Of a stretch of 61,700 nucleotides of DNA, positions 1 to 61,700 are shown one piece after another. The position numbers and the translations under genes are program-made. The notes under the pieces were generated by a model. It saw only the letters and a program-made list of their open reading frames with translations, had not been told where the DNA came from and did no database searches. This DNA is from a virus (lineage: Duplodnaviria > Caudoviricetes), in the IMG/VR virus record IMGVR_UViG_3300044681_000784, positions 1 through 61,700 of that record, one strand, 5' to 3'. Positions within the stretch are counted from its first letter, which is position 1. Each line of letters opens with the position of its first letter.

Positions 1-3000
1 AACGCTTTGCCATAGCACCAACCATTCTATCCATAGCAATAGCACTCGCTAACGCTTTTATCTTGTTTTGGCCGAATAACTCCCTGTTTACTTTGTACAA
101 GTCACGAAGGTTCTTAGGACGTATTTGCGCTTTGGATGAAACCTCTTCTATCTTGGCTTCCATTTGAGCATCACTTGGCTCCTTGGCTTTAGTCTCCCCG
201 GCTTTCCGAGCTTGGGGGCCGGTCTTGGGAGCAGGCTTAACTCCGCTCTCTGTTTTTTCATCGAAGTCATATGATACAGAGAAGTCAGATAACTTGTCAC
301 CAATCTTAATAGTGCTGTAAAAATCATCTGCCGGAGCAAAAGTCTCTTCACCCTTCTTCCTTGGATTCATCTTGCCATCTTGATACACAAGGCCCTTATC
401 CGTAGCTACGCTCTCCTGAGAAAACTCCCGGGCAAACTCAACTGCATCCTCTGTGGTTAACCCATCAACAAAAAAGCTGTTCTCAGAGTTGCCATACTTC
501 CCAAAGATTCGCTGAGGATTATATCCCCGGCTACGCAACCACTCCTGAGCACGTTTATTTGCGGCTTCATTCTCCGCATCAGATACCTGTATTGCATCAG
601 GATTCTCCGCGGTAAGCATACCCCACTGACCATCACGAACAGTAGATTGAAAAGCCTCGTCACTCTCAAAGCTCGAAGCCGGAAGCTCTTCTTTTGTCTT
701 GGCATCCCAATTGGCATCCCTTGTGGTTGTAACGCCCTCTTTGGCCCGGAACTGAAACCCACCACTTTGACTCAGCATAGTTTCCAAGTCGCTGACCTCT
801 GAGCTCAAAGCCTCCTGCTCAGACTTCAACGAAACCAACTCGTCAACGCGAGCCTTGTTCGCAGAAACCAAAGCCTGCTGCTCAGGTGCCAACTCCTCGC
901 CCGAGATCACAGCGTCAGCAAGAGATGACAACACCCCATCCAACTGATCGGGAGCCAATGACTCACTCTGAACCTGCTGAATAATCTCAGGAGTGACAGC
1001 AACCGGGGCCGGGATGGATGACTTAAGCTCATCCAAACGGGACCGAGTCTCTGCTATTTTCCCTTTGGTTTCTTCGGTGCTGACTTCTTGACCTTCTCCG
1101 GCAACGACTTCTTCACCGGGTACTTGCTCTCCCACTCCTTCGCCAACTGTGGCTTCTGACTGTGTAGGAACCTGCGCTGTGCTTTGCTTTTGAATGGCAT
1201 CTTGCTTTAGCTTTAATATTAATTTTTCTGTTTCAGGATCGTTGTCAACGACAATGCGAGAACGGTTAAAACGGGAACCCCTCATGCTACTCACCGTACT
1301 CAAAAACTTTTCTTTGGTCATTGGAGTTCCATTGACCTTGTAAACCCCAACACCTTTAGGCGCAGTCGGAGCATTAATGCCCTGAAGATTCACCTGACTT
1401 TCTGCCGGGCGGAGTTTCTTGGTCTCGGCAATCTCCCTGATCTCCTCATTAACTGCGGCTATCTGATTGCGGTAAACCTCTCTTCTGTTTGTTGTGGCAG
1501 ACATCTCATCTCGAGCCTGCATCAACTCCATAATACGAGCCTGTAGCTTTGAGTCCTTGGCAGCAGTCTTACCATTCTCTCCAACAGAAAGAACGTCTCT
1601 CGCTTCTCTCCTAAGTCCAACATTCCGTTGGATTCTCTGCTCAACCTCAGCGTCAATCTGACCAAGCCTCCGCATATTGGAGGCCCAATTTGATATGCGC
1701 TCATCACTCGCTGACTCCTGAGCAACAGTGGAGACATTGGTTAACGAGTTCGCAAAATCAAGGTTGGTATTTCTCAATGCAGAAAACATGACGCCCATGC
1801 CGGCGTTCACACTGTTGTTTCCTATACCGCCCAACATCTCAGCTTCAATTTCTTTCTCGTCAATCTCTCCTGTTGACCATTTCTGAGCTACGAGCTCCCC
1901 AAAACCTTCCATGGCAGGATCGTATAGTCCACGTTCCGCAACTTGGGCCCCAAATTTCATTGGCTTACTCGCGAGTTTACTCACCTTAAAAACACCTCCT
2001 GTTAACATACTCGATAAAAGGTCTATACCGCCAATTGCAATTCCCCTTTTCACACCAATCTCGTTACCCTTTCTCCATACTTCAGGATCGTTCAATGCTT
2101 CAGCCATAGAGTTACCATCGGAGATATTATACCCCGACTCACGCGCAGCATCAAGAACAGATTGACTGTACTCTGCGGCAAAGTTTACTATTGCCATGCC
2201 GGTTTGATATCCATACTTCGCACCTGAAAGGCCTCCACCTAATGTTCCAAGACCTCCCGTTCCGGCTGCAGCAACACCTGCCCCCACAGCCGCCCCTGTA
2301 CCTATTGTTGTCGGCAAAACGCGCAAGCCAATTGGGAGCAACTGACTCATGCTCGTCGCAATCAAGGTTGAAGTAACCTCAAATGGATCAGACCAAAAAG
2401 CTCTCTGTGCCCTTTCATCACCTGAAAAAAGAGCTCCTGCTGACATAAAGGCTTGGAATGCCCGGCTCTTCGACGAAGACTCAGAGTTGCTGATGGCGTC
2501 TGAAATCATTTCAGAAGCTTCTTCAACAGTGCTCGCACCAAGCGCATACTTCATTAGTTCATACCCGGCCCTGCCGTTTTCATATGCAGAGTTTACCTCT
2601 CCCCAAAACCCGGCCATGTTCTCTTCAAACTCGTTTTGAATAGCCTTGTTTACCTTTGAGTCAAAGTAGGTCTGAGCTGAGTAGTACTTCTCCGCTGCAA
2701 TCTTATTTAGTTCGCCAAGCCCTGCAAGCCTACCCCTTATGTCATTTAAGGCAGCCACCTCTGCTTGGTTCTTTGGCTTGTATGAGTATAGATCTGCAAC
2801 CGGAACGCCAAAAGCCTCCATGGAAACTGCGTCAAGCTCTTGGTATTTAGTCTTAACTTGCTTCTTTAACTCGGTAGCCTCAGCAGAAACAACCTTGGCC
2901 CTGTTGTTAAGGTGCAAGTCAAAGTCTTCAAAAGCTGTTTGAACCTTGCCATCACTGAAAAAAGTTCTGTCTTCAACCTGAGCGAACAGCTCGTTCTTTT

Positions 3001-4603
3001 GCTCCTGCCTTTTCTCTTGGTAAGACTCAATGTCGGGACGCAAGTTGTTTCCGGAAAGGAGGTACATATACTTTGTGGCCTCCTCGGGGGAAGCGTACTT
3101 CATGTAGTACTGCTTTGCGTTATTAACCTTGCCTTCCTTTATGGCATTACTGACCTCAGATATGAACGCGGCCTCCTTGTCTATTGCCAATAGCTCGTCC
3201 CTTTGTGTTTTATAGTCGAAGTAGTTTAAGCCACGATCCTTGAAAAACTTATGCCCCTCAATGTCGGACTTGGTTACTTCTTTCCACCCTCCATTCGCAA
3301 ACTTCTCAGCCTCGGCCTTGGTCTTAAACTCAAATATTTCTCCGCGCCTCCGGGCCTCTTCAATAGCATCATTTGGAGAAAGCTCAAGCCAATCTGACGT
3401 CCTTGATCCATAGTTCAACGGATCTTTTGGGAACAAGGTGGGTGCCACCTTAAACTTCCCGTCCTCCTCAAAGCTCATGAACTTTACAGTGGATACACTT
3501 CCGTCAGCGTTAAGACGTCCAACCCTCCTCATTGTCTGCGCCCGAGCCGACTTCGTGATGTAGTCCTCGGTCATAGTCTCGTCAGCCTTCTTGGAGTTTG
3601 AGATGATGAAGTCTCTTAGCTTCTTAGCCCTCTCACCTAAAACACTCTCGCTTCCGAAAGCGGTCAGCGGTATCTCTACTGAGCTCTTGCCATCAGCAGT
3701 GCGAGCAAGAAGAACATTACGGCCACCAACGGCCTCAGAGAAAACAATACCGTACTTCTTGAATCTTTCGTTTAGCACAGGCACAGCCTGTTCCTCCGAC
3801 ATCTTTATCGTAAGGTTATCAATGCCTGACACCAACCGCATGAACTCTTCATCCTGCTGATTGGCTTTCATCCTGTCGAGCTCAGACTGCCTCTCTGACT
3901 CTTTTACTGTTTTCAGGTACTCACCGGTCTTTTCTACCTCTTTCAAGCTCCGCTTTATTGCTTCAAGTCTTTTTGGGATCTGCTCCTCAAGCTGTTGTTT
4001 GGCCTGCTCCTGCATTGTCGGCTCTACCTTAGCCGGGATAGGCTTCTCCGGTTTAGTTGGATCGTACCGGGCTGCAGCGTTGAAAGCGTTCTGTATGTTT
4101 AGATTGAAGATGTCTTTCTTGGCGTACATCTCCTCTTGAGTTTGAGGTATTTCTATCCCGTACTCAGCTATGAATTCTTCTTTGGTACCTTTGTACCCTC
4201 TTCCTTGAATAAGGTTGAAAGCTTCCTCGACCTGCATGGGAGGAGCCATCTGAGAAAAAGATCGTACATCGGGTAGCTTTCTAACCCCTATGCCAACTTG
4301 GTTAAGAGTTCTCTTTGTAGTCTCCGGCATAGATGGCTCCAATGAACCATCGGCCAATGACGATCCCATATTTGGGGCTGACTCTTTTTTTTTTAATGGT
4401 ATTGTGGATGTGGTTTGCCCCATACCCAAAAGTCCCAAGAAGTCTTCTTTGCTTTTCTTGTACCCTTGACTTTGCACATAGGCATAGTTGTCATCCTGTA
4501 CTTGTTGATTTGTTTGAATTAAGGTTCGGAAATCTTCCAATCCCTTTTTATACCCTAACGATACGGCCCTGTTGTACAGGTCTTGAAGTATTTTTTCATT
4601 CAT
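1..4603 (-). CDS. Giant virion/ejection (polyvalent) protein, N-terminal part; runs off the left edge (>1530 aa; absent from the ORF track because it has no stop in the window)
   Basis: Read manually: ATG at 4603 (MNEKILQDLYNRAVSLGYKKG...) stays open to position 1. Gly/Ala-rich hydrophobic segment near 2200-2330, acidic linker, and a LTAENP...GKYGNSENS...FSQESV domain at about 370-640. Follows the other ejection-type genes; TATCTTTG promoter at 4608-4615. Confidence 0.85.
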   Translation of the reverse strand, partial: MNEKILQDLYNRAVSLGYKKGLEDFRTLIQTNQQVQDDNYAYVQSQGYKKSKEDFLGLLGMGQTTSTIPLKKKESAPNMGSSLADGSLEPSMPETTKRTLNQVGIGVRKLPDVRSFSQMAPPMQVEEAFNLIQGRGYKGTKEEFIAEYGIEIPQTQEEMYAKKDIFNLNIQNAFNAAARYDPTKPEKPIPAKVEPTMQEQAKQQLEEQIPKRLEAIKRSLKEVEKTGEYLKTVKESERQSELDRMKANQQDEEFMRLVSGIDNLTIKMSEEQAVPVLNERFKKYGIVFSEAVGGRNVLLARTADGKSSVEIPLTAFGSESVLGERAKKLRDFIISNSKKADETMTEDYITKSARAQTMRRVGRLNADGSVSTVKFMSFEEDGKFKVAPTLFPKDPLNYGSRTSDWLELSPNDAIEEARRRGEIFEFKTKAEAEKFANGGWKEVTKSDIEGHKFFKDRGLNYFDYKTQRDELLAIDKEAAFISEVSNAIKEGKVNNAKQYYMKYASPEEATKYMYLLSGNNLRPDIESYQEKRQEQKNELFAQVEDRTFFSDGKVQTAFEDFDLHLNNRAKVVSAEATELKKQVKTKYQELDAVSMEAFGVPVADLYSYKPKNQAEVAALNDIRGRLAGLGELNKIAAEKYYSAQTYFDSKVNKAIQNEFEENMAGFWGEVNSAYENGRAGYELMKYALGASTVEEASEMISDAISNSESSSKSRAFQAFMSAGALFSGDERAQRAFWSDPFEVTSTLIATSMSQLLPIGLRVLPTTIGTGAAVGAGVAAAGTGGLGTLGGGLSGAKYGYQTGMAIVNFAAEYSQSVLDAARESGYNISDGNSMAEALNDPEVWRKGNEIGVKRGIAIGGIDLLSSMLTGGVFKVSKLASKPMKFGAQVAERGLYDPAMEGFGELVAQKWSTGEIDEKEIEAEMLGGIGNNSVNAGMGVMFSALRNTNLDFANSLTNVSTVAQESASDERISNWASNMRRLGQIDAEVEQRIQRNVGLRREARDVLSVGENGKTAAKDSKLQARIMELMQARDEMSATTNRREVYRNQIAAVNEEIREIAETKKLRPAESQVNLQGINAPTAPKGVGVYKVNGTPMTKEKFLSTVSSMRGSRFNRSRIVVDNDPETEKLILKLKQDAIQKQSTAQVPTQSEATVGEGVGEQVPGEEVVAGEGQEVSTEETKGKIAETRSRLDELKSSIPAPVAVTPEIIQQVQSESLAPDQLDGVLSSLADAVISGEELAPEQQALVSANKARVDELVSLKSEQEALSSEVSDLETMLSQSGGFQFRAKEGVTTTRDANWDAKTKEELPASSFESDEAFQSTVRDGQWGMLTAENPDAIQVSDAENEAANKRAQEWLRSRGYNPQRIFGKYGNSENSFFVDGLTTEDAVEFAREFSQESVATDKGLVYQDGKMNPRKKGEETFAPADDFYSTIKIGDKLSDFSVSYDFDEKTESGVKPAPKTGPQARKAGETKAKEPSDAQMEAKIEEVSSKAQIRPKNLRDLYKVNRELFGQNKIKALASAIAMDRMVGAMAKR

Positions 4604-4641
4604 ACCACAAAGATAAAAATAAAATGTAGACTAACGGATTG

Positions 4642-6414
4642 TTAGTCGTTGTAGTCGGAGTAGTTAATGGATTGGTCTTCCTTCGTTTTCGGTGAAGGTG
4701 AAGGTGAAGGTGCAGCCATAAGCTGATTTTGATAGGTCACAATATTGGCGTTATCCGATAAAGGATTAAAGTTGTTTTTGATAAATGCTTTGATTCCTTC
4801 GGTGTCACTTGTTTCAAATTTCTTTTTATTTCCCTTTGAATCAGTTATTTCTACATTGTCTCCCCATCCTGCTGTATCAAAAGAAAATCCTGCCGCGCCA
4901 AATTTCCCCTCTAAATAAGTAACAGCTTGATCCTCATCTGACGGAACTTTAATTGTATCGACAACAGCATTATGTTTTTGAACGATGCTTGGTTTATCCT
5001 CAACCTTTGCTGTACCTTGAGCTGTTGGGTTAAAATCACCTAAACTAATCCCACCTGCTTGGGCAAGACCACGAACATCTGCGCTTTCGTCTTTATCTAA
5101 AAGCAACGCGGATGCTTGCTCTATAAACTTGTCTTGTGGTATAAGAGTACCTGTATTGTCTTTAAATGGTATTTTAACAGTAGTATTATCTGATTTTGTT
5201 ACAATTACATCACTTCCATCTCTAACAACAGACTTAGCTCCCAATCTATCCCTAAAGTATGTCAACGCAGTCTGTAAATCCTGACCTGTATATAACCTCC
5301 CAATCATACTTACATTGTCTTTTGCATTCTGAGCTGCAGTTGCTGCGGCACGATCCGTTGCCCGAGGTGTAACCTGAGTTATTGAGAAAGTCTTCTCCTC
5401 AGTCTTCTTGTCCATCTTGGACCGGATAATATTTCTTAGCAACTCTTTGGCAGCTTCTTTTTGTTTTGGGCCATGTTTTGTATCGAAGTCAGGAACAGGG
5501 TAACCTGTCTGTGGATCGTTCTTAAGAAGTATTAAGTTTGCATTACCTGCAGCAGCATTGGGATCCCAAGTAAAAGTATAGTTTGACTGAACCGATAGAA
5601 GCGAAGTTAAATTGTACGGGTTAGCAAATGCAGAATCAATGGCAGCGTTTTCTGCAATTCTATAAGCGTCAATAGCGGCCTGATCTTTGTCATTAACCGT
5701 CCCCCTTATGCCTTGCTTAGAAAGAATTTTCCCCCAAGTAGTCCCTGCTCTTTTTGCGACCTCAAAAGTCTCAACACCAAAACCGCTTGCAACCTGTTCT
5801 GCGTAGTCATCGGCCTTAAACATATCAAACTTTCCTTTGATCCTGTTGCGAAGTGAACTCACAGAAACGTATGTGTTTGGATCTTTAACAAGCTCACCGT
5901 CTTCTATTTTACCAATATACACTTGACTTGTCATTGGATCAATAACAGGTTTGTGATTTTTAAAATTCGACAAGCCTTCTGCCTGAGCCATAAGCCAAGT
6001 CTCTAAAGGCTGAGAGTCACCTTTCCTCATCCTCTCCATCTTATCTGTGTACTCAGTTTGATACTCCTCGAGAGCGGAAAAAATTCCATCTGTACCATCT
6101 GAAAGGTTCTGCCTCATCTTGGTGTAGTCCCTCAGATTCAGTTGCCCTGAACGCAAAAGCCGGTCCTGAATAAGCCTCATCTCTTGTGCGCTTGACGCAT
6201 AGTCCAAAGACCACTGATTTAGCCCCTCATGTTCGCCCTGTGGATTGTTCTCGATGGTTATGCCCAACTGCCGGGTGTTCTCGTCAATGGTCGCAATCTT
6301 TTCCTCCCGGATCCGGGCCTCTTCCCTTAAGGTGTCGGTTATGTTGCGACCAACCTCAGCCCAATTTATTTGAGACTGAGCGTTCCTTTCTGCGTACTTA
6401 TAGAATGTTGCCAT
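4642..6414 (-). CDS. Putative internal virion/ejection protein (590 aa)
   Basis: Long ORF between a small Ala/Gln-rich ejection-like gene and the giant gene, the gp14-gp15-gp16-like order of podoviruses. Confidence 0.6.
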   Translation of the reverse strand: MATFYKYAERNAQSQINWAEVGRNITDTLREEARIREEKIATIDENTRQLGITIENNPQGEHEGLNQWSLDYASSAQEMRLIQDRLLRSGQLNLRDYTKMRQNLSDGTDGIFSALEEYQTEYTDKMERMRKGDSQPLETWLMAQAEGLSNFKNHKPVIDPMTSQVYIGKIEDGELVKDPNTYVSVSSLRNRIKGKFDMFKADDYAEQVASGFGVETFEVAKRAGTTWGKILSKQGIRGTVNDKDQAAIDAYRIAENAAIDSAFANPYNLTSLLSVQSNYTFTWDPNAAAGNANLILLKNDPQTGYPVPDFDTKHGPKQKEAAKELLRNIIRSKMDKKTEEKTFSITQVTPRATDRAAATAAQNAKDNVSMIGRLYTGQDLQTALTYFRDRLGAKSVVRDGSDVIVTKSDNTTVKIPFKDNTGTLIPQDKFIEQASALLLDKDESADVRGLAQAGGISLGDFNPTAQGTAKVEDKPSIVQKHNAVVDTIKVPSDEDQAVTYLEGKFGAAGFSFDTAGWGDNVEITDSKGNKKKFETSDTEGIKAFIKNNFNPLSDNANIVTYQNQLMAAPSPSPSPKTKEDQSINYSDYND

Positions 6415-6417
6415 TGA

Positions 6418-7245
6418 TTATCTGTATTCTCTTCCGGTTAAGCCTAACTGCCCCATCAATCTGTTAAATTCATCAGGAGTCCTCTGACTAAGCCAATCTT
6501 GAAAAGGAGCTCCGCCTTGAAGCTGTTCTGCGGAAATGTTTATACCCTGATCTAAGGCTGCACTTCCAACTGAAGCTGCAAAACCTTTTCCCGAATAGCT
6601 TTCGCCTGCCTTAGACATTCCGAGAGTGCCACCCTTATCTGCCCGGTTAAACTGACGCTCCAACCTTCCGGCTTGACGTGCACCCTTCGTCTTAGAGAAC
6701 AGTGGAACCATCTCCGCAGCCTGACCAACAGTAGAAATAACACCCTCCATGCCCTGAGCCAAAGCCATCTGCTCCATCTCCGCAGCGTTGGCCGCAGCCA
6801 ACTGAGCACCGGCAGCCTCGTCAAGATTAATCTGAGCACCAATATCCTTAAGCCTGCTCTCCTCCTCAGCAGTAAGTCTCTCCAATTCCTCCAACTTCGC
6901 AGTCTCAGCTTCACGAACACCGGCCATGGCCTCATTAACTCCTGCCTGAACCCGGCCTGCTGTAGCGGCAACACCCCTCTCAGACTCGGCACCGGCAGCA
7001 GTGGCTTGAGCAGCAGCCGAAAGGATGCCCTCTTGCTGTCTGCGGAAAGCATCTAAGTTTACGTCCAACGCCTCGTATACGTTAACGTCAAGTCGCTTCT
7101 TTGCTTCGTCCATGGCTCTTTTCGCCTCGGCTTCTGCATTCTTCATAATGCTATTCTGATCAGCGGCCTGTTTGAAAGACATTGCGGTAGAAGCCGCCGT
7201 AGCTGCCAACCCAACACCTGCCGCTATTGATGTAAATGCTGCCAT
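6418..7245 (-). CDS. Putative small ejection/pilot protein (275 aa)
   Basis: Hydrophobic Gly/Ala N-terminus (MAAFTSIAAGVGLAATAASTAMS) followed by Ala/Gln/Glu coiled coil; lies just after the GNAT gene. Confidence 0.6.
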   Translation of the reverse strand: MAAFTSIAAGVGLAATAASTAMSFKQAADQNSIMKNAEAEAKRAMDEAKKRLDVNVYEALDVNLDAFRRQQEGILSAAAQATAAGAESERGVAATAGRVQAGVNEAMAGVREAETAKLEELERLTAEEESRLKDIGAQINLDEAAGAQLAAANAAEMEQMALAQGMEGVISTVGQAAEMVPLFSKTKGARQAGRLERQFNRADKGGTLGMSKAGESYSGKGFAASVGSAALDQGINISAEQLQGGAPFQDWLSQRTPDEFNRLMGQLGLTGREYR

Positions 7246-7246
7246 A

Positions 7247-7651
7247 TCAAAATACTTTTATCATTTCAGTGTTATACCGGTCCCCCCGGATGTATCCCAA
7301 ATTCTCATAGGTTGAAATCAACCCCTCATGCTTTATCAATGCGTAGGTGATCTTAGCCCCCGAATCCTTAGCGACTTTCGTTAAGCACTCTATCAACAGC
7401 TTTATGGCATATGGCCTAAGATCACCCCTGTAATCTTTGCTCGATATAATCCAATCAACCCAAAACACTTTTGAGTTTGTGGCATAAATAAACCCTGCAA
7501 CCACAGGGACATCACCGTCATAAACGATCATGCCACCGGATCCATCCATAGGCAAGAAGTCCCTCGTTGGAGGTTCCCAACCCCAAGACTTCCACCAATC
7601 GACAAGAATCTTGTCGTAATCCTCATGGTTTAGAGCTCTGATATCAAGCAT
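7247..7651 (-). CDS. GNAT-family acetyltransferase-like protein
   Basis: GNAT-like pattern (VVAGFIY...WVDWIISSKDYRG...KLLIECL...YENLGY); start moved to the ATG downstream of the promoter at 7660-7667. Confidence 0.6.
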   Translation of the reverse strand: MLDIRALNHEDYDKILVDWWKSWGWEPPTRDFLPMDGSGGMIVYDGDVPVVAGFIYATNSKVFWVDWIISSKDYRGDLRPYAIKLLIECLTKVAKDSGAKITYALIKHEGLISTYENLGYIRGDRYNTEMIKVF

Positions 7652-7673
7652 AGTTACCACAAAGATAGCTTTT

Positions 7674-8480
7674 TTATGGATAGCTTAGCATGATTTCGCT
7701 TTCAACAGCGAACAATTCAACAGCAAATGTTGAGTTATTTTCAAGAGTGAATATGCAGTAGTGACCAAACACACCATGAGACTCAGCAACCGCATTCTTA
7801 ATAAACAAGAAGTACGGATCCTGTATCCCTATTGGAGTGGTCCCGGGAATCGTGGTGTCAATAACAATCTGATTTATACCATTCGGCAGGTCAACATTGA
7901 CAGCGGTAACCTCACCGGCCAATAACGGAGTGGAGTAGGTCGGAGGTAACGCAAAGTAAAGCATATCTCCAATGCTAATGATACCGCCAATGGATATCAA
8001 CGGAGAAATAGAAAACGAAATAACCGTAGCACCGGGAGGGCCTGACACAGAAACACTTCTCCCAATTCCATTCAAAGAACGCAAAGGAAAGTTCTGTACA
8101 GGATTGGCCGGCACAGTCCCCGAGTTTCTGACAAAAGCAAAGTAAGACTGCTCCTTCTTCTCAAACCAAGCCTTCTGAATAAAGCCGGTGTCCTGAATAT
8201 CTGTCTCCAAGTTTGCTGACCAACTGTCATCACCCTCCAAGTTTAACGTCTTGAAGATCTTATTTGAAAGAGACTCCTGATTGAATATGCTCGTCATCTT
8301 CGACGTGTACTGAACACCATAGAAGTTATTCCTTACAGCGTTCACATTATGGCGGTACAAGTTCCCACCTTTGAAGGTGTAGAAATAGTTGTTCATCCCG
8401 ATCATCCAATCAGGCTCGAAAGAGTAGAAGGAAGGCCATCCTTGTACCCCGGGATCATACGATAGTGTGTATACAGCCAT
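7674..8480 (-). CDS. Tail protein resembling the C-terminal blades of the crAss-type nozzle/stabilization protein
   Basis: TLSY...GWPSFYSF.P..MIGMNN.FYTFKGG.LY.HN and KIFKTLNLEG...W...KE..YFAF motifs; located in the tail module. Confidence 0.55.
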   Translation of the reverse strand: MAVYTLSYDPGVQGWPSFYSFEPDWMIGMNNYFYTFKGGNLYRHNVNAVRNNFYGVQYTSKMTSIFNQESLSNKIFKTLNLEGDDSWSANLETDIQDTGFIQKAWFEKKEQSYFAFVRNSGTVPANPVQNFPLRSLNGIGRSVSVSGPPGATVISFSISPLISIGGIISIGDMLYFALPPTYSTPLLAGEVTAVNVDLPNGINQIVIDTTIPGTTPIGIQDPYFLFIKNAVAESHGVFGHYCIFTLENNSTFAVELFAVESEIMLSYP

Positions 8481-10165
8481 TATACTCCGCAGTTACAGTT
8501 TGACAAAGTTACAACAATTCCTCCGGGCACAGTGTACGCACCACCCTTCACACACCTTTGAATGGTTTGAGAATCAGACAACGTGTAAGAGTAAGGCAAG
8601 TCATCACATCCTGTCCAAGTAATAGTGGCAGGACCACCGCTTACATTTTGGAATGAGAACAAGGCACAAACATCTCCGCAGGTCACAGACTCAAGAGCAA
8701 CAAACGACTCGGATGGAGCAAGGGCAGATGATGAAACAACTTGGAAGTAACATCCTGAGTATCCTGTAATGGAAACCACGTCCCCCGGATTCAATACCGT
8801 TGTTGAGTCAATGATCACAGAAAGACCGTCCCCACAACGAGTAACCTGATAGTAATAAATCGCAGGACATTCGCAGTCATCAATAACACTTGTAACTCCT
8901 TCAGGAGAAACATAGCTCGTAGCCCTCGCGCAGAACTTGTAAGTCTCCAATGGCCCCAAGGAATAAACCTGCGGAACCCCGAAGCAGTCAACAAAGTTTA
9001 AGTTCACACTTCCAACCTCAAGCTCACTTGTGGCCTCCCAATACACACACACATTCTCGCAGGTGCCGGGGAACACCGCACTAAAGGTGGCATCAGCCTG
9101 AGTTGCTTGTGGCCCGACAACGGTAAACCTACAGCCGGCATACTGAGACTCGTTCACGCTTATAAGCTGACCGGGAGTAAGTGCTGATGCAGAGTAAACA
9201 ACAATCTCAAGGTTGTCACCGCATCTTCTCACCAAGTAGTTGTCCTCGTAAGAGCAGCTACCAAATCCAATAACAACACCGTTTGCATCGACCTGAATCC
9301 AATCAAAGAGACCACTCATGCCCGACACATTATAAAAGCCTGCAGACAAAGGAGTCTGACCGTATGCATCAGCAAACACATAGTCGTACAATAAAAGAAC
9401 ACCGCCCGAACCATTGACATGGGCAACGTAGTAGGTCTGATCCAATATGTCATTACAAGCCGCAGTAGAAGATCCGTTCACATTACTTGAAGCAAAGCCC
9501 TGCAAAAGAGCCGGGCACTCAACCTCCAAGTTAAATGAGCCGGGACTACATGGCGAAACAACTTTGAAATAAACCGACGATGGAGATGCGTTTACTTTTG
9601 GTATAACCATCACACAGTTTCCGGGATTGTTGGGAGTAGTAACAACAGAGGCAGGGTTAACAGTAACGCTCGGAGTGGTGCCATCAAAAACAAAGCTTCC
9701 ACCTTGAAACCTGAAGTTATCAAGAACGTATGTTGTCCCCGAGATCCCACAGTCATCAGCCACCCGGCCAATATAAGAAGGCTCCCCGGCAACGCCACCC
9801 TGCAGCCAACCATAATTCGGAGATACAACCCCGTTGTAGTCAACACCATCATAGGTTGCCAACAACCCATCAGGAATGTTGAGCGGATCAAATCGTATCA
9901 CAATTGCTCCAACATTGAAGCCTGTGTTAAAGGTCACGTTGTATATCCCATCATCTCCGGACTGCGCCAACTGATTGTCGCACTCAATAAAGCATGATGG
10001 ACATGGAACCACAGCCTGAAGAACTCCTCCAATCTGCTGACGAACAACTCCGCCAAAAGAAAACCAACCGTCGGGTGCCGGCACAGTAAGAGCAGGATCA
10101 GTAAACACAGCAGTCGCTGATGTGAACGATGATGAATTTAAGTAGTAAAGTGATGATGTTGCCAT
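8480..10165 (-). CDS. Cys-rich beta-structured tail/receptor-binding protein (561 aa)
   Basis: Ser/Gly/Val/Cys-rich with an internally duplicated module (Y.V.RCGD...GC.F.VV...TC..VC); tail module. Confidence 0.55.
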   Translation of the reverse strand: MATSSLYYLNSSSFTSATAVFTDPALTVPAPDGWFSFGGVVRQQIGGVLQAVVPCPSCFIECDNQLAQSGDDGIYNVTFNTGFNVGAIVIRFDPLNIPDGLLATYDGVDYNGVVSPNYGWLQGGVAGEPSYIGRVADDCGISGTTYVLDNFRFQGGSFVFDGTTPSVTVNPASVVTTPNNPGNCVMVIPKVNASPSSVYFKVVSPCSPGSFNLEVECPALLQGFASSNVNGSSTAACNDILDQTYYVAHVNGSGGVLLLYDYVFADAYGQTPLSAGFYNVSGMSGLFDWIQVDANGVVIGFGSCSYEDNYLVRRCGDNLEIVVYSASALTPGQLISVNESQYAGCRFTVVGPQATQADATFSAVFPGTCENVCVYWEATSELEVGSVNLNFVDCFGVPQVYSLGPLETYKFCARATSYVSPEGVTSVIDDCECPAIYYYQVTRCGDGLSVIIDSTTVLNPGDVVSITGYSGCYFQVVSSSALAPSESFVALESVTCGDVCALFSFQNVSGGPATITWTGCDDLPYSYTLSDSQTIQRCVKGGAYTVPGGIVVTLSNCNCGV

Positions 10166-10168
10166 ATT

Positions 10169-13100
10169 TTATTCTTCAAGAGGAATTGATACGCATCCGC
10201 AGTCAACAAAGCTAATATCAACTAATCCCTCAATAATTTGAGGTTCATTGGATGCACAGATTAAAATAGTATCGTCAGGATCTACAGAAGCAAGAGTTGG
10301 AAGCTGACCTTCAGAACAGTCATTGTAAACAACCAACGCTCCGCCGGGGCCGGCTGTCAGAGACCAAGTTGAACACACGTCATCGCACTGATCACAATCG
10401 CAGCAAGCGTCCTCGGCACTTACACTTGAGTAGCAAAGCTCCTGAGATATCTGATGCCGGTAATCCCAAATCAAGTATAGATAATCGTTTGGCGAACCAC
10501 CCGGCATAATAAACTCAGCGTACCAAGCAGAACCAACATTTAAAAGTGGTGTTGCGTTTGTGGCCGCCAACAAAAGGTTCTGTATGTCAACAGGATTGTT
10601 CGCGTAAAAAACATTTGTACGGAAGTACATAAGCCGGTTATTCGAGCTGTCGAAGTTGTAGTTGTCAAACAAAATCTTGTTCGAAATAATACGGACAGTA
10701 GATCCATCAACAGGGAAATACCCCGAGCCTTGGAACCCTGCAGTGAGATCGTAGTTTGAAATCAATGGATACGAAGTCCCGGAAGCAAGCGTAACAAGAT
10801 CGGATGATGTCGGAGAAATGTAGCTTCCACTTTGGTATCGAAACTCGTTGTGAATGAACTTTCCGCTATCAGCATCATCGGAGACACAAACCTCAACCAA
10901 GTTCAATGGTATAGACTCAGGGCAGCGGACGGTGATCTCCAATATCATTGTGCCCGTACCCCCGTACTGAAGGGAGATGGTTCCCGTTGTGTTGTTTGTA
11001 GCCTTTGAAAACGTCAAAGTCCCACTTGTACTAACGGCCCCGGTAGACACAGTGCTGCCATCAAACGTCGCACCAATGTTAACGGTTGGAGATCCATCAA
11101 GAATTGATATGTTGTAGTCAACATCAACCGATCCAATAGGAAGCCCCAAGTTTACACAGTATGTGTATGGCAGCGCACTTTCACCCCTGAATGGGAGCGT
11201 AAAGGTTTGCTTTGTTCCACAGTCTATACAGTCCTTTTCAATTGGAACCGGAGTCTCGTTTGAACTCAAGACATACTCGTCCATGTACGGATCGTACCCA
11301 CCAAGTTTCTGAGTATTCATTGAGTCTATGAACAGGTCTCTAAACCATGGGCGCATACCGGCCAATGAAATAAGAGCCATCTGCTCACTATTGTACGATC
11401 CTCCGACAAGCTGAATCACAGCCCCCCTTTTGGCGTCAGTAAAGAACTTGCTCGCTCCCCACTTGGCGTAACTCTCGGGATGGAAACTAATTCCATTCTT
11501 CTCTATACGGGCAATCTGAGTCCCTAAAACCTCGGGCACAGATGTGATGGCTCCGCCGGCAGCCGCATCAGACAACAGATTCTTCCCGGCAAGAACATAG
11601 CTTATCTTATCCTCTTGAAGAACTAATACGTCAGTCTCGCGTCCATCCAATATCATGATCGGACCGAATGTATCCTCCAACGCCTTGTAGTTTAAAAGGC
11701 CAAGGTTAAACTCATTGAGCTTGTTTACGTTTGACTCGTCATTGTAAATGCCGCTGTATGTAATGTCAGCGAACCGGTGCGTCTCTTTGTAGTCTTGAGC
11801 CGAAACAGCAGTAACCCTGTTCCCCAAAAGAAACGTCTGACCTTTTAGCGAATCTCTAACCCTATAGCTTTCAGCTCCATTGCCAAAAGTAAAGCAGTTG
11901 AAAAATGATGGATACACAATCCCGGGAATCCCTAACGCAATATCTTGGTTTTGTTCCCCTGCCATAATACCCGACAAGTGATCTCCTGTCGTTGTGTCAA
12001 TAGGATATGAAAACTCGTTCTCAAAGAATATATCGGGAGATGCATCAACAGGCTCTGTCTCAAATATAAGAGTGCCACCGGCCCGTAAGATAGAAATGGT
12101 GGCAGTAATGCTCGACTGAGAATCATTATCCCACCCACAAGAAGTAGTACCTGTTATTGTAAGCGCAAGCCGGTTTGTTCCGAGATCCCTAAAGAACCTG
12201 TAGTAGTTGTACGATAAAAAATCGGGAGAAACTATGTTCGCAACAGTATTTGGATTTGTTGGTGGTGATGTATAAATAGTTGCATCGTACCTATTATTAA
12301 TCGGAGGATTATTAATTGGATCACCAACGTCCTTAACCCCTAAGTCTAAATACCCATCTATGCTGTCTCCATCAAACCAATCCTTAAAATTGGCATAGTT
12401 TCCTGAAGATATATAGCTCTGCTCAAACGTGTATATCCTTCTCTCGCAAGCTCCTCCTCCGTCACCGGGGCCTTTCCTTTCAAACTTAAAGCTTATGTTA
12501 ATTCGGCTCCCTGCAGGAATTAATGGTTCTCCCGGAGGACTGTCTATATAATTCGCGGATGCAGGATCCTTAAGGTTTACAGTGTAGTCCAACAATGGAA
12601 CATCATTGGGCTGATCTTCAATCTTTGTCTTTGTTCCAAAACTTATGTTTTTAAACTGACTACCTGATACATCAAAGTTTGGAGTTGTTGTGCTTATCTT
12701 GGCGTAAACACCCGAAGGAATCGGTATGTCCTGAGATAGATCAAGCTCATTTGGGATCGCGACAAAGTCAGCAGGCTTCGCTTCCTTCTCTAAGATGGTA
12801 ACGTATGTACACCCTGTCTTGGGGCCTGAAGCATCGGCCTTCACAATAAGCCTGTCTCCCGACTCTACCTTGCGAGCGTTCTCTCCTTCCAACAAAGCCC
12901 AAAGCGTGTTTGTTGGAGCATCCACAAAATAAAGATTAGAGTATATTGTTTCATACCGATCCTTATCCGGCTTCAAAACAAACTTGTACCTTGATGCCCA
13001 AGCAGGTGCTCTTTGAGTTGTTGGTATAGTAACCTTAATTTGATTCTTGTTTACAGATTTTCCGCAATCAAAGAACACTGTGTTGTTCTCGCTAACAAGT

Positions 13101-14941
13101 GCGGTAGATGACCTACCAAAATCGTCCATGTACACAATGCCAACCTCGTACCCACGATTACTGTGCAATGAACGCTCTCCAAACGCAGGAGTAAAATATG
13201 CTTTTGCAGAATCAATCTTTAATATCTCCCATCTAAGAACACTTCCGGGCGCAGGAGAGATATATCCGGGCATTAATATTTTAAAGTCCAACTCGTCAGG
13301 GGTTGGGTTGCCCATAGGTATAGGCTCACCCAAAGCAGGTTGCTGAGGTATTGGCCCCGAAACGCCAACACCTGAGTTGTACAAAGAAAAGTTGTAAAAA
13401 GTAAACGGAAGAACAGGAAGAAGCTCAGCATTATAAAAGTCAGTAAAAGTCTTTCCTGTTGACGCCTGAAGTATTGGCTTGATATTGGATGAAGTCCCAA
13501 TAGCATTCTTGAACTCATTGCTTAAGAATAAGGCAGTTACGTTAGAATATTCCTTTGGAAGAACAAAGTCAAACACAACAGAGAATGTATTTACACCCAA
13601 AGGGAATGGGATTGTTGATGGAGACCAAAGGTTATGAGAGAGCTTCAATTCAAAACGCAAAACAGATCCTGACTTCAGCTTTGTACTCACACCGCTTAAG
13701 TCAACAGTAAACTTTGTGTTGGGGTATGAAGATGAAGTGCCGGTATAAGGAAGGTCATACAAGCCAAAGCCAAGTGTTACAGGTAGCTCAACTTGACCAA
13801 TAACAGTTGACACAGGATCAGTGTAGTAATCAAACCTAACCTCGTTCCCATTTAAGTCAATAAGGTCATACCCCTCAACGTAGTTGCCGTACATCAGCCT
13901 GTTTCCCATCAACGTCTGCGCCTTTGCCAACTTAGGCACGTTGTCATAAAGCCTAAAGATTTCAGACTCCGGAAGCACAGTGAATATCTTGCTGTTCGTA
14001 AATGAATAAAACTGAAGCGTGTTATCAGGAAGGCCAAGCTTAGCTTTATCAAGCTTCTCAATAACCCTTATGACATTGCTCTCCATGTCCTTGTACAAAA
14101 GGTCAATACCCTTCACCAACGGACCACCTGTGTTGTATGTCACAACAACAGAGTTGTAGAGATTCTCCATGCCAACATTCAAGTAGCTGTCAGGAGATAT
14201 TCCAAATTCTTTAGGAGCAAATGCCGGGGCCGAGAACTGAGATATCGCGGAGTACTCTCCATCCTCATACCGATACCGGTAAGCAAAACAAAGGAACCGG
14301 TCCTTCATATAGTTCTCCTCTCCTCCCGTATCCTGCAAAATCAATCCGGGGGACTGCCGGGGAGGACGCTTAATAACAAGTATCGACTCCTCATCAAACT
14401 GATCCACATTAAGAGAAGGCTGAGCATACGTCCTGCCTGTGTTAATAAACCGAGGTGGGTTATAATTGTCCGTAAAGAACAGCATAAAGTTCCCCTGTGG
14501 ATTTACCTCCACCAAGTTCACCCCCGTAATAACATACAGAGGATTAAAGTTTAGCTTGGTGTTCAATCCTCCACCATCGTCAATACTTATAACGTGGTAT
14601 GTCAAAACACTTGTGTTGGTATTGTAGGATACAATAAGGTCCAACTTTCCGGTGGCACCAACAGTGAACGCAGGATCGTGAACAAACCAATACAAAGTTT
14701 CATTGGCCCCATCCTCATAGGCACCAATACACCGGGCCTGAGAAGAAAGCTGAACTCCATTGTAAGACAAAGTGGTTAACGCAATGTTACCTTTGGAGTT
14801 CTCAACGGCCCCAATCTCGGTAGCCTCACTTGAACCCAATCTGCAGTTGAGCGCATCGATGTACTCTCCATCAGGGATAAGCCGCTCATCAAGCGACTTA
14901 TTCATTTTCCCTGCAATAAAATTCCTTGTTATGTTCGCCAT
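10169..14941 (-). CDS. Tail stabilization/nozzle (muzzle) protein (1590 aa)
   Basis: N-terminus NFIAGKMNKSLDERLIPDGEYIDALN, plus FAYRYRY.DGEYS, GNRLMYGNYVEGY, YSGIYN...NKLNEFN and GGYDPY motifs typical of crAss-like/Bacteroidetes podophage nozzle proteins. Confidence 0.75.
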   Translation of the reverse strand: MANITRNFIAGKMNKSLDERLIPDGEYIDALNCRLGSSEATEIGAVENSKGNIALTTLSYNGVQLSSQARCIGAYEDGANETLYWFVHDPAFTVGATGKLDLIVSYNTNTSVLTYHVISIDDGGGLNTKLNFNPLYVITGVNLVEVNPQGNFMLFFTDNYNPPRFINTGRTYAQPSLNVDQFDEESILVIKRPPRQSPGLILQDTGGEENYMKDRFLCFAYRYRYEDGEYSAISQFSAPAFAPKEFGISPDSYLNVGMENLYNSVVVTYNTGGPLVKGIDLLYKDMESNVIRVIEKLDKAKLGLPDNTLQFYSFTNSKIFTVLPESEIFRLYDNVPKLAKAQTLMGNRLMYGNYVEGYDLIDLNGNEVRFDYYTDPVSTVIGQVELPVTLGFGLYDLPYTGTSSSYPNTKFTVDLSGVSTKLKSGSVLRFELKLSHNLWSPSTIPFPLGVNTFSVVFDFVLPKEYSNVTALFLSNEFKNAIGTSSNIKPILQASTGKTFTDFYNAELLPVLPFTFYNFSLYNSGVGVSGPIPQQPALGEPIPMGNPTPDELDFKILMPGYISPAPGSVLRWEILKIDSAKAYFTPAFGERSLHSNRGYEVGIVYMDDFGRSSTALVSENNTVFFDCGKSVNKNQIKVTIPTTQRAPAWASRYKFVLKPDKDRYETIYSNLYFVDAPTNTLWALLEGENARKVESGDRLIVKADASGPKTGCTYVTILEKEAKPADFVAIPNELDLSQDIPIPSGVYAKISTTTPNFDVSGSQFKNISFGTKTKIEDQPNDVPLLDYTVNLKDPASANYIDSPPGEPLIPAGSRINISFKFERKGPGDGGGACERRIYTFEQSYISSGNYANFKDWFDGDSIDGYLDLGVKDVGDPINNPPINNRYDATIYTSPPTNPNTVANIVSPDFLSYNYYRFFRDLGTNRLALTITGTTSCGWDNDSQSSITATISILRAGGTLIFETEPVDASPDIFFENEFSYPIDTTTGDHLSGIMAGEQNQDIALGIPGIVYPSFFNCFTFGNGAESYRVRDSLKGQTFLLGNRVTAVSAQDYKETHRFADITYSGIYNDESNVNKLNEFNLGLLNYKALEDTFGPIMILDGRETDVLVLQEDKISYVLAGKNLLSDAAAGGAITSVPEVLGTQIARIEKNGISFHPESYAKWGASKFFTDAKRGAVIQLVGGSYNSEQMALISLAGMRPWFRDLFIDSMNTQKLGGYDPYMDEYVLSSNETPVPIEKDCIDCGTKQTFTLPFRGESALPYTYCVNLGLPIGSVDVDYNISILDGSPTVNIGATFDGSTVSTGAVSTSGTLTFSKATNNTTGTISLQYGGTGTMILEITVRCPESIPLNLVEVCVSDDADSGKFIHNEFRYQSGSYISPTSSDLVTLASGTSYPLISNYDLTAGFQGSGYFPVDGSTVRIISNKILFDNYNFDSSNNRLMYFRTNVFYANNPVDIQNLLLAATNATPLLNVGSAWYAEFIMPGGSPNDYLYLIWDYRHQISQELCYSSVSAEDACCDCDQCDDVCSTWSLTAGPGGALVVYNDCSEGQLPTLASVDPDDTILICASNEPQIIEGLVDISFVDCGCVSIPLEE

Positions 14942-14942
14942 A

Positions 14943-15866
14943 TTACTTTATCCACTTGTTCTGACCACGCATATTCATAAGCAATCTTCCGGGATGGATG
15001 TTGCTAATTCTAATCTTTGCATTACGCAGCAATGCGGATTTTTCTTTGCGAGCACGAGCTATGATGTACTCCTGAACTCCGGCCTTGTTGCTCAAGATCT
15101 CAAATGATATGTAAGCGTAAACGTACTTCTCAAACAGCTTGTTCACAGAAATCAAAGAGTCATCATTACCCTCCATACCATCAGAGATGTACTCAAGGAT
15201 GCAAAGCTCGCCCGACATCTCAGAGCTGAAGTTAATAACTCCTGCCTTTTTGTCAATAGTGAATGTTGGATTCCGGTTGGCGGTCTCTGTGTTGAGGCCA
15301 AACCGGGCACCAATGCCATACTGAAAGTACCAACATCCATCTATACACCAACCCTCTTGCCCATGGAACGGATTGCCGGGATTCAAGTAAATGCTCTTTA
15401 GTGCACCATCAAGCCTATCCTTGTCAATAGTTGAATTCTGAGGCTCCAATATATTTCCGTTCTGATCAAACAAGATCTCACAGTTACTTCCTTGCAAGTA
15501 CGCCTTGGCTGAGTTAATCTGAATGTTCTCAGTCAAAGGCAACAGATACCCGTCCTTGTACATGGATATCCTTACCCAATTCACATAATCGTGTGGGAGA
15601 ACAAACCGAAGCGAATCACAAACATTCAACTCAAGAGCTTTAATCTCTTTAAACGCATCATAGTTCAACTCCTGTATTGCTCTTTTTGCATGGAACAAAA
15701 CCTTGTACCTCTCCTCGTTGTTGATCACCGAGTTGTTTCCGGAGTACATAAGCATGAAGTTATTTACAATATCTTTCAAGCTAACGTACTGATACGATCC
15801 CCAATTCTTATCTTGCGGAGCGTTACCGTTGTTCGTGTAATATTCGTATGCGGATAAAAAAGCCAT
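14943..15866 (-). CDS. Tail ring/adaptor protein (307 aa)
   Basis: FHAKRAIQELNYD...LPHDYVNWVRIS...LEYISDG motifs; sits between the other ring gene and the nozzle gene. Confidence 0.65.
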   Translation of the reverse strand: MAFLSAYEYYTNNGNAPQDKNWGSYQYVSLKDIVNNFMLMYSGNNSVINNEERYKVLFHAKRAIQELNYDAFKEIKALELNVCDSLRFVLPHDYVNWVRISMYKDGYLLPLTENIQINSAKAYLQGSNCEILFDQNGNILEPQNSTIDKDRLDGALKSIYLNPGNPFHGQEGWCIDGCWYFQYGIGARFGLNTETANRNPTFTIDKKAGVINFSSEMSGELCILEYISDGMEGNDDSLISVNKLFEKYVYAYISFEILSNKAGVQEYIIARARKEKSALLRNAKIRISNIHPGRLLMNMRGQNKWIK

Positions 15867-15875
15867 GTCCTAATT

Positions 15876-16832
15876 TTATAGTTCTTGTTCTTCTGCTTTT
15901 GCCCCGGCAACAACTCCTGCTTCGCGAATCGACAGCCCGGCCAACTGAAGGATCTTGTATACCAACTTGGGCTCATCCTCTAACGGAACCTCAAAGTCTT
16001 GGTAGTCAAGCTGAGATTGGTCAAAGGATGGCTCACCATTGGTGAGAGAAACGTAGGTCCACTTGGGATCTTTCGGGTACCGAATGTATTGACACTGAAT
16101 CTGCCCCTTAGTGTTTATCACCCTTGGGAACACAGACATTAAGTCAGACTCTTGCGTGTACGCAGGAAAATGAATCGTGGGAGATGTGAGCAAAGAGTTG
16201 TTCAGCATTGTTATCTTGCTATGACTAACCTTCTCTGCCTCATTAACCACTGACTCATCAAACACAGAGTACCCCTCGGGGAAAGCAGTAAATATATCGG
16301 CACTCAAAGTAATTGTAGTGGCTGTAACAACAGTGGCTATTGCAGTGGCACCGGTGGTGGTGTTCGTAACAACATCTCCGGGAGCAACACCAAGAGCTAC
16401 AAAGTTTGCGCCGGCATCGACCAAGCTGTTTAAAAGAACACTCGTATTATTTCCTGACGCCAATAGCACAGGGTAACATAGCACCTTATTGAGAAGGTAG
16501 TAATCGTCTCCCGTAGTCGTAAGACTTGGGAGGAAAAATAAATTGCCTGAGCTGTGAGCCAAAAACTTAGTGGTAGAAAATATCTCAATGGCCTCTTCAA
16601 TTCCTTTCTTCTTATCTGCATATCCGGAGTTTGACGCAAGAACTATGGCACTTGGAGCGTTTGATGGCCGCACGTTCTCACGATTTATAGTGTCGTTATA
16701 GTCAGCAAAATACTCTTCGAATACTTCCATCTGAGCTTGCTTTGCCATAAGGTTAAAGTCAGATGGAGATATGTACCCGTAGTTGTTCTTATTCAATACA
16801 GTAAGTACAGTGTTTCTTACCGAGTTTATCAT
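15876..16832 (-). CDS. Head-tail connector/ring protein (318 aa)
   Basis: VLNKNNYGYISPSDFNLMAKQAQ and YIRYPKDPKW motifs; TATCTTTG promoter at 16848-16855. Confidence 0.65.
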   Translation of the reverse strand: MINSVRNTVLTVLNKNNYGYISPSDFNLMAKQAQMEVFEEYFADYNDTINRENVRPSNAPSAIVLASNSGYADKKKGIEEAIEIFSTTKFLAHSSGNLFFLPSLTTTGDDYYLLNKVLCYPVLLASGNNTSVLLNSLVDAGANFVALGVAPGDVVTNTTTGATAIATVVTATTITLSADIFTAFPEGYSVFDESVVNEAEKVSHSKITMLNNSLLTSPTIHFPAYTQESDLMSVFPRVINTKGQIQCQYIRYPKDPKWTYVSLTNGEPSFDQSQLDYQDFEVPLEDEPKLVYKILQLAGLSIREAGVVAGAKAEEQEL

Positions 16833-16860
16833 CAGAATACTTTTCTACAAAGATAAATAA

Positions 16861-16890
16861 AAAAAGCACCCCCTTGCGAGGGTGCTCTTT
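16861..16890. terminator. Intrinsic terminator (bidirectional-looking)
   Basis: AAAAAGCACCC-CCTTGCGA-GGGTGCTCTTT hairpin with A/T tracts, downstream of 16911..17225. Confidence 0.7.
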
Positions 16891-16910
16891 CAATCAAAAT
16901 AAATAATTGA

Positions 16911-17225
16911 TTAGGCAATTGCAATGCCTGACACTGCGACAGGAGGAAGCACATCATAAACAACATTGTACCAAGGCTCTTGAAGAGCAGCAACAATTGC
17001 GTTTTGAATGGCATCGCGAACCGCTTCGCTTCCTGCTCCAATAGCAGCATGAGTTATGACGATATTTCTACCATACAATGGAGCTGTTCCGGCAGAAGAC
17101 ATCAAACTTGTTTCATACGAAATAGAAACTGTAGTGGTAGATGTTTGCTCCACCAAAATAATTCCATTAATTCCAACAAGCTGAGTTTGCTCGTTTGTGA
17201 CAGGGATTCTTAAATACTTTTGCAT
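16911..17225 (-). CDS. Small virion-associated protein (104 aa), function unknown
   Basis: Clean ORF with its own TATCTTTG promoter (17261-17268) and terminator. Confidence 0.7.
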   Translation of the reverse strand: MQKYLRIPVTNEQTQLVGINGIILVEQTSTTTVSISYETSLMSSAGTAPLYGRNIVITHAAIGAGSEAVRDAIQNAIVAALQEPWYNVVYDVLPPVAVSGIAIA

Positions 17226-17275
17226 ACAAAAAAAAAATTATGGGGTTAAACAATTAGACACAAAGATATGAATTA

Positions 17276-18019
17276 TTACAAGAAGTTTTCCAACATCTTT
17301 AGGTCATCAATGCCATCCTCTGACTGAAGATAGTTCATAACCATTTCGTATGGATCCTCTCCGTAAGGAATGTTCATCATCTTCTTCTTATTAGAAGGAG
17401 TGCTGTACCAAACCTCTTTGTTGTTGTTTCTGAAAGAAAGCAATCCCTTCTCAAAGAACATACGGACAGAAGAGCTTGCTTGCAATGAAGGATCATTGAT
17501 CATGTTCATGAAGCCCACAGGATCTTTCTTGGCGTACACAAGTACATCCCGGCGAAGCTCAGCGGTGGTCATTCGAGACACATCCTTTCCTAACAGAACT
17601 CTACCGACAATCTCCAACTGCTCAACAGACATTTGACGAGCCTCAATTAAAGCGTCAGCCTCATTTGCCAAAGCCTCCATTTCTTTCTGAGCGTCCTGCT
17701 CATGGTTTACTTCCTCAAAAGAAACACCATTAAGTGGATGGTAATGCAGGAACTCCTGAAGAACAGGGTTTGTGCGAGGTACGGACAAGAACCCATTCTC
17801 AAACACAACAGGCTCAATGATGGCGTTCCCATCTTGCTCATCCTCAAAAGGGGTTTTCTGATTTCGCGCATATCGTAAAGCGCGGTTTACATTTTGCTCT
17901 TCATCGAAGTACAGCAATGGCAAACTCTTAGAGTTGCGGACAGGAATGCTGAACGTAAGAGGAGCAGCGTTTCTTTTTAACCGGTAGATACGGTCTTTTG
18001 ATTCTAACTTAACTTTCAT
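17276..18019 (-). CDS. Conserved protein downstream of the capsid gene (247 aa)
   Basis: RALRYARNQKTPFEDEQ...FL..HP motif, a type I recognise following the MCP in Bacteroidetes podophages. Confidence 0.65.
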   Translation of the reverse strand: MKVKLESKDRIYRLKRNAAPLTFSIPVRNSKSLPLLYFDEEQNVNRALRYARNQKTPFEDEQDGNAIIEPVVFENGFLSVPRTNPVLQEFLHYHPLNGVSFEEVNHEQDAQKEMEALANEADALIEARQMSVEQLEIVGRVLLGKDVSRMTTAELRRDVLVYAKKDPVGFMNMINDPSLQASSSVRMFFEKGLLSFRNNNKEVWYSTPSNKKKMMNIPYGEDPYEMVMNYLQSEDGIDDLKMLENFL

Positions 18020-18051
18020 TTGATTTGAATTAAAGGGTTTACGAAGAAATT

Positions 18052-18086
18052 AAAAAGATGGGCGCACCCGAAGGTGCACCCAATCT
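18052..18086 (-). terminator. Intrinsic terminator after the major capsid gene
   Basis: Minus strand AGATTGGGTGCAC-CTTCGG-GTGCGCCCATCTTTTT: C(UUCG)G hairpin plus U tract. Confidence 0.8.
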
Positions 18087-18103
18087 TAGTGTGAATTGCC
18101 TCC

Positions 18104-19531
18104 TTATTGTTGGAACAATACGAAGTTGTTTGCGCCCAAGGTGCATACGCAACGCTCAGACAAGAAGTGAACTTCCATGGCGTCAAGGTCGCTGTTGGTA
18201 GCTCCTCCGGCAGAACCGGTGATCCAAGTTTTGTAACGACGATCTTCAGTTTCTGAAGCGCGGTACCGAACGTGTAGGAAAGGACGCTTAGCGTTTTTAC
18301 CAAGGATTTGATCATACACAGTGGTTGATCCTGCAGGAACCAACAAGCCATTGATGCGGCCTGAACCGGCAGTTGAAGGAAGACCTCCACGCATTGTTGG
18401 ATCGTTCAAATACTTCCAATCAGACTTGTAGAAATCATAGCCACGACGGAAACCGGTGAAGCCAAGATTCAAAGCCATTTGTTGGTCATTATCAAACAAA
18501 CCATAAGAGGTGCCACCTACACCGTAAGAGTTCTGAGCAGCTAACATATCGTCAATATCAAAACCAAACTCGCGGTTCAAGAAGAGTACGTTCTCTTCAA
18601 TAGCACCTTGACGGTCAAGACGAGAGATGATAGAATCAAAGTCAGACAAGGTAGAAGGGTTACCACCGGCCCATACGTTTCCGCGGTTTTCTACAACGTA
18701 GAAGATACCCTCAGAACCTTTGTTACCGAAGTTGGGGTTCAAACCGGTGTTTACAACACCTGAACCAACTTGAGCAGGAACAGCTTCGATCATGGCAGTT
18801 TCCAAGTAGTCTTCGAAACGCAAACGAGTTTCGTGCTCACTCTTCAAGTACCATAGGTATCCGGTTGCTCCGTTCTCAGTAGTAACTTCAACCCAACCAA
18901 TTTGGGCCATGTCAGAACCGCTAACAGCGTACTTGTCTTTCAGGATGATTGGGCTGTTTTCGAAGATCTCATCTTCGGCTTCCAAAGATCCAACCATTCC
19001 AACAGTTCCTTTTTTGAATTCAGAACCGTAAACGAATACAGTTACGTCAGCGTTACCGACACCTGTACCTGAAGTAACAAGACCTGCACCTTCATAGAAA
19101 GCAACATCAAATGTGTCAGGAAGGGTAACAGAGGTAACAATACCTTTATTGAATCCTGAGCCATTGTTTTGAACAACCATAACGGTTTGTCCGGGACGAA
19201 CTGCAACGCCTGTTACGTTAGCGTCATTCACTTGGAAAGTTGCGCTGTCAGATCCGGCTGCTGCTGCAGTACCAACACTTACATACTTGGTGTGCAAGCG
19301 GCCTTGTTCAGCCCATTTGATAAGGTCGGAATTAGAGGGCATCTCTGCTCCAACCATGCGTAAGAAAGATGCAATGGTACGATTACCATAGCGTTCAAAC
19401 TCCTTCTCGTAGGTATCAGGAAGATACTGATTCAAGAAGTTAAAGTTTGTGATGTAGTTTGTACTCAACGCTACCTGCTCTGCAGATGGCTGCAATGCAA
19501 ACGTAGGTGAGGGGTTTAAAATACCTGCCAT
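18104..19531 (-). CDS. Major capsid protein (475 aa)
   Basis: Follows the scaffold gene; highly biased codons; downstream terminator; YGNRTI..FL..VGAE, WAEQGRLH and C-terminal HFLSERC...GANNF motifs. Confidence 0.85.
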   Translation of the reverse strand: MAGILNPSPTFALQPSAEQVALSTNYITNFNFLNQYLPDTYEKEFERYGNRTIASFLRMVGAEMPSNSDLIKWAEQGRLHTKYVSVGTAAAAGSDSATFQVNDANVTGVAVRPGQTVMVVQNNGSGFNKGIVTSVTLPDTFDVAFYEGAGLVTSGTGVGNADVTVFVYGSEFKKGTVGMVGSLEAEDEIFENSPIILKDKYAVSGSDMAQIGWVEVTTENGATGYLWYLKSEHETRLRFEDYLETAMIEAVPAQVGSGVVNTGLNPNFGNKGSEGIFYVVENRGNVWAGGNPSTLSDFDSIISRLDRQGAIEENVLFLNREFGFDIDDMLAAQNSYGVGGTSYGLFDNDQQMALNLGFTGFRRGYDFYKSDWKYLNDPTMRGGLPSTAGSGRINGLLVPAGSTTVYDQILGKNAKRPFLHVRYRASETEDRRYKTWITGSAGGATNSDLDAMEVHFLSERCVCTLGANNFVLFQQ

Positions 19532-19551
19532 TGTTTTAGGTTTTTAAGGTT

Positions 19552-20658
19552 TTATTTTTTGTTAACACTTCGGATGCGAAGGCCACGACCTGTATCTTCG
19601 TTGACCACTCGCACTTGCATTCCCCCCTTTGTTACTGCTTCAGGTGCACGACGCTCGCCCATGTTTATGTTTTTAAGCTTGCGATCAACACCATCCACCG
19701 CATCGGCTTTGCCTTGCTCATAAAAGAACTTAGCGTATCGCTCGGGGTTCATTGCCATAGACAAAGCCCTGTGGTATCCTGCTGCGTCTTTAATCATCCC
19801 ATTCTCATCCAAATACTTTCCAATAAAGTTCATTGGGCTGTCATGAGATTTCTTAATAGACTCGCTATCTCCGGGAGAGAAAACTAACTTCTTTCCATCC
19901 AAGTCAAATTCAAAACCTTTGAACTCACTTGAAAAGATTTCATCAGTCTTCTTAGTAAAGAAGTCTCGCCTTCTTTCTGATGCCTCCTTTTCGGTCTTCG
20001 CCTTTTCAACAGACTCCTTGTAGGCGTTGTACATCTCTAACTCATCATCCGGAATACCAACCTTGCTTGACTCAAGCGGCTGCTTGTATTGCTCCTTCTG
20101 ATTGTTGAAATATTCTTTCGCCTTGTTCAGAGCCTTTTTCTTTGCCAATCGAATCTTCTTTACGTCTGATTCGTCATCGAGCTCTTCATCGTAGCTGTAC
20201 TCTGAAAGCATAGCTTCGATATCTTCAGCATCGAGTCCCTTCTCAGTTTCTACGAAGTATTCTCTGAGCAAAGTATTTTCGTCCATGGAATCAAAGTCCT
20301 GTTGTAACTTCAGGAAATCTTGGATCCCACGACCTGTTTCTTTTTTGTACTTCAAGAAAGATGCTACATCCTCCGGAAGATCTTCGTTCTGCTCACGCTG
20401 ATTGAATAACTCATCCAAAGAATTAATCTCCTTTTTGTACCGACTGCCAATATATGAAAGAACTTCTTTTTCTTTTTGCAAGAGCTCGTCTTCTTCGGAA
20501 GCACCACTACCATCAGCAGCAGCGGCAGCAGAATCATCAGCAGCGGCGGCGGCGGAGTCTGCATTCATTGATTCTTCGTGCTTTTTTAAAAGCTCTTGCT
20601 CAATCTCCTGCGTAGACTTCTCTTCCTTAAACCCGATTTCTTTTACTTTTAATTCCAT
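19552..20658 (-). CDS. Scaffold protein
   Basis: Very acidic coiled-coil protein between portal and MCP, with FYEQGKADA motif; start chosen downstream of the TAACTTTG promoter at 20674-20681. Confidence 0.7.
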   Translation of the reverse strand: MELKVKEIGFKEEKSTQEIEQELLKKHEESMNADSAAAAADDSAAAAADGSGASEEDELLQKEKEVLSYIGSRYKKEINSLDELFNQREQNEDLPEDVASFLKYKKETGRGIQDFLKLQQDFDSMDENTLLREYFVETEKGLDAEDIEAMLSEYSYDEELDDESDVKKIRLAKKKALNKAKEYFNNQKEQYKQPLESSKVGIPDDELEMYNAYKESVEKAKTEKEASERRRDFFTKKTDEIFSSEFKGFEFDLDGKKLVFSPGDSESIKKSHDSPMNFIGKYLDENGMIKDAAGYHRALSMAMNPERYAKFFYEQGKADAVDGVDRKLKNINMGERRAPEAVTKGGMQVRVVNEDTGRGLRIRSVNKK

Positions 20659-20711
20659 GTGATTATATTTTTGCAAAGTTAATAAACATTTTTTGGACTT
20701 TTTTCAGTTTG

Positions 20712-23150
20712 TTATCTTGGCTCAAATTCCGCCAAGTCAAAACCATCCAACGAGTCCTCGTTTGATTCAAAGTTTTGAGGAGGCAGGTTTAGCTTTCGCT
20801 GATTGATAAGCCGAGACTGCTCAGTGTTTTGCTGACTAATCCTTTTGGACTTACCTTCTTCTCTTGTTTTTTCTCTTTCAGCAAGCCTTTGCTCTTCAGC
20901 ATCAACCATCCTAATCTTGTAGTCAAACTCTTCAGCCATCAGTTTACTCTTAAGCTCAGCCTCAGCGTTCATCTTCTCAATAGAGAAAGCTACTCGAGCC
21001 TGCTCAATCTTAATATCCCTCTGAGTCTCCATCTCAATTTTTTGGATAGCCAAAACATTTGCCATCTCTTGAGCCTTAAGATTCTGCTGCGCCGCCATAG
21101 CCTGCTGTTGCATCTGCATCTTTTCCTCTCTCTCCTGCTTCTTAACTCTCTTCACCTTCAACAGTTGATTGGCAAGCTTAATGTTCTTGACCTCCCTAAT
21201 GTCAATGGCATCCTCCAAGTTGATGTCACCCTTCGATAATGCCATCTGAATGTTGGCCTCAAGCTGAGCTTTCTCTTCTTCGTCAGGAGAAACATCAATG
21301 AATATACCAAAGTCATAAATGTAAAGGTCCTTGATTTGGTCAAGTATGCCAACATTAAACCGGCCAATCTTATTGGCAAAGTCATCCCGGAAGTTTGCGT
21401 ACTGCAAAATGTCAGACACACGATAGGTCAACCCTTCCGCCAATGTTCTGAACATATACAAGGCCCCGTCAAGAATGTGGCGAGTAGCAGTATTAGAGTT
21501 CAACGCAGCAAGCTTCTGAAGCCCTACTAATCCCCTTGGATCAGGAGTGGAACCATCCCGAGCCTCGTTGAGCCCGGTAACAGTGCGTATCATGTCAAGG
21601 TAGTGATTGTAGTTCGCGATAAGCATCTGCGTCTTTCCTCCCCCCGAGTTAGAGTTAAGCTCCTGAATTGGAACCCGAGCATTGTTATAGTCCCCATCCT
21701 GCGTAAAGCTTCGGCCAATAACACTACCGGTTTGGAAGTATAGTCTAAGTGCATCTTCCGGATTGTACGCATTGCCGGTGCCAAGGTCAACCTCGTTAAG
21801 CCCATCAGCATCAATAAACACACCGTCAGGAACAACGCGAGAAATAACCTGCTGAAGCTTCAAGTGTGTGATCTGAATCAAATCAGCAAAAGGAATCATC
21901 CTCCGAACCAAAGACTCAATAACACCCTTGTACATACGAGGGGCAACAGCCACATAGTTTGGAAGAGCGTGTTGAGATGAAGACTTTGGCCGCACCATGT
22001 TCTCTGCCATCTCCCACTTCAAAAGGATGTTGGTGCCCATGACCATGATGCCATTATACCAAACATCAACAACCTTCTCAATTTTTTCAAAACGTCCTTC
22101 CTCCATCATCTCTGCCGGAGGATTAAAGGTATCGTCCTTCTCAATTACCCGGGAAGTTCCTGTTTCGGAAAGCTTCTTCTTGTATACAATCTTTTTTGTA
22201 GTCTTGTAGTTAAAGTACAAAAGGGTGCAGGTGTCTCTGTAAAAGATACTGTTCTCATAGAACTGAGCCACGTTGTAGTAATCGTACCAAGACTGACTGT
22301 ACTTTGAGATCTCATCCAAGTCTTCATTCGTAAGAGACTGATCAATTTTGTACAGCTCAGTAATAGGAAGAGTCTTAATCTCTCCCCAATAAAAACAGTC
22401 CTTAAAGTGTGGATCCTCAGTGTAGCTGTAAACAATGTTCGCAGGATCAACATAGGATATTTCAACTCCCGATCCGGGCAAGAACTCATGCTTACAAACA
22501 GCTATACCCAAAACAGCAAGGTCATAGTCCAACCGCTTGCGCAAATCGTAGTAGTGGTTTTCCTCAAGGATAGTGTTAATAGCCTCCTCTTCTGCTATCT
22601 CAATTGCAGGCTTATAGTTCAACTGCATATACAATGAAAGCTCCTCATCACTATTTGGAAGATCATCAGGATTCATTGTGAAGGGATCAGCACCGGTCTT
22701 TTCTTTAATCTTCAGCAAAATATCTTTAGCAACCATCTGCCCCTCAATCATGTCCTGATACTTGCTGCGCCGTTCTTGGGACATAGCATCTTGAGCGTAT
22801 GCCTTGACCTTAAACAAACGGTCAGACATTCCGTTCACAACAATGTCAACAAACTTTGGAATAATAGGAACAGGAGTCCAATCCAAGTTTAAATAGGACA
22901 GGTCTCCGTTCACAGAGATCTCGTCTTTGTACTTCTGAACAGACTGCTCACCCCTCGCATATAAACGCAAACGATGGAAGTCTCTCCATTGACTATAAAA
23001 CCTACATTGATTACCATCCTTTCTGAACCACTCGTACTGTATAGCCTGACCTATCTGAAGGCCAAACTCATCGGATGCCTTTTCCGCATCCGACACAAAT
23101 TGGCTCGGGAAACCGGCGGAACTGATATTGACTTTTATGTCCTTTTTCAT
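20712..23150 (-). CDS. Portal protein (812 aa)
   Basis: Immediately after TerL; RLYARGEQS, SYLNLDWTPVPIIPKFVDIVVNG and TGLNEARDG motifs; C-terminal coiled coil. Confidence 0.85.
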   Translation of the reverse strand: MKKDIKVNISSAGFPSQFVSDAEKASDEFGLQIGQAIQYEWFRKDGNQCRFYSQWRDFHRLRLYARGEQSVQKYKDEISVNGDLSYLNLDWTPVPIIPKFVDIVVNGMSDRLFKVKAYAQDAMSQERRSKYQDMIEGQMVAKDILLKIKEKTGADPFTMNPDDLPNSDEELSLYMQLNYKPAIEIAEEEAINTILEENHYYDLRKRLDYDLAVLGIAVCKHEFLPGSGVEISYVDPANIVYSYTEDPHFKDCFYWGEIKTLPITELYKIDQSLTNEDLDEISKYSQSWYDYYNVAQFYENSIFYRDTCTLLYFNYKTTKKIVYKKKLSETGTSRVIEKDDTFNPPAEMMEEGRFEKIEKVVDVWYNGIMVMGTNILLKWEMAENMVRPKSSSQHALPNYVAVAPRMYKGVIESLVRRMIPFADLIQITHLKLQQVISRVVPDGVFIDADGLNEVDLGTGNAYNPEDALRLYFQTGSVIGRSFTQDGDYNNARVPIQELNSNSGGGKTQMLIANYNHYLDMIRTVTGLNEARDGSTPDPRGLVGLQKLAALNSNTATRHILDGALYMFRTLAEGLTYRVSDILQYANFRDDFANKIGRFNVGILDQIKDLYIYDFGIFIDVSPDEEEKAQLEANIQMALSKGDINLEDAIDIREVKNIKLANQLLKVKRVKKQEREEKMQMQQQAMAAQQNLKAQEMANVLAIQKIEMETQRDIKIEQARVAFSIEKMNAEAELKSKLMAEEFDYKIRMVDAEEQRLAEREKTREEGKSKRISQQNTEQSRLINQRKLNLPPQNFESNEDSLDGFDLAEFEPR

Positions 23151-25396
23151 TTATTAATCTTGCTGAAAACTCCTGAGTTGTTATATGTTGCAAAGTTAAC
23201 GCTTATTTTCGATTGTTTTACTTCAGGCTGATATATATGCTTTTGATTAGCCATAATTGCTAATCCCGAACTGATTGTGGCGTCAAACAACGTCCTATTA
23301 CTTATGTCAAACTTCGCCCAATCCTCAAGCGTTCTGTTGAAGTACATCGATCCCATCTCATCTGAATCTCGGTATGTTCCCTCAAAGTCAATGCCAACGT
23401 GCTTCTCAATATAAGACTCAACAGCAGATGCATGAGCCTGCTTCACATCCTCTGAAGAGTTTGGAATACCCCCAAGCTCCCTCTCAGTTTTTGAAAGTTT
23501 TGCAAACTGTTTGTCCGGCCTGTTCATACTGAAACCTCTGTACCCCCTGTTCTTCAGATGGTACAACAACCTTGGCTTGTTGTTCTCGACAAGGATAGGC
23601 ATACCGTAAAAAACTATAGCCATCAGAACCTCCTCAAAAAATATCTCAGCGGTATCGGGCCGGGCAATGTACTCAAGAAAAAACTCATTCGACGGAGCAT
23701 CGTCCATGTTGTACTTTGTCAGCCCATGCAAAGAACCGTTAGATCCACTACCAAATCCAACTCCGGATATGTCATAGCTGTCACACCCAAAAGCTCCAAT
23801 GTGTTCGTTCAGTGGGTGCCGAATCCCGTTCCTCATTTGATATCTGTTCTGAAGATGCTTCGGAGGTATCCAACTGACAAGGAACCTACCCCTCGGGTTC
23901 GGAGTCCAAACAACCTCAGTGTCTTTCATCCCGTCCTTCCAATGAAATGAACCTCGAGTAAGAACGTGCTGCTGTATCATCGAGTCATTGTAGTCTATCT
24001 GCTGATAGATCTTCGTGAGATTAAACAACGATGCCCGGCTCTCATCCCTAAATGCATGGGACTCTGTCCTTGGATACTGACGGTAGAACTCATTCAACGC
24101 ATCAGGATCGTTCTTCAATGACTCAACCTCTGCGTCCCAATAGTCTATGGCCCCATTTGTAATCTTCTGATTATCAACCCCAAGTATGGGGGAAGGTGGC
24201 TTTCTAAACACAGGCATACCGTACCTGTCAATAAACCCTTCAAGGTTCCACTCCATCGGAATGAAAAGCTTGTACATACCACTCTTTGTTTGGCCGTTGG
24301 CGTTTCTCTTGGATATATCAGAGTCATAGTAAAGACTCTTAAAGTTACCACCACCCTTTGCTAATGCGTTACAGGTAGATCCCATCAAGCACTTGCCAAT
24401 AATCTTTCTTCCCAATCTCAAGCAAGTCTTAGTAACCCTCCAATTGTTAAGGATATTGTTTGGTTTTATCCACTTTCCACTTTCATCGTGAACAAGGAGC
24501 AACAGCTTTTCTCCGTCATAGGAGTTGTCTTCAGTGTTCTTCCAATCGATTGTAGTATCCAACCCCACGAAATCTTCGTCCTCTCCGATCTCGTGCATAT
24601 TCTTCTTGGTGATCTTCGATGCCGGAACCCGGTACGCCAACTCCGTCTTTGGCCGGTCCATACCGTCCTGTATTGGCTTGAAGAAAAATGGCAGGTTCGT
24701 ACTTATAGGAACAACCTTGTCGGTAAACATCTTCTTGGCATCACCCCCTGTCTTTGACAGGATTCCAACTCGTGCATTTTTTGCATAGGTTCCGGTGTTC
24801 ACGCACTCAGAAGATGACATATATGAAAACCCTGACCGCCGGATCTTAAGGTATATCATCCCAAAAGATCTATCGTCAGCCTTACACGCTTCCCAAAAAA
24901 TATAAAGGATCCTGTTGGCCTCCCTGTAGTCTGCATACCCAACGTCAATCTTTGACCACTGCAAGTACATCCAATGCGCCCCGGTAATGTACGTTGGCTT
25001 ACCGTTGTTCATAAACCAATACCCGTTATCCCTGAAATCAAACTGAGACTCAATGTAATCAACCCATCTATCCTTAAACTCCCTTGGCTTCTCGTTCCAC
25101 TGAAATATGGTCTGTATCTTCTCCAACTCTTTTGGATATGGCTCACGCTCAAAATACTGCTCAGCCTGCTTTTGACTCCTCGAGTAACACTCATCAGGTG
25201 CCAACGGAAGCGCAATCACCAAGTCCGATATCCTAACAATCTCTCCGATCTGACCTGTCCTCGATATGACCACAACATCATACTTCTCATTGTAGCCATA
25301 CTGCCAAGCCTTTGATCGGTTCTTGCTCGATATGACGCTCTTAGGAATATAGCCATCAAGAACTACATACAGACTATTTTGACCTTCGTTCTGCAA
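23147..25396 (-). CDS. terL: Terminase large subunit (749 aa)
   Basis: Walker A variant LKIRRSGFS, Walker B LLVHDESGK, coupling motif GST, nuclease GCDSYD...ENN...DATI. Confidence 0.9.
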   Translation of the reverse strand: MQNEGQNSLYVVLDGYIPKSVISSKNRSKAWQYGYNEKYDVVVISRTGQIGEIVRISDLVIALPLAPDECYSRSQKQAEQYFEREPYPKELEKIQTIFQWNEKPREFKDRWVDYIESQFDFRDNGYWFMNNGKPTYITGAHWMYLQWSKIDVGYADYREANRILYIFWEACKADDRSFGMIYLKIRRSGFSYMSSSECVNTGTYAKNARVGILSKTGGDAKKMFTDKVVPISTNLPFFFKPIQDGMDRPKTELAYRVPASKITKKNMHEIGEDEDFVGLDTTIDWKNTEDNSYDGEKLLLLVHDESGKWIKPNNILNNWRVTKTCLRLGRKIIGKCLMGSTCNALAKGGGNFKSLYYDSDISKRNANGQTKSGMYKLFIPMEWNLEGFIDRYGMPVFRKPPSPILGVDNQKITNGAIDYWDAEVESLKNDPDALNEFYRQYPRTESHAFRDESRASLFNLTKIYQQIDYNDSMIQQHVLTRGSFHWKDGMKDTEVVWTPNPRGRFLVSWIPPKHLQNRYQMRNGIRHPLNEHIGAFGCDSYDISGVGFGSGSNGSLHGLTKYNMDDAPSNEFFLEYIARPDTAEIFFEEVLMAIVFYGMPILVENNKPRLLYHLKNRGYRGFSMNRPDKQFAKLSKTERELGGIPNSSEDVKQAHASAVESYIEKHVGIDFEGTYRDSDEMGSMYFNRTLEDWAKFDISNRTLFDATISSGLAIMANQKHIYQPEVKQSKISVNFATYNNSGVFSKINK

Positions 25397-25652
25397 AGCC
25401 TTGTTTTGAATCAGTTTTTACGACACCTCTATCCATTTGCTCGATGGCATCCTTCTCCGCTTCTATTCTTGAAAGAATCTCAAACGCATCAAAGATAGCC
25501 ATCTTCTTTGCCTGAGCAGCGTTCTTAAGTTTGTCCGCAGACAGATCATCGTCGTTGCCAACGATTGCCTCTTCAGCCACCTTTATAAGTTGCTCTACTG
25601 CGCGATGCCCTGCGCTGATAATTCTTAGCCTTAACTCCTTTGGTGTATTCAT
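25374..25652 (-). CDS. Probable terminase small subunit
   Basis: Helical 92-aa ORF overlapping the terL start; KNAAQAKK.AIFDAFEIL motif. Confidence 0.5.
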   Translation of the reverse strand: MNTPKELRLRIISAGHRAVEQLIKVAEEAIVGNDDDLSADKLKNAAQAKKMAIFDAFEILSRIEAEKDAIEQMDRGVVKTDSKQGFAERRSK

Positions 25653-26131
25653 TCTTTCATAATTAAAAACACAACCTGTATAAGCCGGGAGTCATCTCCA
25701 TTTCCAAAGTTCTCGTACAAATTACGAGAGTGCATACAGTCCGATGGAAACACCATGGCCCTGTTAAACTTTGAATGGCCAACCAAAACAACCTTCCCTT
25801 CATCATCATAAAGCGTAGTTCCGTCCCCTTCCGGCGGACTCTCATTAAGATAAAGTATTGCCGTTAAGTCCCCCATCATCTCATCAGAGTGAATAAAATG
25901 AGGCTCGTCTTGCATATACGGAGACTTCCTTGCAAAGTTCCAAGAAGGATAAACTTTATTATCCCTGAACTCTTTGATCAAAAAATCAATAAACTCATCA
26001 CTTTGAGAAAGAGGCTGAATGTTCTTGAAAAGGTTCACCCCATCAAAAGCATCCATAAAATCCCCTGACAGAATCTTTTTCCTATAAGCTATAGGATCCT
26101 TTATTACGTTGTCAAAAAAGAATGCGTTCAC
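25649..26131 (-). CDS. 2OG-Fe(II) dioxygenase-family protein
   Basis: HxD (IHSD), TAILYLN, GT, FNRAMVF and distal H (MHSR), then R..QV of the double-stranded beta-helix fold. Confidence 0.75.
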   Translation of the reverse strand: MNAFFFDNVIKDPIAYRKKILSGDFMDAFDGVNLFKNIQPLSQSDEFIDFLIKEFRDNKVYPSWNFARKSPYMQDEPHFIHSDEMMGDLTAILYLNESPPEGDGTTLYDDEGKVVLVGHSKFNRAMVFPSDCMHSRNLYENFGNGDDSRLIQVVFLIMKE

Positions 26132-26691
26132 AGCTTGATTGTTATTTGATGGTCAAACATTCGGTACATCTTTTTATCATCAACAATAAACTCGTACTCA
26201 CTGTCCGGCTTAAAACAAACCATGTCCCCGGCGTTTACGTCAAGGGAAAGCAAACGCTCATTTGGCATCTCCATAATACCAACCAATGGCTCCTCCGATC
26301 CCGGCTTCTTAATGAAAGAATCAATCGTTGGTACAGGACTAACAAAACAGTACCTGCCATATGCGCTCCACACTCCATCTCTTTTGTAAGCAAAGTACTG
26401 ATCCTCCTCTATCAAGAAAAGATCGTCCTTTAAAAAACTGCGGCCCGACTGCCGCCGGCCCTTCATGTCATTGTAAAACTTAAATACGTTGTGGTGCACA
26501 AGAAGAATATCTCCAACCTTTATAGGCCCGGAGTAACCTCTTGGAACTTCTACTACTTCCGCATATCGATTTGAAAAGCGATGGTCTTCCTCAGATGTAC
26601 TTACGATTAGGTCTAATCCTTCTACATTCTTTGTGTTACTGTATCGCTTCCCCTCATGCGGCTTTGCAATGAAGTGGAATGGTGATTGCAT
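26128..26691 (-). CDS. Tandem double GroES-like co-chaperonin (187 aa)
   Basis: Two GroES-like halves: AEVVEVP...IKVGDILLV and GIM...VNAGDMVCF...EFIVDDKKMYRM..HQI. Confidence 0.6.
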   Translation of the reverse strand: MQSPFHFIAKPHEGKRYSNTKNVEGLDLIVSTSEEDHRFSNRYAEVVEVPRGYSGPIKVGDILLVHHNVFKFYNDMKGRRQSGRSFLKDDLFLIEEDQYFAYKRDGVWSAYGRYCFVSPVPTIDSFIKKPGSEEPLVGIMEMPNERLLSLDVNAGDMVCFKPDSEYEFIVDDKKMYRMFDHQITIKL

Positions 26692-26928
26692 TTAGATGTT
26701 GATATTGTATTCAATTGAAATAGGCATTGTACTACCGAAAGATTTCCACAAAAGAACCTCTTCCTTGTCGTTTATAATCCAAACCAAAACTTGGCCTTCA
26801 TGAAATGTAAACCCATTTACCTTATGGGTGTCACTCAAAACAGACTGCCCCAAGATGTAGTGCATAGCGGTTTTGTAGTCCGCGCCAACAGACACCTTTC
26901 TAATCTCATATGACATAGGGCTCATCAT
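26692..26928 (-). CDS. Hypothetical protein (about 75 aa)
   Basis: ORF in operon; IRKVSVGADYK.AMHY..GQ...LWK.F...MPISIEYNI. Confidence 0.7.
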   Translation of the reverse strand: MMSPMSYEIRKVSVGADYKTAMHYILGQSVLSDTHKVNGFTFHEGQVLVWIINDKEEVLLWKSFGSTMPISIEYNINI

Positions 26929-27563
26929 ATGGATGCTTTATAAACTTGAACAGCAAAGCTTGGAGTCGCAGCCCATCCGGGGGTAGACACCGCAGCCGGA
27001 TACAGCCCCCCTGCATCAACCCCTGCGCTGTCTCTTACAATTTCAAAAGTAAGCTCAAGACCTGCAGTTGGAATGTACAAAGGTACTGTACGCTCATAAG
27101 GAATCCAAGTTGCTATATTATTAATCACAATAGACTGAGTGTTTCCGGCAGGCAAACTGTTAAGCAGAGCTCTGAAGTGCAAAAAAGCAACCCCAACTGA
27201 AGAACCAACCCTCTCGAACAAACCCTGAGCAGACACCATGTACTGCCCCGTCTGATTAAATCGAATCACCCCTGTAGAAAGAAGCTGTACCGGATCAGAT
27301 GGCCCCTGCTGAGCAGGGCCAATAGTTAGCTGAAGCGGAGCGTCAAGACCTGAAGGTGCCAACGCACCCGTCTCCTTAGCATTCAAAACACTTGTATACT
27401 GCAACGGAGTTGGGGCAGGAGGAGGTGGCGTATTCGCAAGAAACAAAGCAAGCACGTCAGACAGAACAAAGTTTTCTGTTTCATTTGACGGATTAACTTT
27501 GGTACCAATAACCTTGTCATTAAGAGCAGGGCTCGCGTTAATGTATGTAGATATTTTTGCCAT
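26925..27563 (-). CDS. Putative fibre/decoration protein with C1q/TNF-like C-terminal beta domain
   Basis: MAKISTY...DKVIGT N-terminus, Pro linker, I.F..TG.Y.V beta-sandwich pattern. Confidence 0.5.
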   Translation of the reverse strand: MAKISTYINASPALNDKVIGTKVNPSNETENFVLSDVLALFLANTPPPPAPTPLQYTSVLNAKETGALAPSGLDAPLQLTIGPAQQGPSDPVQLLSTGVIRFNQTGQYMVSAQGLFERVGSSVGVAFLHFRALLNSLPAGNTQSIVINNIATWIPYERTVPLYIPTAGLELTFEIVRDSAGVDAGGLYPAAVSTPGWAATPSFAVQVYKASI

Positions 27564-27565
27564 GA

Positions 27566-27811
27566 TTAGTTGGGTAAGTCTTCTTTAGAGTATGTAATGT
27601 CTCCGGTCTTAATGTCTATGACAGCATTCTTCCCGTACTTACTAACAAGCTTTGCTTCGTTTTCCATAAAGTCAGCCTTCAAAACTTCAATCTCCTTAAT
27701 AACAGAAGCCTTCTGAAGTTCAAGGTCCGCAAGCATAAGCTTGAAACGGCTGTACTGTGTGTTCATTGCTTGAAGCATTTCAAGCTCTTGAGATGTTACG
27801 GTTGCTTTCAT
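27566..27811 (-). CDS. Small coiled-coil protein
   Basis: L..KYG....IDIKTG motif; promoter at 27827-27834. Confidence 0.65.
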   Translation of the reverse strand: MKATVTSQELEMLQAMNTQYSRFKLMLADLELQKASVIKEIEVLKADFMENEAKLVSKYGKNAVIDIKTGDITYSKEDLPN

Positions 27812-27843
27812 AAGATTTAATTTTGACAAAGATAGGATTTTTT

Positions 27844-27990
27844 TTATCTGCCCTGACGATTGTAAGGCTTTTTATAGTTCTTCGACGCCTTTATCTTTGA
27901 CGTCTTTGCCTTAGCATGAACCCCGGGCCGGTTAACGTCCGCCTTCTTTAAAAAGGATGGCTGAGCATCCGACTTCTTTTTTGCTGCCAT
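27844..27990 (-). CDS. Small basic protein (48 aa; not in the ORF track)
   Basis: MAAKKKSDAQPSFLKKADVNRPGVHAKAKTSKIKASKNYKKPYNRQGR; start overlaps the holin stop. Confidence 0.65.
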   Translation of the reverse strand: MAAKKKSDAQPSFLKKADVNRPGVHAKAKTSKIKASKNYKKPYNRQGR

Positions 27991-28445
27991 TACAACTCTG
28001 ATTTAATATCCTTTGCCTTTATGATAACCTCCTTCATGTTTCGAATAAAGCTGTTCACTCTTTCAGTGATTCCTTTGCCCGACATCCACCTTACTTTCTC
28101 GTCAACGCTTGAGTATTCCAATGATATCAAAAACAAAGTTGTTACAATCGTGAATAAATAATCTTTGTCAAACAACAACTTAACAAAGTCATTGATTATC
28201 AAATGGTCAAGAAGAAAAGCAAAGAGCAGCCCAACACTATATGTAATCATCTTTCGAATAAACCCAACGCGCGCTTTTCCTGAAGTAACAACCTCACCTT
28301 TCCACTTAGCGTGTGATATTCCAACAAACGTGTCAATAACCACAGCAATAGTAACCAACAGAACCATCCCGGCAACCGGAGTGAAAAACGCTGCCAACGA
28401 CAAAAGGTATGTCATCAAAAAAGACTTTAGTTCAAGCTTATCCAT
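27990..28445 (-). CDS. Holin (phage holin 4-like)
   Basis: Multiple TM segments; IDT..G...A...G...TS..AR.G..RK...Y and E..S..E motifs; next to the endolysin and spanin genes. Confidence 0.75.
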   Translation of the reverse strand: MDKLELKSFLMTYLLSLAAFFTPVAGMVLLVTIAVVIDTFVGISHAKWKGEVVTSGKARVGFIRKMITYSVGLLFAFLLDHLIINDFVKLLFDKDYLFTIVTTLFLISLEYSSVDEKVRWMSGKGITERVNSFIRNMKEVIIKAKDIKSEL

Positions 28446-28861
28446 ATCAAGAAAATTAGAAGGCCAATGAAAAAGAAAATGCCAAGATAAAAGAAGAACA
28501 TTTTCCAAAATGGAATAGGTTCCTTTATTGTAATCGTCTTGGTTATAACTGTAGACTTGTACTTATCCTTAAGCTTTGCAGTAAACTCACGCTCTTTCTG
28601 CTCGTAGTCAAACGTCAAAATGCTGTCTATCCTTACAACTCGTACCTTTCCTTCCTTAAAAACAACAACGGTATCCATGTCCGGACACAGGTCGGGCATC
28701 TCAAAAATAATCGTATCACCGGGAACAAATATTAAAGTATCGCGATACGCAATACTGTCTACTGTGACAGTATCAACAATAACCTTTGGCGGAAATTTCT
28801 CATAGCATCTCCTCTCGGTAATGCAAGATGATAGCACCAAAAGAATAAGTAGGTATCTCAT
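28427..28861 (-). CDS. Putative unimolecular spanin
   Basis: Lipoprotein signal MRYLLILLVLSS-C, beta-rich middle and C-terminal TM helix; lies between endolysin and holin. Confidence 0.65.
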   Translation of the reverse strand: MRYLLILLVLSSCITERRCYEKFPPKVIVDTVTVDSIAYRDTLIFVPGDTIIFEMPDLCPDMDTVVVFKEGKVRVVRIDSILTFDYEQKEREFTAKLKDKYKSTVITKTITIKEPIPFWKMFFFYLGIFFFIGLLIFLIWISLN

Positions 28862-28889
28862 TTTGCAAAGGTAATACTTTAAAATGAAA

Positions 28890-29276
28890 CTACTTAGACC
28901 AACGCGCCTTTTTACCCCTGATGTCGTAGTGAGTAAACCTTGCGTACCTGCCAACTCCGCCCTCCAAAATCTTACCCTCGTCAATAAGCCTCTCGATTAA
29001 GTCAGCCGTTTCACTTGGCTTCATGCCTGATATCACAATGTCAGCCGCCATTCCCCTTAAGTGCTGAGAATTCTTTGCCCCTCCAATCTTGGCGTTGTGC
29101 TTAGGAGATCTGTACCCGGAGTTAATTTTAATTGACCTGTCTCCTGCCTCAGACCTGATAACCTCAAGCTGTTCAGCCAACACCATTATGTTTGAAATTG
29201 CCTCAGAGCTAAAATCTTTCCCTGACCGGCAAGCAAACTCACTAAAAGAAAAGTTGCTTGTAAGCTTCATGGCCAT
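28890..29276 (-). CDS. Endolysin, peptidase M15A family
   Basis: NFS..EF, SGYRS..HN..IGGA..SQH..GMAADI and H.DIRG zinc-binding motifs. Confidence 0.85.
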   Translation of the reverse strand: MAMKLTSNFSFSEFACRSGKDFSSEAISNIMVLAEQLEVIRSEAGDRSIKINSGYRSPKHNAKIGGAKNSQHLRGMAADIVISGMKPSETADLIERLIDEGKILEGGVGRYARFTHYDIRGKKARWSK

Positions 29277-29281
29277 TAATT

Positions 29282-29491
29282 TTAATCAAATTGTGGAGGC
29301 ACCCAAGGTATAATTGGCAAGTCCTTCACCCACAAAAAATCTTCGTTTACAGTCTGATCTACTTCCTCAACTGAGATAACCCAATTGCTCGGATCATTGC
29401 CATCTTCAACAGGATTAAAATAACTGTCAGGGGCATACATCTTCCCTAAAAGATCATCTTTCTGCTCATATGTTAATACATAAACATTCAT
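29282..29491 (-). CDS. Small acidic hypothetical protein (69 aa)
   Basis: Coupled to the upstream tail-like gene; LT.EQKD.L.G..Y..D.YFNP...W.IS.EE. Confidence 0.65.
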   Translation of the reverse strand: MNVYVLTYEQKDDLLGKMYAPDSYFNPVEDGNDPSNWVISVEEVDQTVNEDFLWVKDLPIIPWVPPQFD

Positions 29492-30345
29492 CTTCCAACC
29501 GCTGTATTAAATGCGTCTACAATTTGTTTTAACAAAAGAGGTCTTGTCGTGCTACCAACATTGTTCATTACAACCTCAAAGTTTCTCCTCCTGTTAGAAT
29601 AATTTGCAGGAGCTCCATTAGAATTAATGGCACCCGAAAGCAAATCTCTGTCAGGTCTTCCTGATGATCCTGCAGAAAACGGAGTCAATACTGTATCCCT
29701 TTGAAAATACGCCTGTCCGGATATCTGAATGGATCCCCAAAATCCTATAGCACTTGTTGCCGGCGAAGCAGCAACACCATATTGATTACTTGTTAATGCT
29801 CGAGAATACCTTGTACCAAAAAAGTTAGATGCTATCAAGAAACCTGTAAAGTTGGTAAAGGTTTGACAGCCAATATCCATACCCACATCCGTATTTTCTA
29901 CAACATTACAAAATACACCACCATTAGTATTAGAACTCATATTGATTGATGGGGTGAAATTGTTACTCATGTAAGCATTTACACCATTAGGCTTTGATCC
30001 TGCTGTTGTGTGAACCCAACCACCAAAAAAGGTTCCGTAAAAATCTGATGTATTGGTTGTTGGAAGAATTGCGTTCAATGCATTTGTAGCGGCCAACGCC
30101 CCAAAATATGGCCTAACTATTTTCAAGTCAGGGTACATATTATCGGAAGAATTAACAGGGCCAATACCCTTTAAGTCTAAAAACAAATTGCTTATAGCAA
30201 CACTCTCCGGGCCACTTGGAGTATATCCTAACGCAGAGAGAGAGGCTATATAAATACTTGCATCAGGATCTAATCCGCCTCCCCCCGAAGGAACAGATAG
30301 GGACAACCCCGGAGAAATACCAATACCTATCCCTAATGGAGCCAC
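29488..30345 (-). CDS. Putative virion/fibre protein with lectin-like (LamG-like) C-terminus
   Basis: G-I-G-I-G N-terminus, DPDA..YI...GGW.H...G...NG.N.Y...F pattern; more AT-rich than its neighbours. Confidence 0.5.
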   Translation of the reverse strand: MAPLGIGIGISPGLSLSVPSGGGGLDPDASIYIASLSALGYTPSGPESVAISNLFLDLKGIGPVNSSDNMYPDLKIVRPYFGALAATNALNAILPTTNTSDFYGTFFGGWVHTTAGSKPNGVNAYMSNNFTPSINMSSNTNGGVFCNVVENTDVGMDIGCQTFTNFTGFLIASNFFGTRYSRALTSNQYGVAASPATSAIGFWGSIQISGQAYFQRDTVLTPFSAGSSGRPDRDLLSGAINSNGAPANYSNRRRNFEVVMNNVGSTTRPLLLKQIVDAFNTAVGR

Positions 30346-30346
30346 C

Positions 30347-30832
30347 TTACCAAAGAGCTATAATCTTAGCAGCAGCGACAGTTCCCGTAGCATAAACCCT
30401 CTTCACGCTCACAGGAATAAATGATCCTGCAGGGACAGCCGTAAATGTCACATCGTCGTTTCCAACAGTCAACACCCTTACGTCACCGGCAGTGCCTACA
30501 TAAAGCACACATCCGTTCTCGTTAGAACTTGCTGAGTACACACCGTAGTTCTTGGGAGAAGCAGCAAATATCGCAGCACTACAAACAAGAACTGTTGCGC
30601 TCAAAACACTTGCCACAGTAGCGGCGGTGCCGTCAGTCAAGTTGTAAACAATGTCTCCCGGGCGCACGTTCTGCGTAATAAAATTCGCAGTAGAGTCAAC
30701 AAGATGAGTGTTACCACCACCGGTCCCGGTAGTGGCACCTTCTCCAACAGGAGAAGAAATGTTAGGTATGTTGATGGTGTCGCTCAGAACAACCGGCAGA
30801 GCCCGACCAACCTGTAACTTTAAGTATGCCAT
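30347..30832 (-). CDS. Virion spike-base/decoration-like protein (161 aa)
   Basis: LYVGTAGDV.V......VTF..VPAGSFIPV.VKRV.ATGT motif with an inserted beta domain. Confidence 0.6.
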   Translation of the reverse strand: MAYLKLQVGRALPVVLSDTINIPNISSPVGEGATTGTGGGNTHLVDSTANFITQNVRPGDIVYNLTDGTAATVASVLSATVLVCSAAIFAASPKNYGVYSASSNENGCVLYVGTAGDVRVLTVGNDDVTFTAVPAGSFIPVSVKRVYATGTVAAAKIIALW

Positions 30833-31014
30833 TATCTTTGGTTTTTTACATCGTAAGGAAACATCCTGTTTAAAGAGTCACGCCTTGCCCCACAGCCACA
30901 GTCCTCAACACCAACTGCCGAAGCAGCCGCCTTTACCGCCTTCTTAATGCCGGTAACCGTCGTGAACTTCTCAACTGTATCGCCAAAACCTTTGCTCTTC
31001 TCGCTCAGTTTCAT
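30832..31014 (-). CDS. Small protein with CGC motif (60 aa)
   Basis: SKGFGDTVEKFT..TGIK...DCGC..RRD.LN..FPY; promoter TATATTTG at 31019-31026. Confidence 0.7.
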   Translation of the reverse strand: MKLSEKSKGFGDTVEKFTTVTGIKKAVKAAASAVGVEDCGCGARRDSLNRMFPYDVKNQR

Positions 31015-31026
31015 ACGACAAATATA

Positions 31027-31317
31027 CTAATATTTTCCTTTCCTTCCTTTGGGACTACTTTGTGTGGATCCCCCGGGGCCGGCCCAAAGATTCTTGCAGG
31101 CCCAATACTTTGGAGTCAACTTGTTTGTTGCAGAGTCGCAACCATGCCGGGCCTTGAAAGACTTCCTCGCAGCAGCAGAGTAGTTGTGGCCGTAGCCCTT
31201 CGCGCCATAGTGCAAAAGCTTTTCCTGACCTCCGGAGCAAGCCTTTACCATGCGCTTCTTCCCCGGCCTGTCCGATGGAACGGGCCGGTTGCAACTCATT
31301 TTTGACTTATCAGCCAT
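31027..31317 (-). CDS. Small basic protein (96 aa)
   Basis: KKRMVKAC...KLLHYG..GY..NYS..ARKSFKARH.C......PKYWAC..LW pattern seen in phage basic proteins. Confidence 0.75.
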   Translation of the reverse strand: MADKSKMSCNRPVPSDRPGKKRMVKACSGGQEKLLHYGAKGYGHNYSAAARKSFKARHGCDSATNKLTPKYWACKNLWAGPGGSTQSSPKGRKGKY

Positions 31318-31320
31318 AGC

Positions 31321-31413
31321 TTATTTTTTCTTAGAGCCGTAAGACATCTTGCTTCCCATCTTCTTGGAAGAGGTGGCAGTCTTAACTTTGCTCGTACATG
31401 GAACAGATTTCAT
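31321..31413 (-). CDS. Very small basic peptide (30 aa; not in the ORF track)
   Basis: MKSVPCTSKVKTATSSKKMGSKMSYGSKKK; downstream of TATCTTTG (31431-31438) and ends 3 nt before the next ATG. Confidence 0.5.
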   Translation of the reverse strand: MKSVPCTSKVKTATSSKKMGSKMSYGSKKK

Positions 31414-31444
31414 AGCGAAAGTTTTATATGCAAAGATAACTAAA

Positions 31445-31840
31445 TTATCTATGCCTTGCGGTCTTCTTGGCTATAGACTTTGGCTGACTGCTGAACTGCT
31501 TTCCGCTTCTCATATCCTGCCTCTTCTTCGCACTCGTTGCCGCGTACTCCTTAGATGAAAGAGACTCTCGAGCAGACTTTGGAAGGTACCTTTCCCCGGT
31601 AGCCTTTGGCCCTTGAATAGATGGCCTGCCACTCTTGGTACCCCAATCTTCCTTGGTCCACTTGCTTAGGCTTTTCTGCGACTTAGTCTTTCCGCCCGAG
31701 TATCCGCCACCCTTCTCTTCGTACTTCTTAGCAAGTATCTGAGCTTTCCGAGCTGACCATTGGCCGGGCTTACCGCCGTCTCCGGACCGCATAACTTGAT
31801 CCTTCAGCCTCTCGCGCAACTCCGGCTTTGTGTAGGCCAT
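31445..31840 (-). CDS. Basic protein, DUF5872-like
   Basis: YTKPELRER...GGKPGQWSARKAQ.LA..Y...GGGY...L.KW..E.W...GERYLP motif. Confidence 0.75.
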   Translation of the reverse strand: MAYTKPELRERLKDQVMRSGDGGKPGQWSARKAQILAKKYEEKGGGYSGGKTKSQKSLSKWTKEDWGTKSGRPSIQGPKATGERYLPKSARESLSSKEYAATSAKKRQDMRSGKQFSSQPKSIAKKTARHR

Positions 31841-32190
31841 TACTTCTTTTTTTGACTTGGAGTTCTGTAGTCTACAAACCTTGTCGCTCCACTCTTAAGT
31901 TTAGATATAACACCGGGGACATCTTGTCTTTTTACCTTACTTACAATAGGTTTTGCACCGGCATAGGATTTTGTAAATGGGAACTCCTTCTTGCCTTTAC
32001 CAAAACCTGTTGTGTCAATAGACTCCATTGGAGAATACTTTCCATAAGTTCTCAACAACTTTCCGCTGTTGAATGCCATGTATGAACCACCCTTATTAAT
32101 TGGCTCAGGCTGCTTTCCTGCAGACTTAGGGCTACCTTTGCCGGGACCTTTACCCGGACCTTTGCTTGTTGACTTTCTCATAGATGCCAT
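31840..32190 (-). CDS. Basic protein with shared MAxMxKSxSKGPGKG leader (116 aa)
   Basis: ORF translationally coupled on both sides. Confidence 0.75.
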   Translation of the reverse strand: MASMRKSTSKGPGKGPGKGSPKSAGKQPEPINKGGSYMAFNSGKLLRTYGKYSPMESIDTTGFGKGKKEFPFTKSYAGAKPIVSKVKRQDVPGVISKLKSGATRFVDYRTPSQKKK

Positions 32191-32510
32191 TACTTATTTT
32201 TTTTCATGCGAGCCATGCGAGCTCTCATACCTTCTGACATTCCGGCCATCCGATTGTAGTCCGTACTAAGAACCTTGCTCTTGCCTGAAACAGCCTTTGG
32301 CTTCTCTCCCAACACACCCCGGGTGTACCCTTGGCGGTAGGCAACGCTATCCATGGCGGTAGGCGTAACCTTCTTTCCGCCCGGGCCCATTCCTCTTAAG
32401 CCTTCGTACTTAGGGCCTACGCTTGAGGTTGTTTTTTTCGCAGATGTTTTTGCCCCATCTCCGTTTCCTTTGCCGGAGCCTTTGCTCATTGACTTTTTCA
32501 TTGTTGCCAT
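32190..32510 (-). CDS. Basic protein with shared MATMKKSMSKG leader (106 aa)
   Basis: ORF in the tandem array. Confidence 0.75.
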   Translation of the reverse strand: MATMKKSMSKGSGKGNGDGAKTSAKKTTSSVGPKYEGLRGMGPGGKKVTPTAMDSVAYRQGYTRGVLGEKPKAVSGKSKVLSTDYNRMAGMSEGMRARMARMKKNK

Positions 32511-32512
32511 GG

Positions 32513-32827
32513 TTATTTCTTTTTAGGAGAAGGCGTGTTTGCCATGTCGTTTATGAACTTGTAGCCACGACTAACCAAAGACCGTTGCGGAGCAGTTTTC
32601 TTTTTGTAAGCCTCGCTGCGCGCATCGTAAGCTTTATTGAATCGAGACTCGGCTTGCTTTTTAGACATCATGCCTCCTACAGCTTTAGGACTGTATGTAT
32701 ATGTGGTGTCACTTCCACTGATGGTGCGAGTAACTCCGCCTGCTGTTTCTTTCATAGGCTTCATTCCGTTGCCTTTGCCGGGACCTTTGCCGGGACCTTT
32801 GCTCATTGACTTTTTCATTGTTGCCAT
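32513..32827 (-). CDS. Basic protein with shared MATMKKSMSKGPGKG leader (104 aa)
   Basis: ORF in the tandem array. Confidence 0.75.
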   Translation of the reverse strand: MATMKKSMSKGPGKGPGKGNGMKPMKETAGGVTRTISGSDTTYTYSPKAVGGMMSKKQAESRFNKAYDARSEAYKKKTAPQRSLVSRGYKFINDMANTPSPKKK

Positions 32828-32839
32828 GGTTGTTTGTGT

Positions 32840-33091
32840 TTAAGAGGTTCTCTTTGATCTGCTACCAATAAACCCCTGAAGCCCTGCAAGGCCGTAAGAT
32901 CCGCCTTCCCCCTGCTTCCGGTTTTTACTTGTGGTAGATATAGCTTTTGTTTTCTTCTGCAGAACAGCAAGCCTATCCTGAGAAGCCTTAGTCCTACGAT
33001 CAGAATAAGCCTTGTTTATTTCGCGGATAGAGTCACCAAGAGTCTTCTTTGACTCCTTCTTTTCGGCAACCTTTGTTTTCTTTTCAGCCAT
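32840..33091 (-). CDS. Small basic protein (83 aa)
   Basis: Start placed at MAEKK, downstream of the minus-strand TATCTTTG at 33113-33120. Confidence 0.65.
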   Translation of the reverse strand: MAEKKTKVAEKKESKKTLGDSIREINKAYSDRRTKASQDRLAVLQKKTKAISTTSKNRKQGEGGSYGLAGLQGFIGSRSKRTS

Positions 33092-33096
33092 ATTGC

Positions 33097-33120
33097 TATC
33101 TTTGCAGTACCACAAAGATA
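33097..33120. promoter_or_regulatory. Pair of opposed Bacteroidetes -7 promoter elements
   Basis: TATCTTTG (+, 33097-33104) and CAAAGATA (-, 33113-33120) match TAnnTTTG and serve divergent genes. Confidence 0.7.
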
Positions 33121-33132
33121 AAAAAAAATCAA

Positions 33133-33573
33133 ATGAAATCTGACTACTTAAAGTATTGGAGACCTATAAAGTATTTCATAAAACGTAAATATGGCGTGTC
33201 AGAAACAAACCTCGATATCCTCCTGTTCTTGTACTCGGAGAAATACTTCATGCTCTCGGACCTCAGAAAATACAACGAAATCGTCCCATGGTGTCGTGAA
33301 AGATTTGACAACCTTCTTCGAGATGGGTTTGTCGAAGTATTCCGGGATTTTCCCGAGAAGCGAGGAAGAATCTATAGACTCACAAGGAAGAGCACAAGAA
33401 TGATAGCAAGCTTGTACAGCAAGCTCGAAGGAAACGACATCCCAATGACATACGGCAACAACCCTATGTTCAAAAAGAAAACAAAGTACACAGATAAGGT
33501 TTACAGAAACTACATAAAGGAGCTGAATGAAAAACGAAAGCAAGAGCGATTCTCAGATAACGATGGTCTGTAA
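33133..33573 (+). CDS. Winged-helix (MarR-like) DNA-binding protein
   Basis: LDILLFLYSE...F..L..DG.V......IY.LT.K wHTH pattern. Confidence 0.55.
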   Translation: MKSDYLKYWRPIKYFIKRKYGVSETNLDILLFLYSEKYFMLSDLRKYNEIVPWCRERFDNLLRDGFVEVFRDFPEKRGRIYRLTRKSTRMIASLYSKLEGNDIPMTYGNNPMFKKKTKYTDKVYRNYIKELNEKRKQERFSDNDGL

Positions 33574-34075
33574 CGACTGCCTCATTGAAAAACCTATAGA
33601 CCAATTCAGGCCATACACCAAAAAAAGAAAAAACAAAGTCTATCATAGCAGAGTTAAATCGTGCCGGCCATGCGAGAACAAGCAAAGAAGAGAAAGGGTT
33701 AAAAAGAATCCTGAAAAAACAAGAGAATCGTACAAAAGGTACTACGAAAAGAATAAATCGAACCCCCTGTTCTACCTAAAGAAAATTGCAAGGCACCACG
33801 TCTATGCCGCACTCAAAAAAAACTCATCAACAAAAAAACAAAAAACAGAAAAGTACATAGGGTGCACCATTGAGTTCCTAAAAGAACACATCGAGAAACA
33901 GTTCGATGATAAAATGACTTGGGAAAACTACGGATCCTATTGGCACATTGACCACATCATCCCCCTTGGATTGGCAACGACAGAGTCAGAACTCATGCAG
34001 CTTCTTCACTACACCAACCTGCAACCACTCGAAGCATCAGCAAACATTCTGAAAGCAATGAAGCTCGACTACTAA
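33527..34075 (+). CDS. HNH endonuclease with N-terminal CxxC/CxxC zinc finger (homing-like)
   Basis: CNDC...CRPC; M.WENYG..WHIDHIIP...HYTNLQPL...N..K; very A-rich compared with its neighbours. Confidence 0.8.
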   Translation: MKNESKSDSQITMVCNDCLIEKPIDQFRPYTKKRKNKVYHSRVKSCRPCENKQRRERVKKNPEKTRESYKRYYEKNKSNPLFYLKKIARHHVYAALKKNSSTKKQKTEKYIGCTIEFLKEHIEKQFDDKMTWENYGSYWHIDHIIPLGLATTESELMQLLHYTNLQPLEASANILKAMKLDY

Positions 34076-34169
34076 ATTCTGCCACTATTTACGTTTGTTG
34101 GCATTTTTAAGTATACCCTATCGGTGATTGTTTCGCATCTATTGGTTTGGTTTGTACCCGAACGGGCAC

Positions 34170-34198
34170 AAAAAAAGCCCCACCGAAGTAGGGCTTTT
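34170..34198. terminator. Bidirectional terminator between convergent units
   Basis: AAAAAAAGCCC-CACCGAAGTA-GGGCTTTT. Confidence 0.7.
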
Positions 34199-34474
34199 GT
34201 AATAAATAAAGCATTAATTTGTTACAACTCGTCCTTTAAGTGTTACTTTCTGTAGGCATACTGTCAGGTTTAACCTTATTAAAGAGATACATTTGATCAT
34301 GTTCACGACTCGTGAACAGGCGGAATAGGTGAACAATTCTTCTTGAGATACTCCTCTATCATATCCTTTCCATACGATACAAAGTAAAACTTGTCCTTAT
34401 CCCGGATAGCCCATAAGCACTCCAAAATAACATCAACGCTTATTTCGCTATCCACTACCCTTTATTGGATTTGG

Positions 34475-34732
34475 TTACTCAACAACAACAACGTCTCTCT
34501 CTTGGATGATCGTGTACGGCTCATCCTTGATCAACATCTTGTACGACTGACGAGTGTCATAGTATATCACGTCATCCTTCAGTATCGACTCAACCTCAGT
34601 GCCCGGCATTACAACCCGGGCCTTCCGGTAACGAAGGCTCTGAGCCTCCTCTCCGCTAAGAATCAACCCCGAAGAAGTCTTCAACTCCTCCTCAATCGTC
34701 TTAACAATAATGTTCTTTCCTATTGCTTTCAT
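34475..34732 (-). CDS. groES: Co-chaperonin GroES (85 aa)
   Basis: MKAIGKNIIV...KTSSGLIL...A.VV..G.....DDVIYY......I....Y.II.E.DV; ATGA overlap with the upstream gene. Confidence 0.85.
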   Translation of the reverse strand: MKAIGKNIIVKTIEEELKTSSGLILSGEEAQSLRYRKARVVMPGTEVESILKDDVIYYDTRQSYKMLIKDEPYTIIQERDVVVVE

Positions 34733-35184
34733 TGCTTCAATTTTTTTGCCATGTCTTCGTACCACTTTGCCTTCTCCAAGTCCCTCTCAGCAGGCTGCCC
34801 CGGCTTGGTGCCGGCCCTCATCCTGTACTTGAAAGCGTTCATCTCACAGAAAGCAACATACTTCTCAACACCCCACACAAATATCATGATCTCATACACC
34901 TCCTTGGGGAAAAACTTGTAGTGGCTCGGGTTAATAGAGTCGTAATCACCCGGTTTTTCATTCTGCTTTACCGGCCTCTCCTCCTGCTCATCCCCCTTAT
35001 CCCCATCATACCAAGTAGAAGAAAAAGAAAACGAACCACCCTCACCCCAAAAATACTCGCAGTTACCGTCAACAATGGGAGGCTTATCAAACATCTCTCC
35101 AATAAAATTCTTATTGATCGTGCTCCGTAAGCACATATTTTTTAACGGGCATCCAATGCCACTGCAGCCTTTGATCTTTGTCAT
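34729..35184 (-). CDS. DUF3310/SaV-like protein with N-terminal Cys-rich segment
   Basis: INPSHY...FCEMNAFKY..RAG.K......DLEKAKWY; N-terminal C..G.GCP....C.R...C..F. Confidence 0.7.
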   Translation of the reverse strand: MTKIKGCSGIGCPLKNMCLRSTINKNFIGEMFDKPPIVDGNCEYFWGEGGSFSFSSTWYDGDKGDEQEERPVKQNEKPGDYDSINPSHYKFFPKEVYEIMIFVWGVEKYVAFCEMNAFKYRMRAGTKPGQPAERDLEKAKWYEDMAKKLKQ

Positions 35185-35189
35185 CTCAA

Positions 35190-36815
35190 TTAACTTTGGG
35201 TTTCATATGAACGGGCCATCGTTACAATGGCGTTAGTACTCAAAATCGTAGTGGCAACACTAACCGCATTCTCCAACGCACTCCGGGTTACCTTCATCGG
35301 ATCAACAACACCAAGCTTGAACAAGTTCCCAATGGCACCCGTCTTCAAACAAATCCCCTCGTTGTACGTCAAAGCATTGTCACTATAAACCCCAAGGTCA
35401 CAGTACCCGGAGTTCAAAAGGATCTGACGCAACGGAGCACCAATAGCACTCGAGATGATCTCCCTCGCAGCCATGTGCTCTGCACCATCACGAACCCTCA
35501 CAGCATCGTTAAAGTTCTCAGAGATGTGGTGCAACGCCCTACCTGCCCCGGGAAGAATACCCTCCTCTAAAGCACTGCGAACAGCACACACCGCATCGTC
35601 CACCCGGTCAAACAACTCCTTCTGCTCAATGTCTGTGTTTCCACCAACAAAGATCACACCTACTCCACCGGATAACGAGGCAATCCTGCTCAAGATAAAC
35701 TCCCGGTCCTCCTTCCTACTCGACTCCTCATACGCATCGCGAAGCTGAGCAACCCTGCGATCAACCTCCTCGCCATCGGTCCGGTAGTCCGAGTTCACAA
35801 TAACCGTACTGTCACGACTAACCACAACCTTGGCAGCGTGGCCCAAGTCCGCGTAGGTCATCAACGACAAGTCATCACCTGTCTTCTCAGAGAAGTATGT
35901 AGCACCAACACTAACGGCAATGTCACTCATCAACTCGTGCTGCTTGTACCCAAACTGAGGTGGCTGTATCGCAACAACCTTCAAGTTGTTCTTAATCTTG
36001 TTCGCAGCCAACGTGTTCACAACATTTGTACTGCAAGGAGCAATGATCAACAACCTCTTGTTTTCAGAAATCACCGGCTTCAACACCTGCTCAATCTGCA
36101 AAATATTACTGATCTCAGCGTCCGACACCAAGATCATCACGTCCTCATAAACAACCTCGTCCCTCTTCTGATCGTTTACGAAAAGATTACTCAAGTATCC
36201 CCTCTCAACCCTAAACCCATGAGAAATCTCAGAGTAAGTCTCCGAGTTCTGAGAACGCTCAACGGTAACAATACCGTCCCGACCAACCTCGTTGTACACG
36301 TCCGCAATAATACGGCCAATCTCCTTGTCATTGTTCGCGGATATAGTAGCGACGTCTAACAGCATCTTCTTACTAACTTGTTTCTTTCGAGTCTTTAGGA
36401 CGTCGACTACCGTATCCACCAATCTTGTCATCTCCCTCAAAACCTCCGTCCTGTTCAACGAAGTGTTACTCCCCAAAACCCTCATCCCATTCTCAACCAT
36501 GGCCTCCGTCAAAACAATAGCCGTAGTGGTGCCATCACCGGCAACCGTAGCGGTACGATCCGCCGCTTGCTTCATCATACGAACAGCTAAGTTCTCAACC
36601 GGATCCAACAAGTCAACAGACTTCGCAACAGTAACACCATCCTTGGTCACCGTCATGCCACCAAGATGATTGCTCGACTCAATCAGCACAGTGTTGCCAC
36701 TCGGACCTAACGTGCTCTTCACAGCACCGGCCATCTTCTTTACACCACTTAACAGCTTTCTCCGGCCATCTTCGCCGAACACCAAGTCCTTTGGTGAGTA
36801 TCCAATTTCATTCAT
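35190..36815 (-). CDS. groEL: Chaperonin GroEL (541 aa)
   Basis: TLGP.G, TKDGVTVAK, AGDGTTTA, SAN.D, DRVDDA..A...A.EEGI..G.G and DP.KV.R.AL.NA.S.A motifs; no GGM tail; promoter at 36834-36841. Confidence 0.95.
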   Translation of the reverse strand: MNEIGYSPKDLVFGEDGRRKLLSGVKKMAGAVKSTLGPSGNTVLIESSNHLGGMTVTKDGVTVAKSVDLLDPVENLAVRMMKQAADRTATVAGDGTTTAIVLTEAMVENGMRVLGSNTSLNRTEVLREMTRLVDTVVDVLKTRKKQVSKKMLLDVATISANNDKEIGRIIADVYNEVGRDGIVTVERSQNSETYSEISHGFRVERGYLSNLFVNDQKRDEVVYEDVMILVSDAEISNILQIEQVLKPVISENKRLLIIAPCSTNVVNTLAANKIKNNLKVVAIQPPQFGYKQHELMSDIAVSVGATYFSEKTGDDLSLMTYADLGHAAKVVVSRDSTVIVNSDYRTDGEEVDRRVAQLRDAYEESSRKEDREFILSRIASLSGGVGVIFVGGNTDIEQKELFDRVDDAVCAVRSALEEGILPGAGRALHHISENFNDAVRVRDGAEHMAAREIISSAIGAPLRQILLNSGYCDLGVYSDNALTYNEGICLKTGAIGNLFKLGVVDPMKVTRSALENAVSVATTILSTNAIVTMARSYETQS

Positions 36816-36927
36816 AACAGATTAGATTTTCGACAAATATATACAAAAGAATTATACCAAACAAACACCTCAACAACGAAAGTAAAGATACCCCTTGACA
36901 ACCTCATCAACTTGGTAAAGATATACC

Positions 36928-37097
36928 ATGACAGAAATGTCGATTCCTTCCTCCCCTACTCTCTCTCTATTTTAACTTCACACGCAACTTTTTTTTATTA
37001 TTTCATTTCGCTTTTAAAATCGACATTATCGACATCTTATTGATTATCAGTACTATTTTCGACATTAAATCGACATTAAAATGTCAGTAATTGACAT
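36928..37097. repeat. Origin-like element, copy 1 (ATGTCGA/TCGACAT iterons in inverted arrangement)
   Basis: Arms at 36928-36943 and 37020-37035 flank a CTACTCTCTCTCTA/T-rich spacer; extra TCGACAT at 37059 and 37070. Confidence 0.7.
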
Positions 37098-37141
37098 ATA
37101 TAGAAGTAAAAGAGAGAAAAGTAGGTAGGTATAGATAAAAG

Positions 37142-37160
37142 AAAAGGGGCCTAAGCCCCT
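37142..37160 (-). terminator. Terminator after 37186..37419
   Basis: Minus strand AGGGGC-TTAG-GCCCCTTTT. Confidence 0.65.
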
Positions 37161-37185
37161 AATCTCGATAACCAAAAAACATATA

Positions 37186-37419
37186 TCAACGTCGCTTAAT
37201 GGGCATCGTAGTCAACATCTGATACCCTAACTCCTTCTCCATCTCAGCACGACGAATACCCTCAGCAATCATGCTCACCTTCTTCTCACGCTTCATGTCA
37301 CTCTTCAACTGAGCAGCTCTCTGAATTCCATTCATACTGCATGGACGATTATTGATCAAACGACCACCGCGAACATCCAACCCATTGGATATCGACTTCA
37401 TAATAATAGGCTTTTTCAT
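37186..37419 (-). CDS. Hypothetical protein (77 aa); first gene of the leftward arm
   Basis: Start MKKPIIMK follows the TATCTTTG promoter at 37434-37441; the upstream part of the 235-aa track ORF is repeat-derived. Confidence 0.65.
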   Translation of the reverse strand: MKKPIIMKSISNGLDVRGGRLINNRPCSMNGIQRAAQLKSDMKREKKVSMIAEGIRRAEMEKELGYQMLTTMPIKRR

Positions 37420-37459
37420 AGTAAGTGTTTTGGCAAAGATACAAAAAGGTTCAGATACA

Positions 37460-37940
37460 CAGGGGCTGAGGGTTCCCCCCTGCTTTGGCGCGGCCGGGCC
37501 CGATGCGAAACCGCCCCTGCGCGAAGGTGGGGGGGGTGCTCTCGGCTTGGCGCAGCTCGGATTTTTGGCGTTTTTCTGCCATGCCCATGCTGTGCTGTTC
37601 CCATGCCGACAAATCTGCCATGCTCCCGATATCTGCCATGCATCCGCATCCGCATCCGCTCCATGCTCCATGCTCCCATCCCCATGCTCCCAATGATCCC
37701 CATGCTCCATGCTCCATGCTCCATGCATCCGATGTGCTGCGCATCCGCATCCATGCATCCGCTGTGCATCCGATTCGTCCCATATTTCGCAAACATTAGG
37801 GACAGGCCGAGCGCACCCAATATCTGCCCAATGACTGCCAAACCAAATGCCAACAATCGGATTTCCCCCGATTATCCCTACCAAATCTGCCATTGTGTCA
37901 GGTCAAAAGAAGGATGACTACCCCCCATCCATGCTCCCGA
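37460..37940. repeat. GC-rich box followed by a strand-biased CCATGC/GCATCC short-repeat field; probable genome terminus/packaging region
   Basis: G-run near 37526-37539; about 14 CCATGC and about 8 GCATCC, all on the + strand; lies at the divergence point of the two arms. Confidence 0.6.
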
Positions 37941-38140
37941 TGACTAAACTCACAAAAAAAATTGCGCTCTACAGCCCTTTGATAGCAAGGGATTCAGAAT
38001 TTTAACATTTTTTTTTGCTTCCCACATTTGGTAGTTTAAAAACTTCTAACGTACTTTGTCATGTTGCTAGTCAAAACATGAACAAAAACTTGTATATATA
38101 TAACCACACGCACGATAATAACCACACACACGATATCACT

Positions 38141-38175
38141 AATCACTAATCACTAATCACTAATCACTAATCACT
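38141..38175 (+). repeat. (AATCACT)5 tandem repeat in the leader of the first early gene
   Basis: Five perfect copies; the same heptamer recurs before several early start codons. Confidence 0.9.
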
Positions 38176-38183
38176 TATCAATC

Positions 38184-38681
38184 ATGAAAATCGCAAGAAG
38201 AATGTATCTAAACATCGGGAAAGCTAACAATCCCTTTGGACAATTTACGGATGAACAATTTGCAGACCTTCTATATAGTCTGCCCGACATTCACAGCAAA
38301 CCACACGTCGAAACCCATGTTGGAGAATGGGAAGGTCAGCGCGAAGAGACCTTTGTGGTAGACCTTATACACTATGATGATGACGCATCATCAAGAACAG
38401 AATCATATTACAAGTTTATCAGCACATTGCTATCCTTCACTACTCAGGATGCCATTGGAGTAATTTCCTTTGATGGCAGAGTAGATGAATCTGCAGGATA
38501 TGTAGAACGCGTTTGGCTGAATGGAGCGGAATTGAGGGAGTATTACTTCAGCAGTCCTCGTCTATTTTGGCATTACGGAGTAGAGCAGAAATATGAATTT
38601 AACAATGAATTCTTCATCATGCCATCTACCATAACTGATGTAGAGCGCGAAGCACATCAAAGAACGCTAAACTTGAAATAA
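38184..38681 (+). CDS. Putative SAM lyase (T3 SAMase-like) anti-restriction protein
   Basis: G-E-W-E-G-Q-R-E-E-T and Q-D-A-I motifs align by eye with the T3 SAMase G.Y...EE.T...QDCV motifs; first rightward gene. Confidence 0.5.
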   Translation: MKIARRMYLNIGKANNPFGQFTDEQFADLLYSLPDIHSKPHVETHVGEWEGQREETFVVDLIHYDDDASSRTESYYKFISTLLSFTTQDAIGVISFDGRVDESAGYVERVWLNGAELREYYFSSPRLFWHYGVEQKYEFNNEFFIMPSTITDVEREAHQRTLNLK

Positions 38682-38685
38682 AAAA

Positions 38686-38703
38686 TGTCTCTTCGAAGAG
38701 ACA
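38686..38703. promoter_or_regulatory. Perfect 18-bp palindrome TGTCTCTTCGAAGAGACA, copy 1 of 5
   Basis: Identical copies at 40119, 40168, 41897 and 43721. Confidence 0.9.
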
Positions 38704-38716
38704 AAATTCCAAACCC

Positions 38717-38920
38717 ATGATTAAAACTAAAAAAATATCATCAGGTCATTACCAAGGTACATACAAGAGCATTGGCTTCAAGGTCATCAAATCTATTCTG
38801 CCAAGCAATGAAGTAGTATGGTATTACCAAATCGGGAATGAGAAGGTGCATGATTTCCATGGGAGCAAATTTGAAGCAATTCAGTCTTTGATATCTTGGA
38901 TAGACGAGACAAAATCTTAA
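38717..38920 (+). CDS. Hypothetical early protein (67 aa)
   Basis: ORF bounded by the palindrome and heptamer repeats. Confidence 0.7.
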   Translation: MIKTKKISSGHYQGTYKSIGFKVIKSILPSNEVVWYYQIGNEKVHDFHGSKFEAIQSLISWIDETKS

Positions 38921-38961
38921 TCACTAATCATTAATCACTAATCACTTAAATCTTATCAATC

Positions 38962-39822
38962 ATGACAAACAAACTTCAAGCAAAATTGGGAATTAACAAG
39001 GTGAATTCTCTAAAAAGCAAAATCGATGCGAGCAATGAGAAATTGGCTCAAAACTACATTGCCATTGGCAAAATCATCGCAGAAGGCTCACTATGGGCAG
39101 ACAGCAAGGAAGGGAAGGAATTGCTGAGAGCGGAAGGTTTAACCAAAGCCGATGTGCTTACTGCCTATGGATACAGCCGTTCTTGGGCATACAAGCTAAT
39201 TGCTGTGTCTAATGTTGATGACGAGACATTGGCTGCGTACCTTGGCCAAGGCAATGTGGAATTCAATGTTGCTGACCTACTGAATTTCATTAACGCTACA
39301 GCGGAAGGTGAAGGTGAAGGTGAAGGTGAAGGTGAAGGTGAAGGTGAAGGTGAAGGTGAAAGCCAATCTAAGCCATCTACCTTGGCGAATTTAACCTTCC
39401 ATTTTGCTGCTGAATCGGTAAAGGTTAGGGTTACTGATGATGGCAAAGTTCACACCAAGAGTGACCTTGATAGCATCCGATTGGCATTGGCAGAACTTAC
39501 GCGAATTGTCGCGGAAGCAGATGCTCAGGCTCAGGCAGATGCCAAGGCTAAGGCTAAGGCAGATGCTCAGGCTCAGGCCAAGGCTCAGGCCAAGCCTACT
39601 CCAATCAAAGATTTCTCCAATGCCCTTGCATATGTTGGTGTAGATGCGCTGAAGGGAAAGGGAGGAATCCTGAATGTGGATAGCTTGCAGTATGTGGAAT
39701 TCGGGAATGAGACGTTCTTCAATGAATCGGGAGAATTGGGCAATGCCGCATCCGAATTCGTAGCGTCTCATGGATGGTCTTATCAGGTCGAAGAACCCTC
39801 TCACTTCTATGTAGCAAAGTAA
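38962..39822 (+). CDS. Early protein with possible DUF3102-like HTH, (EG)9 linker and Ala/Lys/Gln linker
   Basis: IAIGKII...YGYSRSWAYKLI pattern; (GAAGGT)9 at 39304-39357. Confidence 0.7.
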   Translation: MTNKLQAKLGINKVNSLKSKIDASNEKLAQNYIAIGKIIAEGSLWADSKEGKELLRAEGLTKADVLTAYGYSRSWAYKLIAVSNVDDETLAAYLGQGNVEFNVADLLNFINATAEGEGEGEGEGEGEGEGEGESQSKPSTLANLTFHFAAESVKVRVTDDGKVHTKSDLDSIRLALAELTRIVAEADAQAQADAKAKAKADAQAQAKAQAKPTPIKDFSNALAYVGVDALKGKGGILNVDSLQYVEFGNETFFNESGELGNAASEFVASHGWSYQVEEPSHFYVAK

Positions 39823-39836
39823 GTTAGGCAGTTATC

Positions 39837-39872
39837 GGATGGCGCAGTGGATTGGTCTGCTGCCCATCCTTT
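39837..39872 (+). terminator. Hairpin/terminator after 38962..39822
   Basis: GGATGG-CGCAG...CTGCTG-CCCATCC-TTT. Confidence 0.5.
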
Positions 39873-39895
39873 AACAATCCTTAACTATTCAGCTA

Positions 39896-39926
39896 TTGCA
39901 AATGTTCACCTTTATTATAACCTTTG
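39896..39926 (+). promoter_or_regulatory. Early promoter motif TTGCAwATGTyC...CTTTG (copy 1 of 3; others at 43665-43695 and 46091-46121)
   Basis: Three copies, each spanning exactly 31 bp. Confidence 0.65.
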
Positions 39927-39949
39927 TCAAACATTCAAACACACACACT

Positions 39950-40096
39950 ATGACACGTTACCAAATCGAACAGGAATCTATCCGCATCCGCAATGAGCGG
40001 AGGGCAAACCTGAGGAGCGCATTCATCCTCGGCATTGGGATTGTGGGATTGGCATTCAGCTATGCCATCATCATGATTCACTTCCTTGGCCAATAG
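39950..40096 (+). CDS. Small membrane protein (48 aa)
   Basis: Basic N-terminus plus one TM helix; downstream of the promoter. Confidence 0.6.
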   Translation: MTRYQIEQESIRIRNERRANLRSAFILGIGIVGLAFSYAIIMIHFLGQ

Positions 40097-40102
40097 TGGC
40101 CA

Positions 40103-40163
40103 TGCTGCCAATGGTTTTTGTCTCTTCGAAGAGACAAAATCGGTTCGATTCCGATGGCAGCAC
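40103..40163 (+). ncRNA. tRNA-like minihelix (acceptor stem plus T-arm) with the palindrome in place of the D and anticodon arms
   Basis: TGCTGCC(40103-40109)/GGCAGCA(40156-40162) 7-bp stem; ATCGG-TTCGATT-CCGAT T-arm; 24-bp palindrome at 40116-40139. Confidence 0.6.
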
Positions 40164-40215
40164 AAAATGTCTCTTCGAAGAGACAAAATCGCTAATCACT
40201 AATCAATTATCAGCA

Positions 40216-40647
40216 ATGCAAACAATCGCACAGCAGCTAAACGTAACTGAATTTCCTTTCGAAATCCATGATGCTAATGGAAATCTAATATACTATGAAG
40301 AGTCAAGTTCATATTGGTGGAAGCGTGAATACGATTCTAATGGCAATCTAATCTACCATGAAGAGTCAAGTTCATATTGGTGGAAGCGTGAATACGATTC
40401 TAATGGCAATCTAATCTACCATGAAAATTCCGAAGGCTTTTGGCGGAAATATGAATATGATGCTAATGGTAATCAAATCTACTTTAAAGATTCCGATGGC
40501 TATTGGAGCAAATGTGAATACGATTCCGATGGCAATCGAATCTACTTTGAAGATTCCTGTGGATATTGGAGTAAACGTGAATGCGATTCCGATGGAAGTC
40601 TAATCTACTATGAAGATTCCGATGGACTAATCATCGACAATCACTAA
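40216..40647 (+). CDS. 21-aa tandem repeat (YD-like) protein, paralog A
   Basis: 5.5 repeats of YDSNGNLIYxExSxxYWxKxE; true start MQTIAQ. Confidence 0.8.
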   Translation: MQTIAQQLNVTEFPFEIHDANGNLIYYEESSSYWWKREYDSNGNLIYHEESSSYWWKREYDSNGNLIYHENSEGFWRKYEYDANGNQIYFKDSDGYWSKCEYDSDGNRIYFEDSCGYWSKRECDSDGSLIYYEDSDGLIIDNH

Positions 40648-40654
40648 TCAAACC

Positions 40655-40684
40655 TATAGGGGCGCAGCATCCTTCAACACTGCA
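40655..40684 (+). repeat. 30-nt intergenic element, copy 1 (pseudoknot-like)
   Basis: TATAGGGGCGCAGCATCCTTCAACACTGCA, identical at 42345-42374. Confidence 0.85.
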
Positions 40685-40708
40685 CTAATCCTTTAATACC
40701 AAATAACA

Positions 40709-41035
40709 ATGGAAAAGTTAAATCAAATCATCGAATCAATGGCCTATGCCAAATTTCAAAATGATTCATGCCCCATCAAACGCAATGAATTCATAATGGA
40801 GAATGCTACATTGGGCGAATTCATTGACTACTTTCAAACCCGAAAGACATCCGATGGCACATCTTGGCATGACCGATATCATGACCTAATTTTGGGAAAA
40901 ATGGGCGGACTAAACGAGTCCTTTGTCGAAGATGTGCTATGGCCAAAACTTAAAGACAATTACATCGAAGAAGTGGTGAAAGGTCTTGAGGATAAACTTG
41001 ATGCTCAGTATAAAATAACCATTGAACAAATCTAA
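40709..41035 (+). CDS. Hypothetical early protein (108 aa)
   Basis: ORF in the early array. Confidence 0.7.
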   Translation: MEKLNQIIESMAYAKFQNDSCPIKRNEFIMENATLGEFIDYFQTRKTSDGTSWHDRYHDLILGKMGGLNESFVEDVLWPKLKDNYIEEVVKGLEDKLDAQYKITIEQI

Positions 41036-41041
41036 TCAGCT

Positions 41042-41293
41042 ATGTCACTATCAGCGTTAATAGAGAGAAACAAAAACGTCATTCTGCCTGAGCTATATGC
41101 TTGGGCAGAGACCTTCCGATTGTCCGATTTCCCTTCTCGCTTTGATGAAGAGGAAGACAATTCATTCGATGAAGTATGGTCATTGGCCGAGAGATTGGAC
41201 AATGGTCAATGTACGGAGGATGACTACGAAGAAATCATCTTTCACATCGAACAGATTAATTATAACGAAACCAAAATCAATTTAACCATTTAA
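41042..41293 (+). CDS. Small acidic early protein (83 aa)
   Basis: ORF in the early array; Asp/Glu-rich. Confidence 0.7.
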   Translation: MSLSALIERNKNVILPELYAWAETFRLSDFPSRFDEEEDNSFDEVWSLAERLDNGQCTEDDYEEIIFHIEQINYNETKINLTI

Positions 41294-41306
41294 TCAATTA
41301 TCAGCT

Positions 41307-41876
41307 ATGGCTACATCTAATTTTATCACCAACAATGCAAGCAGAATCTTTGTCATTCCGATTCAAGAAGAATTTGATTTCGATGATGCTGCTGCCAATG
41401 TGACTGCATCCCTTATCGGCATTGGCCATGAGTCTACGAGAGAATCATGGGACAGGTACGATGGCAGATACATGACGGAGAAGTTTATGAATGAATGCGT
41501 TTGGAATCCTGAGAATGGAAAGCCAATTGAATTTGATGTCCACATTAAAACTTGCATCAGGTCAGGTTACTATTCCGATGCCAATTTGGATTGGGAGATT
41601 GGCTATTCCTTGGAAGGATATGGCGAATTGGACATCCAATCCGTTCCTGATGAGGACTACATCAAGGAGTTATTGGACAGGAATTCGTATGCTGTATCAG
41701 GCGAGACCGATTCCGATATCTTTGACCTGTTGGCATCCATGATAAGGGAGAGGATTGTCCGAATGATGTCGAGTCTTGTCGAAGAGACAGAGAATGAATT
41801 CCGGCAGAACAGCAGCGCATCACTTCGATGTGTTGGTAGATTCTCCAATGGCGAAGCAATTTACGAACAAGAGTAA
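41307..41876 (+). CDS. Acidic early protein (189 aa)
   Basis: RSGYY..ANLD and FSNGEAIY motifs. Confidence 0.7.
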   Translation: MATSNFITNNASRIFVIPIQEEFDFDDAAANVTASLIGIGHESTRESWDRYDGRYMTEKFMNECVWNPENGKPIEFDVHIKTCIRSGYYSDANLDWEIGYSLEGYGELDIQSVPDEDYIKELLDRNSYAVSGETDSDIFDLLASMIRERIVRMMSSLVEETENEFRQNSSASLRCVGRFSNGEAIYEQE

Positions 41877-41951
41877 CCATTTAATCACCACAAAAATGTC
41901 TCTTCGAAGAGACAAAATCACTAATCATTAACCATTTAATCTTTATCACTT

Positions 41952-42338
41952 ATGTTGGTAGCAATCAATTTAGACATTGACCTTGAGTCAATATTCGTAA
42001 CGGCCTTAGAAGGCGGAAGTAACTATTGGATTGACTTCAGCTCATCCACATTCAAACATCTCAAGGATAAGTATTCGCAGATGTCATTCTCCGAGCGAGT
42101 TTACAATGAATTCATCAGCGGAGGAGCCATTGATGTCTTGGATGTTGAAGGTGATGAATCGGATGTCATCGGCCAAATATCCTTGGCCACTGCACCTTCG
42201 AGACTCGCCAAGATGTTTGAAGATGGCTTCATTTGGAGTCATGCAGACATTTCAGAGTTATTGGATGGAACTGCTGATGCCATTGCGTCAGACATTGTAC
42301 TTCAGTACCTTGCGTTAGGCGAAATAGTTTACGGATAA
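41952..42338 (+). CDS. Conserved phage hypothetical protein (128 aa)
   Basis: TALEGGSNYW...DA...D..LQ...LGEIVYG pattern. Confidence 0.7.
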   Translation: MLVAINLDIDLESIFVTALEGGSNYWIDFSSSTFKHLKDKYSQMSFSERVYNEFISGGAIDVLDVEGDESDVIGQISLATAPSRLAKMFEDGFIWSHADISELLDGTADAIASDIVLQYLALGEIVYG

Positions 42339-42344
42339 CAAAAA

Positions 42345-42374
42345 TATAGGGGCGCAGCATCCTTCAACACTGCA
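42345..42374 (+). repeat. 30-nt intergenic element, copy 2
   Basis: Identical to 40655-40684. Confidence 0.85.
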
Positions 42375-42398
42375 TTAACCATTTTATCTTTATCAATT

Positions 42399-42629
42399 AT
42401 GAACATTTTCATCATTAACACTACAGCCTTTGAAGAAGAGGATTTCTTTTTGCTGACTGACCTGAGTGAGCAAGACATTGTCGAAGTGATTACACCATTG
42501 GTGAATCAGGCGCGAGACGGATACGAGGAGTATGACAATGACCTGTTGGTCAATGCTCTCATTGAGCGTTATCCGAATGCCAAGATTGAGCATTACTGCA
42601 AAGATGCGATTGATTTAATAACCTTTTAA
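42399..42629 (+). CDS. Small acidic early protein (76 aa)
   Basis: INTTAFEEEDF.L.T.L ORF in the array. Confidence 0.7.
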   Translation: MNIFIINTTAFEEEDFFLLTDLSEQDIVEVITPLVNQARDGYEEYDNDLLVNALIERYPNAKIEHYCKDAIDLITF

Positions 42630-42638
42630 TCAGCAGCC

Positions 42639-42896
42639 ATGATACATAACGAGCATTTCGATAAGGCCGACAGAACCTACGAGGTTTGGCACGACAACAA
42701 TGGCAATGCCATTCACATCTTAATCAAGGATGGGGAGGCCATCATCTACCCTACAATCTATGACCTATTTCAGCATTTCCTATGCGGAATGGATGTTGAG
42801 AGAATGTACGTTGATGATGATGTGCTGAACTCAATCTGTGAATTAAACATCTACAATTACTACGAAATCAAAAACAAAATCAATTATCAATCATGA
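42639..42896 (+). CDS. Hypothetical early protein (85 aa)
   Basis: ORF with ATGA coupling to the next gene. Confidence 0.7.
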   Translation: MIHNEHFDKADRTYEVWHDNNGNAIHILIKDGEAIIYPTIYDLFQHFLCGMDVERMYVDDDVLNSICELNIYNYYEIKNKINYQS

Positions 42897-43633
42897 AAAC
42901 AATCGCGCAGAATTTAAACATCAAGGACTTTCCCTTTGAGATTAAGGATGCTAATGGCAATCTAATCTACCATGAAGATTCCACTGCCTTTTGGTGCAAA
43001 TGTGAATGCGATTCTAATGGCAATCTAATCTACTATGAAGATTCCGATGGCTTTTGGCGGAAACATGAATACGATTCTAATGGAAATCAAATCTACCATG
43101 AAAATTCCGGTGACTATTGGAACAAATGTGAATACGATTCCAATGGTAATCAAATCTACTTTGAAAATTCCTATGGCTATTGGAACAAACGTGAGTACGA
43201 TTCCAATGGCAATGAAACCTACTTTGAAGATTCCGGTGACTATTGGAACAAATGTGAATACGATTCCAATGGCAATCGAATCTACTTTGAAGATTCCTGT
43301 GGATATTGGAACAAACGTGAGTACGATTCCAATGGCAATGAAACCTACTTTGAAGATTCCGATGGTGAAATCATCGACAATCGGATTAATGAAGATGTCA
43401 AATTGGTAAATGAAGATGAGAGCGCGAGACAAGTCCTTGAGGGCATGGGGTACTATGTCCGGAATCTATGGTCAGTAAGTGACGTGAACGGATTCAATGG
43501 CAAGGTTTCAAAAGAGGAGGCTCTTAAGATTTTGGCTTCAGCACTAACCCATCCGTACACCATGGAAGTAGTCTTTGGTTTGATTAAAGATGGAGTCAGG
43601 GATTTTGGATATAAAATCGAAGACGAGTCTTAA
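42893..43633 (+). CDS. 21-aa tandem repeat (YD-like) protein, paralog B, with extra C-terminal domain
   Basis: 6.5 repeats plus an ~80-aa C-terminal domain (GYYVRNLWSVSDV). Confidence 0.8.
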   Translation: MKTIAQNLNIKDFPFEIKDANGNLIYHEDSTAFWCKCECDSNGNLIYYEDSDGFWRKHEYDSNGNQIYHENSGDYWNKCEYDSNGNQIYFENSYGYWNKREYDSNGNETYFEDSGDYWNKCEYDSNGNRIYFEDSCGYWNKREYDSNGNETYFEDSDGEIIDNRINEDVKLVNEDESARQVLEGMGYYVRNLWSVSDVNGFNGKVSKEEALKILASALTHPYTMEVVFGLIKDGVRDFGYKIEDES

Positions 43634-43753
43634 CAACATTTAAGAATTCATGGGGCATGGCCTATTGCATATGTCCCATGTTCTTCCAACCTTTGACAAT
43701 CAAATCACATAACACAAAAATGTCTCTTCGAAGAGACAAAATTCTAAATCAAA

Positions 43754-44239
43754 ATGGAAAAATTAATCATTAACTTTCAACAGAATTTTGCGTGGACTCG
43801 CTCCGCAAATAATGTTCTTTCCGTAACATCAAACAATGAAGACATCGTGCTTATTGTAGAGCATTTCGACATCTCAAGACTCGAATACGAAGACGCACTG
43901 CCACAGATGGCTGTTGTCGGTGATGGATTCTTCTTCGTGTACGATGGTAGTGATTTCTATCTTGGAGGCCAAGAGCCTATAGAAATATCGGAGACTGAGG
44001 TGTTTTTCGAGGCCACAGGTGACGTATCAAAGCCTATCTACTACCATTACAATGAGTCATGGCACTGCTCCCTACACAACGAAGAGACCGACAAGATTCT
44101 TCGCGAGGCTAACTCCATGCTTACCAATGGCAAGGTGAGTAAGATTGTTGGTGACGAAGCTGTTGACTCCATCTACGTTAGAAGGGGAGCGTATCGTGGT
44201 GCTAAGTTTATTCAAGAACAAATAATCGCAGCCAAATGA
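43754..44239 (+). CDS. Hypothetical early protein (161 aa)
   Basis: ORF after promoter copy 2 and palindrome copy 5. Confidence 0.7.
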   Translation: MEKLIINFQQNFAWTRSANNVLSVTSNNEDIVLIVEHFDISRLEYEDALPQMAVVGDGFFFVYDGSDFYLGGQEPIEISETEVFFEATGDVSKPIYYHYNESWHCSLHNEETDKILREANSMLTNGKVSKIVGDEAVDSIYVRRGAYRGAKFIQEQIIAAK

Positions 44240-44472
44240 CATCCGAGCGTATAGTTTTTCGGGGAGTTACCTACCCATTGTACATCGTATCTGTGGATGG
44301 AATTGACCATCATCTTTCTGTTGTTGCGTTAGCAGATGCAATCTTCGATGAGAACGAAGAGTTCGTTTCGGATGAGGCATACAGAATAGACATGGGCATA
44401 TCCTACTACCTGAGTGATGACGAGTTAAATCTTTCTACAATTCAAATTCAAAACTTAATTAGAAACCTATGA
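44236..44472 (+). CDS. Small acidic protein (78 aa)
   Basis: ATGA-coupled ORF; A..ID..I.YY motif. Confidence 0.7.
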   Translation: MTSERIVFRGVTYPLYIVSVDGIDHHLSVVALADAIFDENEEFVSDEAYRIDMGISYYLSDDELNLSTIQIQNLIRNL

Positions 44473-44984
44473 GACCGATTGATTATGTAAACAGAATGGC
44501 AGAGCCATACAGAAGTGAGTTCATTGCAAACACCTTGAAGTGGAGGGGAAGGGAGGAAGGAGCAAGGTGGCTGAACGAATACTCAGATAGATGGAATGGA
44601 TTCAACCAAGTAATCTATGGAGCATTCCCTTGGAGCGTAACAGAGCAAGGCAGACGCTATTGGGCGGCAGCCTACAGGCTTTATGGCGGAAAGAGTTTCA
44701 GTCCGCTAACTGCTGAAGACTTGGCCGAGTGGTCGAACATCACTGCTGTTGGAGATGAGACAGATGAGATTACCTTTTGGCAGGTTATTTTTAATGGAGA
44801 GATTCATTCCGAACACAAGAACTACACCGATGCTTTCACTGTCTTTGACAGGCTTAAGTACGGAGAGGGAGAGGAAGTCATCGGCCTTAGAGAGTTCTTG
44901 TCTCGGTCTGTCGAGTTATTTCAAAGCAGATGGGCACTTAACAGAGGTCAGCACCACATCCAAACAACCACAATACGGAGATGA
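44469..44984 (+). CDS. Hypothetical protein (171 aa)
   Basis: ATGA-coupled ORF; AF.W..T.QG..YW motif. Confidence 0.7.
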   Translation: MRPIDYVNRMAEPYRSEFIANTLKWRGREEGARWLNEYSDRWNGFNQVIYGAFPWSVTEQGRRYWAAAYRLYGGKSFSPLTAEDLAEWSNITAVGDETDEITFWQVIFNGEIHSEHKNYTDAFTVFDRLKYGEGEEVIGLREFLSRSVELFQSRWALNRGQHHIQTTTIRR

Positions 44985-45238
44985 TTTGGAAGCACATCAT
45001 TGAGCCATTGACAGGTCAAATAGACAGATGGTTCTTCAGCCTATCGATGGCTGACAAGCGAGACATATTGGGTGAGGGGATTGGTATGTATGGGATGCTT
45101 AGGCTTTGGGGTTCTATGGACTTGGAGCAGAAGATTCGGACATACGATATGTACCATGAGACTCACCCATCCTCATCAGTAGGTATATTTGTTGGGGAAT
45201 CAAACGATTCATTAACCATTAAATTCAAAACACCATGA
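44981..45238 (+). CDS. Hypothetical protein (85 aa)
   Basis: ATGA-coupled ORF. Confidence 0.6.
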   Translation: MIWKHIIEPLTGQIDRWFFSLSMADKRDILGEGIGMYGMLRLWGSMDLEQKIRTYDMYHETHPSSSVGIFVGESNDSLTIKFKTP

Positions 45239-45735
45239 ATAACTTAATGTATATTTTTGGAGGAGTCTTAGGCTTCTTCATTGGGTTCTTTGTGATACCA
45301 AAAGACAACGGCATTTCAAAGTACATTCAAGACGAGCCTACTATTGACTCGTGTGTGTCAGTAGTCCATGAATCTCCGGAAACAAAACAATTCCCTGACT
45401 CGCTGATGACATTGGTTGATGCCATGATTCAGGTAGAGAGCAGTGGAAATCATTGTGCCTACAACAAGAGGGAGGATGCTGTTGGATGCCTACAGATAAG
45501 ACCTATCATGGTCAGGGAGGTGAACAGGCTGTTGGGTAGGGAGGAGTACACGATGAATGACAGGTGGGACTACACCAAGTCTTTGGAGATGTTCCTTGTT
45601 GTGGTGGAACACCATCATCCTGATGGATCATTTGAGGGCATAGCGAGGTGTTGGAATGGTGGCCCGAATGGTATGCGGATGGAGTCTACCAAGACGTATT
45701 GGGAAAAAGTTTTGTCAAGGATAGGTTCTTCTTAA
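45235..45735 (+). CDS. Membrane-anchored lysozyme-fold protein (i-type/destabilase or SLT-like)
   Basis: N-terminal TM; AMIQVESSG, A.GCLQI, AR.WNGGP.G...YW motifs. Confidence 0.75.
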   Translation: MNNLMYIFGGVLGFFIGFFVIPKDNGISKYIQDEPTIDSCVSVVHESPETKQFPDSLMTLVDAMIQVESSGNHCAYNKREDAVGCLQIRPIMVREVNRLLGREEYTMNDRWDYTKSLEMFLVVVEHHHPDGSFEGIARCWNGGPNGMRMESTKTYWEKVLSRIGSS

Positions 45736-45759
45736 TTTTTTCTTAGTTTTGCAGACAAT

Positions 45760-45867
45760 AGTCAGGTGGCGTAAGTGTGAATGAATAGCACTGAAAAGGT
45801 AACGCATCAGTGGGATAGCATCCCTTAATATTTCTGATAGATGCAAGTTCGAATCTTGCCCTGACTA
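45760..45867 (+). ncRNA. tRNA-like RNA with expanded D and anticodon loops
   Basis: AGTCAGG/CCTGACT acceptor, GCGT/ACGC D stem, ATCAG/CTGAT stem, GCAAG-TTCGAAT-CTTGC T-arm; promoter TAGTTTTG at 45744-45751. Confidence 0.7.
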
Positions 45868-45930
45868 CAACTTGTCATTAAAGGTGCAAAAACCAAAATG
45901 TTGTGTGCCTTTATGACCACTTAATAATAT

Positions 45931-46004
45931 TGCGGAGTAGTAGCAGTTGGTAGCTCGTCAGTTTCATAAGCTGAAGGTCGTGGGTTCGAGTCCCACCTCC
46001 GCAA
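45931..46004 (+). tRNA. tRNA-Met (CAT), initiator-derived variant
   Basis: Cloverleaf TGCGGAG/CTCCGCA, TCAGT-TTCATAA-GCTGA, GTGGG-TTCGAGT-CCCAC; no encoded CCA. Confidence 0.85.
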
Positions 46005-46234
46005 CATTTAATTCAATTTAGTATGAGCGATTTTATCAGAAGGAAGATCTTAATCTTTAAATATCTTTAACAAATAAAGTGGAACTGCGCTTGCATATGT
46101 CCATTATTATTATAATCTTTGTGTATCAATATAATAAACAATGAAGTTTTTTATTTGGTAGTTACAAACAGATTGCATATCTTTGTTGGCGAAGCGAATG
46201 CGCCCTATGTCATTCGCACACAGACACTAATCAA

Positions 46235-46537
46235 ATGAAATCAAAAGTGTTCAAACAAATCTCATCCAAGGTCATGGAAGCATTTGACTTGGATGTAGAG
46301 ACAATGTCCTCGGACAGAAGAAGGAGCAGCGTTGAGGCTCGTCAAATGCTTTACTACATCGCAAGGCGGAGGAACATCAGGCTCGTCGACATTCAAGACC
46401 TGATGAACGATGTGTTCGGGGTGAGGCCATCCCACACCTCAGTCATCCATGGCATCAAGACCACAGAGAAGAAGGTCAGGGAGGACAATGACTTCCACGT
46501 TGTAGCAAGTAGAATCAATCAATCAGTAACCATTTAA
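46235..46537 (+). CDS. DnaA domain-IV-like HTH protein
   Basis: R.R..V.ARQM.YY......I......HTSVIHG.K; TATCTTTG promoter at 46178-46185. Confidence 0.7.
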   Translation: MKSKVFKQISSKVMEAFDLDVETMSSDRRRSSVEARQMLYYIARRRNIRLVDIQDLMNDVFGVRPSHTSVIHGIKTTEKKVREDNDFHVVASRINQSVTI

Positions 46538-46547
46538 ATCCATTCAT

Positions 46548-47177
46548 ATGGCAAATCCAAAGTCGGTCTTCGAGACCTTAAACAGCGTTCCTTTCAGGGA
46601 CAAAATCGAGAACAAAGGTGGCTTAGACTACCTCTCATGGGCATGGGCATGGTCTATGCTAAAGGCAAACTACCCGAATGCCAATCGTATTGTGTACGAA
46701 GATCCGGCCACAGGCTTGAACTTCTTCACAGATGGCAAGACAGCCTACGTCAAGGTTGGTATTTCAATCGATGGCCTTGAGCATATCGACTACCTACCAA
46801 TCATGGACTTCCGCAACAACCCCATCCTAATTGACAAGCTAACAGCGACAGACGTGAACAAAACAATTCAGCGTTCTACAGCCAAGGCAATTGCCATGCA
46901 TGGATTGGGCATCCAACTATGGAGTGGCGAGGACATCCCCGGCGAAGCACCGGCTACATCTCCGGCCATGGGCACACCGAAGCAGTCTGCATCGGTTCAG
47001 CCAACACCACAAACTCAACAAGCTGAGTCGCTAAAGACCGGCACAGAGAATTGGGACAGAGTTGTAGCTTACGTTACTGCGAACAAAGAGATTGGCTTTG
47101 ACAAAATCATTGCCCAACTTAAGCGCAAGTACACCATCGCTCCATCGGTTGCCAACAAAATCAAGGAGTTGCTATGA
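46548..47177 (+). CDS. Single-strand annealing protein (Sak3/DUF1071, Rad52-like)
   Basis: YLSWAWAW, LPIMD.RN and NK..QR...KAIA.HGLG..L..GED.P motifs. Confidence 0.85.
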   Translation: MANPKSVFETLNSVPFRDKIENKGGLDYLSWAWAWSMLKANYPNANRIVYEDPATGLNFFTDGKTAYVKVGISIDGLEHIDYLPIMDFRNNPILIDKLTATDVNKTIQRSTAKAIAMHGLGIQLWSGEDIPGEAPATSPAMGTPKQSASVQPTPQTQQAESLKTGTENWDRVVAYVTANKEIGFDKIIAQLKRKYTIAPSVANKIKELL

Positions 47178-47920
47178 AGAACAAAAGTCAGATAGTCGAA
47201 AGGCTGAGAGATGACTCAGATTACTATGGGGAGTTTGGCAGGAAATTCCTGTCGAACTCCGACATAGGAGTCCTACTCTCAAACCCGAAGGACTTCCGTA
47301 ATGGGACTCGGCCCGACTCAAAGGCTCTGTTAGAAGGTAGGTACTTCCATCAGCTATTGCTTGAGCCTGAGAAGGCTTTTGATGTCATGGTGGTTGACGC
47401 ATCGTCAAGGAACACCAACATCTACAAGGAGTACATCGCATCAACAGGGTTAGACATAGTACTTCTTCAGAAGGAGAAGGAGCACATCGAGAGGCTCGTC
47501 TCAGTAATGAAGTCGAACATCTACTACTACGATGAGATCTACAAGCCATCGAACAAGTACGAAGTTCCACAGGTCAAGGAGATCATGGGAGTTCTTTGGA
47601 AGGGGAAGGCGGACATAGAGTCAGACAGCATACTTATTGATGCCAAGACCACGTCCGACATCCACAAGTTCAAGTACTCTGCGAAAGCCTACAACTATGA
47701 CTCTCAGGCTTGGCTTTACGAACAGCTATTCGGGAAGCCATTGGTGTTCTTTGTCATCGACAAGGAGACCGAACAGCTTGGAGTCTTCCGGCCTACGGAT
47801 GAGTTCCTTGAGTCAGGCAAAGACAAGGTCAGAAGAGCCGTTGAAGTTTACAACAGGTACTTCGGCCCGACAGCCTACGATAGTGTTGAAAACCACTACA
47901 TCGACTTAGAGTTAAATTAA
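47174..47920 (+). CDS. PD-(D/E)XK exonuclease (RecE/DUF3799-like)
   Basis: LS.S.I, G..FH..LLEP, KGKAD, ID.KTT and Y..QA..Y motifs; coupled to the SSAP gene. Confidence 0.8.
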   Translation: MKNKSQIVERLRDDSDYYGEFGRKFLSNSDIGVLLSNPKDFRNGTRPDSKALLEGRYFHQLLLEPEKAFDVMVVDASSRNTNIYKEYIASTGLDIVLLQKEKEHIERLVSVMKSNIYYYDEIYKPSNKYEVPQVKEIMGVLWKGKADIESDSILIDAKTTSDIHKFKYSAKAYNYDSQAWLYEQLFGKPLVFFVIDKETEQLGVFRPTDEFLESGKDKVRRAVEVYNRYFGPTAYDSVENHYIDLELN

Positions 47921-48006
47921 ATCAATCAAATCCCGAGTGCAAACTCCTCGGACACAAGGGAAGAGAAATCAATTATTAATCCGAGGAAAACAAATACCAT
48001 TTAGTT

Positions 48007-48300
48007 ATGAGCGAACAAGAAAAGATTTTCGCAGACGGCTTTTCATTTAAGCGTCAAGAGTCAGCACCCGACTTCGTTGTTGGAAGCCTATCCATGAAGG
48101 TCGACGAGGCCATTGAGTTCATGAAGACCAACTCTAAAAAGGGATGGCTGAACCTACAGATCAAGCAAGCTCGTAGTGGAAACTACTACATTGAACTTGA
48201 CACATGGGAGCCAAAGCCACAAGGCGGTCAGCGTCAGGCTCCGGCTCCGGCGGCTGTTCCCGATCAGGCTCAGGCTCAAGAAGACGAGCTGCCGTTCTAA
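48007..48300 (+). CDS. Putative single-stranded DNA-binding protein
   Basis: Small beta domain, flexible linker and acidic DELPF C-terminus; lies in the recombination module. Confidence 0.65.
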   Translation: MSEQEKIFADGFSFKRQESAPDFVVGSLSMKVDEAIEFMKTNSKKGWLNLQIKQARSGNYYIELDTWEPKPQGGQRQAPAPAAVPDQAQAQEDELPF

Positions 48301-48321
48301 GGCCAAGGCCAAACAGAATCA

Positions 48322-48353
48322 GGATGGGGGAGCACTTGTTCCCCCATTCTTTT
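48322..48353 (+). terminator. Intrinsic terminator after SSB
   Basis: GGATGGGGGAGC-ACTT-GTTCCCCCATTC-TTTT. Confidence 0.8.
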
Positions 48354-48356
48354 CTG

Positions 48357-48465
48357 ATGTCGGAAATGTCGAAATCAAACCAACACTACTCTCTCTCTAA
48401 TTTTATTGAACCCTATCTAAGTTTTTTTAAATATAGTTTGGTTTTAAAATTGACATTATCGACAT
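48357..48465. repeat. Origin-like element, copy 2, directly upstream of the primase-helicase gene
   Basis: Arms at 48357-48372 and 48450-48465, with the same internal CTACTCTCTCTCTA and TTTTAAAAT spacing as copy 1. Confidence 0.7.
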
Positions 48466-48510
48466 ATAATTAATAATCAATAACTTAAGTGTCATAAAAA
48501 AAGCATCAAG

Positions 48511-50913
48511 ATGACATCAAGCGTCACAATATTTCAGAACATCAAGGAGACATCTACCCCTTTCTTTCGTCCTGTAGAGTCTATACTCACAAGGATAAGG
48601 GATGGAGCGTCTAAGGACTTGGTAAAAAAGATCCGGAACGAAAAGCGTAAACCGGAAAGGCAAGAGATGAAGAAGCTTTTGCCGGCCATATGTTTCTCAG
48701 GAACATTCAACAAGCGCAATGACTCCTCCATCATAGACCACAGCGGAATCATCTGCTTGGACTTCGATGGATACGAGAAGCAGAAGGACTTGCTCTCCGA
48801 TAAGGAGAGTCTTTCAAAAGACAAGTACGTCTACTCGGTCTTCATATCTCCATCAGGCAACGGCCTGAAGGTGTTGGTAAAGATTCCGGCAGATCCTGAG
48901 AACCACATCAACTACTTCAACTCTCTTCAGCACCACTTCAACTCTCCGTACTTTGACAAGTCAACGAAGAACATCAGTCGGGTTTGCTACGAGTCATACG
49001 ATCCTTTGATCTACGTCAACGAGAACTCGTTCCTTTGGGACAAGATAGAGGAGGCAGAGTACAACGAGGTGATCAAGTACAGAGATGCCCCGACCATCCC
49101 AATCACAGATGAGAATAAGATTGTGGACATACTCGTGAAGTGGTGGACAAAGAAGTACCCGATGATCGAGGGACAGCGAAATCAAAATGCCTTTGTGTTG
49201 GCCATGGCATTCAATGACTTTGGTGTCAACAAAAGCTTGGCCGGATACGTCCTCAATCAATACGCAACCCAAGACTTCAGCGTATCAGAGATAGGCAGAA
49301 CCATTGACTCAGCGTATCAGAACTCAAGAAACTTCGGCACCAAGTACTACGAAGATGAGGACAGGGTAAACCAAATCAAAGCCAAGATCAGGAGAGGAGT
49401 ATCGAAGAAAGAAGTTCGGTCTCAGCTTTTGGAGTCTGACTTGGATGGAGACGTAATCGATGCCGTTCTAAACAGGATCGAGGATGAGAACACCAAGCTT
49501 ACCTTTTGGGCCAAGAACGATAAGGGAGCAATCAAGATCGTTCACATCCTGTTCAAGCAGTTCTTAGAGGACAATGGGTTCTACAAGTTCTGCCCCGAAG
49601 GAAGTAAGAACTACGTCTTTGTGAAGGTGACAAACAACCTAATCGACCATGCGTCCGAGAAAGAGATCAAGGACTTTGTCCTGAACCATCTCCTTGAGTT
49701 GGATGACGTGAACGTCTACAACTACTTCGCAGATCAAACCCGATTCTTTAAGGACGAGTTCCTGTCAATGCTTAACACCATCGACATCTACTTCATTGAA
49801 GACACAAAGGACACAGCGTACCTGTACTACCGGAACTGCGCGGTCAAGATCACAAAGGAAACGGTTCAGCCTATAGACTACTTGGACTTGGGCGGATACG
49901 TTTGGAAGGATCAGGTCATTGACAGGAACTTCATCCAATGCAAGACCACACCATCCTTTGCGTTCAAGAGATTCATCGAGAACATCTGCAACAAAGAGGT
50001 AGAAAGGATCGAGTCCATGCAGAGTACAATTGGATTCATGATGCATGGGTACAAGAACTACTCGTACTGCCCTGCCATCATCCTTAACGATGAGGTGATA
50101 TCCGACAACCCCGAAGGCGGAACAGGGAAGGGGATCGTGATGAACGCACTATCTCAGATGAAGAAGGTGGTTACCATAGATGGAAAGTCATTCACATTCG
50201 AGCGATCATTTGCTTATCAGTTGGTGTCTGCCGACACGCAGATCCTTGTGTTCGATGACGTGAAGAAGCACTTCGACTTCGAGAGGCTGTTCAGCGTTGT
50301 TACAGAGGGACTGACGCTCGAGAAGAAGAACAAGGACGCCATTAAGATTCCATTCAGCCGATCACCAAAGATTGCGATCACTACGAACTACGCTATCAAA
50401 GGAGCCGGCAACTCCTTCGCAAGAAGGAAGTGGGAACTTGAACTTCACCAATACTACACCAAGGAGTACACCCCTTTCGATGAGTTCGGGAAGCTGTTCT
50501 TCGGTGATTGGAACGATGACGATTGGTGTGAGTTCGACAACTACATGGTGTCTTGCCTGAAGAACTACCTGAGAACAGGTCTTGTTAAGAGCAAGTTTGT
50601 CAACCTCAAGGTTCGTCAGCTATCTGCTGAGACAAGCCATGACTTCATCGAGTGGTGCGGATTGGTTGATAACGCTGAGCCGGCCAAGCTATTGGAGACA
50701 GGGATCAGGGTTTACAAGCAAGAGATTTACTACGAGTTTATCTCCGAGTACCCCGACTATGGGCCGAAGAGTAGGATGACAATCTCAAGAACGAAGTTCT
50801 ACAAGTGGTTGGTATCTTATGGCCTATTCAAACATGGGATAGTTCCCGAGGAGGGAAGAGATCCGATGGGACGATGGATTATGTTTAGAACAAAAGATGA
50901 ATCAAATGACTGA
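48511..50913 (+). CDS. Primase-helicase (BT4734-like N-terminal primase domain, PriCT-like domain, SF3-type helicase)
   Basis: ICLDFD, F.SPSGNGLK, SR.CYES.D; EGQRN; Walker A GGTGKG, Walker B LVFDD, ITTN. Confidence 0.85.
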   Translation: MTSSVTIFQNIKETSTPFFRPVESILTRIRDGASKDLVKKIRNEKRKPERQEMKKLLPAICFSGTFNKRNDSSIIDHSGIICLDFDGYEKQKDLLSDKESLSKDKYVYSVFISPSGNGLKVLVKIPADPENHINYFNSLQHHFNSPYFDKSTKNISRVCYESYDPLIYVNENSFLWDKIEEAEYNEVIKYRDAPTIPITDENKIVDILVKWWTKKYPMIEGQRNQNAFVLAMAFNDFGVNKSLAGYVLNQYATQDFSVSEIGRTIDSAYQNSRNFGTKYYEDEDRVNQIKAKIRRGVSKKEVRSQLLESDLDGDVIDAVLNRIEDENTKLTFWAKNDKGAIKIVHILFKQFLEDNGFYKFCPEGSKNYVFVKVTNNLIDHASEKEIKDFVLNHLLELDDVNVYNYFADQTRFFKDEFLSMLNTIDIYFIEDTKDTAYLYYRNCAVKITKETVQPIDYLDLGGYVWKDQVIDRNFIQCKTTPSFAFKRFIENICNKEVERIESMQSTIGFMMHGYKNYSYCPAIILNDEVISDNPEGGTGKGIVMNALSQMKKVVTIDGKSFTFERSFAYQLVSADTQILVFDDVKKHFDFERLFSVVTEGLTLEKKNKDAIKIPFSRSPKIAITTNYAIKGAGNSFARRKWELELHQYYTKEYTPFDEFGKLFFGDWNDDDWCEFDNYMVSCLKNYLRTGLVKSKFVNLKVRQLSAETSHDFIEWCGLVDNAEPAKLLETGIRVYKQEIYYEFISEYPDYGPKSRMTISRTKFYKWLVSYGLFKHGIVPEEGRDPMGRWIMFRTKDESND

Positions 50914-52363
50914 GTTTATAGAGAGGAGGCCGGGATATGACAACTCAATGATGCTTGAGTTTTGCCGGCTGTTGCTTGGTGTCGCAACCAAAACCAAAAC
51001 AAGAAAGGTCAAGCAAGGCCGAGTGATGGTGGAGGTTGCGGTGCCTAAGCACGAAGTAAAAAAAGAAGTAATCGAAAAAATAAGTAGGAGCATCGACTAC
51101 TACGAAAGCAATCCTGACATGAAAGAGACAACAGATTTTCAGTACAGAGACTACCAACTTCAGATCATAGACAAGGGCAAGGACATCCTATTCTTGAATG
51201 GGTTCTTGTACTTGGCCATGGAGGTCAGGACAGGCAAGACTCTCACAAGCCTTGGCATATGCCGGAAGGTTGGGGCGAAGTCTGTCCTGTTCATTACAAA
51301 GAAGAAGGCCATCGTTAGCATTGAGCGAGACTACGCTACGCTGTCACCGGAATTCGAGATGGACATCATCAACTACGAGAGCCTCCACAAGTTGGATGGC
51401 AAGCCGTATGACGTGATCATCTGCGACGAGGCACACAGCATGGGCGCATTCCCTAAGCCAAGCAACAGAGCAAAGGATGTGAGAGACATGATTCAAAAGA
51501 TGAAGCCAATGGTTATTCTTTTGAGTGGGACTCCAACACCGGAGTCATTCTCTCAGATGTACCATCAGGTGTATGGGATACCGGGGAATCCATTTGCTAA
51601 TGTCAAGTCTTTCTACAGGTTCGCTGACAAGTACATTGACGTGAAGACCAAGATGATAAACTCTGTTGTCATTAAGGACTACAGCCGAGGAAGAGATGAG
51701 ATCATCAAGGCCATGGAGCCGTACACCATAAACTACAGTCAGAAGCAAGCCGGCTTTCTTGTAGACACAAGGGAGCACGTCCTGAGAGTGAAGATGAAGG
51801 ACTCGACTTACGCAATGATTGAGAAGCTGAAGAAAGACTTGGTGATACAAGGCAAGGAGGAAACCATCTTGGGTGACACACCGGTAAAACTAATGCAGAA
51901 GGTACATCAGATGTGCTCCGGCACCGTAAAGTTTGAGAGTGGGAAGGCCATGGCTTTTGATCTCAGCAAGGCGGAGTTCATTCGGGAAAAGTTTGCCGGC
52001 AAAAAGATCGGGATTTTTTACAAGTTCAAGCAAGAGCTGAGCGCACTAATGGAAGTGTTTGGTGACGAGCTGACAACCGAGCTGTCTGTTTTTGAGGAGA
52101 CAGGCAAGTCGATAGCACTTCAGATTGTGAGTGGTAGGGAGGGCATCTCTCTAAAGCAGGCTGATGCACTTGTGTACTACAACATTGACTTCAGTGCTAC
52201 GAGCTATTGGCAGAGCCGAGATCGGATGACAACCAAGGAGAGATTGGAGAGCGACATTTATTGGATCTTTTCTGAGGATGGAATTGAAGACCTGATCTAC
52301 AAGGCCGTAACGAAGAAAAAAGACTACACAGTTTCTCATTTTAAGAAAGAGTTTTTAACTTAG
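50897..52363 (+). CDS. SNF2-like superfamily-2 helicase
   Basis: EVRTGKT, INYESL, DEAH, LSGTP, GREGISL and Q...R motifs. Confidence 0.85.
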   Translation: MNQMTEFIERRPGYDNSMMLEFCRLLLGVATKTKTRKVKQGRVMVEVAVPKHEVKKEVIEKISRSIDYYESNPDMKETTDFQYRDYQLQIIDKGKDILFLNGFLYLAMEVRTGKTLTSLGICRKVGAKSVLFITKKKAIVSIERDYATLSPEFEMDIINYESLHKLDGKPYDVIICDEAHSMGAFPKPSNRAKDVRDMIQKMKPMVILLSGTPTPESFSQMYHQVYGIPGNPFANVKSFYRFADKYIDVKTKMINSVVIKDYSRGRDEIIKAMEPYTINYSQKQAGFLVDTREHVLRVKMKDSTYAMIEKLKKDLVIQGKEETILGDTPVKLMQKVHQMCSGTVKFESGKAMAFDLSKAEFIREKFAGKKIGIFYKFKQELSALMEVFGDELTTELSVFEETGKSIALQIVSGREGISLKQADALVYYNIDFSATSYWQSRDRMTTKERLESDIYWIFSEDGIEDLIYKAVTKKKDYTVSHFKKEFLT

Positions 52364-52374
52364 CAAAAAGAATT

Positions 52375-52596
52375 ATGAACAACAACAAACAACAAACAGC
52401 ACTAGAATGGTTGGAGGATACACTATACCCTTATTTGAATAAAGAAGATAAGGAATATACAGATGTTCTATTTAACAAAGCCAAAGAAATGGAGAAGGAA
52501 CAGATAATGAAAGCCGTTTACGATAGCATGGGGACAAATTTAGATCCCAATATTGGAAGGGCGGAGATATACTACAACGAAACCTTTAACAAATAA
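52375..52596 (+). CDS. Small AT-rich hypothetical protein (QTALEWL...AKEMEKEQI family)
   Basis: ORF in an AT-rich insert. Confidence 0.7.
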   Translation: MNNNKQQTALEWLEDTLYPYLNKEDKEYTDVLFNKAKEMEKEQIMKAVYDSMGTNLDPNIGRAEIYYNETFNK

Positions 52597-52599
52597 CTT

Positions 52600-52848
52600 A
52601 TGAACGGAATACCTAAACAAGAAACACTTGAAGAAGCATCTTTGAAATATAATCCATTAAAAAAATTTGATGGAGAATTTATAAGAGCAGCATTTATCAA
52701 TGGTGCTAAATGGCAAGCAGAAAGAATGTATAGTGAGGAAGAAGTTAAAGAAATATTAATGAAAACAGATAGATTTCTGAGAGCAGATTTAGATTTATGG
52801 TTTGAACAATTTAAAAAAAAAATCATCATTCGCCAAGAGAAACAATAA
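52600..52848 (+). CDS. Small AT-rich hypothetical protein (QETLEEA...GAKWQAERMYSEEEV family)
   Basis: ORF in an AT-rich insert. Confidence 0.7.
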   Translation: MNGIPKQETLEEASLKYNPLKKFDGEFIRAAFINGAKWQAERMYSEEEVKEILMKTDRFLRADLDLWFEQFKKKIIIRQEKQ

Positions 52849-52873
52849 TCGCAGAACCTTTAACAAATAAACC

Positions 52874-53287
52874 ATGAGCAACAAACAAAAAACATCAATA
52901 GATTGGTTGGTTGAAAGTGTAAACACAGACTGCACAAACTCAACCTACATACAGCCTAACATAATTAAAGAGGCCAAGGGAATGCACGACAAAGAGATGA
53001 GACTCAACGATCTCATTGAAAAAGTGAAAGCTTGGGGAGAAGACAAAGGGATCTGCGATCCACACAAACAGCTAATCAAGATGTTCGAAGAGTCAGGAGA
53101 ACTCGCATCAGCCATACTGAAGAACCAAACAGAAGAAGAGATCGACGCAGTAGGAGACGTACTTGTTTGCCTGATCATATACTGCAACATCCGGAACCTG
53201 TCATTAGAAGAATGCTTAAACTCAGCTTGGAATGAAATCAAAAATAGAACCGGCAAAATTAAAAGCGGTGTCTTCGTCAAAGACTGA
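52874..53287 (+). CDS. MazG-like NTP pyrophosphohydrolase with a fused N-terminal segment
   Basis: Q..K..EE.GELA...DAVGD..V.L...A..EIK.R.G; the N-terminus resembles 52375..52596. Confidence 0.8.
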   Translation: MSNKQKTSIDWLVESVNTDCTNSTYIQPNIIKEAKGMHDKEMRLNDLIEKVKAWGEDKGICDPHKQLIKMFEESGELASAILKNQTEEEIDAVGDVLVCLIIYCNIRNLSLEECLNSAWNEIKNRTGKIKSGVFVKD

Positions 53288-53522
53288 GCAGCAGATACAG
53301 TCCAAAAAGATAAAGCAACTCGAGGATCAGGGATACTACGTCATCAAACTAATGAAGACGAACAAGAATGGGATCCCTGACCTCATAGCTTTACCACCAA
53401 ACACAGACTCCTTTTTCGTTGAAGTGAAAAGGCCCGGCGGAAAGCCGAGACCACTGCAACAATACAGGATAGACGAACTTAAATCAAAAGGAATACGAAC
53501 CGAAATATACACAGGAGAATGA
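53232..53522 (+). CDS. VRR-NUC domain nuclease
   Basis: E..IQ, G.PDL, FVEVK.PGGK...LQ motifs; start uncertain. Confidence 0.8.
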   Translation: MKSKIEPAKLKAVSSSKTEQQIQSKKIKQLEDQGYYVIKLMKTNKNGIPDLIALPPNTDSFFVEVKRPGGKPRPLQQYRIDELKSKGIRTEIYTGE

Positions 53523-54022
53523 GCGCAAATATTTTTTTATACGATAAGCCACTAAAGAAGATAGTCGAGAACATTTTCAACATAGACTGCATATCCAAGA
53601 GGAGCAGGAAGCAGAACTACATATCTGCTCGTCAGGTGTACTGCGTTATACTCAGAGAGTTTGGCTACACATATGACCACATCGGGAAGACGATAGGGAT
53701 CAGCCACTCAAACGTGATGCACCACATCCGGTCATCCGAGTTTGACCTGAAGACAAAGCATATGTACGAGAAGTACATGGCCTGCAAGAAGATAATTAAT
53801 GACGATACAAAGCATCACCTTTACAGCAAGGACATTGAGTCAATCATAGACCACGTTACTGATCTTGAAGTTCAAAACGAAAGCCTTAGATTTAAGGTGG
53901 CCGAAATGGAGATGAGAGACAAGAGGTTTGAAGAAATATTCTCAGCCATCAGAAGCAGGCTGAAGCCGGGTAGGGAAGAAGAAATGCTTTCAAAAGTAAA
54001 CAGAATACTCAATGGTCTATGA
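53519..54022 (+). CDS. DnaA domain-IV-like HTH protein with coiled-coil tail
   Basis: SRK...I.ARQ.Y......YT...IG..IG..HS.V.H. Confidence 0.7.
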   Translation: MSANIFLYDKPLKKIVENIFNIDCISKRSRKQNYISARQVYCVILREFGYTYDHIGKTIGISHSNVMHHIRSSEFDLKTKHMYEKYMACKKIINDDTKHHLYSKDIESIIDHVTDLEVQNESLRFKVAEMEMRDKRFEEIFSAIRSRLKPGREEEMLSKVNRILNGL

Positions 54023-54219
54023 AAGGAAAGATTTCACCAAAAGAAGCTGAACGCGTACACAAAGTTACGAGGTTCACAAATGTTCTTCATGACTACCTAA
54101 ACGATCTCTATGAGGATATGGTAGACAAGGATTGGAAGAAGGCAAAGGCAGAAGCCCAAGCAATTATTGATGACCTAACACTAATCGTAGAAAAAGGAAA
54201 GGATGCGTTTCGAGAATGA
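54019..54219 (+). CDS. Hypothetical protein (66 aa)
   Basis: ATGA-coupled ORF. Confidence 0.65.
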   Translation: MKGKISPKEAERVHKVTRFTNVLHDYLNDLYEDMVDKDWKKAKAEAQAIIDDLTLIVEKGKDAFRE

Positions 54220-54616
54220 GCAAGACTTAGAAAGAGAGCGAAAGGCAATTGAAACTTACGTCGGTGTATTCGGCGGATCGTTTCAGAAGCTTGGCCCCAA
54301 TGACATTGACTACAAGGTATTCGATGCCAAGGGGAAGCTCGTTGCTTACGCAGAGATAAAGGGAAGGAAAAGGTACATACGAGATGCCTACCCACTACCA
54401 ATATCTCTGAACAAACTATCAAAGCTTCAGATGAAGATCCTAAACCCAATGTGCATATGGGCCTGCGACGATGGTATAATATTCGGACGCCCGGCAGACT
54501 TGACAGGGATCACAAAGTGGGGAGGCCGGAACCCGAGAGACTCGGCGGCCAATGACATGGAGCTGATGGTTTACTACGAAAAGCAGAAAGGACTTAAGTA
54601 CGTCAGGTACAAGTAA
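54203..54616 (+). CDS. PD-(D/E)XK nuclease-fold protein
   Basis: D...E...IDY.......AEIK.R motif. Confidence 0.65.
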   Translation: MRFENEQDLERERKAIETYVGVFGGSFQKLGPNDIDYKVFDAKGKLVAYAEIKGRKRYIRDAYPLPISLNKLSKLQMKILNPMCIWACDDGIIFGRPADLTGITKWGGRNPRDSAANDMELMVYYEKQKGLKYVRYK

Positions 54617-54620
54617 GAGC

Positions 54621-57600
54621 TTACTTGCCGTATGCCTCGTCCTTTATGGCCTGCATCTCCTTGTCAATCTCTCTGTCCATCTCTTTTATCTCTTCCCTGA
54701 CATCGTATCCGGGAGAGTTCGGGCCGTAAACATCATCGTACAGATCCGGGAAGTACCGCTTCATATCCCCCTTGTTCATGCCACCTTGTTGCTTTTCTTC
54801 TGTATCGGGCCGGTAAGACTCGGTAATTCCAAGCATATCGTACGTTGCAGCGTCTTCCTCCTTTTGGTCGCTCGCACCGAAGAAGTAATTGTAAATGCCA
54901 ATGAACGGATCAAGCTGAGCCCCAATTATAATCTCAATGATAGGCTGAGTCGCTCCCCAAATCTCTCCTTCAGATAAATATTGCTTAGATTTTTGGTACT
55001 TTCTGAACAGTGACATGAATGGGTTTACAGTATCGTCAGCCTTTCTGAAGTCACCTTCTGCGTAGGACACCATGGTCTCTACAGCAGATCCAATAAGTGG
55101 GATTGAGTATATCAGGTTCAAGCCAAGCATGGCATTACGCATAGCCTTCAGTGCCTCTTCCTTGTCCTCTTCATCGCCCTTGATAAACTTGGCAAGGTTG
55201 GCCCCACCAACAAACAGCGCGTTTGTAATAGCTACGTTCAACATTAATCCGCGCACATCTTTTGCTTTAGGTATTTTTCCCTTTGATATGCTCCTCATTA
55301 TGTTGGTAGAGGTCTGAGCAGTCTTGTTCATCATCAAGAAAACTGTACTTCCAAACATGGTGAACAACCTTTGGAACTCATTGTTGCTCATTTGAATTGG
55401 AGACTTCTCGGTAGCTCTTCGAGACTGCTGTGTTGCATTGTAGTTGTTGAAAGCCTCCAACGCTTCAGCTTGAGTAAAGCCTTGCTTTATCATTCTGTTG
55501 TACACAGCCATGTAACCAAGGACGCCTGTGATGTCACCAAGGACTGTAAATGATCCGCCCGATGTTTTAAAAGCCCTTCTTGCTTTGGCCCAAGCAGAAG
55601 ATGATTTAGATATAGGCCGGAACAATCCGGTGCCTGACTCCAAGCCATAAACGTCACCCTCCAAGCCTTGGTCCAACCTGTCCTTTACGTTGGCAGACAT
55701 ATTGTAAGCCTTCTTAATTTGAATTGGCAACGTCGCAATAATGTATGCCATGTCAACCATAAACATGATGTGGTCCAACACAGGAGTAGGCTTCCCTTTC
55801 CTTACTGTGTAGTCTTCAAAAGCTTGTACAAAAGAAATTCCCTGCTTAACAATTTGAATTGCCTTGAAAGCGAGTGCAAAGCCTGTGAACTTGGATGCTA
55901 TCTTACCAACAAAAGTTGATGGCTCACGAGTCATTGACTCAGGATTTATGGCGAAGTTCAGGGCCCTCATTATCATGGGCTTTGTTCCTGTCTGTTCAAG
56001 GAGTGTAACCACATCTTGAAGCTTGAAAATCTGAGCAATCTTCCGGACTCCAACCGCCATGGCCTTGTATTTCTCCATTGACCGGAAGTGAGCGTCAAGA
56101 ACTGATGTAAAGTCGGCACCATCGATATCGATCTCGCCCTTGGTGTCTGTCCTCTCCTTAAGTGCCGGAGCTGTTTCTGCATTGAACGTAGATCCAAAGT
56201 CACCGGACTCCAACACCTTGCCATCAATTCTTGTTTGAATGGTTTTGGTCGGGAAGTAGTTGCTGACGTATCCAAGGTTTACGTTATTAACGTATGAGTA
56301 CACGTTGTTTACAGAGTCGAAGTACGAGTTTGACAGGTAGTCAACCACTCCATCAGCAACAGCCTTTTGCTTATCAGTAAGAGCAGCCTCAATCTCATTG
56401 ATGTCTATGCCCATTTCAATGAGCTTCTTCCTCTGAACATCGTTCTTACTTAGAGCGTAAAGCCTTAGTATTTGATCGAGGTTAAGTGGTGACTTGTATG
56501 TTCCAACCTGAAGAAAAACAGGGGGGCCACTCAAACTTCTTGTGAAGTCCTTGTAGTTTTTAAATCCATTTGCCCGGGCCAATCCATCAAGCATTAAAAT
56601 CTGATTGAAGTATCCTCTCTTGGTAGCCTCATCCATCCTGTTTAGCGCATCGTATACGTTCTTCTTGAAGAAGTCACCTCCCTTGTCCAACACATTCAAA
56701 AGAGTACCAAGGTGGTATATCTTCTTACGCATGAAGTCATGAAAACCGGTTACAGTTTGGAAGTCTATGGTCTTTACCCAACCCTTAATCCCTTCCCAAA
56801 TCTTTAGGCTCCGGAAGTTTTCCCATATCATTCTCCTTTCTGCAGCAAGTTGGTTCTTTCCTTTCAGAGTTCCATCTTCGTTGTAAAGTATGCCAAAGTC
56901 AGCCTGAATTTGGTCCTTTGCCTGTTGGTTCAGCGATGATATCTCACTGCTAAGGACAAGCTTGTCAGCCTTCAGTCTAACGATACCTTCCGATGCGATC
57001 TCCTTCAGTCTTTGAGCAAGCATATTGAGTGCTTCCATGTGCTGCCATGGGCTCGGAGAAACACCTGTACTTGTAAAGCCTGTCAGAAAATCTCTGACAA
57101 CTTCCAACTCCTGCAAGGCAACCGTAGTGTTAAACGCAGCTCTCTCCTGAGAGGTAAGCTCCTCCCCGTTGTCTAACTTCTGCTGAACAACGTCAAGGTC
57201 AATACCCTTTAAAGCCAACACAGCCGGATCTACAGAGTCCATTATCCTGTCGATTGCGCTTGAGTCTCCGTCTCTCGCCTCCATTGTTATGGCCCTGAAC
57301 ACAGACTTCATCGTGGCGAATAGAGATTGGGTGTCGGCATCAACCCTTCCTGCCCTTCTCTTCCCTGACTGAGTAGAACTAATCTTGGCAGCCTTGTTTA
57401 TTATAGCAGAGATTTCTTTCACCTTAGCCTTGCTCATCTTTGTCAACTGCCGAGTAACAACGTCGAGAACCTTTTGAGCTTGCTCGCTAAAGTTATCAAG
57501 AGTTGTGTTGGTGATGGCTGAGATCAACCTGTTGATTTGAGCCTGAGTAAATGCTGAAGACTTTGGAAGCGTTGTCCTTATGTAGTTCTTCAATTGAATC

Positions 57601-60600
57601 TGAGCAGCAAGAAGCTGTTTTCTTCCTGTTCTCATGTCTCTTATCTCTTTACGCTGAGCTTTCAGAGTAGCTTCAATCTCCTTCTTTGCCATCAACTCCT
57701 TCTGCTTCTCAATCAAATTGAGAACGCGCTCGGCCTGAGCGTTGAAGTTATTGACATCTGTACTGCCAACCAACCTTACAAGACGCTCTATTCGGGCCGG
57801 GCTGAAGCCACTTGTTTGTGGCAACACATCGGAGATGAAGTCTATGAGCTTCTTCTGAGCAGCAGCAAGTTCTTTGATGCCCATCTTCTTGGCCGCCAAT
57901 CCCTTTTTAATCTGAGAAATCTGAGCGTCCACAGACCTGTTGGCCCGGGTAGATAGAGATTGGTCAAAGCCAATCAACAACTCGTCCTGCACAATCTTTG
58001 CTTGGGCCTTGAATATCGGATGATCCTTTAATAGTTCGATGGCCTTTTGCCGGACCTCAGACATGGTCCTTGTCCTTTCCTTGCCATCCGCTTCCTTCAC
58101 CTTCTTGCGAGCGTACTTGCTCAACTGCTGACGAACATCAGCGTACATCTTCATCCCTTCTTTTACCCCACCCTGTACGTTTGTAAATGACTGAGGTAGG
58201 TTGGTCATAAGGTCCACCTTTACCTCCAAGGCAGTGTTTATATCACCGGCCTTAAACCCACGACGCAAAAGTATTTCCTTGATGGACTGATCGGAGAAAC
58301 CATTTGCCCGGCCAAGGTCTATGATGCTCTGCATGGAGTCTTCGGCCCGGGCCATGGCGGTAAGGCTTCTCATTGACTCAAGCTGCTTGTCAGAGATCTT
58401 CATGTCCTCACCTTGAATCATGTCGGCAATAGCGGTTTCGATAAACTTATCCAAAGACAGATCCTGAATTTCTTCAATGCTCAGGTCTTTTGACATTTTA
58501 AATTTGTTACGGACATACTCCCACATGGCAAACAAGAACTCCTGAAACTTAGACTTGGTTGCCGCATCAGAAATTTGCTGTCCTTTATTACCTATGAGTA
58601 TTGCCAACATCTCGTTCAATGCTGCCGCTTCATTGCCATCGAACTCTTCCATCTGTCTTTCGAACATGGCCTTCAACTTGGGATCGGTCTTGATTCCCTC
58701 CTTTAAAACGGATATACCACGCTCAAGTAATTGCCGGCCCTTGCTGCCGGGCTCAGAGGTTGCCAACATATTAAGCCAAACGTGACCGAACTCATGTATG
58801 ACAGTATTGAACATATCAGATTCTGAGTTGTGCACGTCGGGGTTTATGTAGATGTCTCCATTGGCAGTAACACCATAGAGGATCGCATCCCCTTTCATCT
58901 GAAGCCTTGTCCCTGATTCTGCTATAATATTATTGAAAGCTTCGGCTGTTGTATAAACCGAAACATTTGGGAATGTTCTGTTGATAAGAGAAATCAACTG
59001 CATTGCTTTTGTTCTGCTGTTGCCTACAAACCTTCCCATAAACTCAGGTAACCCCATACCTACCCCAAGAGCACTTGATGGTGGTAGGGGTTTTTTCTTT
59101 GCAGACAAAGCCTCTATGTTTTTTCCAATTATAGCACCGTAGGCTGAAGGCATTACACTTTGCACAGGCAAAGGTTTACTTAAAACACCAAAAGACATTC
59201 CTTCGGCACCATATTCATAGTTTGGATGATCAACATTGATCACACCACCTGCTTCTTTGTACGATCCGTCAGGCTGTTTTTCTGCCACCTTAACTCCTAC
59301 TATTGATGTGACCGATCCGATTGGGACATTAGCTACGGATGGATCAGCTATCACATCGATTATAGACTGTATGTGCAGAAGAGCGTTATTCTTTGTCTTA
59401 CCGATGATAGCTTTTATAAATTTATTTGTAGGAGGATTAAAAGTTTTTGTTTTAGTCGATGCGCTTCCCGAGGTAATCATTTTGATTAAAGCTGCACGAG
59501 GTCCCAAAGGCATATCAAAAATAGCACTTAAAACGTCTTCAAGACTTGAAGCATCTTTTAGTATATCAGCAGCAGAATTTGAATCCTTTTCAGATTTTGA
59601 TATTGTCTTTTTCTTTTCTCCTCTTTTTTCTCTTAGCTTATTCTCCTTTTCCTGTACCGCATATTTTTCTTTTGCGTTTATTAGGATTCTTTTCAACTCT
59701 TTAAAAGCGGCTTTCTTTTTAGTTTCAGAAAGGTTCATAGAGTTAATCCTATCAACAACAACCCTTGACAAAGCCTCGTTTGAAAGGATAGAATCTTCCC
59801 CCATTTTTACAACAAGCATTGGCACCATACCGTCGTACTTCGGATTGTCTGCCCAAAACTTTTCAATTACTTCTTTGTTGTTGTTGTATATTTCACGAGC
59901 CTTTCTTACCTGTTCATTTGCTTTTGGACGCGATACATTCGCCCAAGCCGCTTTTGCAAACCGTTTAATGCCATTGAAACCTAACCCACCAAAGAGTTTC
60001 AATATCTTGTTCCCTGTCACCGGATCTGTAACTCCTTCGTTTGACGCTACGAGATAGTCGGATATGGTTGTGAGTACAGGGACACCATTTAAAATCTCTA
60101 TGCTCACCGTCTCAAGGGGTGTATCAAGCTTTGAGTTAAGCTCATCTACATCTGTTTCCACGTCAGTATCTACCTCTGTTCCTGCTGAGAACTCAACGAG
60201 TGGGCTTTCGAGATTGTTCATCTCGTCAAGTATGGCCTCAAACTCTGCGTCTTCAGTCACTCCTGAATCTTCCCCGGCTTTCCGAGCTTGGGGGGTTTCC
60301 TTGGTTTGCCCCAACAACTCCTCTACCGCTTTAACCAACTCGGGATTGCTTCCGTCTTCCTTTGCCTTGTGGTAGGCTTCGGAGATTTCTTTATTTAACT
60401 CTTTGTCCCTGTAGATATTATTTAAACCTGTGTATGTGTTTATGTTTTTAGACAAACTATACATTCTTGGCTTTTCTCCCCACCCTTCAACTTCATACAC
60501 AGAATCATCTCCTAAATAAACTGCGTAGTGCCTTGCATCATTCTTATCTCCAAATGCTATAATGTCACCAACCTTTAATATTTTTTGCAATTCGGATACA

Positions 60601-61700
60601 ACTTTTTCATTTTTTCCTCCAAATTTAATTTTAAAGTTTACCTTATCAAAAACATCTTTAAATAATCTGTTGTTTACAAGTCTATGACAGAATGCATCAC
60701 AGTTTAAGTATTCTATTTTTTTTGAAATCTCTTCAGCTTTTCTTATAATAAAATTACTTTTTATTTTATCTAAGCCATCCCCATCAATCCCCTCCAACGC
60801 CTTAGCCGTACTCTCTACATCTTGCAATGGATCCTCCCCGGCTTTCCGAGCTTGGGGGCCTTCCGCAAAAATGCTGTCGTAAATCTTACGCATCTCAGGG
60901 TTCAACTCAATGTCAATGTCACTACCAACAATACCATTGTATATCTCTGTCAACCACTCCTTAAACTTGGCAAACACCTTGTTTAACTCCGCAATAGGAG
61001 AACTACCCTCAGCTAAATAACGCTCAAAACCACGAGCAAAATACTCACTCGTTTCAGTAGTCCAACCATTCGTTCCCGCATTCCTTATCACCGCATTACG
61101 CTCAGAAGGTGTTAAATAATGCTCGAAAATATGAGCCATCTCGTGCAAAGGCGTAGATACATTCGGATCGGTTAAGGCGTAAACTACCGCCTGACCATCA
61201 AGGGAAACCATTACCGCACCACGAGCTTGACTATCTGCCTTTTGGAACAAAACAATCTGCTCATCCCTCGCCACATCTTCCGTTTCAGACAACAAAGTTC
61301 CTCTCCTTTGTTCGGGTGTCATGCCCATACGAGTTTGTACGTTTCGGGCTTCTACCTCGCCGGCAAGTTTTCTATATTTAACGTAGGCTTTAAAGTCAAA
61401 TGTTTGCCCGAAAAATGACTTTTTACTACCAACATCTCTATAGCTGCCGCCACGAGCAAACCCTTCGTGAATCTGAACTATATGAGTTAATTCATGCTCA
61501 AGTATAGAATGTATTTTTCTTTTATTCCCACCCTCTACTTCTACTTTAAATAAATACCCATCTTTTGATGGCGTTGCAATTGTAGTTCCTTCGCCAAAAA
61601 AGAAAAAGTTTCTTCCTCTTTCTAAATCAATCCTTACCGGCACTTCTTTTAAAAACGGATATACTTCTAATAACTCTCCTTTATATATTTCCCCTAATTT
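54621..61700 (-). CDS. Giant polyvalent protein, C-terminal part (>2350 aa; frame open to the right edge)
   Basis: Frame continues KLGEIYKGELLEVYPFLKEVP to 61700. LPD23-like HELTH...EGFARGG...AGEVEARNVQ, zincin HEMAH and HEFGH, an NlpC/P60-like insert and a long helical C-terminus. Confidence 0.85.
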   Translation of the reverse strand, partial: KLGEIYKGELLEVYPFLKEVPVRIDLERGRNFFFFGEGTTIATPSKDGYLFKVEVEGGNKRKIHSILEHELTHIVQIHEGFARGGSYRDVGSKKSFFGQTFDFKAYVKYRKLAGEVEARNVQTRMGMTPEQRRGTLLSETEDVARDEQIVLFQKADSQARGAVMVSLDGQAVVYALTDPNVSTPLHEMAHIFEHYLTPSERNAVIRNAGTNGWTTETSEYFARGFERYLAEGSSPIAELNKVFAKFKEWLTEIYNGIVGSDIDIELNPEMRKIYDSIFAEGPQARKAGEDPLQDVESTAKALEGIDGDGLDKIKSNFIIRKAEEISKKIEYLNCDAFCHRLVNNRLFKDVFDKVNFKIKFGGKNEKVVSELQKILKVGDIIAFGDKNDARHYAVYLGDDSVYEVEGWGEKPRMYSLSKNINTYTGLNNIYRDKELNKEISEAYHKAKEDGSNPELVKAVEELLGQTKETPQARKAGEDSGVTEDAEFEAILDEMNNLESPLVEFSAGTEVDTDVETDVDELNSKLDTPLETVSIEILNGVPVLTTISDYLVASNEGVTDPVTGNKILKLFGGLGFNGIKRFAKAAWANVSRPKANEQVRKAREIYNNNKEVIEKFWADNPKYDGMVPMLVVKMGEDSILSNEALSRVVVDRINSMNLSETKKKAAFKELKRILINAKEKYAVQEKENKLREKRGEKKKTISKSEKDSNSAADILKDASSLEDVLSAIFDMPLGPRAALIKMITSGSASTKTKTFNPPTNKFIKAIIGKTKNNALLHIQSIIDVIADPSVANVPIGSVTSIVGVKVAEKQPDGSYKEAGGVINVDHPNYEYGAEGMSFGVLSKPLPVQSVMPSAYGAIIGKNIEALSAKKKPLPPSSALGVGMGLPEFMGRFVGNSRTKAMQLISLINRTFPNVSVYTTAEAFNNIIAESGTRLQMKGDAILYGVTANGDIYINPDVHNSESDMFNTVIHEFGHVWLNMLATSEPGSKGRQLLERGISVLKEGIKTDPKLKAMFERQMEEFDGNEAAALNEMLAILIGNKGQQISDAATKSKFQEFLFAMWEYVRNKFKMSKDLSIEEIQDLSLDKFIETAIADMIQGEDMKISDKQLESMRSLTAMARAEDSMQSIIDLGRANGFSDQSIKEILLRRGFKAGDINTALEVKVDLMTNLPQSFTNVQGGVKEGMKMYADVRQQLSKYARKKVKEADGKERTRTMSEVRQKAIELLKDHPIFKAQAKIVQDELLIGFDQSLSTRANRSVDAQISQIKKGLAAKKMGIKELAAAQKKLIDFISDVLPQTSGFSPARIERLVRLVGSTDVNNFNAQAERVLNLIEKQKELMAKKEIEATLKAQRKEIRDMRTGRKQLLAAQIQLKNYIRTTLPKSSAFTQAQINRLISAITNTTLDNFSEQAQKVLDVVTRQLTKMSKAKVKEISAIINKAAKISSTQSGKRRAGRVDADTQSLFATMKSVFRAITMEARDGDSSAIDRIMDSVDPAVLALKGIDLDVVQQKLDNGEELTSQERAAFNTTVALQELEVVRDFLTGFTSTGVSPSPWQHMEALNMLAQRLKEIASEGIVRLKADKLVLSSEISSLNQQAKDQIQADFGILYNEDGTLKGKNQLAAERRMIWENFRSLKIWEGIKGWVKTIDFQTVTGFHDFMRKKIYHLGTLLNVLDKGGDFFKKNVYDALNRMDEATKRGYFNQILMLDGLARANGFKNYKDFTRSLSGPPVFLQVGTYKSPLNLDQILRLYALSKNDVQRKKLIEMGIDINEIEAALTDKQKAVADGVVDYLSNSYFDSVNNVYSYVNNVNLGYVSNYFPTKTIQTRIDGKVLESGDFGSTFNAETAPALKERTDTKGEIDIDGADFTSVLDAHFRSMEKYKAMAVGVRKIAQIFKLQDVVTLLEQTGTKPMIMRALNFAINPESMTREPSTFVGKIASKFTGFALAFKAIQIVKQGISFVQAFEDYTVRKGKPTPVLDHIMFMVDMAYIIATLPIQIKKAYNMSANVKDRLDQGLEGDVYGLESGTGLFRPISKSSSAWAKARRAFKTSGGSFTVLGDITGVLGYMAVYNRMIKQGFTQAEALEAFNNYNATQQSRRATEKSPIQMSNNEFQRLFTMFGSTVFLMMNKTAQTSTNIMRSISKGKIPKAKDVRGLMLNVAITNALFVGGANLAKFIKGDEEDKEEALKAMRNAMLGLNLIYSIPLIGSAVETMVSYAEGDFRKADDTVNPFMSLFRKYQKSKQYLSEGEIWGATQPIIEIIIGAQLDPFIGIYNYFFGASDQKEEDAATYDMLGITESYRPDTEEKQQGGMNKGDMKRYFPDLYDDVYGPNSPGYDVREEIKEMDREIDKEMQAIKDEAYGK
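60271..60860 (-). repeat. Direct repeats TCCCCGGCTTTCCGAGCTTGGGGG flanking an in-frame 564-nt cassette
   Basis: Copies at 60271-60294 and 60835-60858; third copy at 195-218. Confidence 0.9.

Follow-up and report, generated by a model that had tools for sequence, protein, structure and literature searches.

Introduction

The early genes of phage T7 have RNase III sites in the gaps of their polycistronic transcript. In an account of T7-like phages that also cites T5, restriction is described as acting only on the first-injected region of the genome (PMC12455610). In T4-type phages, the conserved short regulatory motifs known as promoter-early stem-loops (PeSLs) are described as flanking small, mostly unknown genes of hyperplastic regions and as serving as exchange points, which give rise to indels and replacements between close relatives (PMC2839356, PMC4122927). 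Plant mitochondrial tRNA-like 't-elements', for their part, are reported to contribute to the formation of mRNA 5' and 3' ends (PMC1920247).

The window analyzed here is the whole 61.7-kb, circularly permuted genome of an uncultured podophage of Bacteroidota-type bacteria, with Bacteroidota-type signals. As in T5 first-step-transfer DNA and the T7-like Autographiviridae, the early block, expressed first, is the one part without restriction sites, the remaining genome having kept them, and like their leading regions it is highly variable and rich in small early genes. However, this phage belongs to a different, uncultured family with a GroEL and a 3.9-kaa giant protein; the words it avoids are type-II-like and 4-5 bp long, with up to eight avoided together in one relative; its avoidance profile is graded over ~15 kb; it lacks a recognisable Ocr, and homologues of T5 A1/A2 were not found; and its first-injected end is a predicted one. 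As with the PeSLs, short conserved motifs flank small genes and act as exchange points. Unlike in those systems, just one of the five stem-loops (43721) immediately follows a promoter motif, they are no terminators on the sense strand, and the kit of parts additionally includes leaders and tRNA-like modules. A mimic of the acceptor and T-arm at a gene boundary recalls the t-elements, whereas the absence of a D-arm and the presence of the phage's own conserved hairpin set it apart. The repeated structured elements in the early-transcript gaps likewise resemble the T7 RNase III sites; the stem of the hairpin in question is 7 bp long, which is short for an RNase III substrate.

Organization of the early block

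From the ORF map and sequence, a non-coding divergent gap (37445..38183) separates a leftward block, with a 77-aa gene, GroEL and the structural genes, from the rightward early block. On its right the latter is adjoined by a replication/recombination module coding for a DnaA-type HTH protein (at 46235), a Sak annealing protein, an exonuclease, a primase and a helicase. No DNA methyltransferase of the Pfam families PF02086, PF01555 or PF00145 is encoded in the genome.

All early ORFs lie on the plus strand. The first (38184..38681; 165 aa, pI 4.9) had been labeled SAM-lyase-like, an identity that finds no support: it is an ORFan without a match in Pfam (E<=0.1), PHROG (E<=0.01) or PDB sequences (E<=10), a search of 5.8 billion proteins recovered only itself and two relatives at 87%, and its predicted model has a pLDDT of 49. 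It is followed by a 67-aa ORF (38717-38920); by a 286-aa ORF (38962-39822), weakly matching an HTH and with linkers of the (EG)n and AQAK types, whose homologue opens the series of conserved early ORFs of the two closest relatives after a single unmatched ORF call; and by a 48-aa ORF with a hydrophobic C-terminal helix and a pI of 10.7 (39950..40096), whose homologues in the relatives G001 and G002 lie directly upstream of the tRNA-like elements there. Next come eight small acidic ORFs (40216..43633) of 143, 108, 83, 189, 128, 76, 85 and 246 aa; 21-aa (63-nt) YD-like repeats make up the first and the last of their products, and the 128-aa protein is a member of a widespread phage family without an assigned function. 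The last five ORFs (43754..45735; 161, 78, 171, 85 and 166 aa) overlap and are collinear with those of G001 and G002; the 166-aa ORF that closes them shows a weak SLT lytic-transglycosylase match. The description of these genes as small and acidic holds, with a pI of 4.05-5.85 for 15 of the 17 products. We found no match to a known anti-restriction family among the early ORFs, nearly all of which gave no hit in Pfam or PHROGs.

Polar and recurrent avoidance of restriction sites

As had been noted, the block lacks GATC up to 45625. Bounded by sites at 37695 and 45626, the 7.9-kb GATC-free zone (37696..45625) has none against a Markov expectation of 47.3, while the remainder of the window has 223 against 250.5. 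No other 4-6-mer has so extreme a local gap (28.7 relative to the word's rate), and a CCGG gap has its left edge at 37494. Codon context shows how the sites are avoided: in the 17 early ORFs, Asp codons preceding C are GAT 0 and GAC 12 times, as opposed to 105 and 51 before other bases (p=3.8e-6), and Ile codons following G are ATC 0 and ATT/ATA 31 times, as opposed to 80 and 72 after other bases (p=2e-9). The same avoidance is absent from 12 other genes of the genome (61/34 and 53/134). GATC is avoided via synonymous codon choice.

We compared 12 complete genomes, namely the window, MW202828 and 10 IMG/VR records (G001-G010). In six of the first seven (the window, MW202828 and G001-G005), the strongest or second-strongest local word gap falls in the early block, from the divergent gap onward, and the cleared words differ by genome (GATC; GCAGC; CCGG; CCGG/CCCGG; CCAG/TCGA/GATC/AGCT/GCGC; CAGG/ACCTG). 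G003 has a 10.8-kb block in which eight 4-mer palindromes occur 0-4 times, against an expectation of 17-38 for each. Early-block gaps rank lower or are missing among the top six in G006-G010. G004 has no early-block gap and shows a reversed pattern for CGCG (11 vs 25 expected in the block, 2 vs 59 elsewhere). GATC itself is depleted in the early block of all seven genomes that carry it elsewhere, the window included. The pooled observed/expected ratio is 0.73-1.05 over the 10 kb left of the divergent gap (1.05 at -2 to 0 kb), falls on its right to 0.31 over the first 2 kb and to 0.09-0.10 from 2 to 6 kb, and regains ~0.7 only by 16-22 kb, a slow recovery over ~15 kb. Of 80 related loci, 33 were usable; in eight of these a 4-mer palindrome is missing upstream of Sak but not downstream (10 word instances), and the reverse is seen in none. 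These observations support selection against restriction sites in the early block, in a pattern that is polar and recurrent in the family, which is what a first-entering region predicts.

Two other histories could leave such a gap. First, the block might have been imported from a GATC-avoiding lineage, with the lack of GATC inherited and silent on DNA entry. GATC is wholly absent from five of the 12 complete genomes, including the two closest relatives, which makes the import of a GATC-free block conceivable; the block is also a recombination hot-spot, and the CGCG reversal in G004 would fit such a mosaic. We nevertheless regard this as improbable. Early segments match those of the closest relatives at 89% nucleotide identity at best and mostly at 65-80%, so that there was no recent import from them; the direction of the effect is constant across the GATC-bearing genomes and the Sak-flanking loci; the cleared words differ among genomes; and the pooled profile is sharp at the left with a gradual recovery, rather than having two sharp edges. 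Second, the genome might enter as a whole, with the early and middle genes avoiding sites because they must remain uncut for just the time needed to express restriction inhibitors along with recombination and repair functions able to mend cuts in other regions. The depletion gradient does track the early block and then the recombination/replication module, and Sak and an exonuclease are encoded. Yet the one infecting genome, once cut at a GATC site among the 223, would lack a template for repair, the leftward genes such as GroEL would be needed too, and the very sharp left edge at a non-coding gap, with ratios of 1.05 in the 2 kb before it and 0.09 at 2-4 kb, is not predicted. We hold this proposal to be just as improbable.

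A kit of parts in the intergenic spacers

The 17 ORFs define 16 junctions, and all eight spacers of at least 35 nt carry at least one kit part, in agreement with the original prediction that almost every gap holds one. The full 31-bp promoter-like motif (TTGCAAATGT ... AACCTTTG), which we take to be a Bacteroidota-type -33/-7 promoter, occurs exactly three times in the genome as had been claimed, always on the plus strand (39896..39926, 43665..43695 and 46091..46121), the last copy heading the replication/recombination module. The AATCACT heptamers are equally real: 11 of 15 copies lie on the plus strand between 38141 and 41916, five of them in tandem ahead of the first gene, where TRF delineates an ATCACTA array of 6.6 copies as its leader (38135..38180, plus strand). 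The AATCACT/TAATCA leader is found again ahead of other early genes, and many contigs from other metagenomes have only the first-gene leader in common with the window (loose ends 38138-38171). A strong terminator-like stem-loop (39837..39869, plus strand; -21.9 kcal/mol, z -5.45, 0 of 200 shuffles equally good) closes the first transcription unit. A 30-nt pseudoknot-like element had been proposed to occur twice; the two copies exist as a 49-nt direct repeat at 88% identity (family D17; 40649-40697 and 42339-42387, both on the plus strand, the second downstream of the 128-aa cassette), but the pseudoknot finds no support, as the nested fold is no better than that of shuffles (z -0.27) and the repeat is missing from all six relatives examined.

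The 18-bp palindrome (TGTCTCTTCGAAGAGACA) is present in exactly the five copies first counted, with none elsewhere in the 61.7-kb record and 0 in a backwards-read control. It forms a conserved GTCTC-N6-GAGAC hairpin, placed on the plus strand between ORFs 1 and 2 (38686..38703; fold z -5.7), in the anticodon-arm position of a tRNA-like element (40119-40136), before the AATCACT leader of the next gene (40168..40185), upstream of the 128-aa cassette (41897..41914) and, within the leader of the 161-aa gene, after the second promoter copy (43721..43738). That tRNA-like element (40103..40162, plus strand) lacks a D-arm and combines an 8-bp acceptor-like stem, the second hairpin and a T-arm with the T-loop UUCGAUU in an MFE three-way junction (z -4.17). 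ARAGORN calls a 'tRNA-Lys' over it at 40079-40163, and the Rfam tRNA model gives no match at E<=5. The fold is conserved across relatives: in the consensus of seven copies from three genomes, six of 15 pairs are compensatory, and the covariance model scores the window's element at 70.3 bits. A second, aberrant tRNA or tRNA-like element with large D- and anticodon-loop insertions (45760..45867, plus strand) matches the Rfam tRNA model at 39.9 bits without an ARAGORN call, and a normal tRNA-Met (CAT; 45931..46005, plus strand), absent in some close strains (joint 45894->46010), completes the tRNA-like folds that had been recognized.

Cassettes are gained, lost and re-ordered with breakpoints in these shared spacers. 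Contigs from three other runs, with flanks 97-99% identical, show joints there: 38707->41027 sits at the 3' edge of hairpin copy 1 (in another run), 42377->42621 deletes the 76-aa gene starting from the end of direct repeat copy 2, 41938->42386 skips the 128-aa cassette (in one run), and a 216-nt insertion lies at the 45238 gene boundary. The 128-aa cassette is located elsewhere in G001, G002 and G005, the gene order is unlike that of G001 and G002, and five of 20 ORF calls are without a homologue in six relatives. Gene order is thus not invariant and whole-cassette breakpoints fall at the repeats, so that the exchange proposed at first is supported on both points.

The level at which the hairpin acts

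The hairpin stem never covaries (five of six pairs are invariant); over three genomes its arms are invariant in sequence, while the 6-nt centre varies, with flips possible. Copies in the same genome have homogenised centres, to the point that an amino acid of the helicase is changed, and the loops at orthologous sites differ between G001 and G002, which together point to gene conversion among the copies. Several copies lie outside the early block (six of 13 in G001, six of 12 in G002), some within long ORFs. There is no T-run on the sense strand, and the hairpin is terminator-like only in antisense, in four of five copies. Conservation of sequence without covariation, along with the copies outside the block and inside ORFs, speaks against a purely RNA-processing role. 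The palindrome could act on DNA rather than RNA, as a site at which a dimeric phage protein binds or recombines the DNA, as a selfish palindromic repeat that gene conversion has spread, or as an N4-style hairpin promoter for a virion RNA polymerase, for which the 3,893-aa, virion-size giant protein of unassigned function might be invoked. We consider this possible but rather doubtful: seven copies are embedded, all sense-oriented, in a tRNA-like fold whose other helices covary; the giant protein has no polymerase match in Pfam or PHROG and no relevant PDB sequence match to solved RNA polymerases at E<=1; and host-type promoter motifs already stand ahead of the transcription units.

A possible terminus or origin in the divergent gap

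The leading genome end is predicted to lie in the divergent gap. The repeat field noted ahead of the block is indeed there, as tandem 6-, 7- and 9-mers at 37640-37726 (TRF), and its length differs between strains (indels at 37630-37673 in other runs). Together with the adjoining TCGACAT iterons (five copies inside 140 bp at 36937-37076, with similar ATGTCG repeats at the equivalent place in G001 and G003), it might instead constitute a replication origin or a divergent-promoter regulatory region. The cumulative GC skew minimum at 38-39 kb and the nearby gene for the DnaA-type HTH protein would suit this proposal, which we hold to be unlikely though worth entertaining; an origin is compatible with a terminus, and on its own leaves the one-sided restriction-site gradient starting at the gap unexplained. 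The assemblies examined are all circular, and the IMG/VR class 'direct terminal repeats' corresponds, in the two records measured (G002 and G003; G006 is of the same class), to overlaps of 99 and 127 nt, which is assembler-word size. Should packaging be headful, the argument for first entry fails.

A probable first-entering block with exchangeable cassettes

What stands of the original prediction is the early block depleted of restriction sites and the exchange of cassettes, the SAM-lyase label and the pseudoknot lacking support. We think it reasonably probable that this is an anti-restriction early block of the T7/T5 kind that enters first and whose cassettes are shuffled in the manner of PeSLs. 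The block of this lytic podophage would begin at the repeat field, be read rightwards from three or four host-type promoters, and most likely enter the cell first and slowly. Because it would then meet the host restriction enzymes ahead of any phage protein, selection would strip it of GATC and, in part, of CCGG/CCCGG. Early proteins, presumably including some of the small acidic ones, would neutralise restriction before the remaining genome arrives, which could therefore keep its sites. The genes are small cassettes, joined by a shared kit comprising an A/C-rich, unstructured leader (AATCACT, TAACCATTTAA), the GTCTC-N6-GAGAC stem-loop, the tRNA-like module and the promoter. These parts probably serve as expression signals and, being nearly identical, double as short homologies for cassette gain, loss and re-ordering, probably by way of the phage's own Sak/exonuclease system, encoded next to the block. 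The hairpin and the tRNA-like element may in addition stabilise or process the polycistronic RNA, for instance via RNase P/Z. In these terms, the layout for evading host defences is one already known, and the phage family in which it is found is new.

Genome organization and setting of the early block

The window is a complete virus record of 61,700 bases. A giant minus-strand ORF runs off both of its ends in two pieces (2-4603, 1,534 aa; 54621-61700, 2,359 aa), and the same gene is undivided (3,859 aa) in the closest GenBank relative, MW202828.1, a circular record of 60,850 bp whose primase is 75% identical; therefore, the window is a circularly permuted assembly. This ORF shows only uninformative matches: a weak SprT-like one, DUF3293 and phrog_9880, a family of unknown function. 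After MW202828.1, the next cultured relatives are Flavobacterium podophages, and a search for near-identical DNA among GenBank phages found none.

PHROGs matches on the minus strand identify the terminase large subunit, the portal, virion proteins, one with a weak match to the crAss 'muzzle', and a GroEL chaperonin (35190-36815; E=6e-136). To the right of 46 kb, the plus strand codes for a DnaA-type HTH protein, the Sak annealing protein, an exonuclease, a primase and a helicase. The interval 37699-46121 sits between these structural and replication blocks. GroEL keeps its place beside the divergent gap in each of the 11 further complete genomes, and MW202828.1 annotates a GroES beside it. The leftward block ends in a 77-aa minus-strand gene starting at an internal ATG (37419); a 235-aa ORF call that extends it runs through the repeat field and is without a family match. 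The ensuing non-coding gap (37445-38183) contains tandem 6-, 7- and 9-mers, whose copy number varies among strains. Separately, five TCGACAT iterons lie within 140 bp at 36937-37076, with similar ATGTCG repeats at the same place, upstream of GroEL, in two relatives (G001 and G003); this cluster could serve as an origin or as an operator. In three sequencing runs, contigs join 48000 to 37012, a possible sign of a related repeat around 48 kb.

Rightward of the gap lies the early block, with 17 plus-strand ORFs of 48-286 aa (38184-45735), 15 of whose products are acidic (pI 4.05-5.85). It is apparently organized as three transcription units: a strong stem-loop (39837-39869; z -5.45) closes the first, and the second and third begin at copies of a 31-bp promoter-like motif at 39896 and 43665. 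A further copy at 46091 heads the replication module, and the genome has no full match beyond these three. The motifs resemble what we take to be the Bacteroidota -33/-7 promoter type. Among the 16 ORF junctions, five are 4-nt overlaps, three are spacers of 6-13 nt and eight are of at least 35 nt; every one of these eight holds one or more parts of a small repeat kit, comprising AATCACT leaders, a GTCTC-N6-GAGAC hairpin, a tRNA-like module, the promoter-like motif and a direct repeat. The last of these had been taken for a pseudoknot; it proved to be a plain two-copy direct repeat, which lacks a significant nested fold and is not conserved in relatives. A mini-ORF starting from an ATG that precedes four of the palindromes was also considered, and dropped because two related loci, L007 and L008, do not share the context of this ATG.

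Between 30 and 43% of the 31-mers sampled from 36900-46100 are present in 17 public runs from 13 studies, labeled as marine, soil, lagoon, aquaculture and other metagenomes. The lineage thus appears to be widespread, judging from these shared words and from the three of the 17 runs that were compared, which carry strains 97-99% identical in the flanks. No RNA run was listed as containing the stretch.

A GATC-free stretch maintained through synonymous codons

The window contains 223 copies of GATC, none of them between 37696 and 45625, and the next-largest gap for this word is 1,814 bp. A Markov model predicts 47.3 copies for 37699-45625, where zero are observed, and 250.5 for the rest of the window, where there are 223. 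Across all strand-symmetrised 4-, 5- and 6-mers, this gap is the largest relative to word frequency (gap times rate 28.7), a value that in an exponential approximation would give a single word a probability on the order of 1e-10 of showing a gap this large. CCCGG and CCGG also have gaps that begin there, of 9.4 and 4.3 kb, respectively, and CTAG is almost absent genome-wide, with two copies versus about 90 expected.

Avoidance of GATC works via synonymous codons, as a comparison of the 17 early ORFs with 12 other genes reveals. In the early ORFs, the GAT/GAC counts for Asp are 0/12 before C and 105/51 before other bases (Fisher's test p = 3.8e-6); the corresponding counts in the other genes are 61/34 and 248/285, GAT before C being if anything favored (p = 0.0017). 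Likewise, the counts of ATC against ATT plus ATA for Ile are 0/31 after G and 80/72 after other bases in the early ORFs (p = 2e-9), and 53/134 and 124/313 in the other genes, in which ATC after G is not avoided (p = 1). None of the three main Pfam families of DNA methyltransferases is encoded in the window. The GATC-free stretch of the original prediction is real, and the depletion and its polarity are seen also in relatives.

Different words are cleared from the same block across the family

A search of IMG/VR with Sak recovered 285 relatives, of which 80 loci were kept; ten complete records (G001-G010) were assembled from fetched stretches and joined by MW202828.1. In six of the first seven genomes, the window among them, a word gap that ranks first or second locally begins at the divergent gap and spans the early block. 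The words cleared differ among these genomes: GATC in the window (7.9 kb), GCAGC in MW202828 (12.5 kb), CCGG in G001 (8.2 kb; gap times rate 45), CCGG and CCCGG in G002 (4.6 and 8.9 kb), CAGG and ACCTG in G005 (5 and 11 kb), and CCAG, TCGA, GATC, AGCT and GCGC in G003 (11-17 kb; gap times rate 33-62). G004 has no word gap in its early block. In the more distant G006-G010, the early-block gaps are lower-ranked or absent among the top six: CAGCA is top in G010, AAGCT second in G007, GCAGC third in G009 and ACAGT fourth in G008, while G006 shows only AAGAAG.

Several words are cleared at once in G003, in whose 10.8-kb block eight 4-mer palindromes occur at 0-4 copies each, with 17-38 each expected under the Markov model; elsewhere in G003, the counts of these words lie between roughly half of the expected number and slightly more than it. 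The eight are ACGT, AGCT, CCGG, CGCG, CTAG, GATC, GCGC and TCGA, and the stretch extends over about 16 kb from the repeat field through Sak and beyond. As a class, 6-bp palindromes in that stretch number 2.3 per kb versus 11.8 per kb in the rest of the genome.

GATC is absent everywhere in five of the 12 complete genomes, and is depleted in the early block of all seven that carry it. Genome-wide absence of GATC, CTAG, CATG or CCGG was observed in several relatives. When the seven GATC-bearing genomes were pooled and binned by 2 kb, with the GroEL start codon as zero, the observed/expected ratio was 0.73-1.05 from -10 to 0 kb, 0.31 at 0-2 kb, 0.09-0.10 at 2-6 kb, 0.30-0.31 at 6-10 kb, 0.42-0.53 at 10-16 kb, and 0.71, 0.44, 0.75 and 0.73 in the successive bins from 16 to 24 kb. 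The profile is thus one-sided, with a sharp edge followed by a recovery gradient of roughly 15 kb. Among the 33 of 80 loci with enough sequence on both sides of Sak, a 4-mer palindrome is missing only upstream in eight (10 word instances) and only downstream in none; furthermore, all six loci with at least five downstream GATC sites have a lower observed/expected ratio upstream. Against this trend, CGCG in G004 has two copies versus 59 expected in the other 50 kb and 11 versus 25 expected inside the block, the one clear case of an early block less depleted than the rest.

Polarity of the depletion and a proposed direction of DNA entry

The profile is one-sided, sharp at the non-coding gap and slow to recover along the direction of early transcription, and the words differ from genome to genome; as read from these word statistics, this indicates selection rather than shared history. 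Such a pattern would be expected if the DNA entered from the divergent-gap end and were exposed to restriction before the early proteins act. An entry that is paced, and possibly driven by transcription, would account for the gradual recovery better than one abrupt halt. The principle of exposure on first entry is established, with a precedent in the T7-like Murciavirus, for which a passage of PMC12455610 reports that a type I system restricts only if its motif lies in the first-injected region; the same passage cites the first-transfer region of T5 and holds that headful packaging would make such site avoidance irrelevant. As in a first-entering region, the site depletion is polar and limited to the block beside one presumed genome end. 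In contrast to the T5 first-step-transfer region and the T7 leader, no known anti-restriction gene (Ocr, ArdA or SAM lyase) turned up among the first genes of the window in searches of Pfam and PHROGs.

The ends of the assembled records were also considered as a pointer to the physical end. All five complete contigs examined break within about 2.3 kb of the gap between GroEL and the early block; one has its ends overlapping within the tandem repeats, and the 'DTRs' measured in two records are overlaps of 99 and 127 nt. The contigs of the runs that contain the stretch displayed no molecule starts or ends. Assembly breaks at repeats explain where the complete contigs end, and we accordingly rejected these ends as evidence of a physical end.

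Cassette turnover at the spacers

We compared the window with contigs of three other runs, from three other studies, with flanks 97-99% identical to it. One contig joins 38707, the 3' edge of the first hairpin, to 41027, which lies in the leader of the 83-aa gene; 13 letters resembling the kit separate the two. Another joint, from the end of the direct repeat at 42377 to 42621, deletes the 76-aa gene (one contig), and a third skips 41938-42386, removing the 128-aa gene along with its downstream repeat (one contig). Two contigs have a 216-nt insertion exactly at the gene boundary at 45238, and the tRNA-Met is missing from two. Several shorter joints, with sides of 30-38 nt, are weaker evidence. 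The 128-aa cassette is also an insertion relative to L007.

Over the larger distance to G001 and G002, the closest of the complete relatives, the last five ORFs are collinear and the first half of the block is re-ordered. The first gene of the window is fifth there; the gene for the 286-aa protein lies near the head of the block, as the second ORF call, preceded by one unmatched call; and the 128-aa gene adjoins that of the DnaA-HTH protein. Five of 20 ORF calls are without a homologue in six relatives, one of these five being probably a spurious ORF in the repeat field. The joints at kit elements among close strains, together with this re-ordering, bear out the proposal that cassettes are exchanged at the spacers; gene order is not invariant.

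The PeSL elements of T4-type phages show the same turnover behavior, as described in passages of PMC2839356 and PMC4122927. The likeness lies in the breakpoints of indels and replacements, which between close relatives fall at repeated motifs in the window too. PeSLs combine a strong promoter with a terminating stem-loop; the window has a promoter motif and a stem-loop together only at 43665-43738, and its stem-loops are without a sense-strand T-run.

A conserved hairpin and tRNA-like modules in the clade of the window

In the window, the 18-bp palindrome represents a hairpin whose core is GTCTC-N6-GAGAC. The window has five copies of this hairpin, all in the early block, G001 has 13 (seven in the block) and G002 has 12 (six in the block), with no occurrence in reversed-sequence controls; outside this clade it is nearly absent, with three single copies in 79 further sequences. 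The stem is invariant, and the 6-nt center is mostly TTCTCG and its complement in G001 and TTCGAA in G002 and the window. The centers of G001 and G002 differ even at orthologous sites (e.g., oriented positions 10943/10401, 25121/24657, 43978/44649 and 53754/54366). At one such site, inside the helicase gene, the center changes an amino acid, giving the peptides SLFSET and SLFEET. The centers are homogenized within each genome, which suggests either gene conversion among the copies or a genome-specific factor that reads the center.

As for the function of the hairpin, no T-run follows it on the sense strand, and four of the five copies score as terminators on the antisense strand only. A hairpin promoter of the N4 type would be paired with a phage-encoded virion RNA polymerase; the two halves of the giant ORF gave no polymerase match in sequence searches of PHROGs, Pfam or PDB sequences, which remote homology could escape.

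The second module is a D-armless, tRNA-like three-way junction (40103-40162 in the window), with three copies each in L007 and L008. In all seven copies, a T-arm whose loop region reads GGTTCGAnTCC comes after a hairpin, and an acceptor-like stem of 6-8 bp closes the whole. The z score of the junction is -4.17 in the window and from -0.9 to -2.8 in the other copies. The consensus fold of the seven copies, from three genomes, displays compensatory changes in six of 15 pairs, all of them in the acceptor-like and T stems. Hence, as in t-elements, a conserved mimic of the acceptor stem and T-arm is placed at a gene boundary. A covariance model run on 12 genomes recovered only its seven training copies (60-79 bits; next match 28.5 bits), and the element is therefore confined to the clade of the window. 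Measured against a true tRNA gene, 40103-40162 falls short, with no match to Rfam RF00005 at E<=5, no D-arm and a loop of 4-6 nt; ARAGORN alone calls a tRNA-Lys here. The block is closed by an aberrant tRNA (45760-45867), detected by the Rfam tRNA model (39.9 bits) and not called by ARAGORN. Its D-loop is enlarged by an insertion of 27 nt, and its anticodon loop by one of 23 nt that forms a small hairpin of its own.

Products of the early genes

The first gene (38184-38681) had been labeled SAM-lyase-like, an assignment that the searches do not support: there was no match in Pfam at E<=0.1, in PHROGs at E<=0.01 or with phmmer against PDB at E<=10. It is an ORFan with only two close homologues, a predicted model too poor for fold comparison (pLDDT 49.2), and unnamed clusters as matches in the ESM Atlas (best score 0.86). 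More generally, 15 of the 17 early ORFs have no Pfam or PHROG match, and none matches an anti-restriction family.

The 128-aa protein belongs to a family in which 97 homologues were found, and yields a good model (pLDDT 84.9); it has no PDB match at E<=0.001, and its BFVD matches are uncharacterized phage proteins only. Two paralogous acidic proteins (40216-40647 and 42893-43633) are built of six to seven tandem YD-like repeats of 21 aa (63 nt), and match RHS/YD repeats weakly (E=3e-4). Recombination between the two paralogous genes is seen in contigs from other strains. The 286-aa protein (38962-39822) combines a weak HTH match with low-complexity linkers, namely (Glu-Gly)n and Ala/Gln/Lys-rich stretches; in the G001 and G002 homologues, the hairpin sequence lies in frame immediately ahead of the (EG)n linker. 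Based on position and precedent, some of the acidic early proteins may inhibit restriction.

Implications

At the level of sequence, the original prediction of a site-free leading block of exchangeable cassettes holds. This kind of system is already known from T5, T7-like phages and the PeSLs of T4. What is new is the phage family; a signal that is strong, graded and one-sided across many relatives; the clearing of multiple words in one relative; and the conserved hairpin and tRNA-like modules with their concerted evolution.

We also offer a composite proposal, which, taken jointly, we consider rather unlikely. First, the graded, one-sided word depletion would be a sequence-only readout of slow, directional and probably transcription-paced internalization in a large uncultured family with Bacteroidota-type signals (285 relatives confirmed). 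Second, the early polycistronic RNA in the clade of the window would be punctuated by phage-specific tRNA-like modules and the conserved hairpin, which would recruit host RNase P/Z or a phage factor, as a phage counterpart of mitochondrial 'tRNA punctuation'. Third, the same modules would double as recombination joints for anti-defense cassettes.

The idea of the leading region as a battleground, until now based on experiments with T5 and T7-like phages, is extended here to uncultured phages of an abundant family that bears Bacteroidota-type signals. Word statistics alone would suffice to predict where and in which direction a genome enters, by means of a sharp edge, a gradient and the clearing of different words among relatives. 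Such words also predict the restriction repertoire of the hosts, with a GATC-cutting enzyme expected for that of the window's phage. The small acidic ORFs are a candidate set of type II restriction inhibitors; likewise, the leader, hairpin and tRNA-like module form a compact set of spacers, and whether these spacers help to process RNA and to exchange cassettes can be tested directly.

Follow-up and report, generated by a model that had tools for sequence, protein, structure and literature searches.

A GATC-free early gene cluster in an uncultured podovirus, and word-free early blocks among its relatives

The early gene cluster of an uncultured podovirus of the Flavobacteria-phage type (~62 kb) contains no GATC over almost its entire length, and the word is present at normal frequency elsewhere in the genome. 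The analysis covered one stretch of 61,700 bp, referred to here as the window. An exact count gave 223 GATC in the window and none at 37699-45625, confirming the absence that the initial annotation had reported by eye between the copies at 37695 and 45626. The resulting gap is 7,931 bp long, and the second-largest GATC gap in the window is 1,814 bp. A maximal-order Markov model using the region's own GAT, ATC and AT counts predicted 47.3 copies in this stretch, and the GATC density in the remainder of the window gave 32.9. As none was found where the Markov model expected 47.3, the gap is not a product of trinucleotide composition, previously named as a possible refutation. When the codons of the 16 early ORFs were shuffled synonymously, 28.8 +/- 4.2 copies were expected versus 1 observed (0 of 300 shuffles as low). 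When the largest gap in the window was determined for each of 1,772 strand-symmetric 4-, 5- and 6-mers, that of GATC was the most significant (P~8e-11). The depletion is real and non-compositional.

Outside the block, 221 GATC were observed versus 248.8 expected (~89% of expectation), and the + strand genes at 46235-54616 hold 42 copies versus 35.2 by codon shuffling. The primase gene (48511-50913) is GATC-rich as originally described, with 21 copies rather than about 19. Genome-wide avoidance of GATC was considered and rejected (223 copies in the whole window versus 298 expected). Absence from one block combined with normal frequency elsewhere is the pattern of the T5 first-step-transfer (FST) region and of the T7-Murciavirus type. 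CTAG follows the genome-wide pattern, being purged across the whole window (2 versus 94 expected).

CCGG had also been singled out, and here the positions stood while the depletion as a signal did not. No CCGG lies between 37494 and 41801; copies then follow at 41801, 43107, 43233, 43459 and 45376. The five copies within 37699-45625 compare with 10.0 expected by the Markov model, and codon shuffling of the early ORFs gave 6.5 +/- 2.1, with as few copies in 95 of 300 shuffles. The scarcity of CCGG in the window's early region is compositional. In the rest of the window CCGG is over-represented (269 versus 170.5 expected). A non-palindromic word, AGTTG/CAACT, is missing across 37306-45868.

The early gene cluster and its surroundings

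The GATC gap coincides with a hypervariable cluster of early genes (Table 1): it starts in the divergent promoter region and stops 110 bp short of the end of the last early ORF. These small + strand ORFs begin at the divergent region, upstream of recombination and replication genes, and their position and gene type would fit a place at the start of early transcription. Most of the products are acidic (pI 4.1-5.8) and most starts lack an upstream Shine-Dalgarno motif. Searches of the early-cluster proteins against PHROGs and Pfam gave no match to a family of known function; the sole family matches were phrog_2355 for 41952-42338, a weak SLT match for 45235-45735 and a weak RHS-repeat match. The head of the cluster (37440-38183) contains a G+C-rich island, tandem repeats of the CCATGCTCC type and, directly 5' of the first start codon, six copies of the heptamer CTAATCA. 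Its overlap with the 235-aa ORF at 37186-37893 falls on the doubtful 5' part of that ORF, whose match to relatives is confined to its C-terminal part. A genome end is predicted between 37699 and 38183. An intergenic hairpin, TGTCTCTTCGAAGAGACA, with a calculated fold of -8.2 kcal/mol, occurs as five exact copies and one with 2 mismatches, all inside the early cluster (0.03 expected). Its 16-mer occurs seven times in the sister genome G001, with 4/7 in the early cluster of that genome. The two 21-residue-repeat paralogues share 81% nucleotide identity and 63-bp repeats. GATC returns at 46701, 47536 and 47581, in the first conserved genes 3' of the block.

Table 1. Coordinates of the GATC-free stretch, the early gene cluster and neighbouring features of the window
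Feature	Position	Strand	Basis or remarks
GATC-free stretch	37699-45625	.	flanking GATC at 37695 and 45626; 0 versus 47.3 (Markov)
Repeat-rich head of early cluster, probably mostly non-coding	37440-38183	.	sequence reading; repeat families D3, D12, D14, D20
Early gene cluster, 16-17 small ORFs	38184-45735	+	ORF list, pI, upstream sequence
Hairpin TGTCTCTTCGAAGAGACA, intergenic, copy 1	38686-38703	+	repeat search, fold
Hairpin TGTCTCTTCGAAGAGACA, other copies	40119-40136, 40168-40185, 41897-41914, 43721-43738; degenerate copy 41773-41789
Acidic protein of 21-residue YD/RHS-like repeats	40216-40647	+	63-bp repeats; paralogue of 42893-43633
Second 21-residue-repeat protein	42893-43633	+	paralogue of 40216-40647
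Two window-specific early ORFs	40709-41035 (pI 4.8), 41042-41293 (pI 4.1)	+	no homologue in relatives
Two tRNA genes	45760-45867; 45931-46005 (tRNA-Met)	+	span 45760-46005, gap 3' of early cluster
First conserved genes 3' of block	46235-47920	+	DnaA-C-like HTH protein, Sak-like annealing protein, exonuclease
Primase	48511-50913	+	BT4734-like N domain + DUF5906; 21 GATC
ORF p235 (235 aa), divergent from early cluster	37186-37893	-	last two GATC before gap: 37354, 37695
GroEL-type chaperonin	35190-36815	-	landmark for aligning relatives

Six-frame searches of the window with four DNA methyltransferase families were empty, in agreement with the initial annotation, and no phage RNA polymerase was found. 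The early proteins matched no known anti-restriction family, and nothing resembling Ocr, ArdA or Arn was recognised among them. Many have a pI of 4.1-4.9; DNA mimics would be compatible with this, but it is no evidence for them. Only three early genes are specific to the window: 38717-38920, 40709-41035 and 41042-41293. The latter two, which had no homologue among the 103 relatives' sequences searched, may be candidates for a lineage-specific anti-restriction function.

Word-free blocks and genome ends in relatives

The window's relatives are Flavobacterium Elemovirus and Cellulophaga and Tenacibaculum phages. It had been proposed that the same gap in relatives of different gene content would support the inference of staged entry, and this test came out positive in a more general form: the gaps recur at the same map position for different words. 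Palindromes were tested in 24 complete genomes; the largest gap was significant in 9 of 307 tests, and eight of these nine gaps lie on the early cluster. These eight are GATC in the window, CCGG in G002, G003 and G013, TTAA also in G013, AGCT in G005 and G016, and TATA in G020. In the early block of G002, no CCGG was found where 8.9-14.3 were expected. Non-palindromic words gave 6 significant results in 2,856 tests on the same genomes, so that palindromes yield significant gaps ~14x more often. Early and bulk DNA could be compared in 48 of 81 loci; their 617 locus-site pairs showed avoidance in both parts in 71 cases, in early DNA only in 7 and in bulk only in 0, and since the loci share kinship these counts are of non-independent events.

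The pattern is not uniform. Among the 10 relatives that bear GATC, the early block is GATC-poor in only one (L061/G003) and GATC-enriched in two (L015, L017), and the cultured relative elemoE showed no early-only gap. Site-poor blocks also occur outside early DNA, for GATC in structural genes of G005 (9757-13174; P~1e-4) and for TCGA in REL (12059-21798).

In one relative, L033, the loss of sites could be followed in orthologous DNA. Early DNA that is 84-88% identical to that of its relatives kept only 1 of their 19 AGCT sites, and the losses are single-base changes; its bulk DNA kept 38 of 101. The L033 bulk is AGCT-poor too (44 copies versus 69-78 in its relatives), and the purge is therefore graded rather than strictly regional. 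The converse was observed in G002, apparently freed from CTAG avoidance, where CTAG stands at 13 of 17.7 expected in early DNA and at 34 of 85.3 in the rest. The faster return in early DNA suggests that neutral early DNA refills quickly.

All relatives assemble as circles, and the 'terminal repeats' of their records are assembler overlaps of 54-127 bp. Five of 24 contig ends lie within 1.4 kb of the GroEL start, where local tandem repeats could break assemblies. With headful packaging and permuted ends, no single fixed block could enter in a staged fashion. Tenacibaculum phage Gundel, whose TerL is 31.5% identical to that of the window, is reported to have short terminal repeats as predicted by PhageTerm (PMC8776804). 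The small early ORFs of Gundel adjoin its left terminal repeat. Its first GATC is at 7455, and its first 11 kb hold 3 copies versus 19.1 expected (74 versus 172 in the genome).

Proposed selection on early DNA and alternative explanations

The initial annotation had named a single recent acquisition of the block as a possible refutation. Module exchange in this family is real, as shown by mosaic early clusters and decoupled G+C. The product of 41307-41876 is 89% identical to its counterpart in G002 and 39% identical to that in G001; the G+C of early clusters is ~0.34-0.48, that of the bulk varies independently, and the early value is the lower one in only 7 of 24 genomes. The marks of a recently acquired foreign block were nevertheless looked for in the window without success. 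Its early genes keep synteny with the sisters G001 and G002 (39-89% amino acid identity), the G+C offset of the block is common to the sister genomes, and no close copy was found in the searches made. In a donor search of IMG/VR with three early proteins, two had no close match and the third matched only G002, at 89%. A search of the 'phages' collection found no close copy of the block, and comparison with 80 relatives' loci gave only patchy nucleotide identity (69-89%). A single recent acquisition is thus unlikely, yet it remains a rival.

In its most serious form, this rival holds that the block or its genes came recently from a GATC-avoiding relative and are too young to have gained new sites, with no selection in the window phage. 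Such donors are common: GATC is absent altogether from 45 of 80 relatives' loci, 27 of the 48 usable loci avoid it in both parts, and the nearest relatives, G001 and G002, are GATC-free. The mosaic clusters and their decoupled G+C fit such an import, as does the GATC-poor block in structural genes of G005, and the missing bulk-only pattern would also be expected if imported sites cut by the host were purged. The import would have to be very young, however. The stretch 37699-45625 contains 522 words one substitution away from GATC, 93 of them reachable by synonymous change, which limits a passive relic to less than ~0.017 substitutions/site (~0.1 at synonymous sites). No donor was found in the searches above, and separate accidents would be needed for CCGG, AGCT and GATC in at least 6 of 24 genomes, each spanning the whole early cluster. 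AGCT-free early blocks (4 loci) also exceed whole-locus AGCT avoiders (3 of 48 loci), which indicates that donor availability does not predict the pattern, and the AGCT sites of L033 were lost via point mutation in orthologous DNA. We consider a passive relic improbable, though it is the strongest of the alternatives. Synteny with the sisters, the failure to find a donor, the L033 losses and the CTAG regain in G002 argue for selection on the early DNA itself.

Such selection could act even if the whole genome entered at once. A cut in the early transcription unit would then be fatal by blocking expression of anti-restriction or repair functions, and cuts elsewhere would be survivable through re-ligation of cohesive ends or Sak/exonuclease recombination once the nuclease was inhibited. 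This would account for a regional effect whether or not the ends are permuted, is compatible with circular assemblies, and is in keeping with the Sak-like annealing protein and exonuclease directly 3' of the block. On the other hand, recombinational repair of a lone cut genome would lack a template, the early ORFs of Gundel adjoin a predicted fixed end, which favours polar entry, and we know of no demonstrated precedent without staged entry. We regard this reading as distinctly improbable. Least probable is a cause other than restriction, regulatory or at the RNA level, for instance binding of the Dam/SeqA type, cleavage of early transcripts by a sequence-specific ribonuclease, or degradation of host DNA at GATC by a nuclease of the phage. 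Some non-palindromic words are indeed missing as well, AGTTG/CAACT in the window and CAGG/CCTG from the early DNA of G008, G018 and G023. The excess of gaps in palindromes speaks against such a cause, as does the avoidance of the same words genome-wide in other family members. The word moreover varies by lineage (GATC, CCGG, AGCT), which fits changing restriction enzymes and not one regulatory system.

Overall, we favour, by a modest margin of belief, the account in which selection on early DNA alone keeps the cluster free of a restriction target because this DNA lies exposed and has to be expressed at a time when the phage still lacks protection. The early block would most likely enter first, from a fixed genome end near 37.7-38.2 kb. 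The remaining DNA would enter, or turn vulnerable, after early proteins had neutralised a putative GATC-specific host nuclease. Sites for which the phage has no matching protection, presumably CTAG here, would be purged genome-wide.

Relation to known systems and implications

The mechanism that would best account for such exposure is staged DNA entry of the kind seen in T5, T7 and Murciavirus. T5 and its relatives are described as restricted only through sites in the FST region (PMC10644984), and in Murciavirus the only motifs reported to matter lie in the leading injected region (PMC12455610). The T5/Tequintavirus FST resembles the block in comprising ~8-10 kb of pre-early genes, mostly of unknown function, that must be site-free, with sites elsewhere tolerated in vivo; protection of the remaining DNA is attributed to early products (PMC10644984, PMC12455610). 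T5 differs in that it is a siphovirus, its terminal repeats are 9.7-10 kb long, injection halts at a defined stop signal and two-step transfer has been shown experimentally, whereas the podovirus studied here is known by sequence comparison alone. No homology was found between T5 and the window's early genes. Autographiviridae (T7 with Ocr, Marinomonas Murciavirus) likewise have a variable early region at their leading end, where absence of the motif decides escape although it is present elsewhere (PMC12455610), and anti-restriction functions, Ocr in T7, are made before entry is complete (PMC12455610, PMC12707154). Those cases concern Type I motifs with few sites per genome; in the window a 4-bp palindrome with ~47 expected copies has been removed completely. 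Complete loss of tetramers of the GATC, CTAG and AGCT type, through host-restriction selection, is reported for viruses such as the HF1-group haloviruses, which lack GATC and CTAG (PMC7230728). The window mirrors this genome-wide avoidance for CTAG, as do many relatives for GATC, and differs in that its own GATC absence is regional. Leading regions of conjugative plasmids are similarly target-depleted, first-entering DNA with anti-defence genes aboard (summarised in PMC12455610), in a different type of element that transfers single-stranded from oriT.

Regional site avoidance is thus already known from T5 relatives and T7-like Murciavirus, and experimental proof that avoidance is regional rather than genome-wide is confined to these few cultured phages. 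The present comparison extends the signature, from sequence alone, to an abundant family of uncultured phages of aquatic Bacteroidota, to 4-bp palindromes and to an avoided word that switches between lineages. It is possible, and we put it forward only tentatively, that enzyme-specific anti-restriction genes in the hypervariable cluster decide for each lineage whether a site has to disappear genome-wide or just from the first ~8 kb. The word-free block would then be the footprint of the DNA entered or exposed before protection, and 38717-38920, 40709-41035 and 41042-41293 would be candidate new inhibitors of GATC-cutting Type II enzymes. If the favoured account is true, genome-wide site counts misjudge the restriction sensitivity of phages, and a word-free block marks where to seek new anti-restriction genes. 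For uncultured phages it would become possible to infer genome polarity and how far the first-exposed DNA extends; on the tentative reading above, metagenomic sequence alone could reveal entry order and anti-restriction repertoires.

GATC gap and gene arrangement of the window

The initial annotation had reported no GATC between the copies at 37695 and 45626, and an exact count agrees. This gap spans 7,931 bp, compared to 1,814 bp for the second-largest gap among the 223 GATC of the window. At 37699-45625, no GATC was found against 47.3 expected from the region's own trinucleotide counts and 32.9 expected at the rate of the remaining window; trinucleotide composition thus fails to explain the gap, and GAT and ATC are both common inside it. 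Synonymous codon shuffling of 16 early ORFs gave 28.8 +/- 4.2 expected GATC against one observed, the copy at 45626, and none of 300 shuffles was as low. The plus-strand genes at 46235-54616 contain 42 GATC against 35.2 by codon shuffle. By largest-gap significance, GATC ranks first among the 1,772 strand-symmetric 4-6-mers with enough copies in the window to be tested. The GATC gap is therefore confirmed and highly significant. The primase gene proved GATC-rich as first described, with 21 copies rather than roughly 19. CCGG had also been called scarce in the block; its copies had been placed correctly, but the five present are not rarer than composition predicts (10.0 expected; 6.5 by codon shuffle), and the unusual feature of CCGG is an excess outside the block (269 against 170.5 expected). 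AGCT shows a partial depletion that is confined to the early ORFs (7 against 20.2, 0/300 shuffles as low; bulk 25 against 24.6), and CTAG is nearly missing from the whole window (2 against about 94). The non-palindromic 5-mer AGTTG/CAACT (148 genome copies) is missing across 37306-45868, the whole early block, and could mark a second, asymmetric target. Gaps of this kind also exist for ACAAC and CAACC, while CAAC occurs 13 times against 37 expected.

The 61,700-bp record, which the window covers entirely, is cut within a giant gene spanning its ends (Table). The two halves of this gene are out of frame across the junction, indicating the loss or duplication of a few bases there. The plus-strand genes begin at 38184. 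The gap opens within repeat-rich DNA that is probably non-coding (37440-38183) and closes 110 bp short of the stop codon of the last early ORF; two tRNA genes follow the block, ahead of the first conserved genes.

Table. Features of the window
Feature	Position	Strand	Remarks
Giant virion gene	54621-61643 and 2-4603	-	about 3,900 codons; HExxH motif; weak SprT-like match
Tail proteins	7674-8480 and 10169-14941	-	match crassvirus muzzle protein
2OG-Fe(II) oxygenase-like	25649-26131	-	match below cut-off
GroEL	35190-36815	-	
Minus-strand genes	from 37893 downward	-	GroEL, terminase, portal, crAss-muzzle-like tail proteins, giant gene
Early cluster	38184-45735	+	16-17 small ORFs
First conserved genes after block			DnaA-C-like HTH protein, Sak-like annealing protein, exonuclease
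Genes after exonuclease			primase and SNF2/ResIII helicase
MazG-type pyrophosphohydrolase	52874-53287	+	
PDDEXK endonuclease-like	54203-54616	+	match just below cut-off

Most early proteins are acidic (pI 4.1-5.8), and most of their ORFs lack a Shine-Dalgarno motif upstream. PHROGs and Pfam searches matched none of them to a family of known function, and a protein atlas search returned only leads below 0.9, without families. Two are paralogues made of 21-residue YD-like repeats, and three early genes (38717-38920, 40709-41035 and 41042-41293) had no counterpart in the relatives compared. A perfect 18-nt hairpin occurs in five copies between early genes and is also present in the sister genome G001, suggesting a conserved regulatory element; the exact 23-nt hairpin including flanks had no match in IMG/VR. 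Sigma-70-type promoter matches showed no excess over shuffles (20 vs 26.7). ARAGORN reported an 85-nt tRNA-Lys(UUU) at 40079-40163 with a copy of the early hairpin inside the anticodon region. Rfam did not report it at gathering score; it could be a remnant that resembles a tRNA, or a tRNA with an interruption. Outside the cluster, five iteron-like ATCGACAT/TTGACAT repeats (37019-37100) lie in the 370-bp spacer between GroEL and p235, the ORF divergent from the early cluster, and could serve as an origin, as a packaging site or as a region of late promoters. A strong hairpin with a 13-bp stem was seen at 48321-48350, shortly ahead of the primase gene. The muzzle matches (C-terminal domain 65.6 bits, above cut-off; N-terminal part 26.8 bits, just below) link the tail of the family to Crassvirales. 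An N4- or crAss-type injected RNA polymerase in the giant virion protein was unsupported, with no D.DGD or D.D.D motif. Pfam gave only weak sub-threshold matches for this protein, and a PDB sequence search with both its halves and TerL gave none.

Palindrome avoidance and early-only gaps in the phage family

A megablast search with 37000-46500 as query found no match among 50,697 phage records, and MW202828, an uncultured podovirus of 60,850 bp, is the sole DNA-level relative in GenBank. The nearest isolates by terminase protein are Flavobacterium Elemovirus (44%), Cellulophaga podoviruses (37%) and Tenacibaculum phage Gundel (31.5%). The genome of Elemovirus is organised in the same way: it carries GroEL/GroES and a giant structural gene besides an early cluster and genes for an annealing protein and an exonuclease. 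At least 586 IMG/VR contigs carry a related primase, and 80 were kept for comparison. The gene order GroEL, p235, early cluster, o100, annealing protein (Sak), exonuclease (Exo), primase is conserved. Seven of the 80 contigs break off no more than 260 bp ahead of the primase start, which could reflect either a break in assembly or a genuine discontinuity. Among 24 complete genomes, early-cluster G+C (0.34-0.48) is decoupled from that of the bulk (0.33-0.445), lying above it in 17 and below it in seven, including the window and its sisters. Three sequencing runs, of which two may be the source, share most of the 36500-46000 words, and 17 runs from other studies share 30-44%, although word shares alone are no evidence.

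Avoidance of 4-bp palindromes in this family is absolute and lineage-specific. GATC, CTAG, CCGG, GGCC, CATG, CGCG or AGCT is entirely missing in one relative or another: G001 lacks GATC (253 expected) and CTAG (90), G002 GATC (235), G003 GGCC (53) and CATG (195), G005 CTAG (111) and CGCG (44), and MW202828 GATC (193) and CCGG (26). GATC is absent from 45 of the 80 loci. The Elemovirus elemoE avoids CATG, CCGG, CGCG and GGCC across its whole genome and has no early-only gap. The nearest relatives of the window, G001 and G002 (primase 91-92% identical in amino acids, about 83% in nucleotides), bear synonymous alternatives at its 21 primase GATC sites, and each of 13 GATC-bearing relatives compared has 1-5 of these sites in common with the window. 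Because the sites are shared with GATC-bearing relatives and synonymously replaced in the sisters, this suggests that bulk GATC is the older state, purged in the sisters.

Early-only gaps were counted in the 48 of 81 sequences that offered 3 kb or more of early DNA together with 5 kb or more of bulk, using 617 locus-site pairs with at least eight sites expected in each part. Avoidance was seen in both parts for 71 pairs, in early DNA only for seven and in bulk only for none. The seven were GATC in the window and in L061 (genome G003; 2/26.8 early vs 61/94.7 bulk), CCGG in L012 (genome G002), L021 and L027, and AGCT in L033 and L046. Looser inspection adds AGCT in L015 (0/6.7) and L059 (0/27.7), CCGG in L026, and CTAG in L020 and L083. 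Early DNA of L015 and L017 lacks AGCT yet is enriched in GATC and CCGG; early clusters show no general depletion. The 24 complete genomes were also rotated to a common origin, with significance set at P<1e-4 and a local expectation of at least eight. The largest gap of a palindrome was significant in 9 of 307 tests, and eight of the nine fell on the early cluster, about one-eighth of the genome; the other was CATG in G009. The gaps of CCGG in G002 (8,173 bp) and of AGCT in G005 (7,666 bp) and G016 (7,452 bp, 30 expected), like that of GATC in the window, each cover 93-100% of the early cluster. The initial annotation had looked to relatives for support, and word-free blocks do recur at their early clusters, for differing words (GATC, CCGG, AGCT). 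The early-only pattern is thus general in the family. Non-palindromic words gave 6 significant gaps in 2,856 tests, five of them in early DNA. CAGG/CCTG is missing over 4.5-5 kb of early DNA in G008, G018 and G023, and CCTC/GAGG over 3.4 kb in G002.

Selection on early DNA or a relic of exchange

We lean towards region-specific selection on first-exposed early DNA as the best reading of these gaps. The main rival, which we consider rather unlikely, is that they are passive relics of mosaic exchange, and it draws on the exchange of alleles inside the early cluster and on the decoupled G+C. The lack of a bulk-only pattern does not decide the matter alone, because imported sites cut by the host would be purged anyway. 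We count for selection that the early genes of the window are syntenic with those of G001 and G002 but only 39-89% identical, that the similarity of the block DNA to the 80 loci is patchy (69-89%), and that, of three early proteins tried in IMG/VR, two had no close relative and the third only that of G002 (89%). The block contains 522 words one substitution away from GATC, 93 of them synonymously reachable, so that zero GATC would fit neutrality only below about 0.017 substitutions per site (about 0.1 at synonymous sites).

Site turnover in relatives is counted for selection as well. G002 appears to have lost the avoidance of CTAG that its sisters show and has regained 13/17.7 CTAG in early DNA vs 34/85.3 elsewhere; its identity to G001 is 86% in early DNA and 92.7% in bulk. 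Taken as a clock, these counts indicate that early DNA refills faster than bulk. By the same measure, GATC in the window stands at 221/248.8 in bulk and 2/47.2 in early DNA. The relic reading can point to weaker site-poor blocks in structural genes and to a GATC pattern shared by only one of ten GATC-bearing relatives. The early DNA of locus L033 is orthologous to that of four relatives (84-88% identity) and keeps 1 of their 19 AGCT sites vs 38 of 101 in bulk, the sites being partly shared among the relatives. The lost early sites are single-base differences, although the bulk of L033 is AGCT-poor too, as a relic would allow. AGCT-free early blocks occur at four loci, matching whole-locus AGCT avoiders (3/48) in frequency, and donors are therefore too rare to explain them.

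DNA entry, genome ends and protection

A positional restriction effect would require unequal exposure of the DNA, for which polar or staged entry would be the simplest cause. In T5, restriction works only via sites inside the first-step-transfer region (PMC10644984). By sequence comparison, the site pattern of the window block is like that of this region and of the Murciavirus/T7-type leading region (PMC12455610), which makes the block a candidate member of this kind. According to PMC12455610, the leading-region effect should be absent in headful packagers. The 'DTR' flags of relatives were rejected as genome ends: in 12 of the 24 complete genomes, the supposed terminal repeats are assembler overlaps of 54-127 bp. 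Contigs end within 1.4 kb of the GroEL start in 5 of 24 genomes, where tandem repeats could equally break assemblies. The papers on Elemovirus that a literature search returned deal, by title and abstract, with subjects other than genome ends. Gundel is the only relative with predicted ends, short terminal repeats called by PhageTerm (PMC8776804). Its small early ORFs come after the left repeat, GATC, CCGG and GGCC first occur at 7,455, 6,913 and 24,770 bp, and it has 3 GATC vs 19.1 expected in the first 11 kb (74 vs 172 genome-wide). By analogy to Gundel, a genome end of the window is predicted between 37699 and 38183.

The initial annotation had seen no methyltransferase in the window, and six-frame searches for four DNA methyltransferase families likewise found none, as did Pfam scans of the window ORFs, in which small ORFs were covered in part. 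No known anti-restriction family was recognised among the early proteins; the three window-unique early genes are putative protection candidates. The initial interpretation is partly supported, in that the depletion is real and recurs in relatives; staged entry, with restriction neutralised before the remaining DNA enters, would be the proposed mechanism. A literature search for restriction site avoidance in phage early regions returned no paper. On this reading, a pattern of a known kind would also hold for a family of uncultured phages, and for 4-bp palindromes whose identity changes from one lineage to another.

Follow-up and report, generated by a model that had tools for sequence, protein, structure and literature searches.

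An invariant palindrome repeated in the early region of a Bacteroidota-type podophage: a candidate RNA punctuation hairpin

We found that a perfect 18-bp palindrome, TGTCTCTTCGAAGAGACA, occurs five times without a mismatch in the early region of a phage genome, and on balance we favor the interpretation that it provides RNA-level punctuation and stability to polycistronic early transcripts. The palindrome would encode a stem-loop in the transcript, with a 7-bp stem (UGUCUCU/AGAGACA) and a UCGA loop, and this stem-loop appears to be the invariant core of an intercistronic punctuation unit in one clade of ~60-kb, Bacteroidota-type podophages. The window that we analyzed is an entire virus record of 61,700 bases (IMGVR_UViG_3300044681_000784).

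The five copies were found in the rightward (+ strand) early block and nowhere else in the record. A search of the whole window gave exactly five matches (Table 1) against a chance expectation of 0.03; six matches were reached in 0 of 100 shuffles, and the record read backwards had no sites. The positions, the restriction to the early region, the AAAT after all five copies, the AAAA before copies 1, 3, 4 and 5, and the spacing of these four copies 13-37 nt upstream of a start codon were all as originally predicted. The claim that all copies are intergenic held for the same four; copy 2 is inside a tRNA-like element. A degenerate copy with three mismatches may have decayed from a true copy or may match merely by chance. 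The original prediction had also considered a library or assembly artefact, and this was not the case, since contigs from four other metagenome studies cover the window copies and four related phage records carry the stem.

Table 1. Coordinates of the palindrome copies and associated elements in the window.
Feature	Coordinates	Strand	Context
TAATCAC-repeat leader, G-poor	38140..38183	+	5' of the first early gene
Hairpin copy 1	38686..38703	+	4 nt past stop of ORF 38184-38681; ATG 38717 13 nt downstream
D-armless tRNA-like element	40103..40162	+	predicted fold with 7-bp acceptor-like stem and canonical T arm (GGTTCGATTCC)
Hairpin copy 2	40119..40136	+	within tRNA-like element; GTTTT on 5' side, not AAAA
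Hairpin copy 3	40168..40185	+	5 nt past tRNA-like element; ATG 40216 30 nt downstream
49-nt repeat	40649..40697	+	second copy at 42339-42387 (88%)
Degenerate copy, 3 mismatches	41772-41789	+	inside ORF 41307-41876
~39-nt repeated unit, CACAAAAA-hairpin-AAAATCNCTAATCA	41889..41927	+	reference copy from repeat-family analysis
Hairpin copy 4	41897..41914	+	20 nt past stop of ORF 41307-41876; ATG 41952 37 nt downstream
Hairpin copy 5	43721..43738	+	ATG 43754 15 nt downstream

The hairpin was the sole predicted structure in the G-poor leaders that we folded (copies 1, 4 and 5, with z-scores of -4.07, -2.20 and -3.30). Copy 1, which has no attached ribozyme or tRNA-like element, folded into a 7-bp stem with a UCGA loop (-8.2 kcal/mol), and the leader at 38918-38964 folded to 0 kcal/mol. 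The four copies outside the tRNA-like element have no ribozyme; one comes after that element and three after an ORF stop, and each is followed by a G-poor leader and an ATG. The TAATCAC-repeat leader motif recurs after copies 3 and 4 and before the ATG at 38962. Hairpin and leader together make up a ~39-nt unit with further copies at 40160-40198 (87% identical to the reference copy), 43713-43751 (90%) and 38678-38716 (79%). Copy 2 takes the position of the anticodon arm in the tRNA-like element, for which ARAGORN reported a doubtful tRNA-Lys (40079-40163) and the Rfam tRNA model gave no match. Because no hammerhead ribozyme was found anywhere in the window, the link of the window to RNA processing rests on homology with its relatives.

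The hairpin is conserved, in identical or covarying form, in the corresponding region of related phages. Four other IMG/VR phage records carry the window stem with a free center (GTCTCTT..AAGAGAC; 7, 9, 6 and 6 copies), and there were no copies in a fifth record examined or in the control. Among 80 IMG/VR loci anchored on GroEL, 10 carried GTGTCTTYRAAGACAC or GTCGTATACGAC three or more times without change; the script also flagged an eleventh, which proved to be only an AT repeat and was left out. The relative MW202828 has 14 copies of GTGTCGTTAACGACAC. Cultured relatives of this ~60-kb podophage clade infect Flavobacteriia. All copies within a genome have the same arms, whereas their central 2 bp differ freely (CG, CA, TG, TA), and both arms change together between phages. 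The original prediction had raised the possibility that relatives lack any palindrome at these positions; they clearly have one. Naive ORF calls placed 27 of 90 copies inside coding sequences, an unreliable class that wrongly takes in window copy 3. In the primase gene of MW202828, the motif is inside a genuine coding sequence, where codons were replaced by substitution with no indel. This copy arose with its length unchanged. A miniature mobile unit, one of the original suggestions, gained no support; neither did an ssDNA entry signal or a restriction decoy.

The window 18-mer had no exact match in 185,579 prokaryote species (one genome each), which speaks against the host REP-like repeat that had been considered. 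The commoner motif of the relatives gave single scattered sites among the matches listed, the one exception being a 56-kb contig that resembles a binned phage. Solitary repeat hairpins that phages encode and that inhibit CRISPR-Cas have been documented (PMC10651486), and as part of the tRNA-like elements the hairpin could be presented as a stable small RNA. Nonetheless, given the prokaryote searches and a conserved part of only 16-18 nt, which is below CRISPR repeat length, we consider it extremely unlikely that the hairpin is an RNA decoy mimicking a host repeat, either a solitary CRISPR-repeat unit (Racr) or a REP element.

In relatives, the core hairpin was found in three RNA-structure settings: at the tip of a helix adjoining a hammerhead, as the stem of a U-tract terminator, and as the "anticodon arm" of tRNA-like elements. 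An alignment of 14 modules has the core at the tip of a longer helix, with a type III hammerhead after it. In this helix, 96.1% of the cells were paired and 16 of 26 pairs changed on both sides, and such pairing and covariation were reached in 0 of 500 shuffles. The extension helix had 19 G·U or U·G cells versus 5 unpaired cells, and these wobble cells become A·C mismatches if read on the opposite strand. The hairpin-bearing helix abuts the cleavage site, and the predicted cut is 5-12 nt past the hairpin. A strict descriptor found 29 hammerheads in 16 of the 80 loci and none in reversed controls; the Rfam Hammerhead_3 model aligned full-length at four sites with 37.1 to 23.8 bits, below the gathering score of 48.5. 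The family hairpin was no more than 45 nt upstream of 14 of the 29 hammerheads, and a different stable hairpin was directly upstream of 7 of the 11 inspected hammerheads that lack it. In two relatives (L008 and G003), a hammerhead is preceded by the 18-mer exactly as it stands in the window. The core with a U-tract was at late-operon ends in G002 (6734) and G003 (11050), and homologues of the window tRNA-like element with the core as anticodon arm were present in G002 (three) and L020 (one). These settings support the RNA-processing or stabilizing hairpin that was among the original alternatives.

Copies within one genome have 100% identical stems but variable loop centers and flanking helices, a pattern that is more typical of a double-stranded DNA site read by a dimer, or of a sequence-specific factor, than of a purely structural stabilizer, which needs no fixed sequence. 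It is possible that a sequence-specific factor reads the stem or that the stem has a role on double-stranded DNA. In addition, a role at cistron ends makes no sense for copies inside coding sequences, such as that in the MW202828 primase. One alternative is an operator or a parS/KorB-like site at which a dimeric phage protein would shut off or organize the early and replication region. The palindrome is perfect, its arms change in concert, and its free central 2 bp would suit a dimer making no contact with the center. The copies are spread across the early/replication block, including conserved genes that acquired the motif by substitution without indels, and the phage family has two conserved small proteins with a Bac_DnaA_C helix-turn-helix; candidate binders are, for example, the proteins with only DnaA domain IV (46235, 53519) or the small protein 33133. 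However, a DNA site needs neither a covarying flanking helix with G·U pairs on the sense strand only nor a fixed place at hammerhead stem III, terminator stems and tRNA-like arms. No ParB, KorB or repressor families were detected among the phage proteins, and each arm of the window stem exceeds that of the commonest type in relatives by 2 bp, although the inner 10 bp are common to both. We consider the operator unlikely.

The early block may be transcribed as long units; no RNA run that contains the window was found. There was no TAnnTTTG-type sequence, which we take to be the consensus of the host-type promoter, at intergenic + strand positions from 38184 to 45700, and this fits polycistronic transcription. 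The same result, the position of invariant hairpins 13-37 nt 5' of start codons, as with phage-polymerase promoters, and a giant virion-type ORF (~3,890 aa, wrapping the record ends; MW202828 homologue at 741-12320) would also fit an N4-like promoter, that is, an extruded DNA hairpin from which an injected virion RNA polymerase starts early transcripts just downstream. As far as the available description of N4 goes, both are podophages with a giant virion protein and short conserved hairpins 5' of early genes, and the loop is 4 nt here and 3 in N4. Several findings make such a promoter quite improbable. We found no RNA polymerase signature with Pfam, PHROGs or NCBIfam, no PDB sequence match and no DFDxD motif; the language-model leads were polyvalent-protein domains (LPD14/22/39, MuF_C) with scores below 0.9. 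The sense-strand G·U pairs around the core are mismatches in the template strand, the helix spans both sides of the core so that transcripts run through it, and the same core is used in U-tract terminators and inside genes, all of which argue against this alternative and set the family apart from N4. For the crAss-like phage phi14:2, the available part of one report describes no motif shared by the early transcripts of the virion polymerase (bioRxiv 10.1101/2020.03.07.982082).

Four of the five window copies resemble intrinsic terminators of the opposite strand, which counts against the RNA punctuation hairpin. A terminator scan flagged them in minus orientation, with TTTTT, TTTTT, TTTT and TTTTTT after the hairpin, and gave 17 terminator-like sites in the region versus 7.1 expected. 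Read on the minus strand, the 49-nt repeat resembles a Bacteroidota-type promoter, with promoter-like motifs at 40656 and 42346 that face copies 3 and 4. It is nevertheless improbable that the copies are terminators, specific to the window genome, that stop antisense transcripts in the early block: relatives have no T-run there (on the minus strand, the MW202828 hairpin is followed by CGATTA, and L022 is similar), the A-run may be just stop codon and leader context, and there are no minus-strand genes or known antisense RNAs at those positions. Copy 5 comes after a long hairpin resembling a terminator and a repeat resembling a promoter (43665-43703); the promoter-like repeat would place it at a 5' end rather than a 3' end and also counts against the RNA reading.

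Strains in four metagenomes have gained and lost cassettes at the ~39-nt units. One run joined 38707 to 41027, two runs joined 41938 to 42386 at a deletion joint that shares 10 nt and ends in the 49-nt repeat, and in all four metagenome runs a hairpin unit adjoined the leader of gene 38962. Gene order is shuffled between the window and G002, with hairpins at several junctions. The 49-nt repeats lie directly past the stops of the ORFs that follow copies 3 and 4 and are a possible 3' border of a cassette. These indels and rearrangements, with breakpoints at hairpin/leader units, support the recombination site proposed originally, although short contigs break at any repeat and the breakpoint signal is partly technical. 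We think it rather unlikely, however, that the hairpin is primarily a mobile cassette border, with short homology swapping early accessory genes and any RNA effect secondary. Among the phage proteins are a Sak-type annealing protein and PDDEXK nucleases, and we found no integrase or transposase. Homologous exchange would have very little to work with in a core of 16-18 bp, the microhomology mapped to the leader and not to the hairpin, and recombination alone does not explain a fixed core amid diverging flanking helix and hammerhead stems. There is a precedent for such borders in the promoter-early stem-loops (PeSLs) of T4-type phages, described in the available part of that report as stem-loop repeats between small variable early genes (PMC4122927). 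Both are short composite regulatory repeats, near-exact within a genome, at points where related phages insert, lose or swap genes. They differ in phage family and host phylum; here we found no promoter component and no gene-strand U-tract after the window hairpin, and the coupling to hammerheads and tRNA-like elements in relatives is not mentioned in that part of the PeSL report.

Based on the settings in relatives, we believe that the RNA punctuation hairpin acts in the sense strand of long rightward early transcripts, which we infer to include the window copies. Between a stop codon and the next gene's G-poor, unstructured leader, no other stable structure would be present, and the hairpin would keep that leader from pairing with upstream sequence. 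At cistron ends, once the RNA has been cleaved or terminated, it would impede 3'-5' exonucleases; close behind a promoter or processing site, it may be a 5'-proximal stabilizer. In relatives, the RNA end beside the hairpin could arise by a type III hammerhead cut, by intrinsic termination at a U-tract, or by the RNase P/Z cut expected at a tRNA-like element. In the window, copy 2 has the tRNA-like setting and the other four stand alone; the copies would stabilize or insulate the RNA. The repeated hairpin-leader unit may then be a recombination substrate that shuffles early-gene cassettes, as a side effect or a second function.

REPs and other intercistronic stabilizers are repeated palindromes between cistrons that can shield the mRNA upstream of them from 3' exonucleases; REP families belong to the host chromosome and are spread by RAYT transposases. 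The window motif is likewise repeated between cistrons, but it is phage-borne, absent from the prokaryote genomes searched, shorter, and exactly conserved. In the mitochondrial model of tRNA punctuation, tRNA-like elements in polycistronic transcripts are cut by RNase P/Z. Copy 2 and four copies in relatives are similarly in acceptor/T-arm minihelices between genes; these elements have no D arm or true anticodon loop, and their cleavage by RNase P/Z would be by analogy. Prophage hammerheads that flank genes were proposed, in the available part of that report, to cut long transcripts into gene-length mRNAs (PMC3088659). The type III hammerheads of the relatives are comparable in that they sit between single early genes, whereas the window has none. 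What is new relative to such clustered hammerheads is a hairpin, invariant and specific to each genome, that sits immediately 5' of the cleavage site and is also used without a ribozyme.

The palindrome is present in the window as five identical copies, in a number not expected by chance. An exact search with the 18-bp palindrome TGTCTCTTCGAAGAGACA found matches at 38686, 40119, 40168, 41897 and 43721 (copies 1 to 5), the same five mismatch-free copies that the original prediction had listed, and these were the only sites in the window, which is a complete 61,700-base IMG/VR virus record; a control search of the sequence read backwards found none. The mean in shuffled sequences was 0.03 matches, and at least six matches were reached in none of 100 shuffles. 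One further site, at 41772 within ORF 41307-41876, has three mismatches. The flanks and spacings described previously were also recovered: AAAT follows all five copies, an A-run precedes four of them and GTTTT precedes the copy at 40119, and copies 1, 3, 4 and 5 end 13, 30, 37 and 15 nt, respectively, before a start codon. Three of the copies are part of a longer repeat of ~39 nt, CACAAAAA-hairpin-AAAATCNCTAATCA, with 87-100% identity (the unit).

As RNA, each copy was predicted to form a 7-bp stem closed by a UCGA loop (-8.2 kcal/mol), with fold z-scores of -4.07, -2.20 and -3.30 for copies 1, 4 and 5. The surrounding sequence is poor in G and the hairpin stands alone in it when folded; the leader at 38918-38964 has a minimum free energy of 0. 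Bacteroidota hosts are not known to use Shine-Dalgarno-led initiation. In the gene-strand (+) direction AAAAT, not a U-tract, comes after each of the five copies, which so do not have the form of intrinsic terminators. On the minus strand, a terminator scan flagged four of the five as terminator-like, with the hairpin followed by a T-run. There was no type III hammerhead in the window by Rfam, and neither a loose nor a strict descriptor matched near any copy. Separately, a strong local hairpin at 43649-43685 (+) lies directly past the stop of ORF 42893-43633 and is followed by TTCTTCC (fold of 43630-43725, -21.9 kcal/mol, z -3.51), and could be where transcription of that ORF actually terminates.

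The arrangement of promoter-type motifs suggests that the early genes are carried on one long transcript. The + strand carries the genes from 38184 to 54616, and the minus strand those for structure and lysis. Bacteroidota promoters are unusual, and TATCTTTG-type motifs, which we take to be the Bacteroidota -7 box, precede many of the minus-strand operons and also genes 33133 and 46235 (genes are named by ORF start). No such motif was found at intergenic positions on the + strand between 38184 and 45700, which is the basis for proposing a single early transcript. We also found no TAnnTTTG-type motif, the Bacteroidota form, in or beside the hairpin unit on the + strand. A scan for sigma-70-type promoters gave fewer matches in the region (16) than in shuffled sequences (23.9), and a single match overlapped a copy (copy 5). 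A different 39-nt repeat (TTGCAnATGT...AACCTTTG) has three + strand copies, at 39896-39934, 43665-43703 and 46091-46129, in which the spacing of TTG and TTTG resembles a Bacteroidota promoter; one is just upstream of hairpin copy 5 and one is upstream of a tRNA-like element. Where the leftward and rightward genes diverge there is a non-coding stretch of ~730 bp (37450-38180) containing repeats of CCATGCTCC and CATCCG and, directly before the first early ATG, five TAATCAC units. This stretch may be an origin or control region, and the ORF called at 37186-37893 is probably real only up to 37419.

The window is from a tailed phage whose nearest record by terminase is metagenomic. Its terminase, portal and structural proteins match tailed-phage PHROG families, a 1,590-aa protein weakly matches the crAss 'muzzle' family, and there are genes for GroEL, a primase-helicase, a SNF2 helicase, a Sak-type annealing protein and PDDEXK nucleases. 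By terminase, the nearest relative is the metagenomic podovirus MW202828.1 (76% identity, 60,850 bp), followed by the Flavobacterium 'elemo' phages (44%) and by phages of Cellulophaga, Tenacibaculum and Maribacter (31-37%). A megablast of 37000-46000 against the phage collection gave no match, and PHROGs and Pfam were uninformative for ten early-region proteins. Gene calls were simple ORF calls, except for those in GenBank records. ORFs 40216-40647 and 42893-43633 (+) contain mutually similar 63-nt (21-aa) tandem repeats (40201-40626 and 42815-43366), between which metagenome contigs recombine, and ORF 38962-39822 contains GAAGGT and GCTCAGGC-type repeats. A giant ORF of ~3,890 aa is split between 2-4603 (-) and 54621-61700 (-), in parts of 1,534 and 2,359 aa that are one base out of register at the junction. 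It appears to span the ends of the record, and the genome thus appears to be circularly permuted; the counterpart in MW202828 is a single gene of 3,859 aa. The giant ORF has a DUF3293 domain and a weak SprT-like match, and its language-model neighbours (all below 0.9, and thus leads only) carry 'large polyvalent protein' domains.

Relatives carry hairpins of the same or other sequences, each type invariant within its genome. MW202828 has no copy of the window's palindrome; its syntenic early/replication block instead contains another palindrome, GTGTCGTTAACGACAC, in 14 exact copies. Among 80 related IMG/VR loci gathered using GroEL as an anchor, 10 contain GTGTCTTYRAAGACAC or GTCGTATACGAC in at least three identical copies; the script also flagged an eleventh, which proved to be just an AT repeat and was discarded. 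The window's own stem, GTCTCTT NN AAGAGAC, has 7, 9, 6 and 6 occurrences in four further records of related phages (control, 0) and is absent from a fifth; the central NN is CG, CA, TG or TA. Together, these counts and centres indicate that the arms covary between phages and are invariant per genome, with the two central letters free. Three hairpin types were seen. A lack of any palindrome in relatives had been named as an observation that would count against the proposal, and hairpins that are syntenic or share the stem were found. Among 87 phage records related by TerL, none from a cultured phage contained the motif, the sole carrier being MW202828: no perfect hairpin is repeated in the cultured Flavobacterium phage elemoE (NC_055854), and the cultured Cellulophaga phage phi38:1 lacks both hairpin and hammerhead.

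In many relatives, the core is enclosed by a further helix and is immediately followed by a type III hammerhead ribozyme. Stem III and GUH come first, then a stem I hairpin with the loop UGAGUG, CUGAUGA, stem II and GAAAC, and last an A-rich leader and an ATG. One such module spans 3866-3973 of the related locus L023, with self-cleavage predicted at GUH. The Rfam model Hammerhead_3 aligned over its full length at four sites in one related locus, L023, with scores of 37.1, 29.8, 29.6 and 23.8 bits (E 3.6e-5 to 0.2) that are below the gathering score of 48.5. Hammerheads surfaced in Rfam only with an E-value threshold; at the gathering threshold nothing was reported in six relatives' loci. A strict descriptor matched 29 sites in 16 of the 80 loci, with no match in reversed sequence or in the window. 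The family hairpin was within 45 nt upstream of 14 of these 29. Eleven others were inspected, and in seven of them a different stable hairpin ended just before stem III, so that the general arrangement is a hairpin followed by a hammerhead, with the invariant core as one form of that hairpin. The exact 18-mer of the window precedes a hammerhead in two related records, L008 and G003. elemoE (L011, NC_055854.1) has one candidate type III hammerhead by the strict descriptor, at ~13851-13901 on the minus strand between early genes.

Covariation indicates that these structures are selected in the sense RNA. We aligned 14 hammerhead modules from seven records to a hand-written structure. In this alignment 96.1% of the cells were paired, and both sides changed in 16 of 26 pairs. 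None of 500 shuffles reached any of the four measures, and slid controls gave 42-52%. In the helix around the core, 19 cells are G·U or U·G and five are unpaired, and because such wobble pairs form on the gene strand only, it is the RNA of that strand on which selection appears to act. The same 19 cells, in relatives, argue against a hairpin promoter of the phage N4 type, for which the hairpin should form on the template strand; transcripts must, moreover, run through the hairpin, and the giant ORF, searched at the sequence level for a polymerase, had no RNA polymerase signature in Pfam, PHROGs or NCBIfam, no sequence match in the PDB and no DFDxD motif. We regard such a promoter as a weak candidate.

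A second setting of the hairpin is a tRNA-like element. The copy at 40119 lies in a 60-nt element (40103-40162) in which a 7-bp acceptor-like stem is combined with a canonical T arm (GGTTCGATTCC). A D arm is missing, and the position of the anticodon arm is taken by the palindrome, with its 4-nt loop. The element does not qualify as a tRNA, and the Rfam tRNA model did not match even at E up to 10; ARAGORN called a doubtful tRNA-Lys at 40079-40163 that, with pairing judged by eye, needs a poorly paired acceptor stem. Three early-region copies in the related record G002 are in tRNA-like elements homologous to that of the window, one of them preceding the homologue of gene 40216, and the related locus L020 has one such element with its own hairpin type. 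We located the relatives' elements by the T-loop motif; ARAGORN found no tRNA in the loci of 11 relatives. From the substrate rules of RNase P and RNase Z, cleavage of these elements is predicted. T-arm sequences with GGTTCGATTCC and a paired stem were also seen in eleven loci other than those given to ARAGORN (L037, L043, L045, L049, L053, L056, L060, L067, L072, L080 and L081), often with an ATGGT motif upstream, and may represent a family of tRNA-like punctuation elements. The window has a second tRNA-like element without a usable anticodon at 45760-45867 (+; Rfam tRNA, 39.9 bits): its D loop carries a 27-nt insertion, and the anticodon loop is replaced by an insertion of 23 nt that contains a small hairpin. 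The promoter-like TAGTTTTG directly precedes this element, and a normal tRNA-Met (45931-46005) follows it.

In other settings the core is part of a terminator or has no attached element. At 6734 in G002 and 11050 in G003 the core, followed on the gene strand by a U-tract in the terminator pattern, closes late operons. Copies in relatives without an attached element resemble those in the window; typically a stop codon lies 4-5 nt upstream of them and the next ATG 16-41 nt downstream. We made a crude tally of settings for 90 copies in 16 sequence sets.

Settings of the hairpin core in the window and its relatives (crude tally)
Setting	Copies	Remark
Followed by a hammerhead	14	
Within a tRNA-like element	5	
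Followed by a U-tract	3	
No attached element	41	
In CDS	27	From naive ORF calls and overcounted; wrongly includes the window copy at 40168

Based on these results, we favor, with modest confidence and from sequence comparison, the view that the copies in the window are the same RNA element as in the relatives, employed here with no ribozyme, and that they serve as punctuation hairpins of a polycistronic early mRNA. The weightiest evidence is that the core is found within selected sense-strand RNA structures of relatives, as part of three kinds of device that make or mark RNA ends. The hairpin would protect the end of the upstream cistron; copies at 40168 and 43721, past the tRNA-like element and the promoter-like repeat, respectively, would instead protect the start of the downstream cistron, and the hairpin would also keep the unstructured leader free. 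A stabilizer function is known for REP elements. Clustered hammerheads flanking phage genes were read as transcript processing in passages of Perreault et al. (PMC3088659).

Two facts are not accounted for by punctuation: the stem sequence is fixed per genome, and copies are kept inside genes. In the primase of MW202828, the motif takes the place of six codons in a variable stretch, with no gap relative to the window protein; insertion of a mobile hairpin there was ruled out, since the length is unchanged. These two facts keep in play both a site on double-stranded DNA for a dimeric protein and a sequence-specific factor that binds RNA. A dimer site would explain why the stem sequence, beyond its pairing, is fixed in every copy of a genome while the surroundings drift, and why copies are maintained within genes. 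The longer stem in the window is not decisive against it, because the inner 10 bp are common to the window and the commonest type in relatives. A Pfam scan of the 67 ORF products found no ParB or KorB, which speaks against a parS- or KorB-type site, and we consider a DNA dimer site improbable. A more speculative proposal, which we consider rather unlikely, is that a sequence-specific factor of phage or host recognizes the invariant stem as a tag, in RNA alone or in DNA as well, and co-evolves with it between phages. The tag would form a modular 'processing code' for early phage mRNAs with hammerheads, tRNA-like elements and terminators, and the D-armless elements, in which it replaces the anticodon arm, would be stable small RNAs that display or titrate the factor.

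Several other origins of the palindrome were set aside. A known host REP-like repeat, which had been raised as a reason to abandon the proposal, did not emerge: the 18-mer was not matched exactly in any of 185,579 prokaryote species, each represented by one genome. For the commoner motif of the relatives, the prokaryote matches listed were single scattered sites, with the exception of a 56-kb contig with five sites, seemingly a phage binned in a Cytophagales MAG. With no multi-copy host family among the genomes searched, a REP or host palindromic repeat was rejected. The excepted contig, WTJX01000555.1 (56,458 bp; loci L120 and L167), with its five relative-type hairpins and a length like that of these phages, probably belongs to a phage of this clade and gives a clue to host range. 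T7 primase recognizes GTGTC; a resemblance of the palindrome to this site was set aside as a five-letter coincidence, and the phage primase is of the BT4734-like / PriCT / DUF5906 type. A CRISPR-repeat decoy (Racr or solitary repeat), drawn from passages of PMC10651486, was likewise rejected, as there were no array-like multiple matches among the matches listed.

Strain variation supports an additional role of the exact repeat in recombination. The region is represented, at 85-99% identity, in DNA contigs of four other studies, and these contain alternative joins. One, in a single run, joins 38707, just past copy 1, to 41027 with 13 other letters between; another, in two runs, joins 41938 to 42386, with 10 letters common to both sides, and deletes the ORF after copy 4. 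In all four runs, a hairpin unit is joined to the leader of gene 38962 (at 38944/38954). Many contigs begin or end at units, which is partly the normal breakage of short contigs at repeats. Relative to G002 (GroEL 80% identical), the early genes are the same, their order is different, and the hairpins precede different genes. We therefore think that the repeat may also serve recombination. A close parallel is found in the PeSLs of T4-type phages, as described in PMC4122927. As with PeSLs, a near-identical stem-loop repeat marks the borders of variable early genes, and close relatives differ by indels and swaps at the repeats, with the caveat that short contigs break at repeats; unlike in PeSLs, no early promoter was found within the repeat on the + strand.

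Little is known about early-gene expression in phages of Bacteroidota. This clade appears to mark the borders of its early genes with one genome-specific hairpin, and appears to use that hairpin together with a self-cleaving ribozyme, a tRNA-like element or a terminator, so that RNA ends are made in three different ways. It thereby offers a compact natural system for the role of a ribozyme-adjacent hairpin in mRNA stability, for the reason that a stem stays fixed in sequence beyond its shape, and for how exact regulatory repeats drive turnover of accessory, probably anti-defense, genes. Should a specific binding factor exist, the pairs of hairpin and factor would constitute a set of orthogonal RNA tags.
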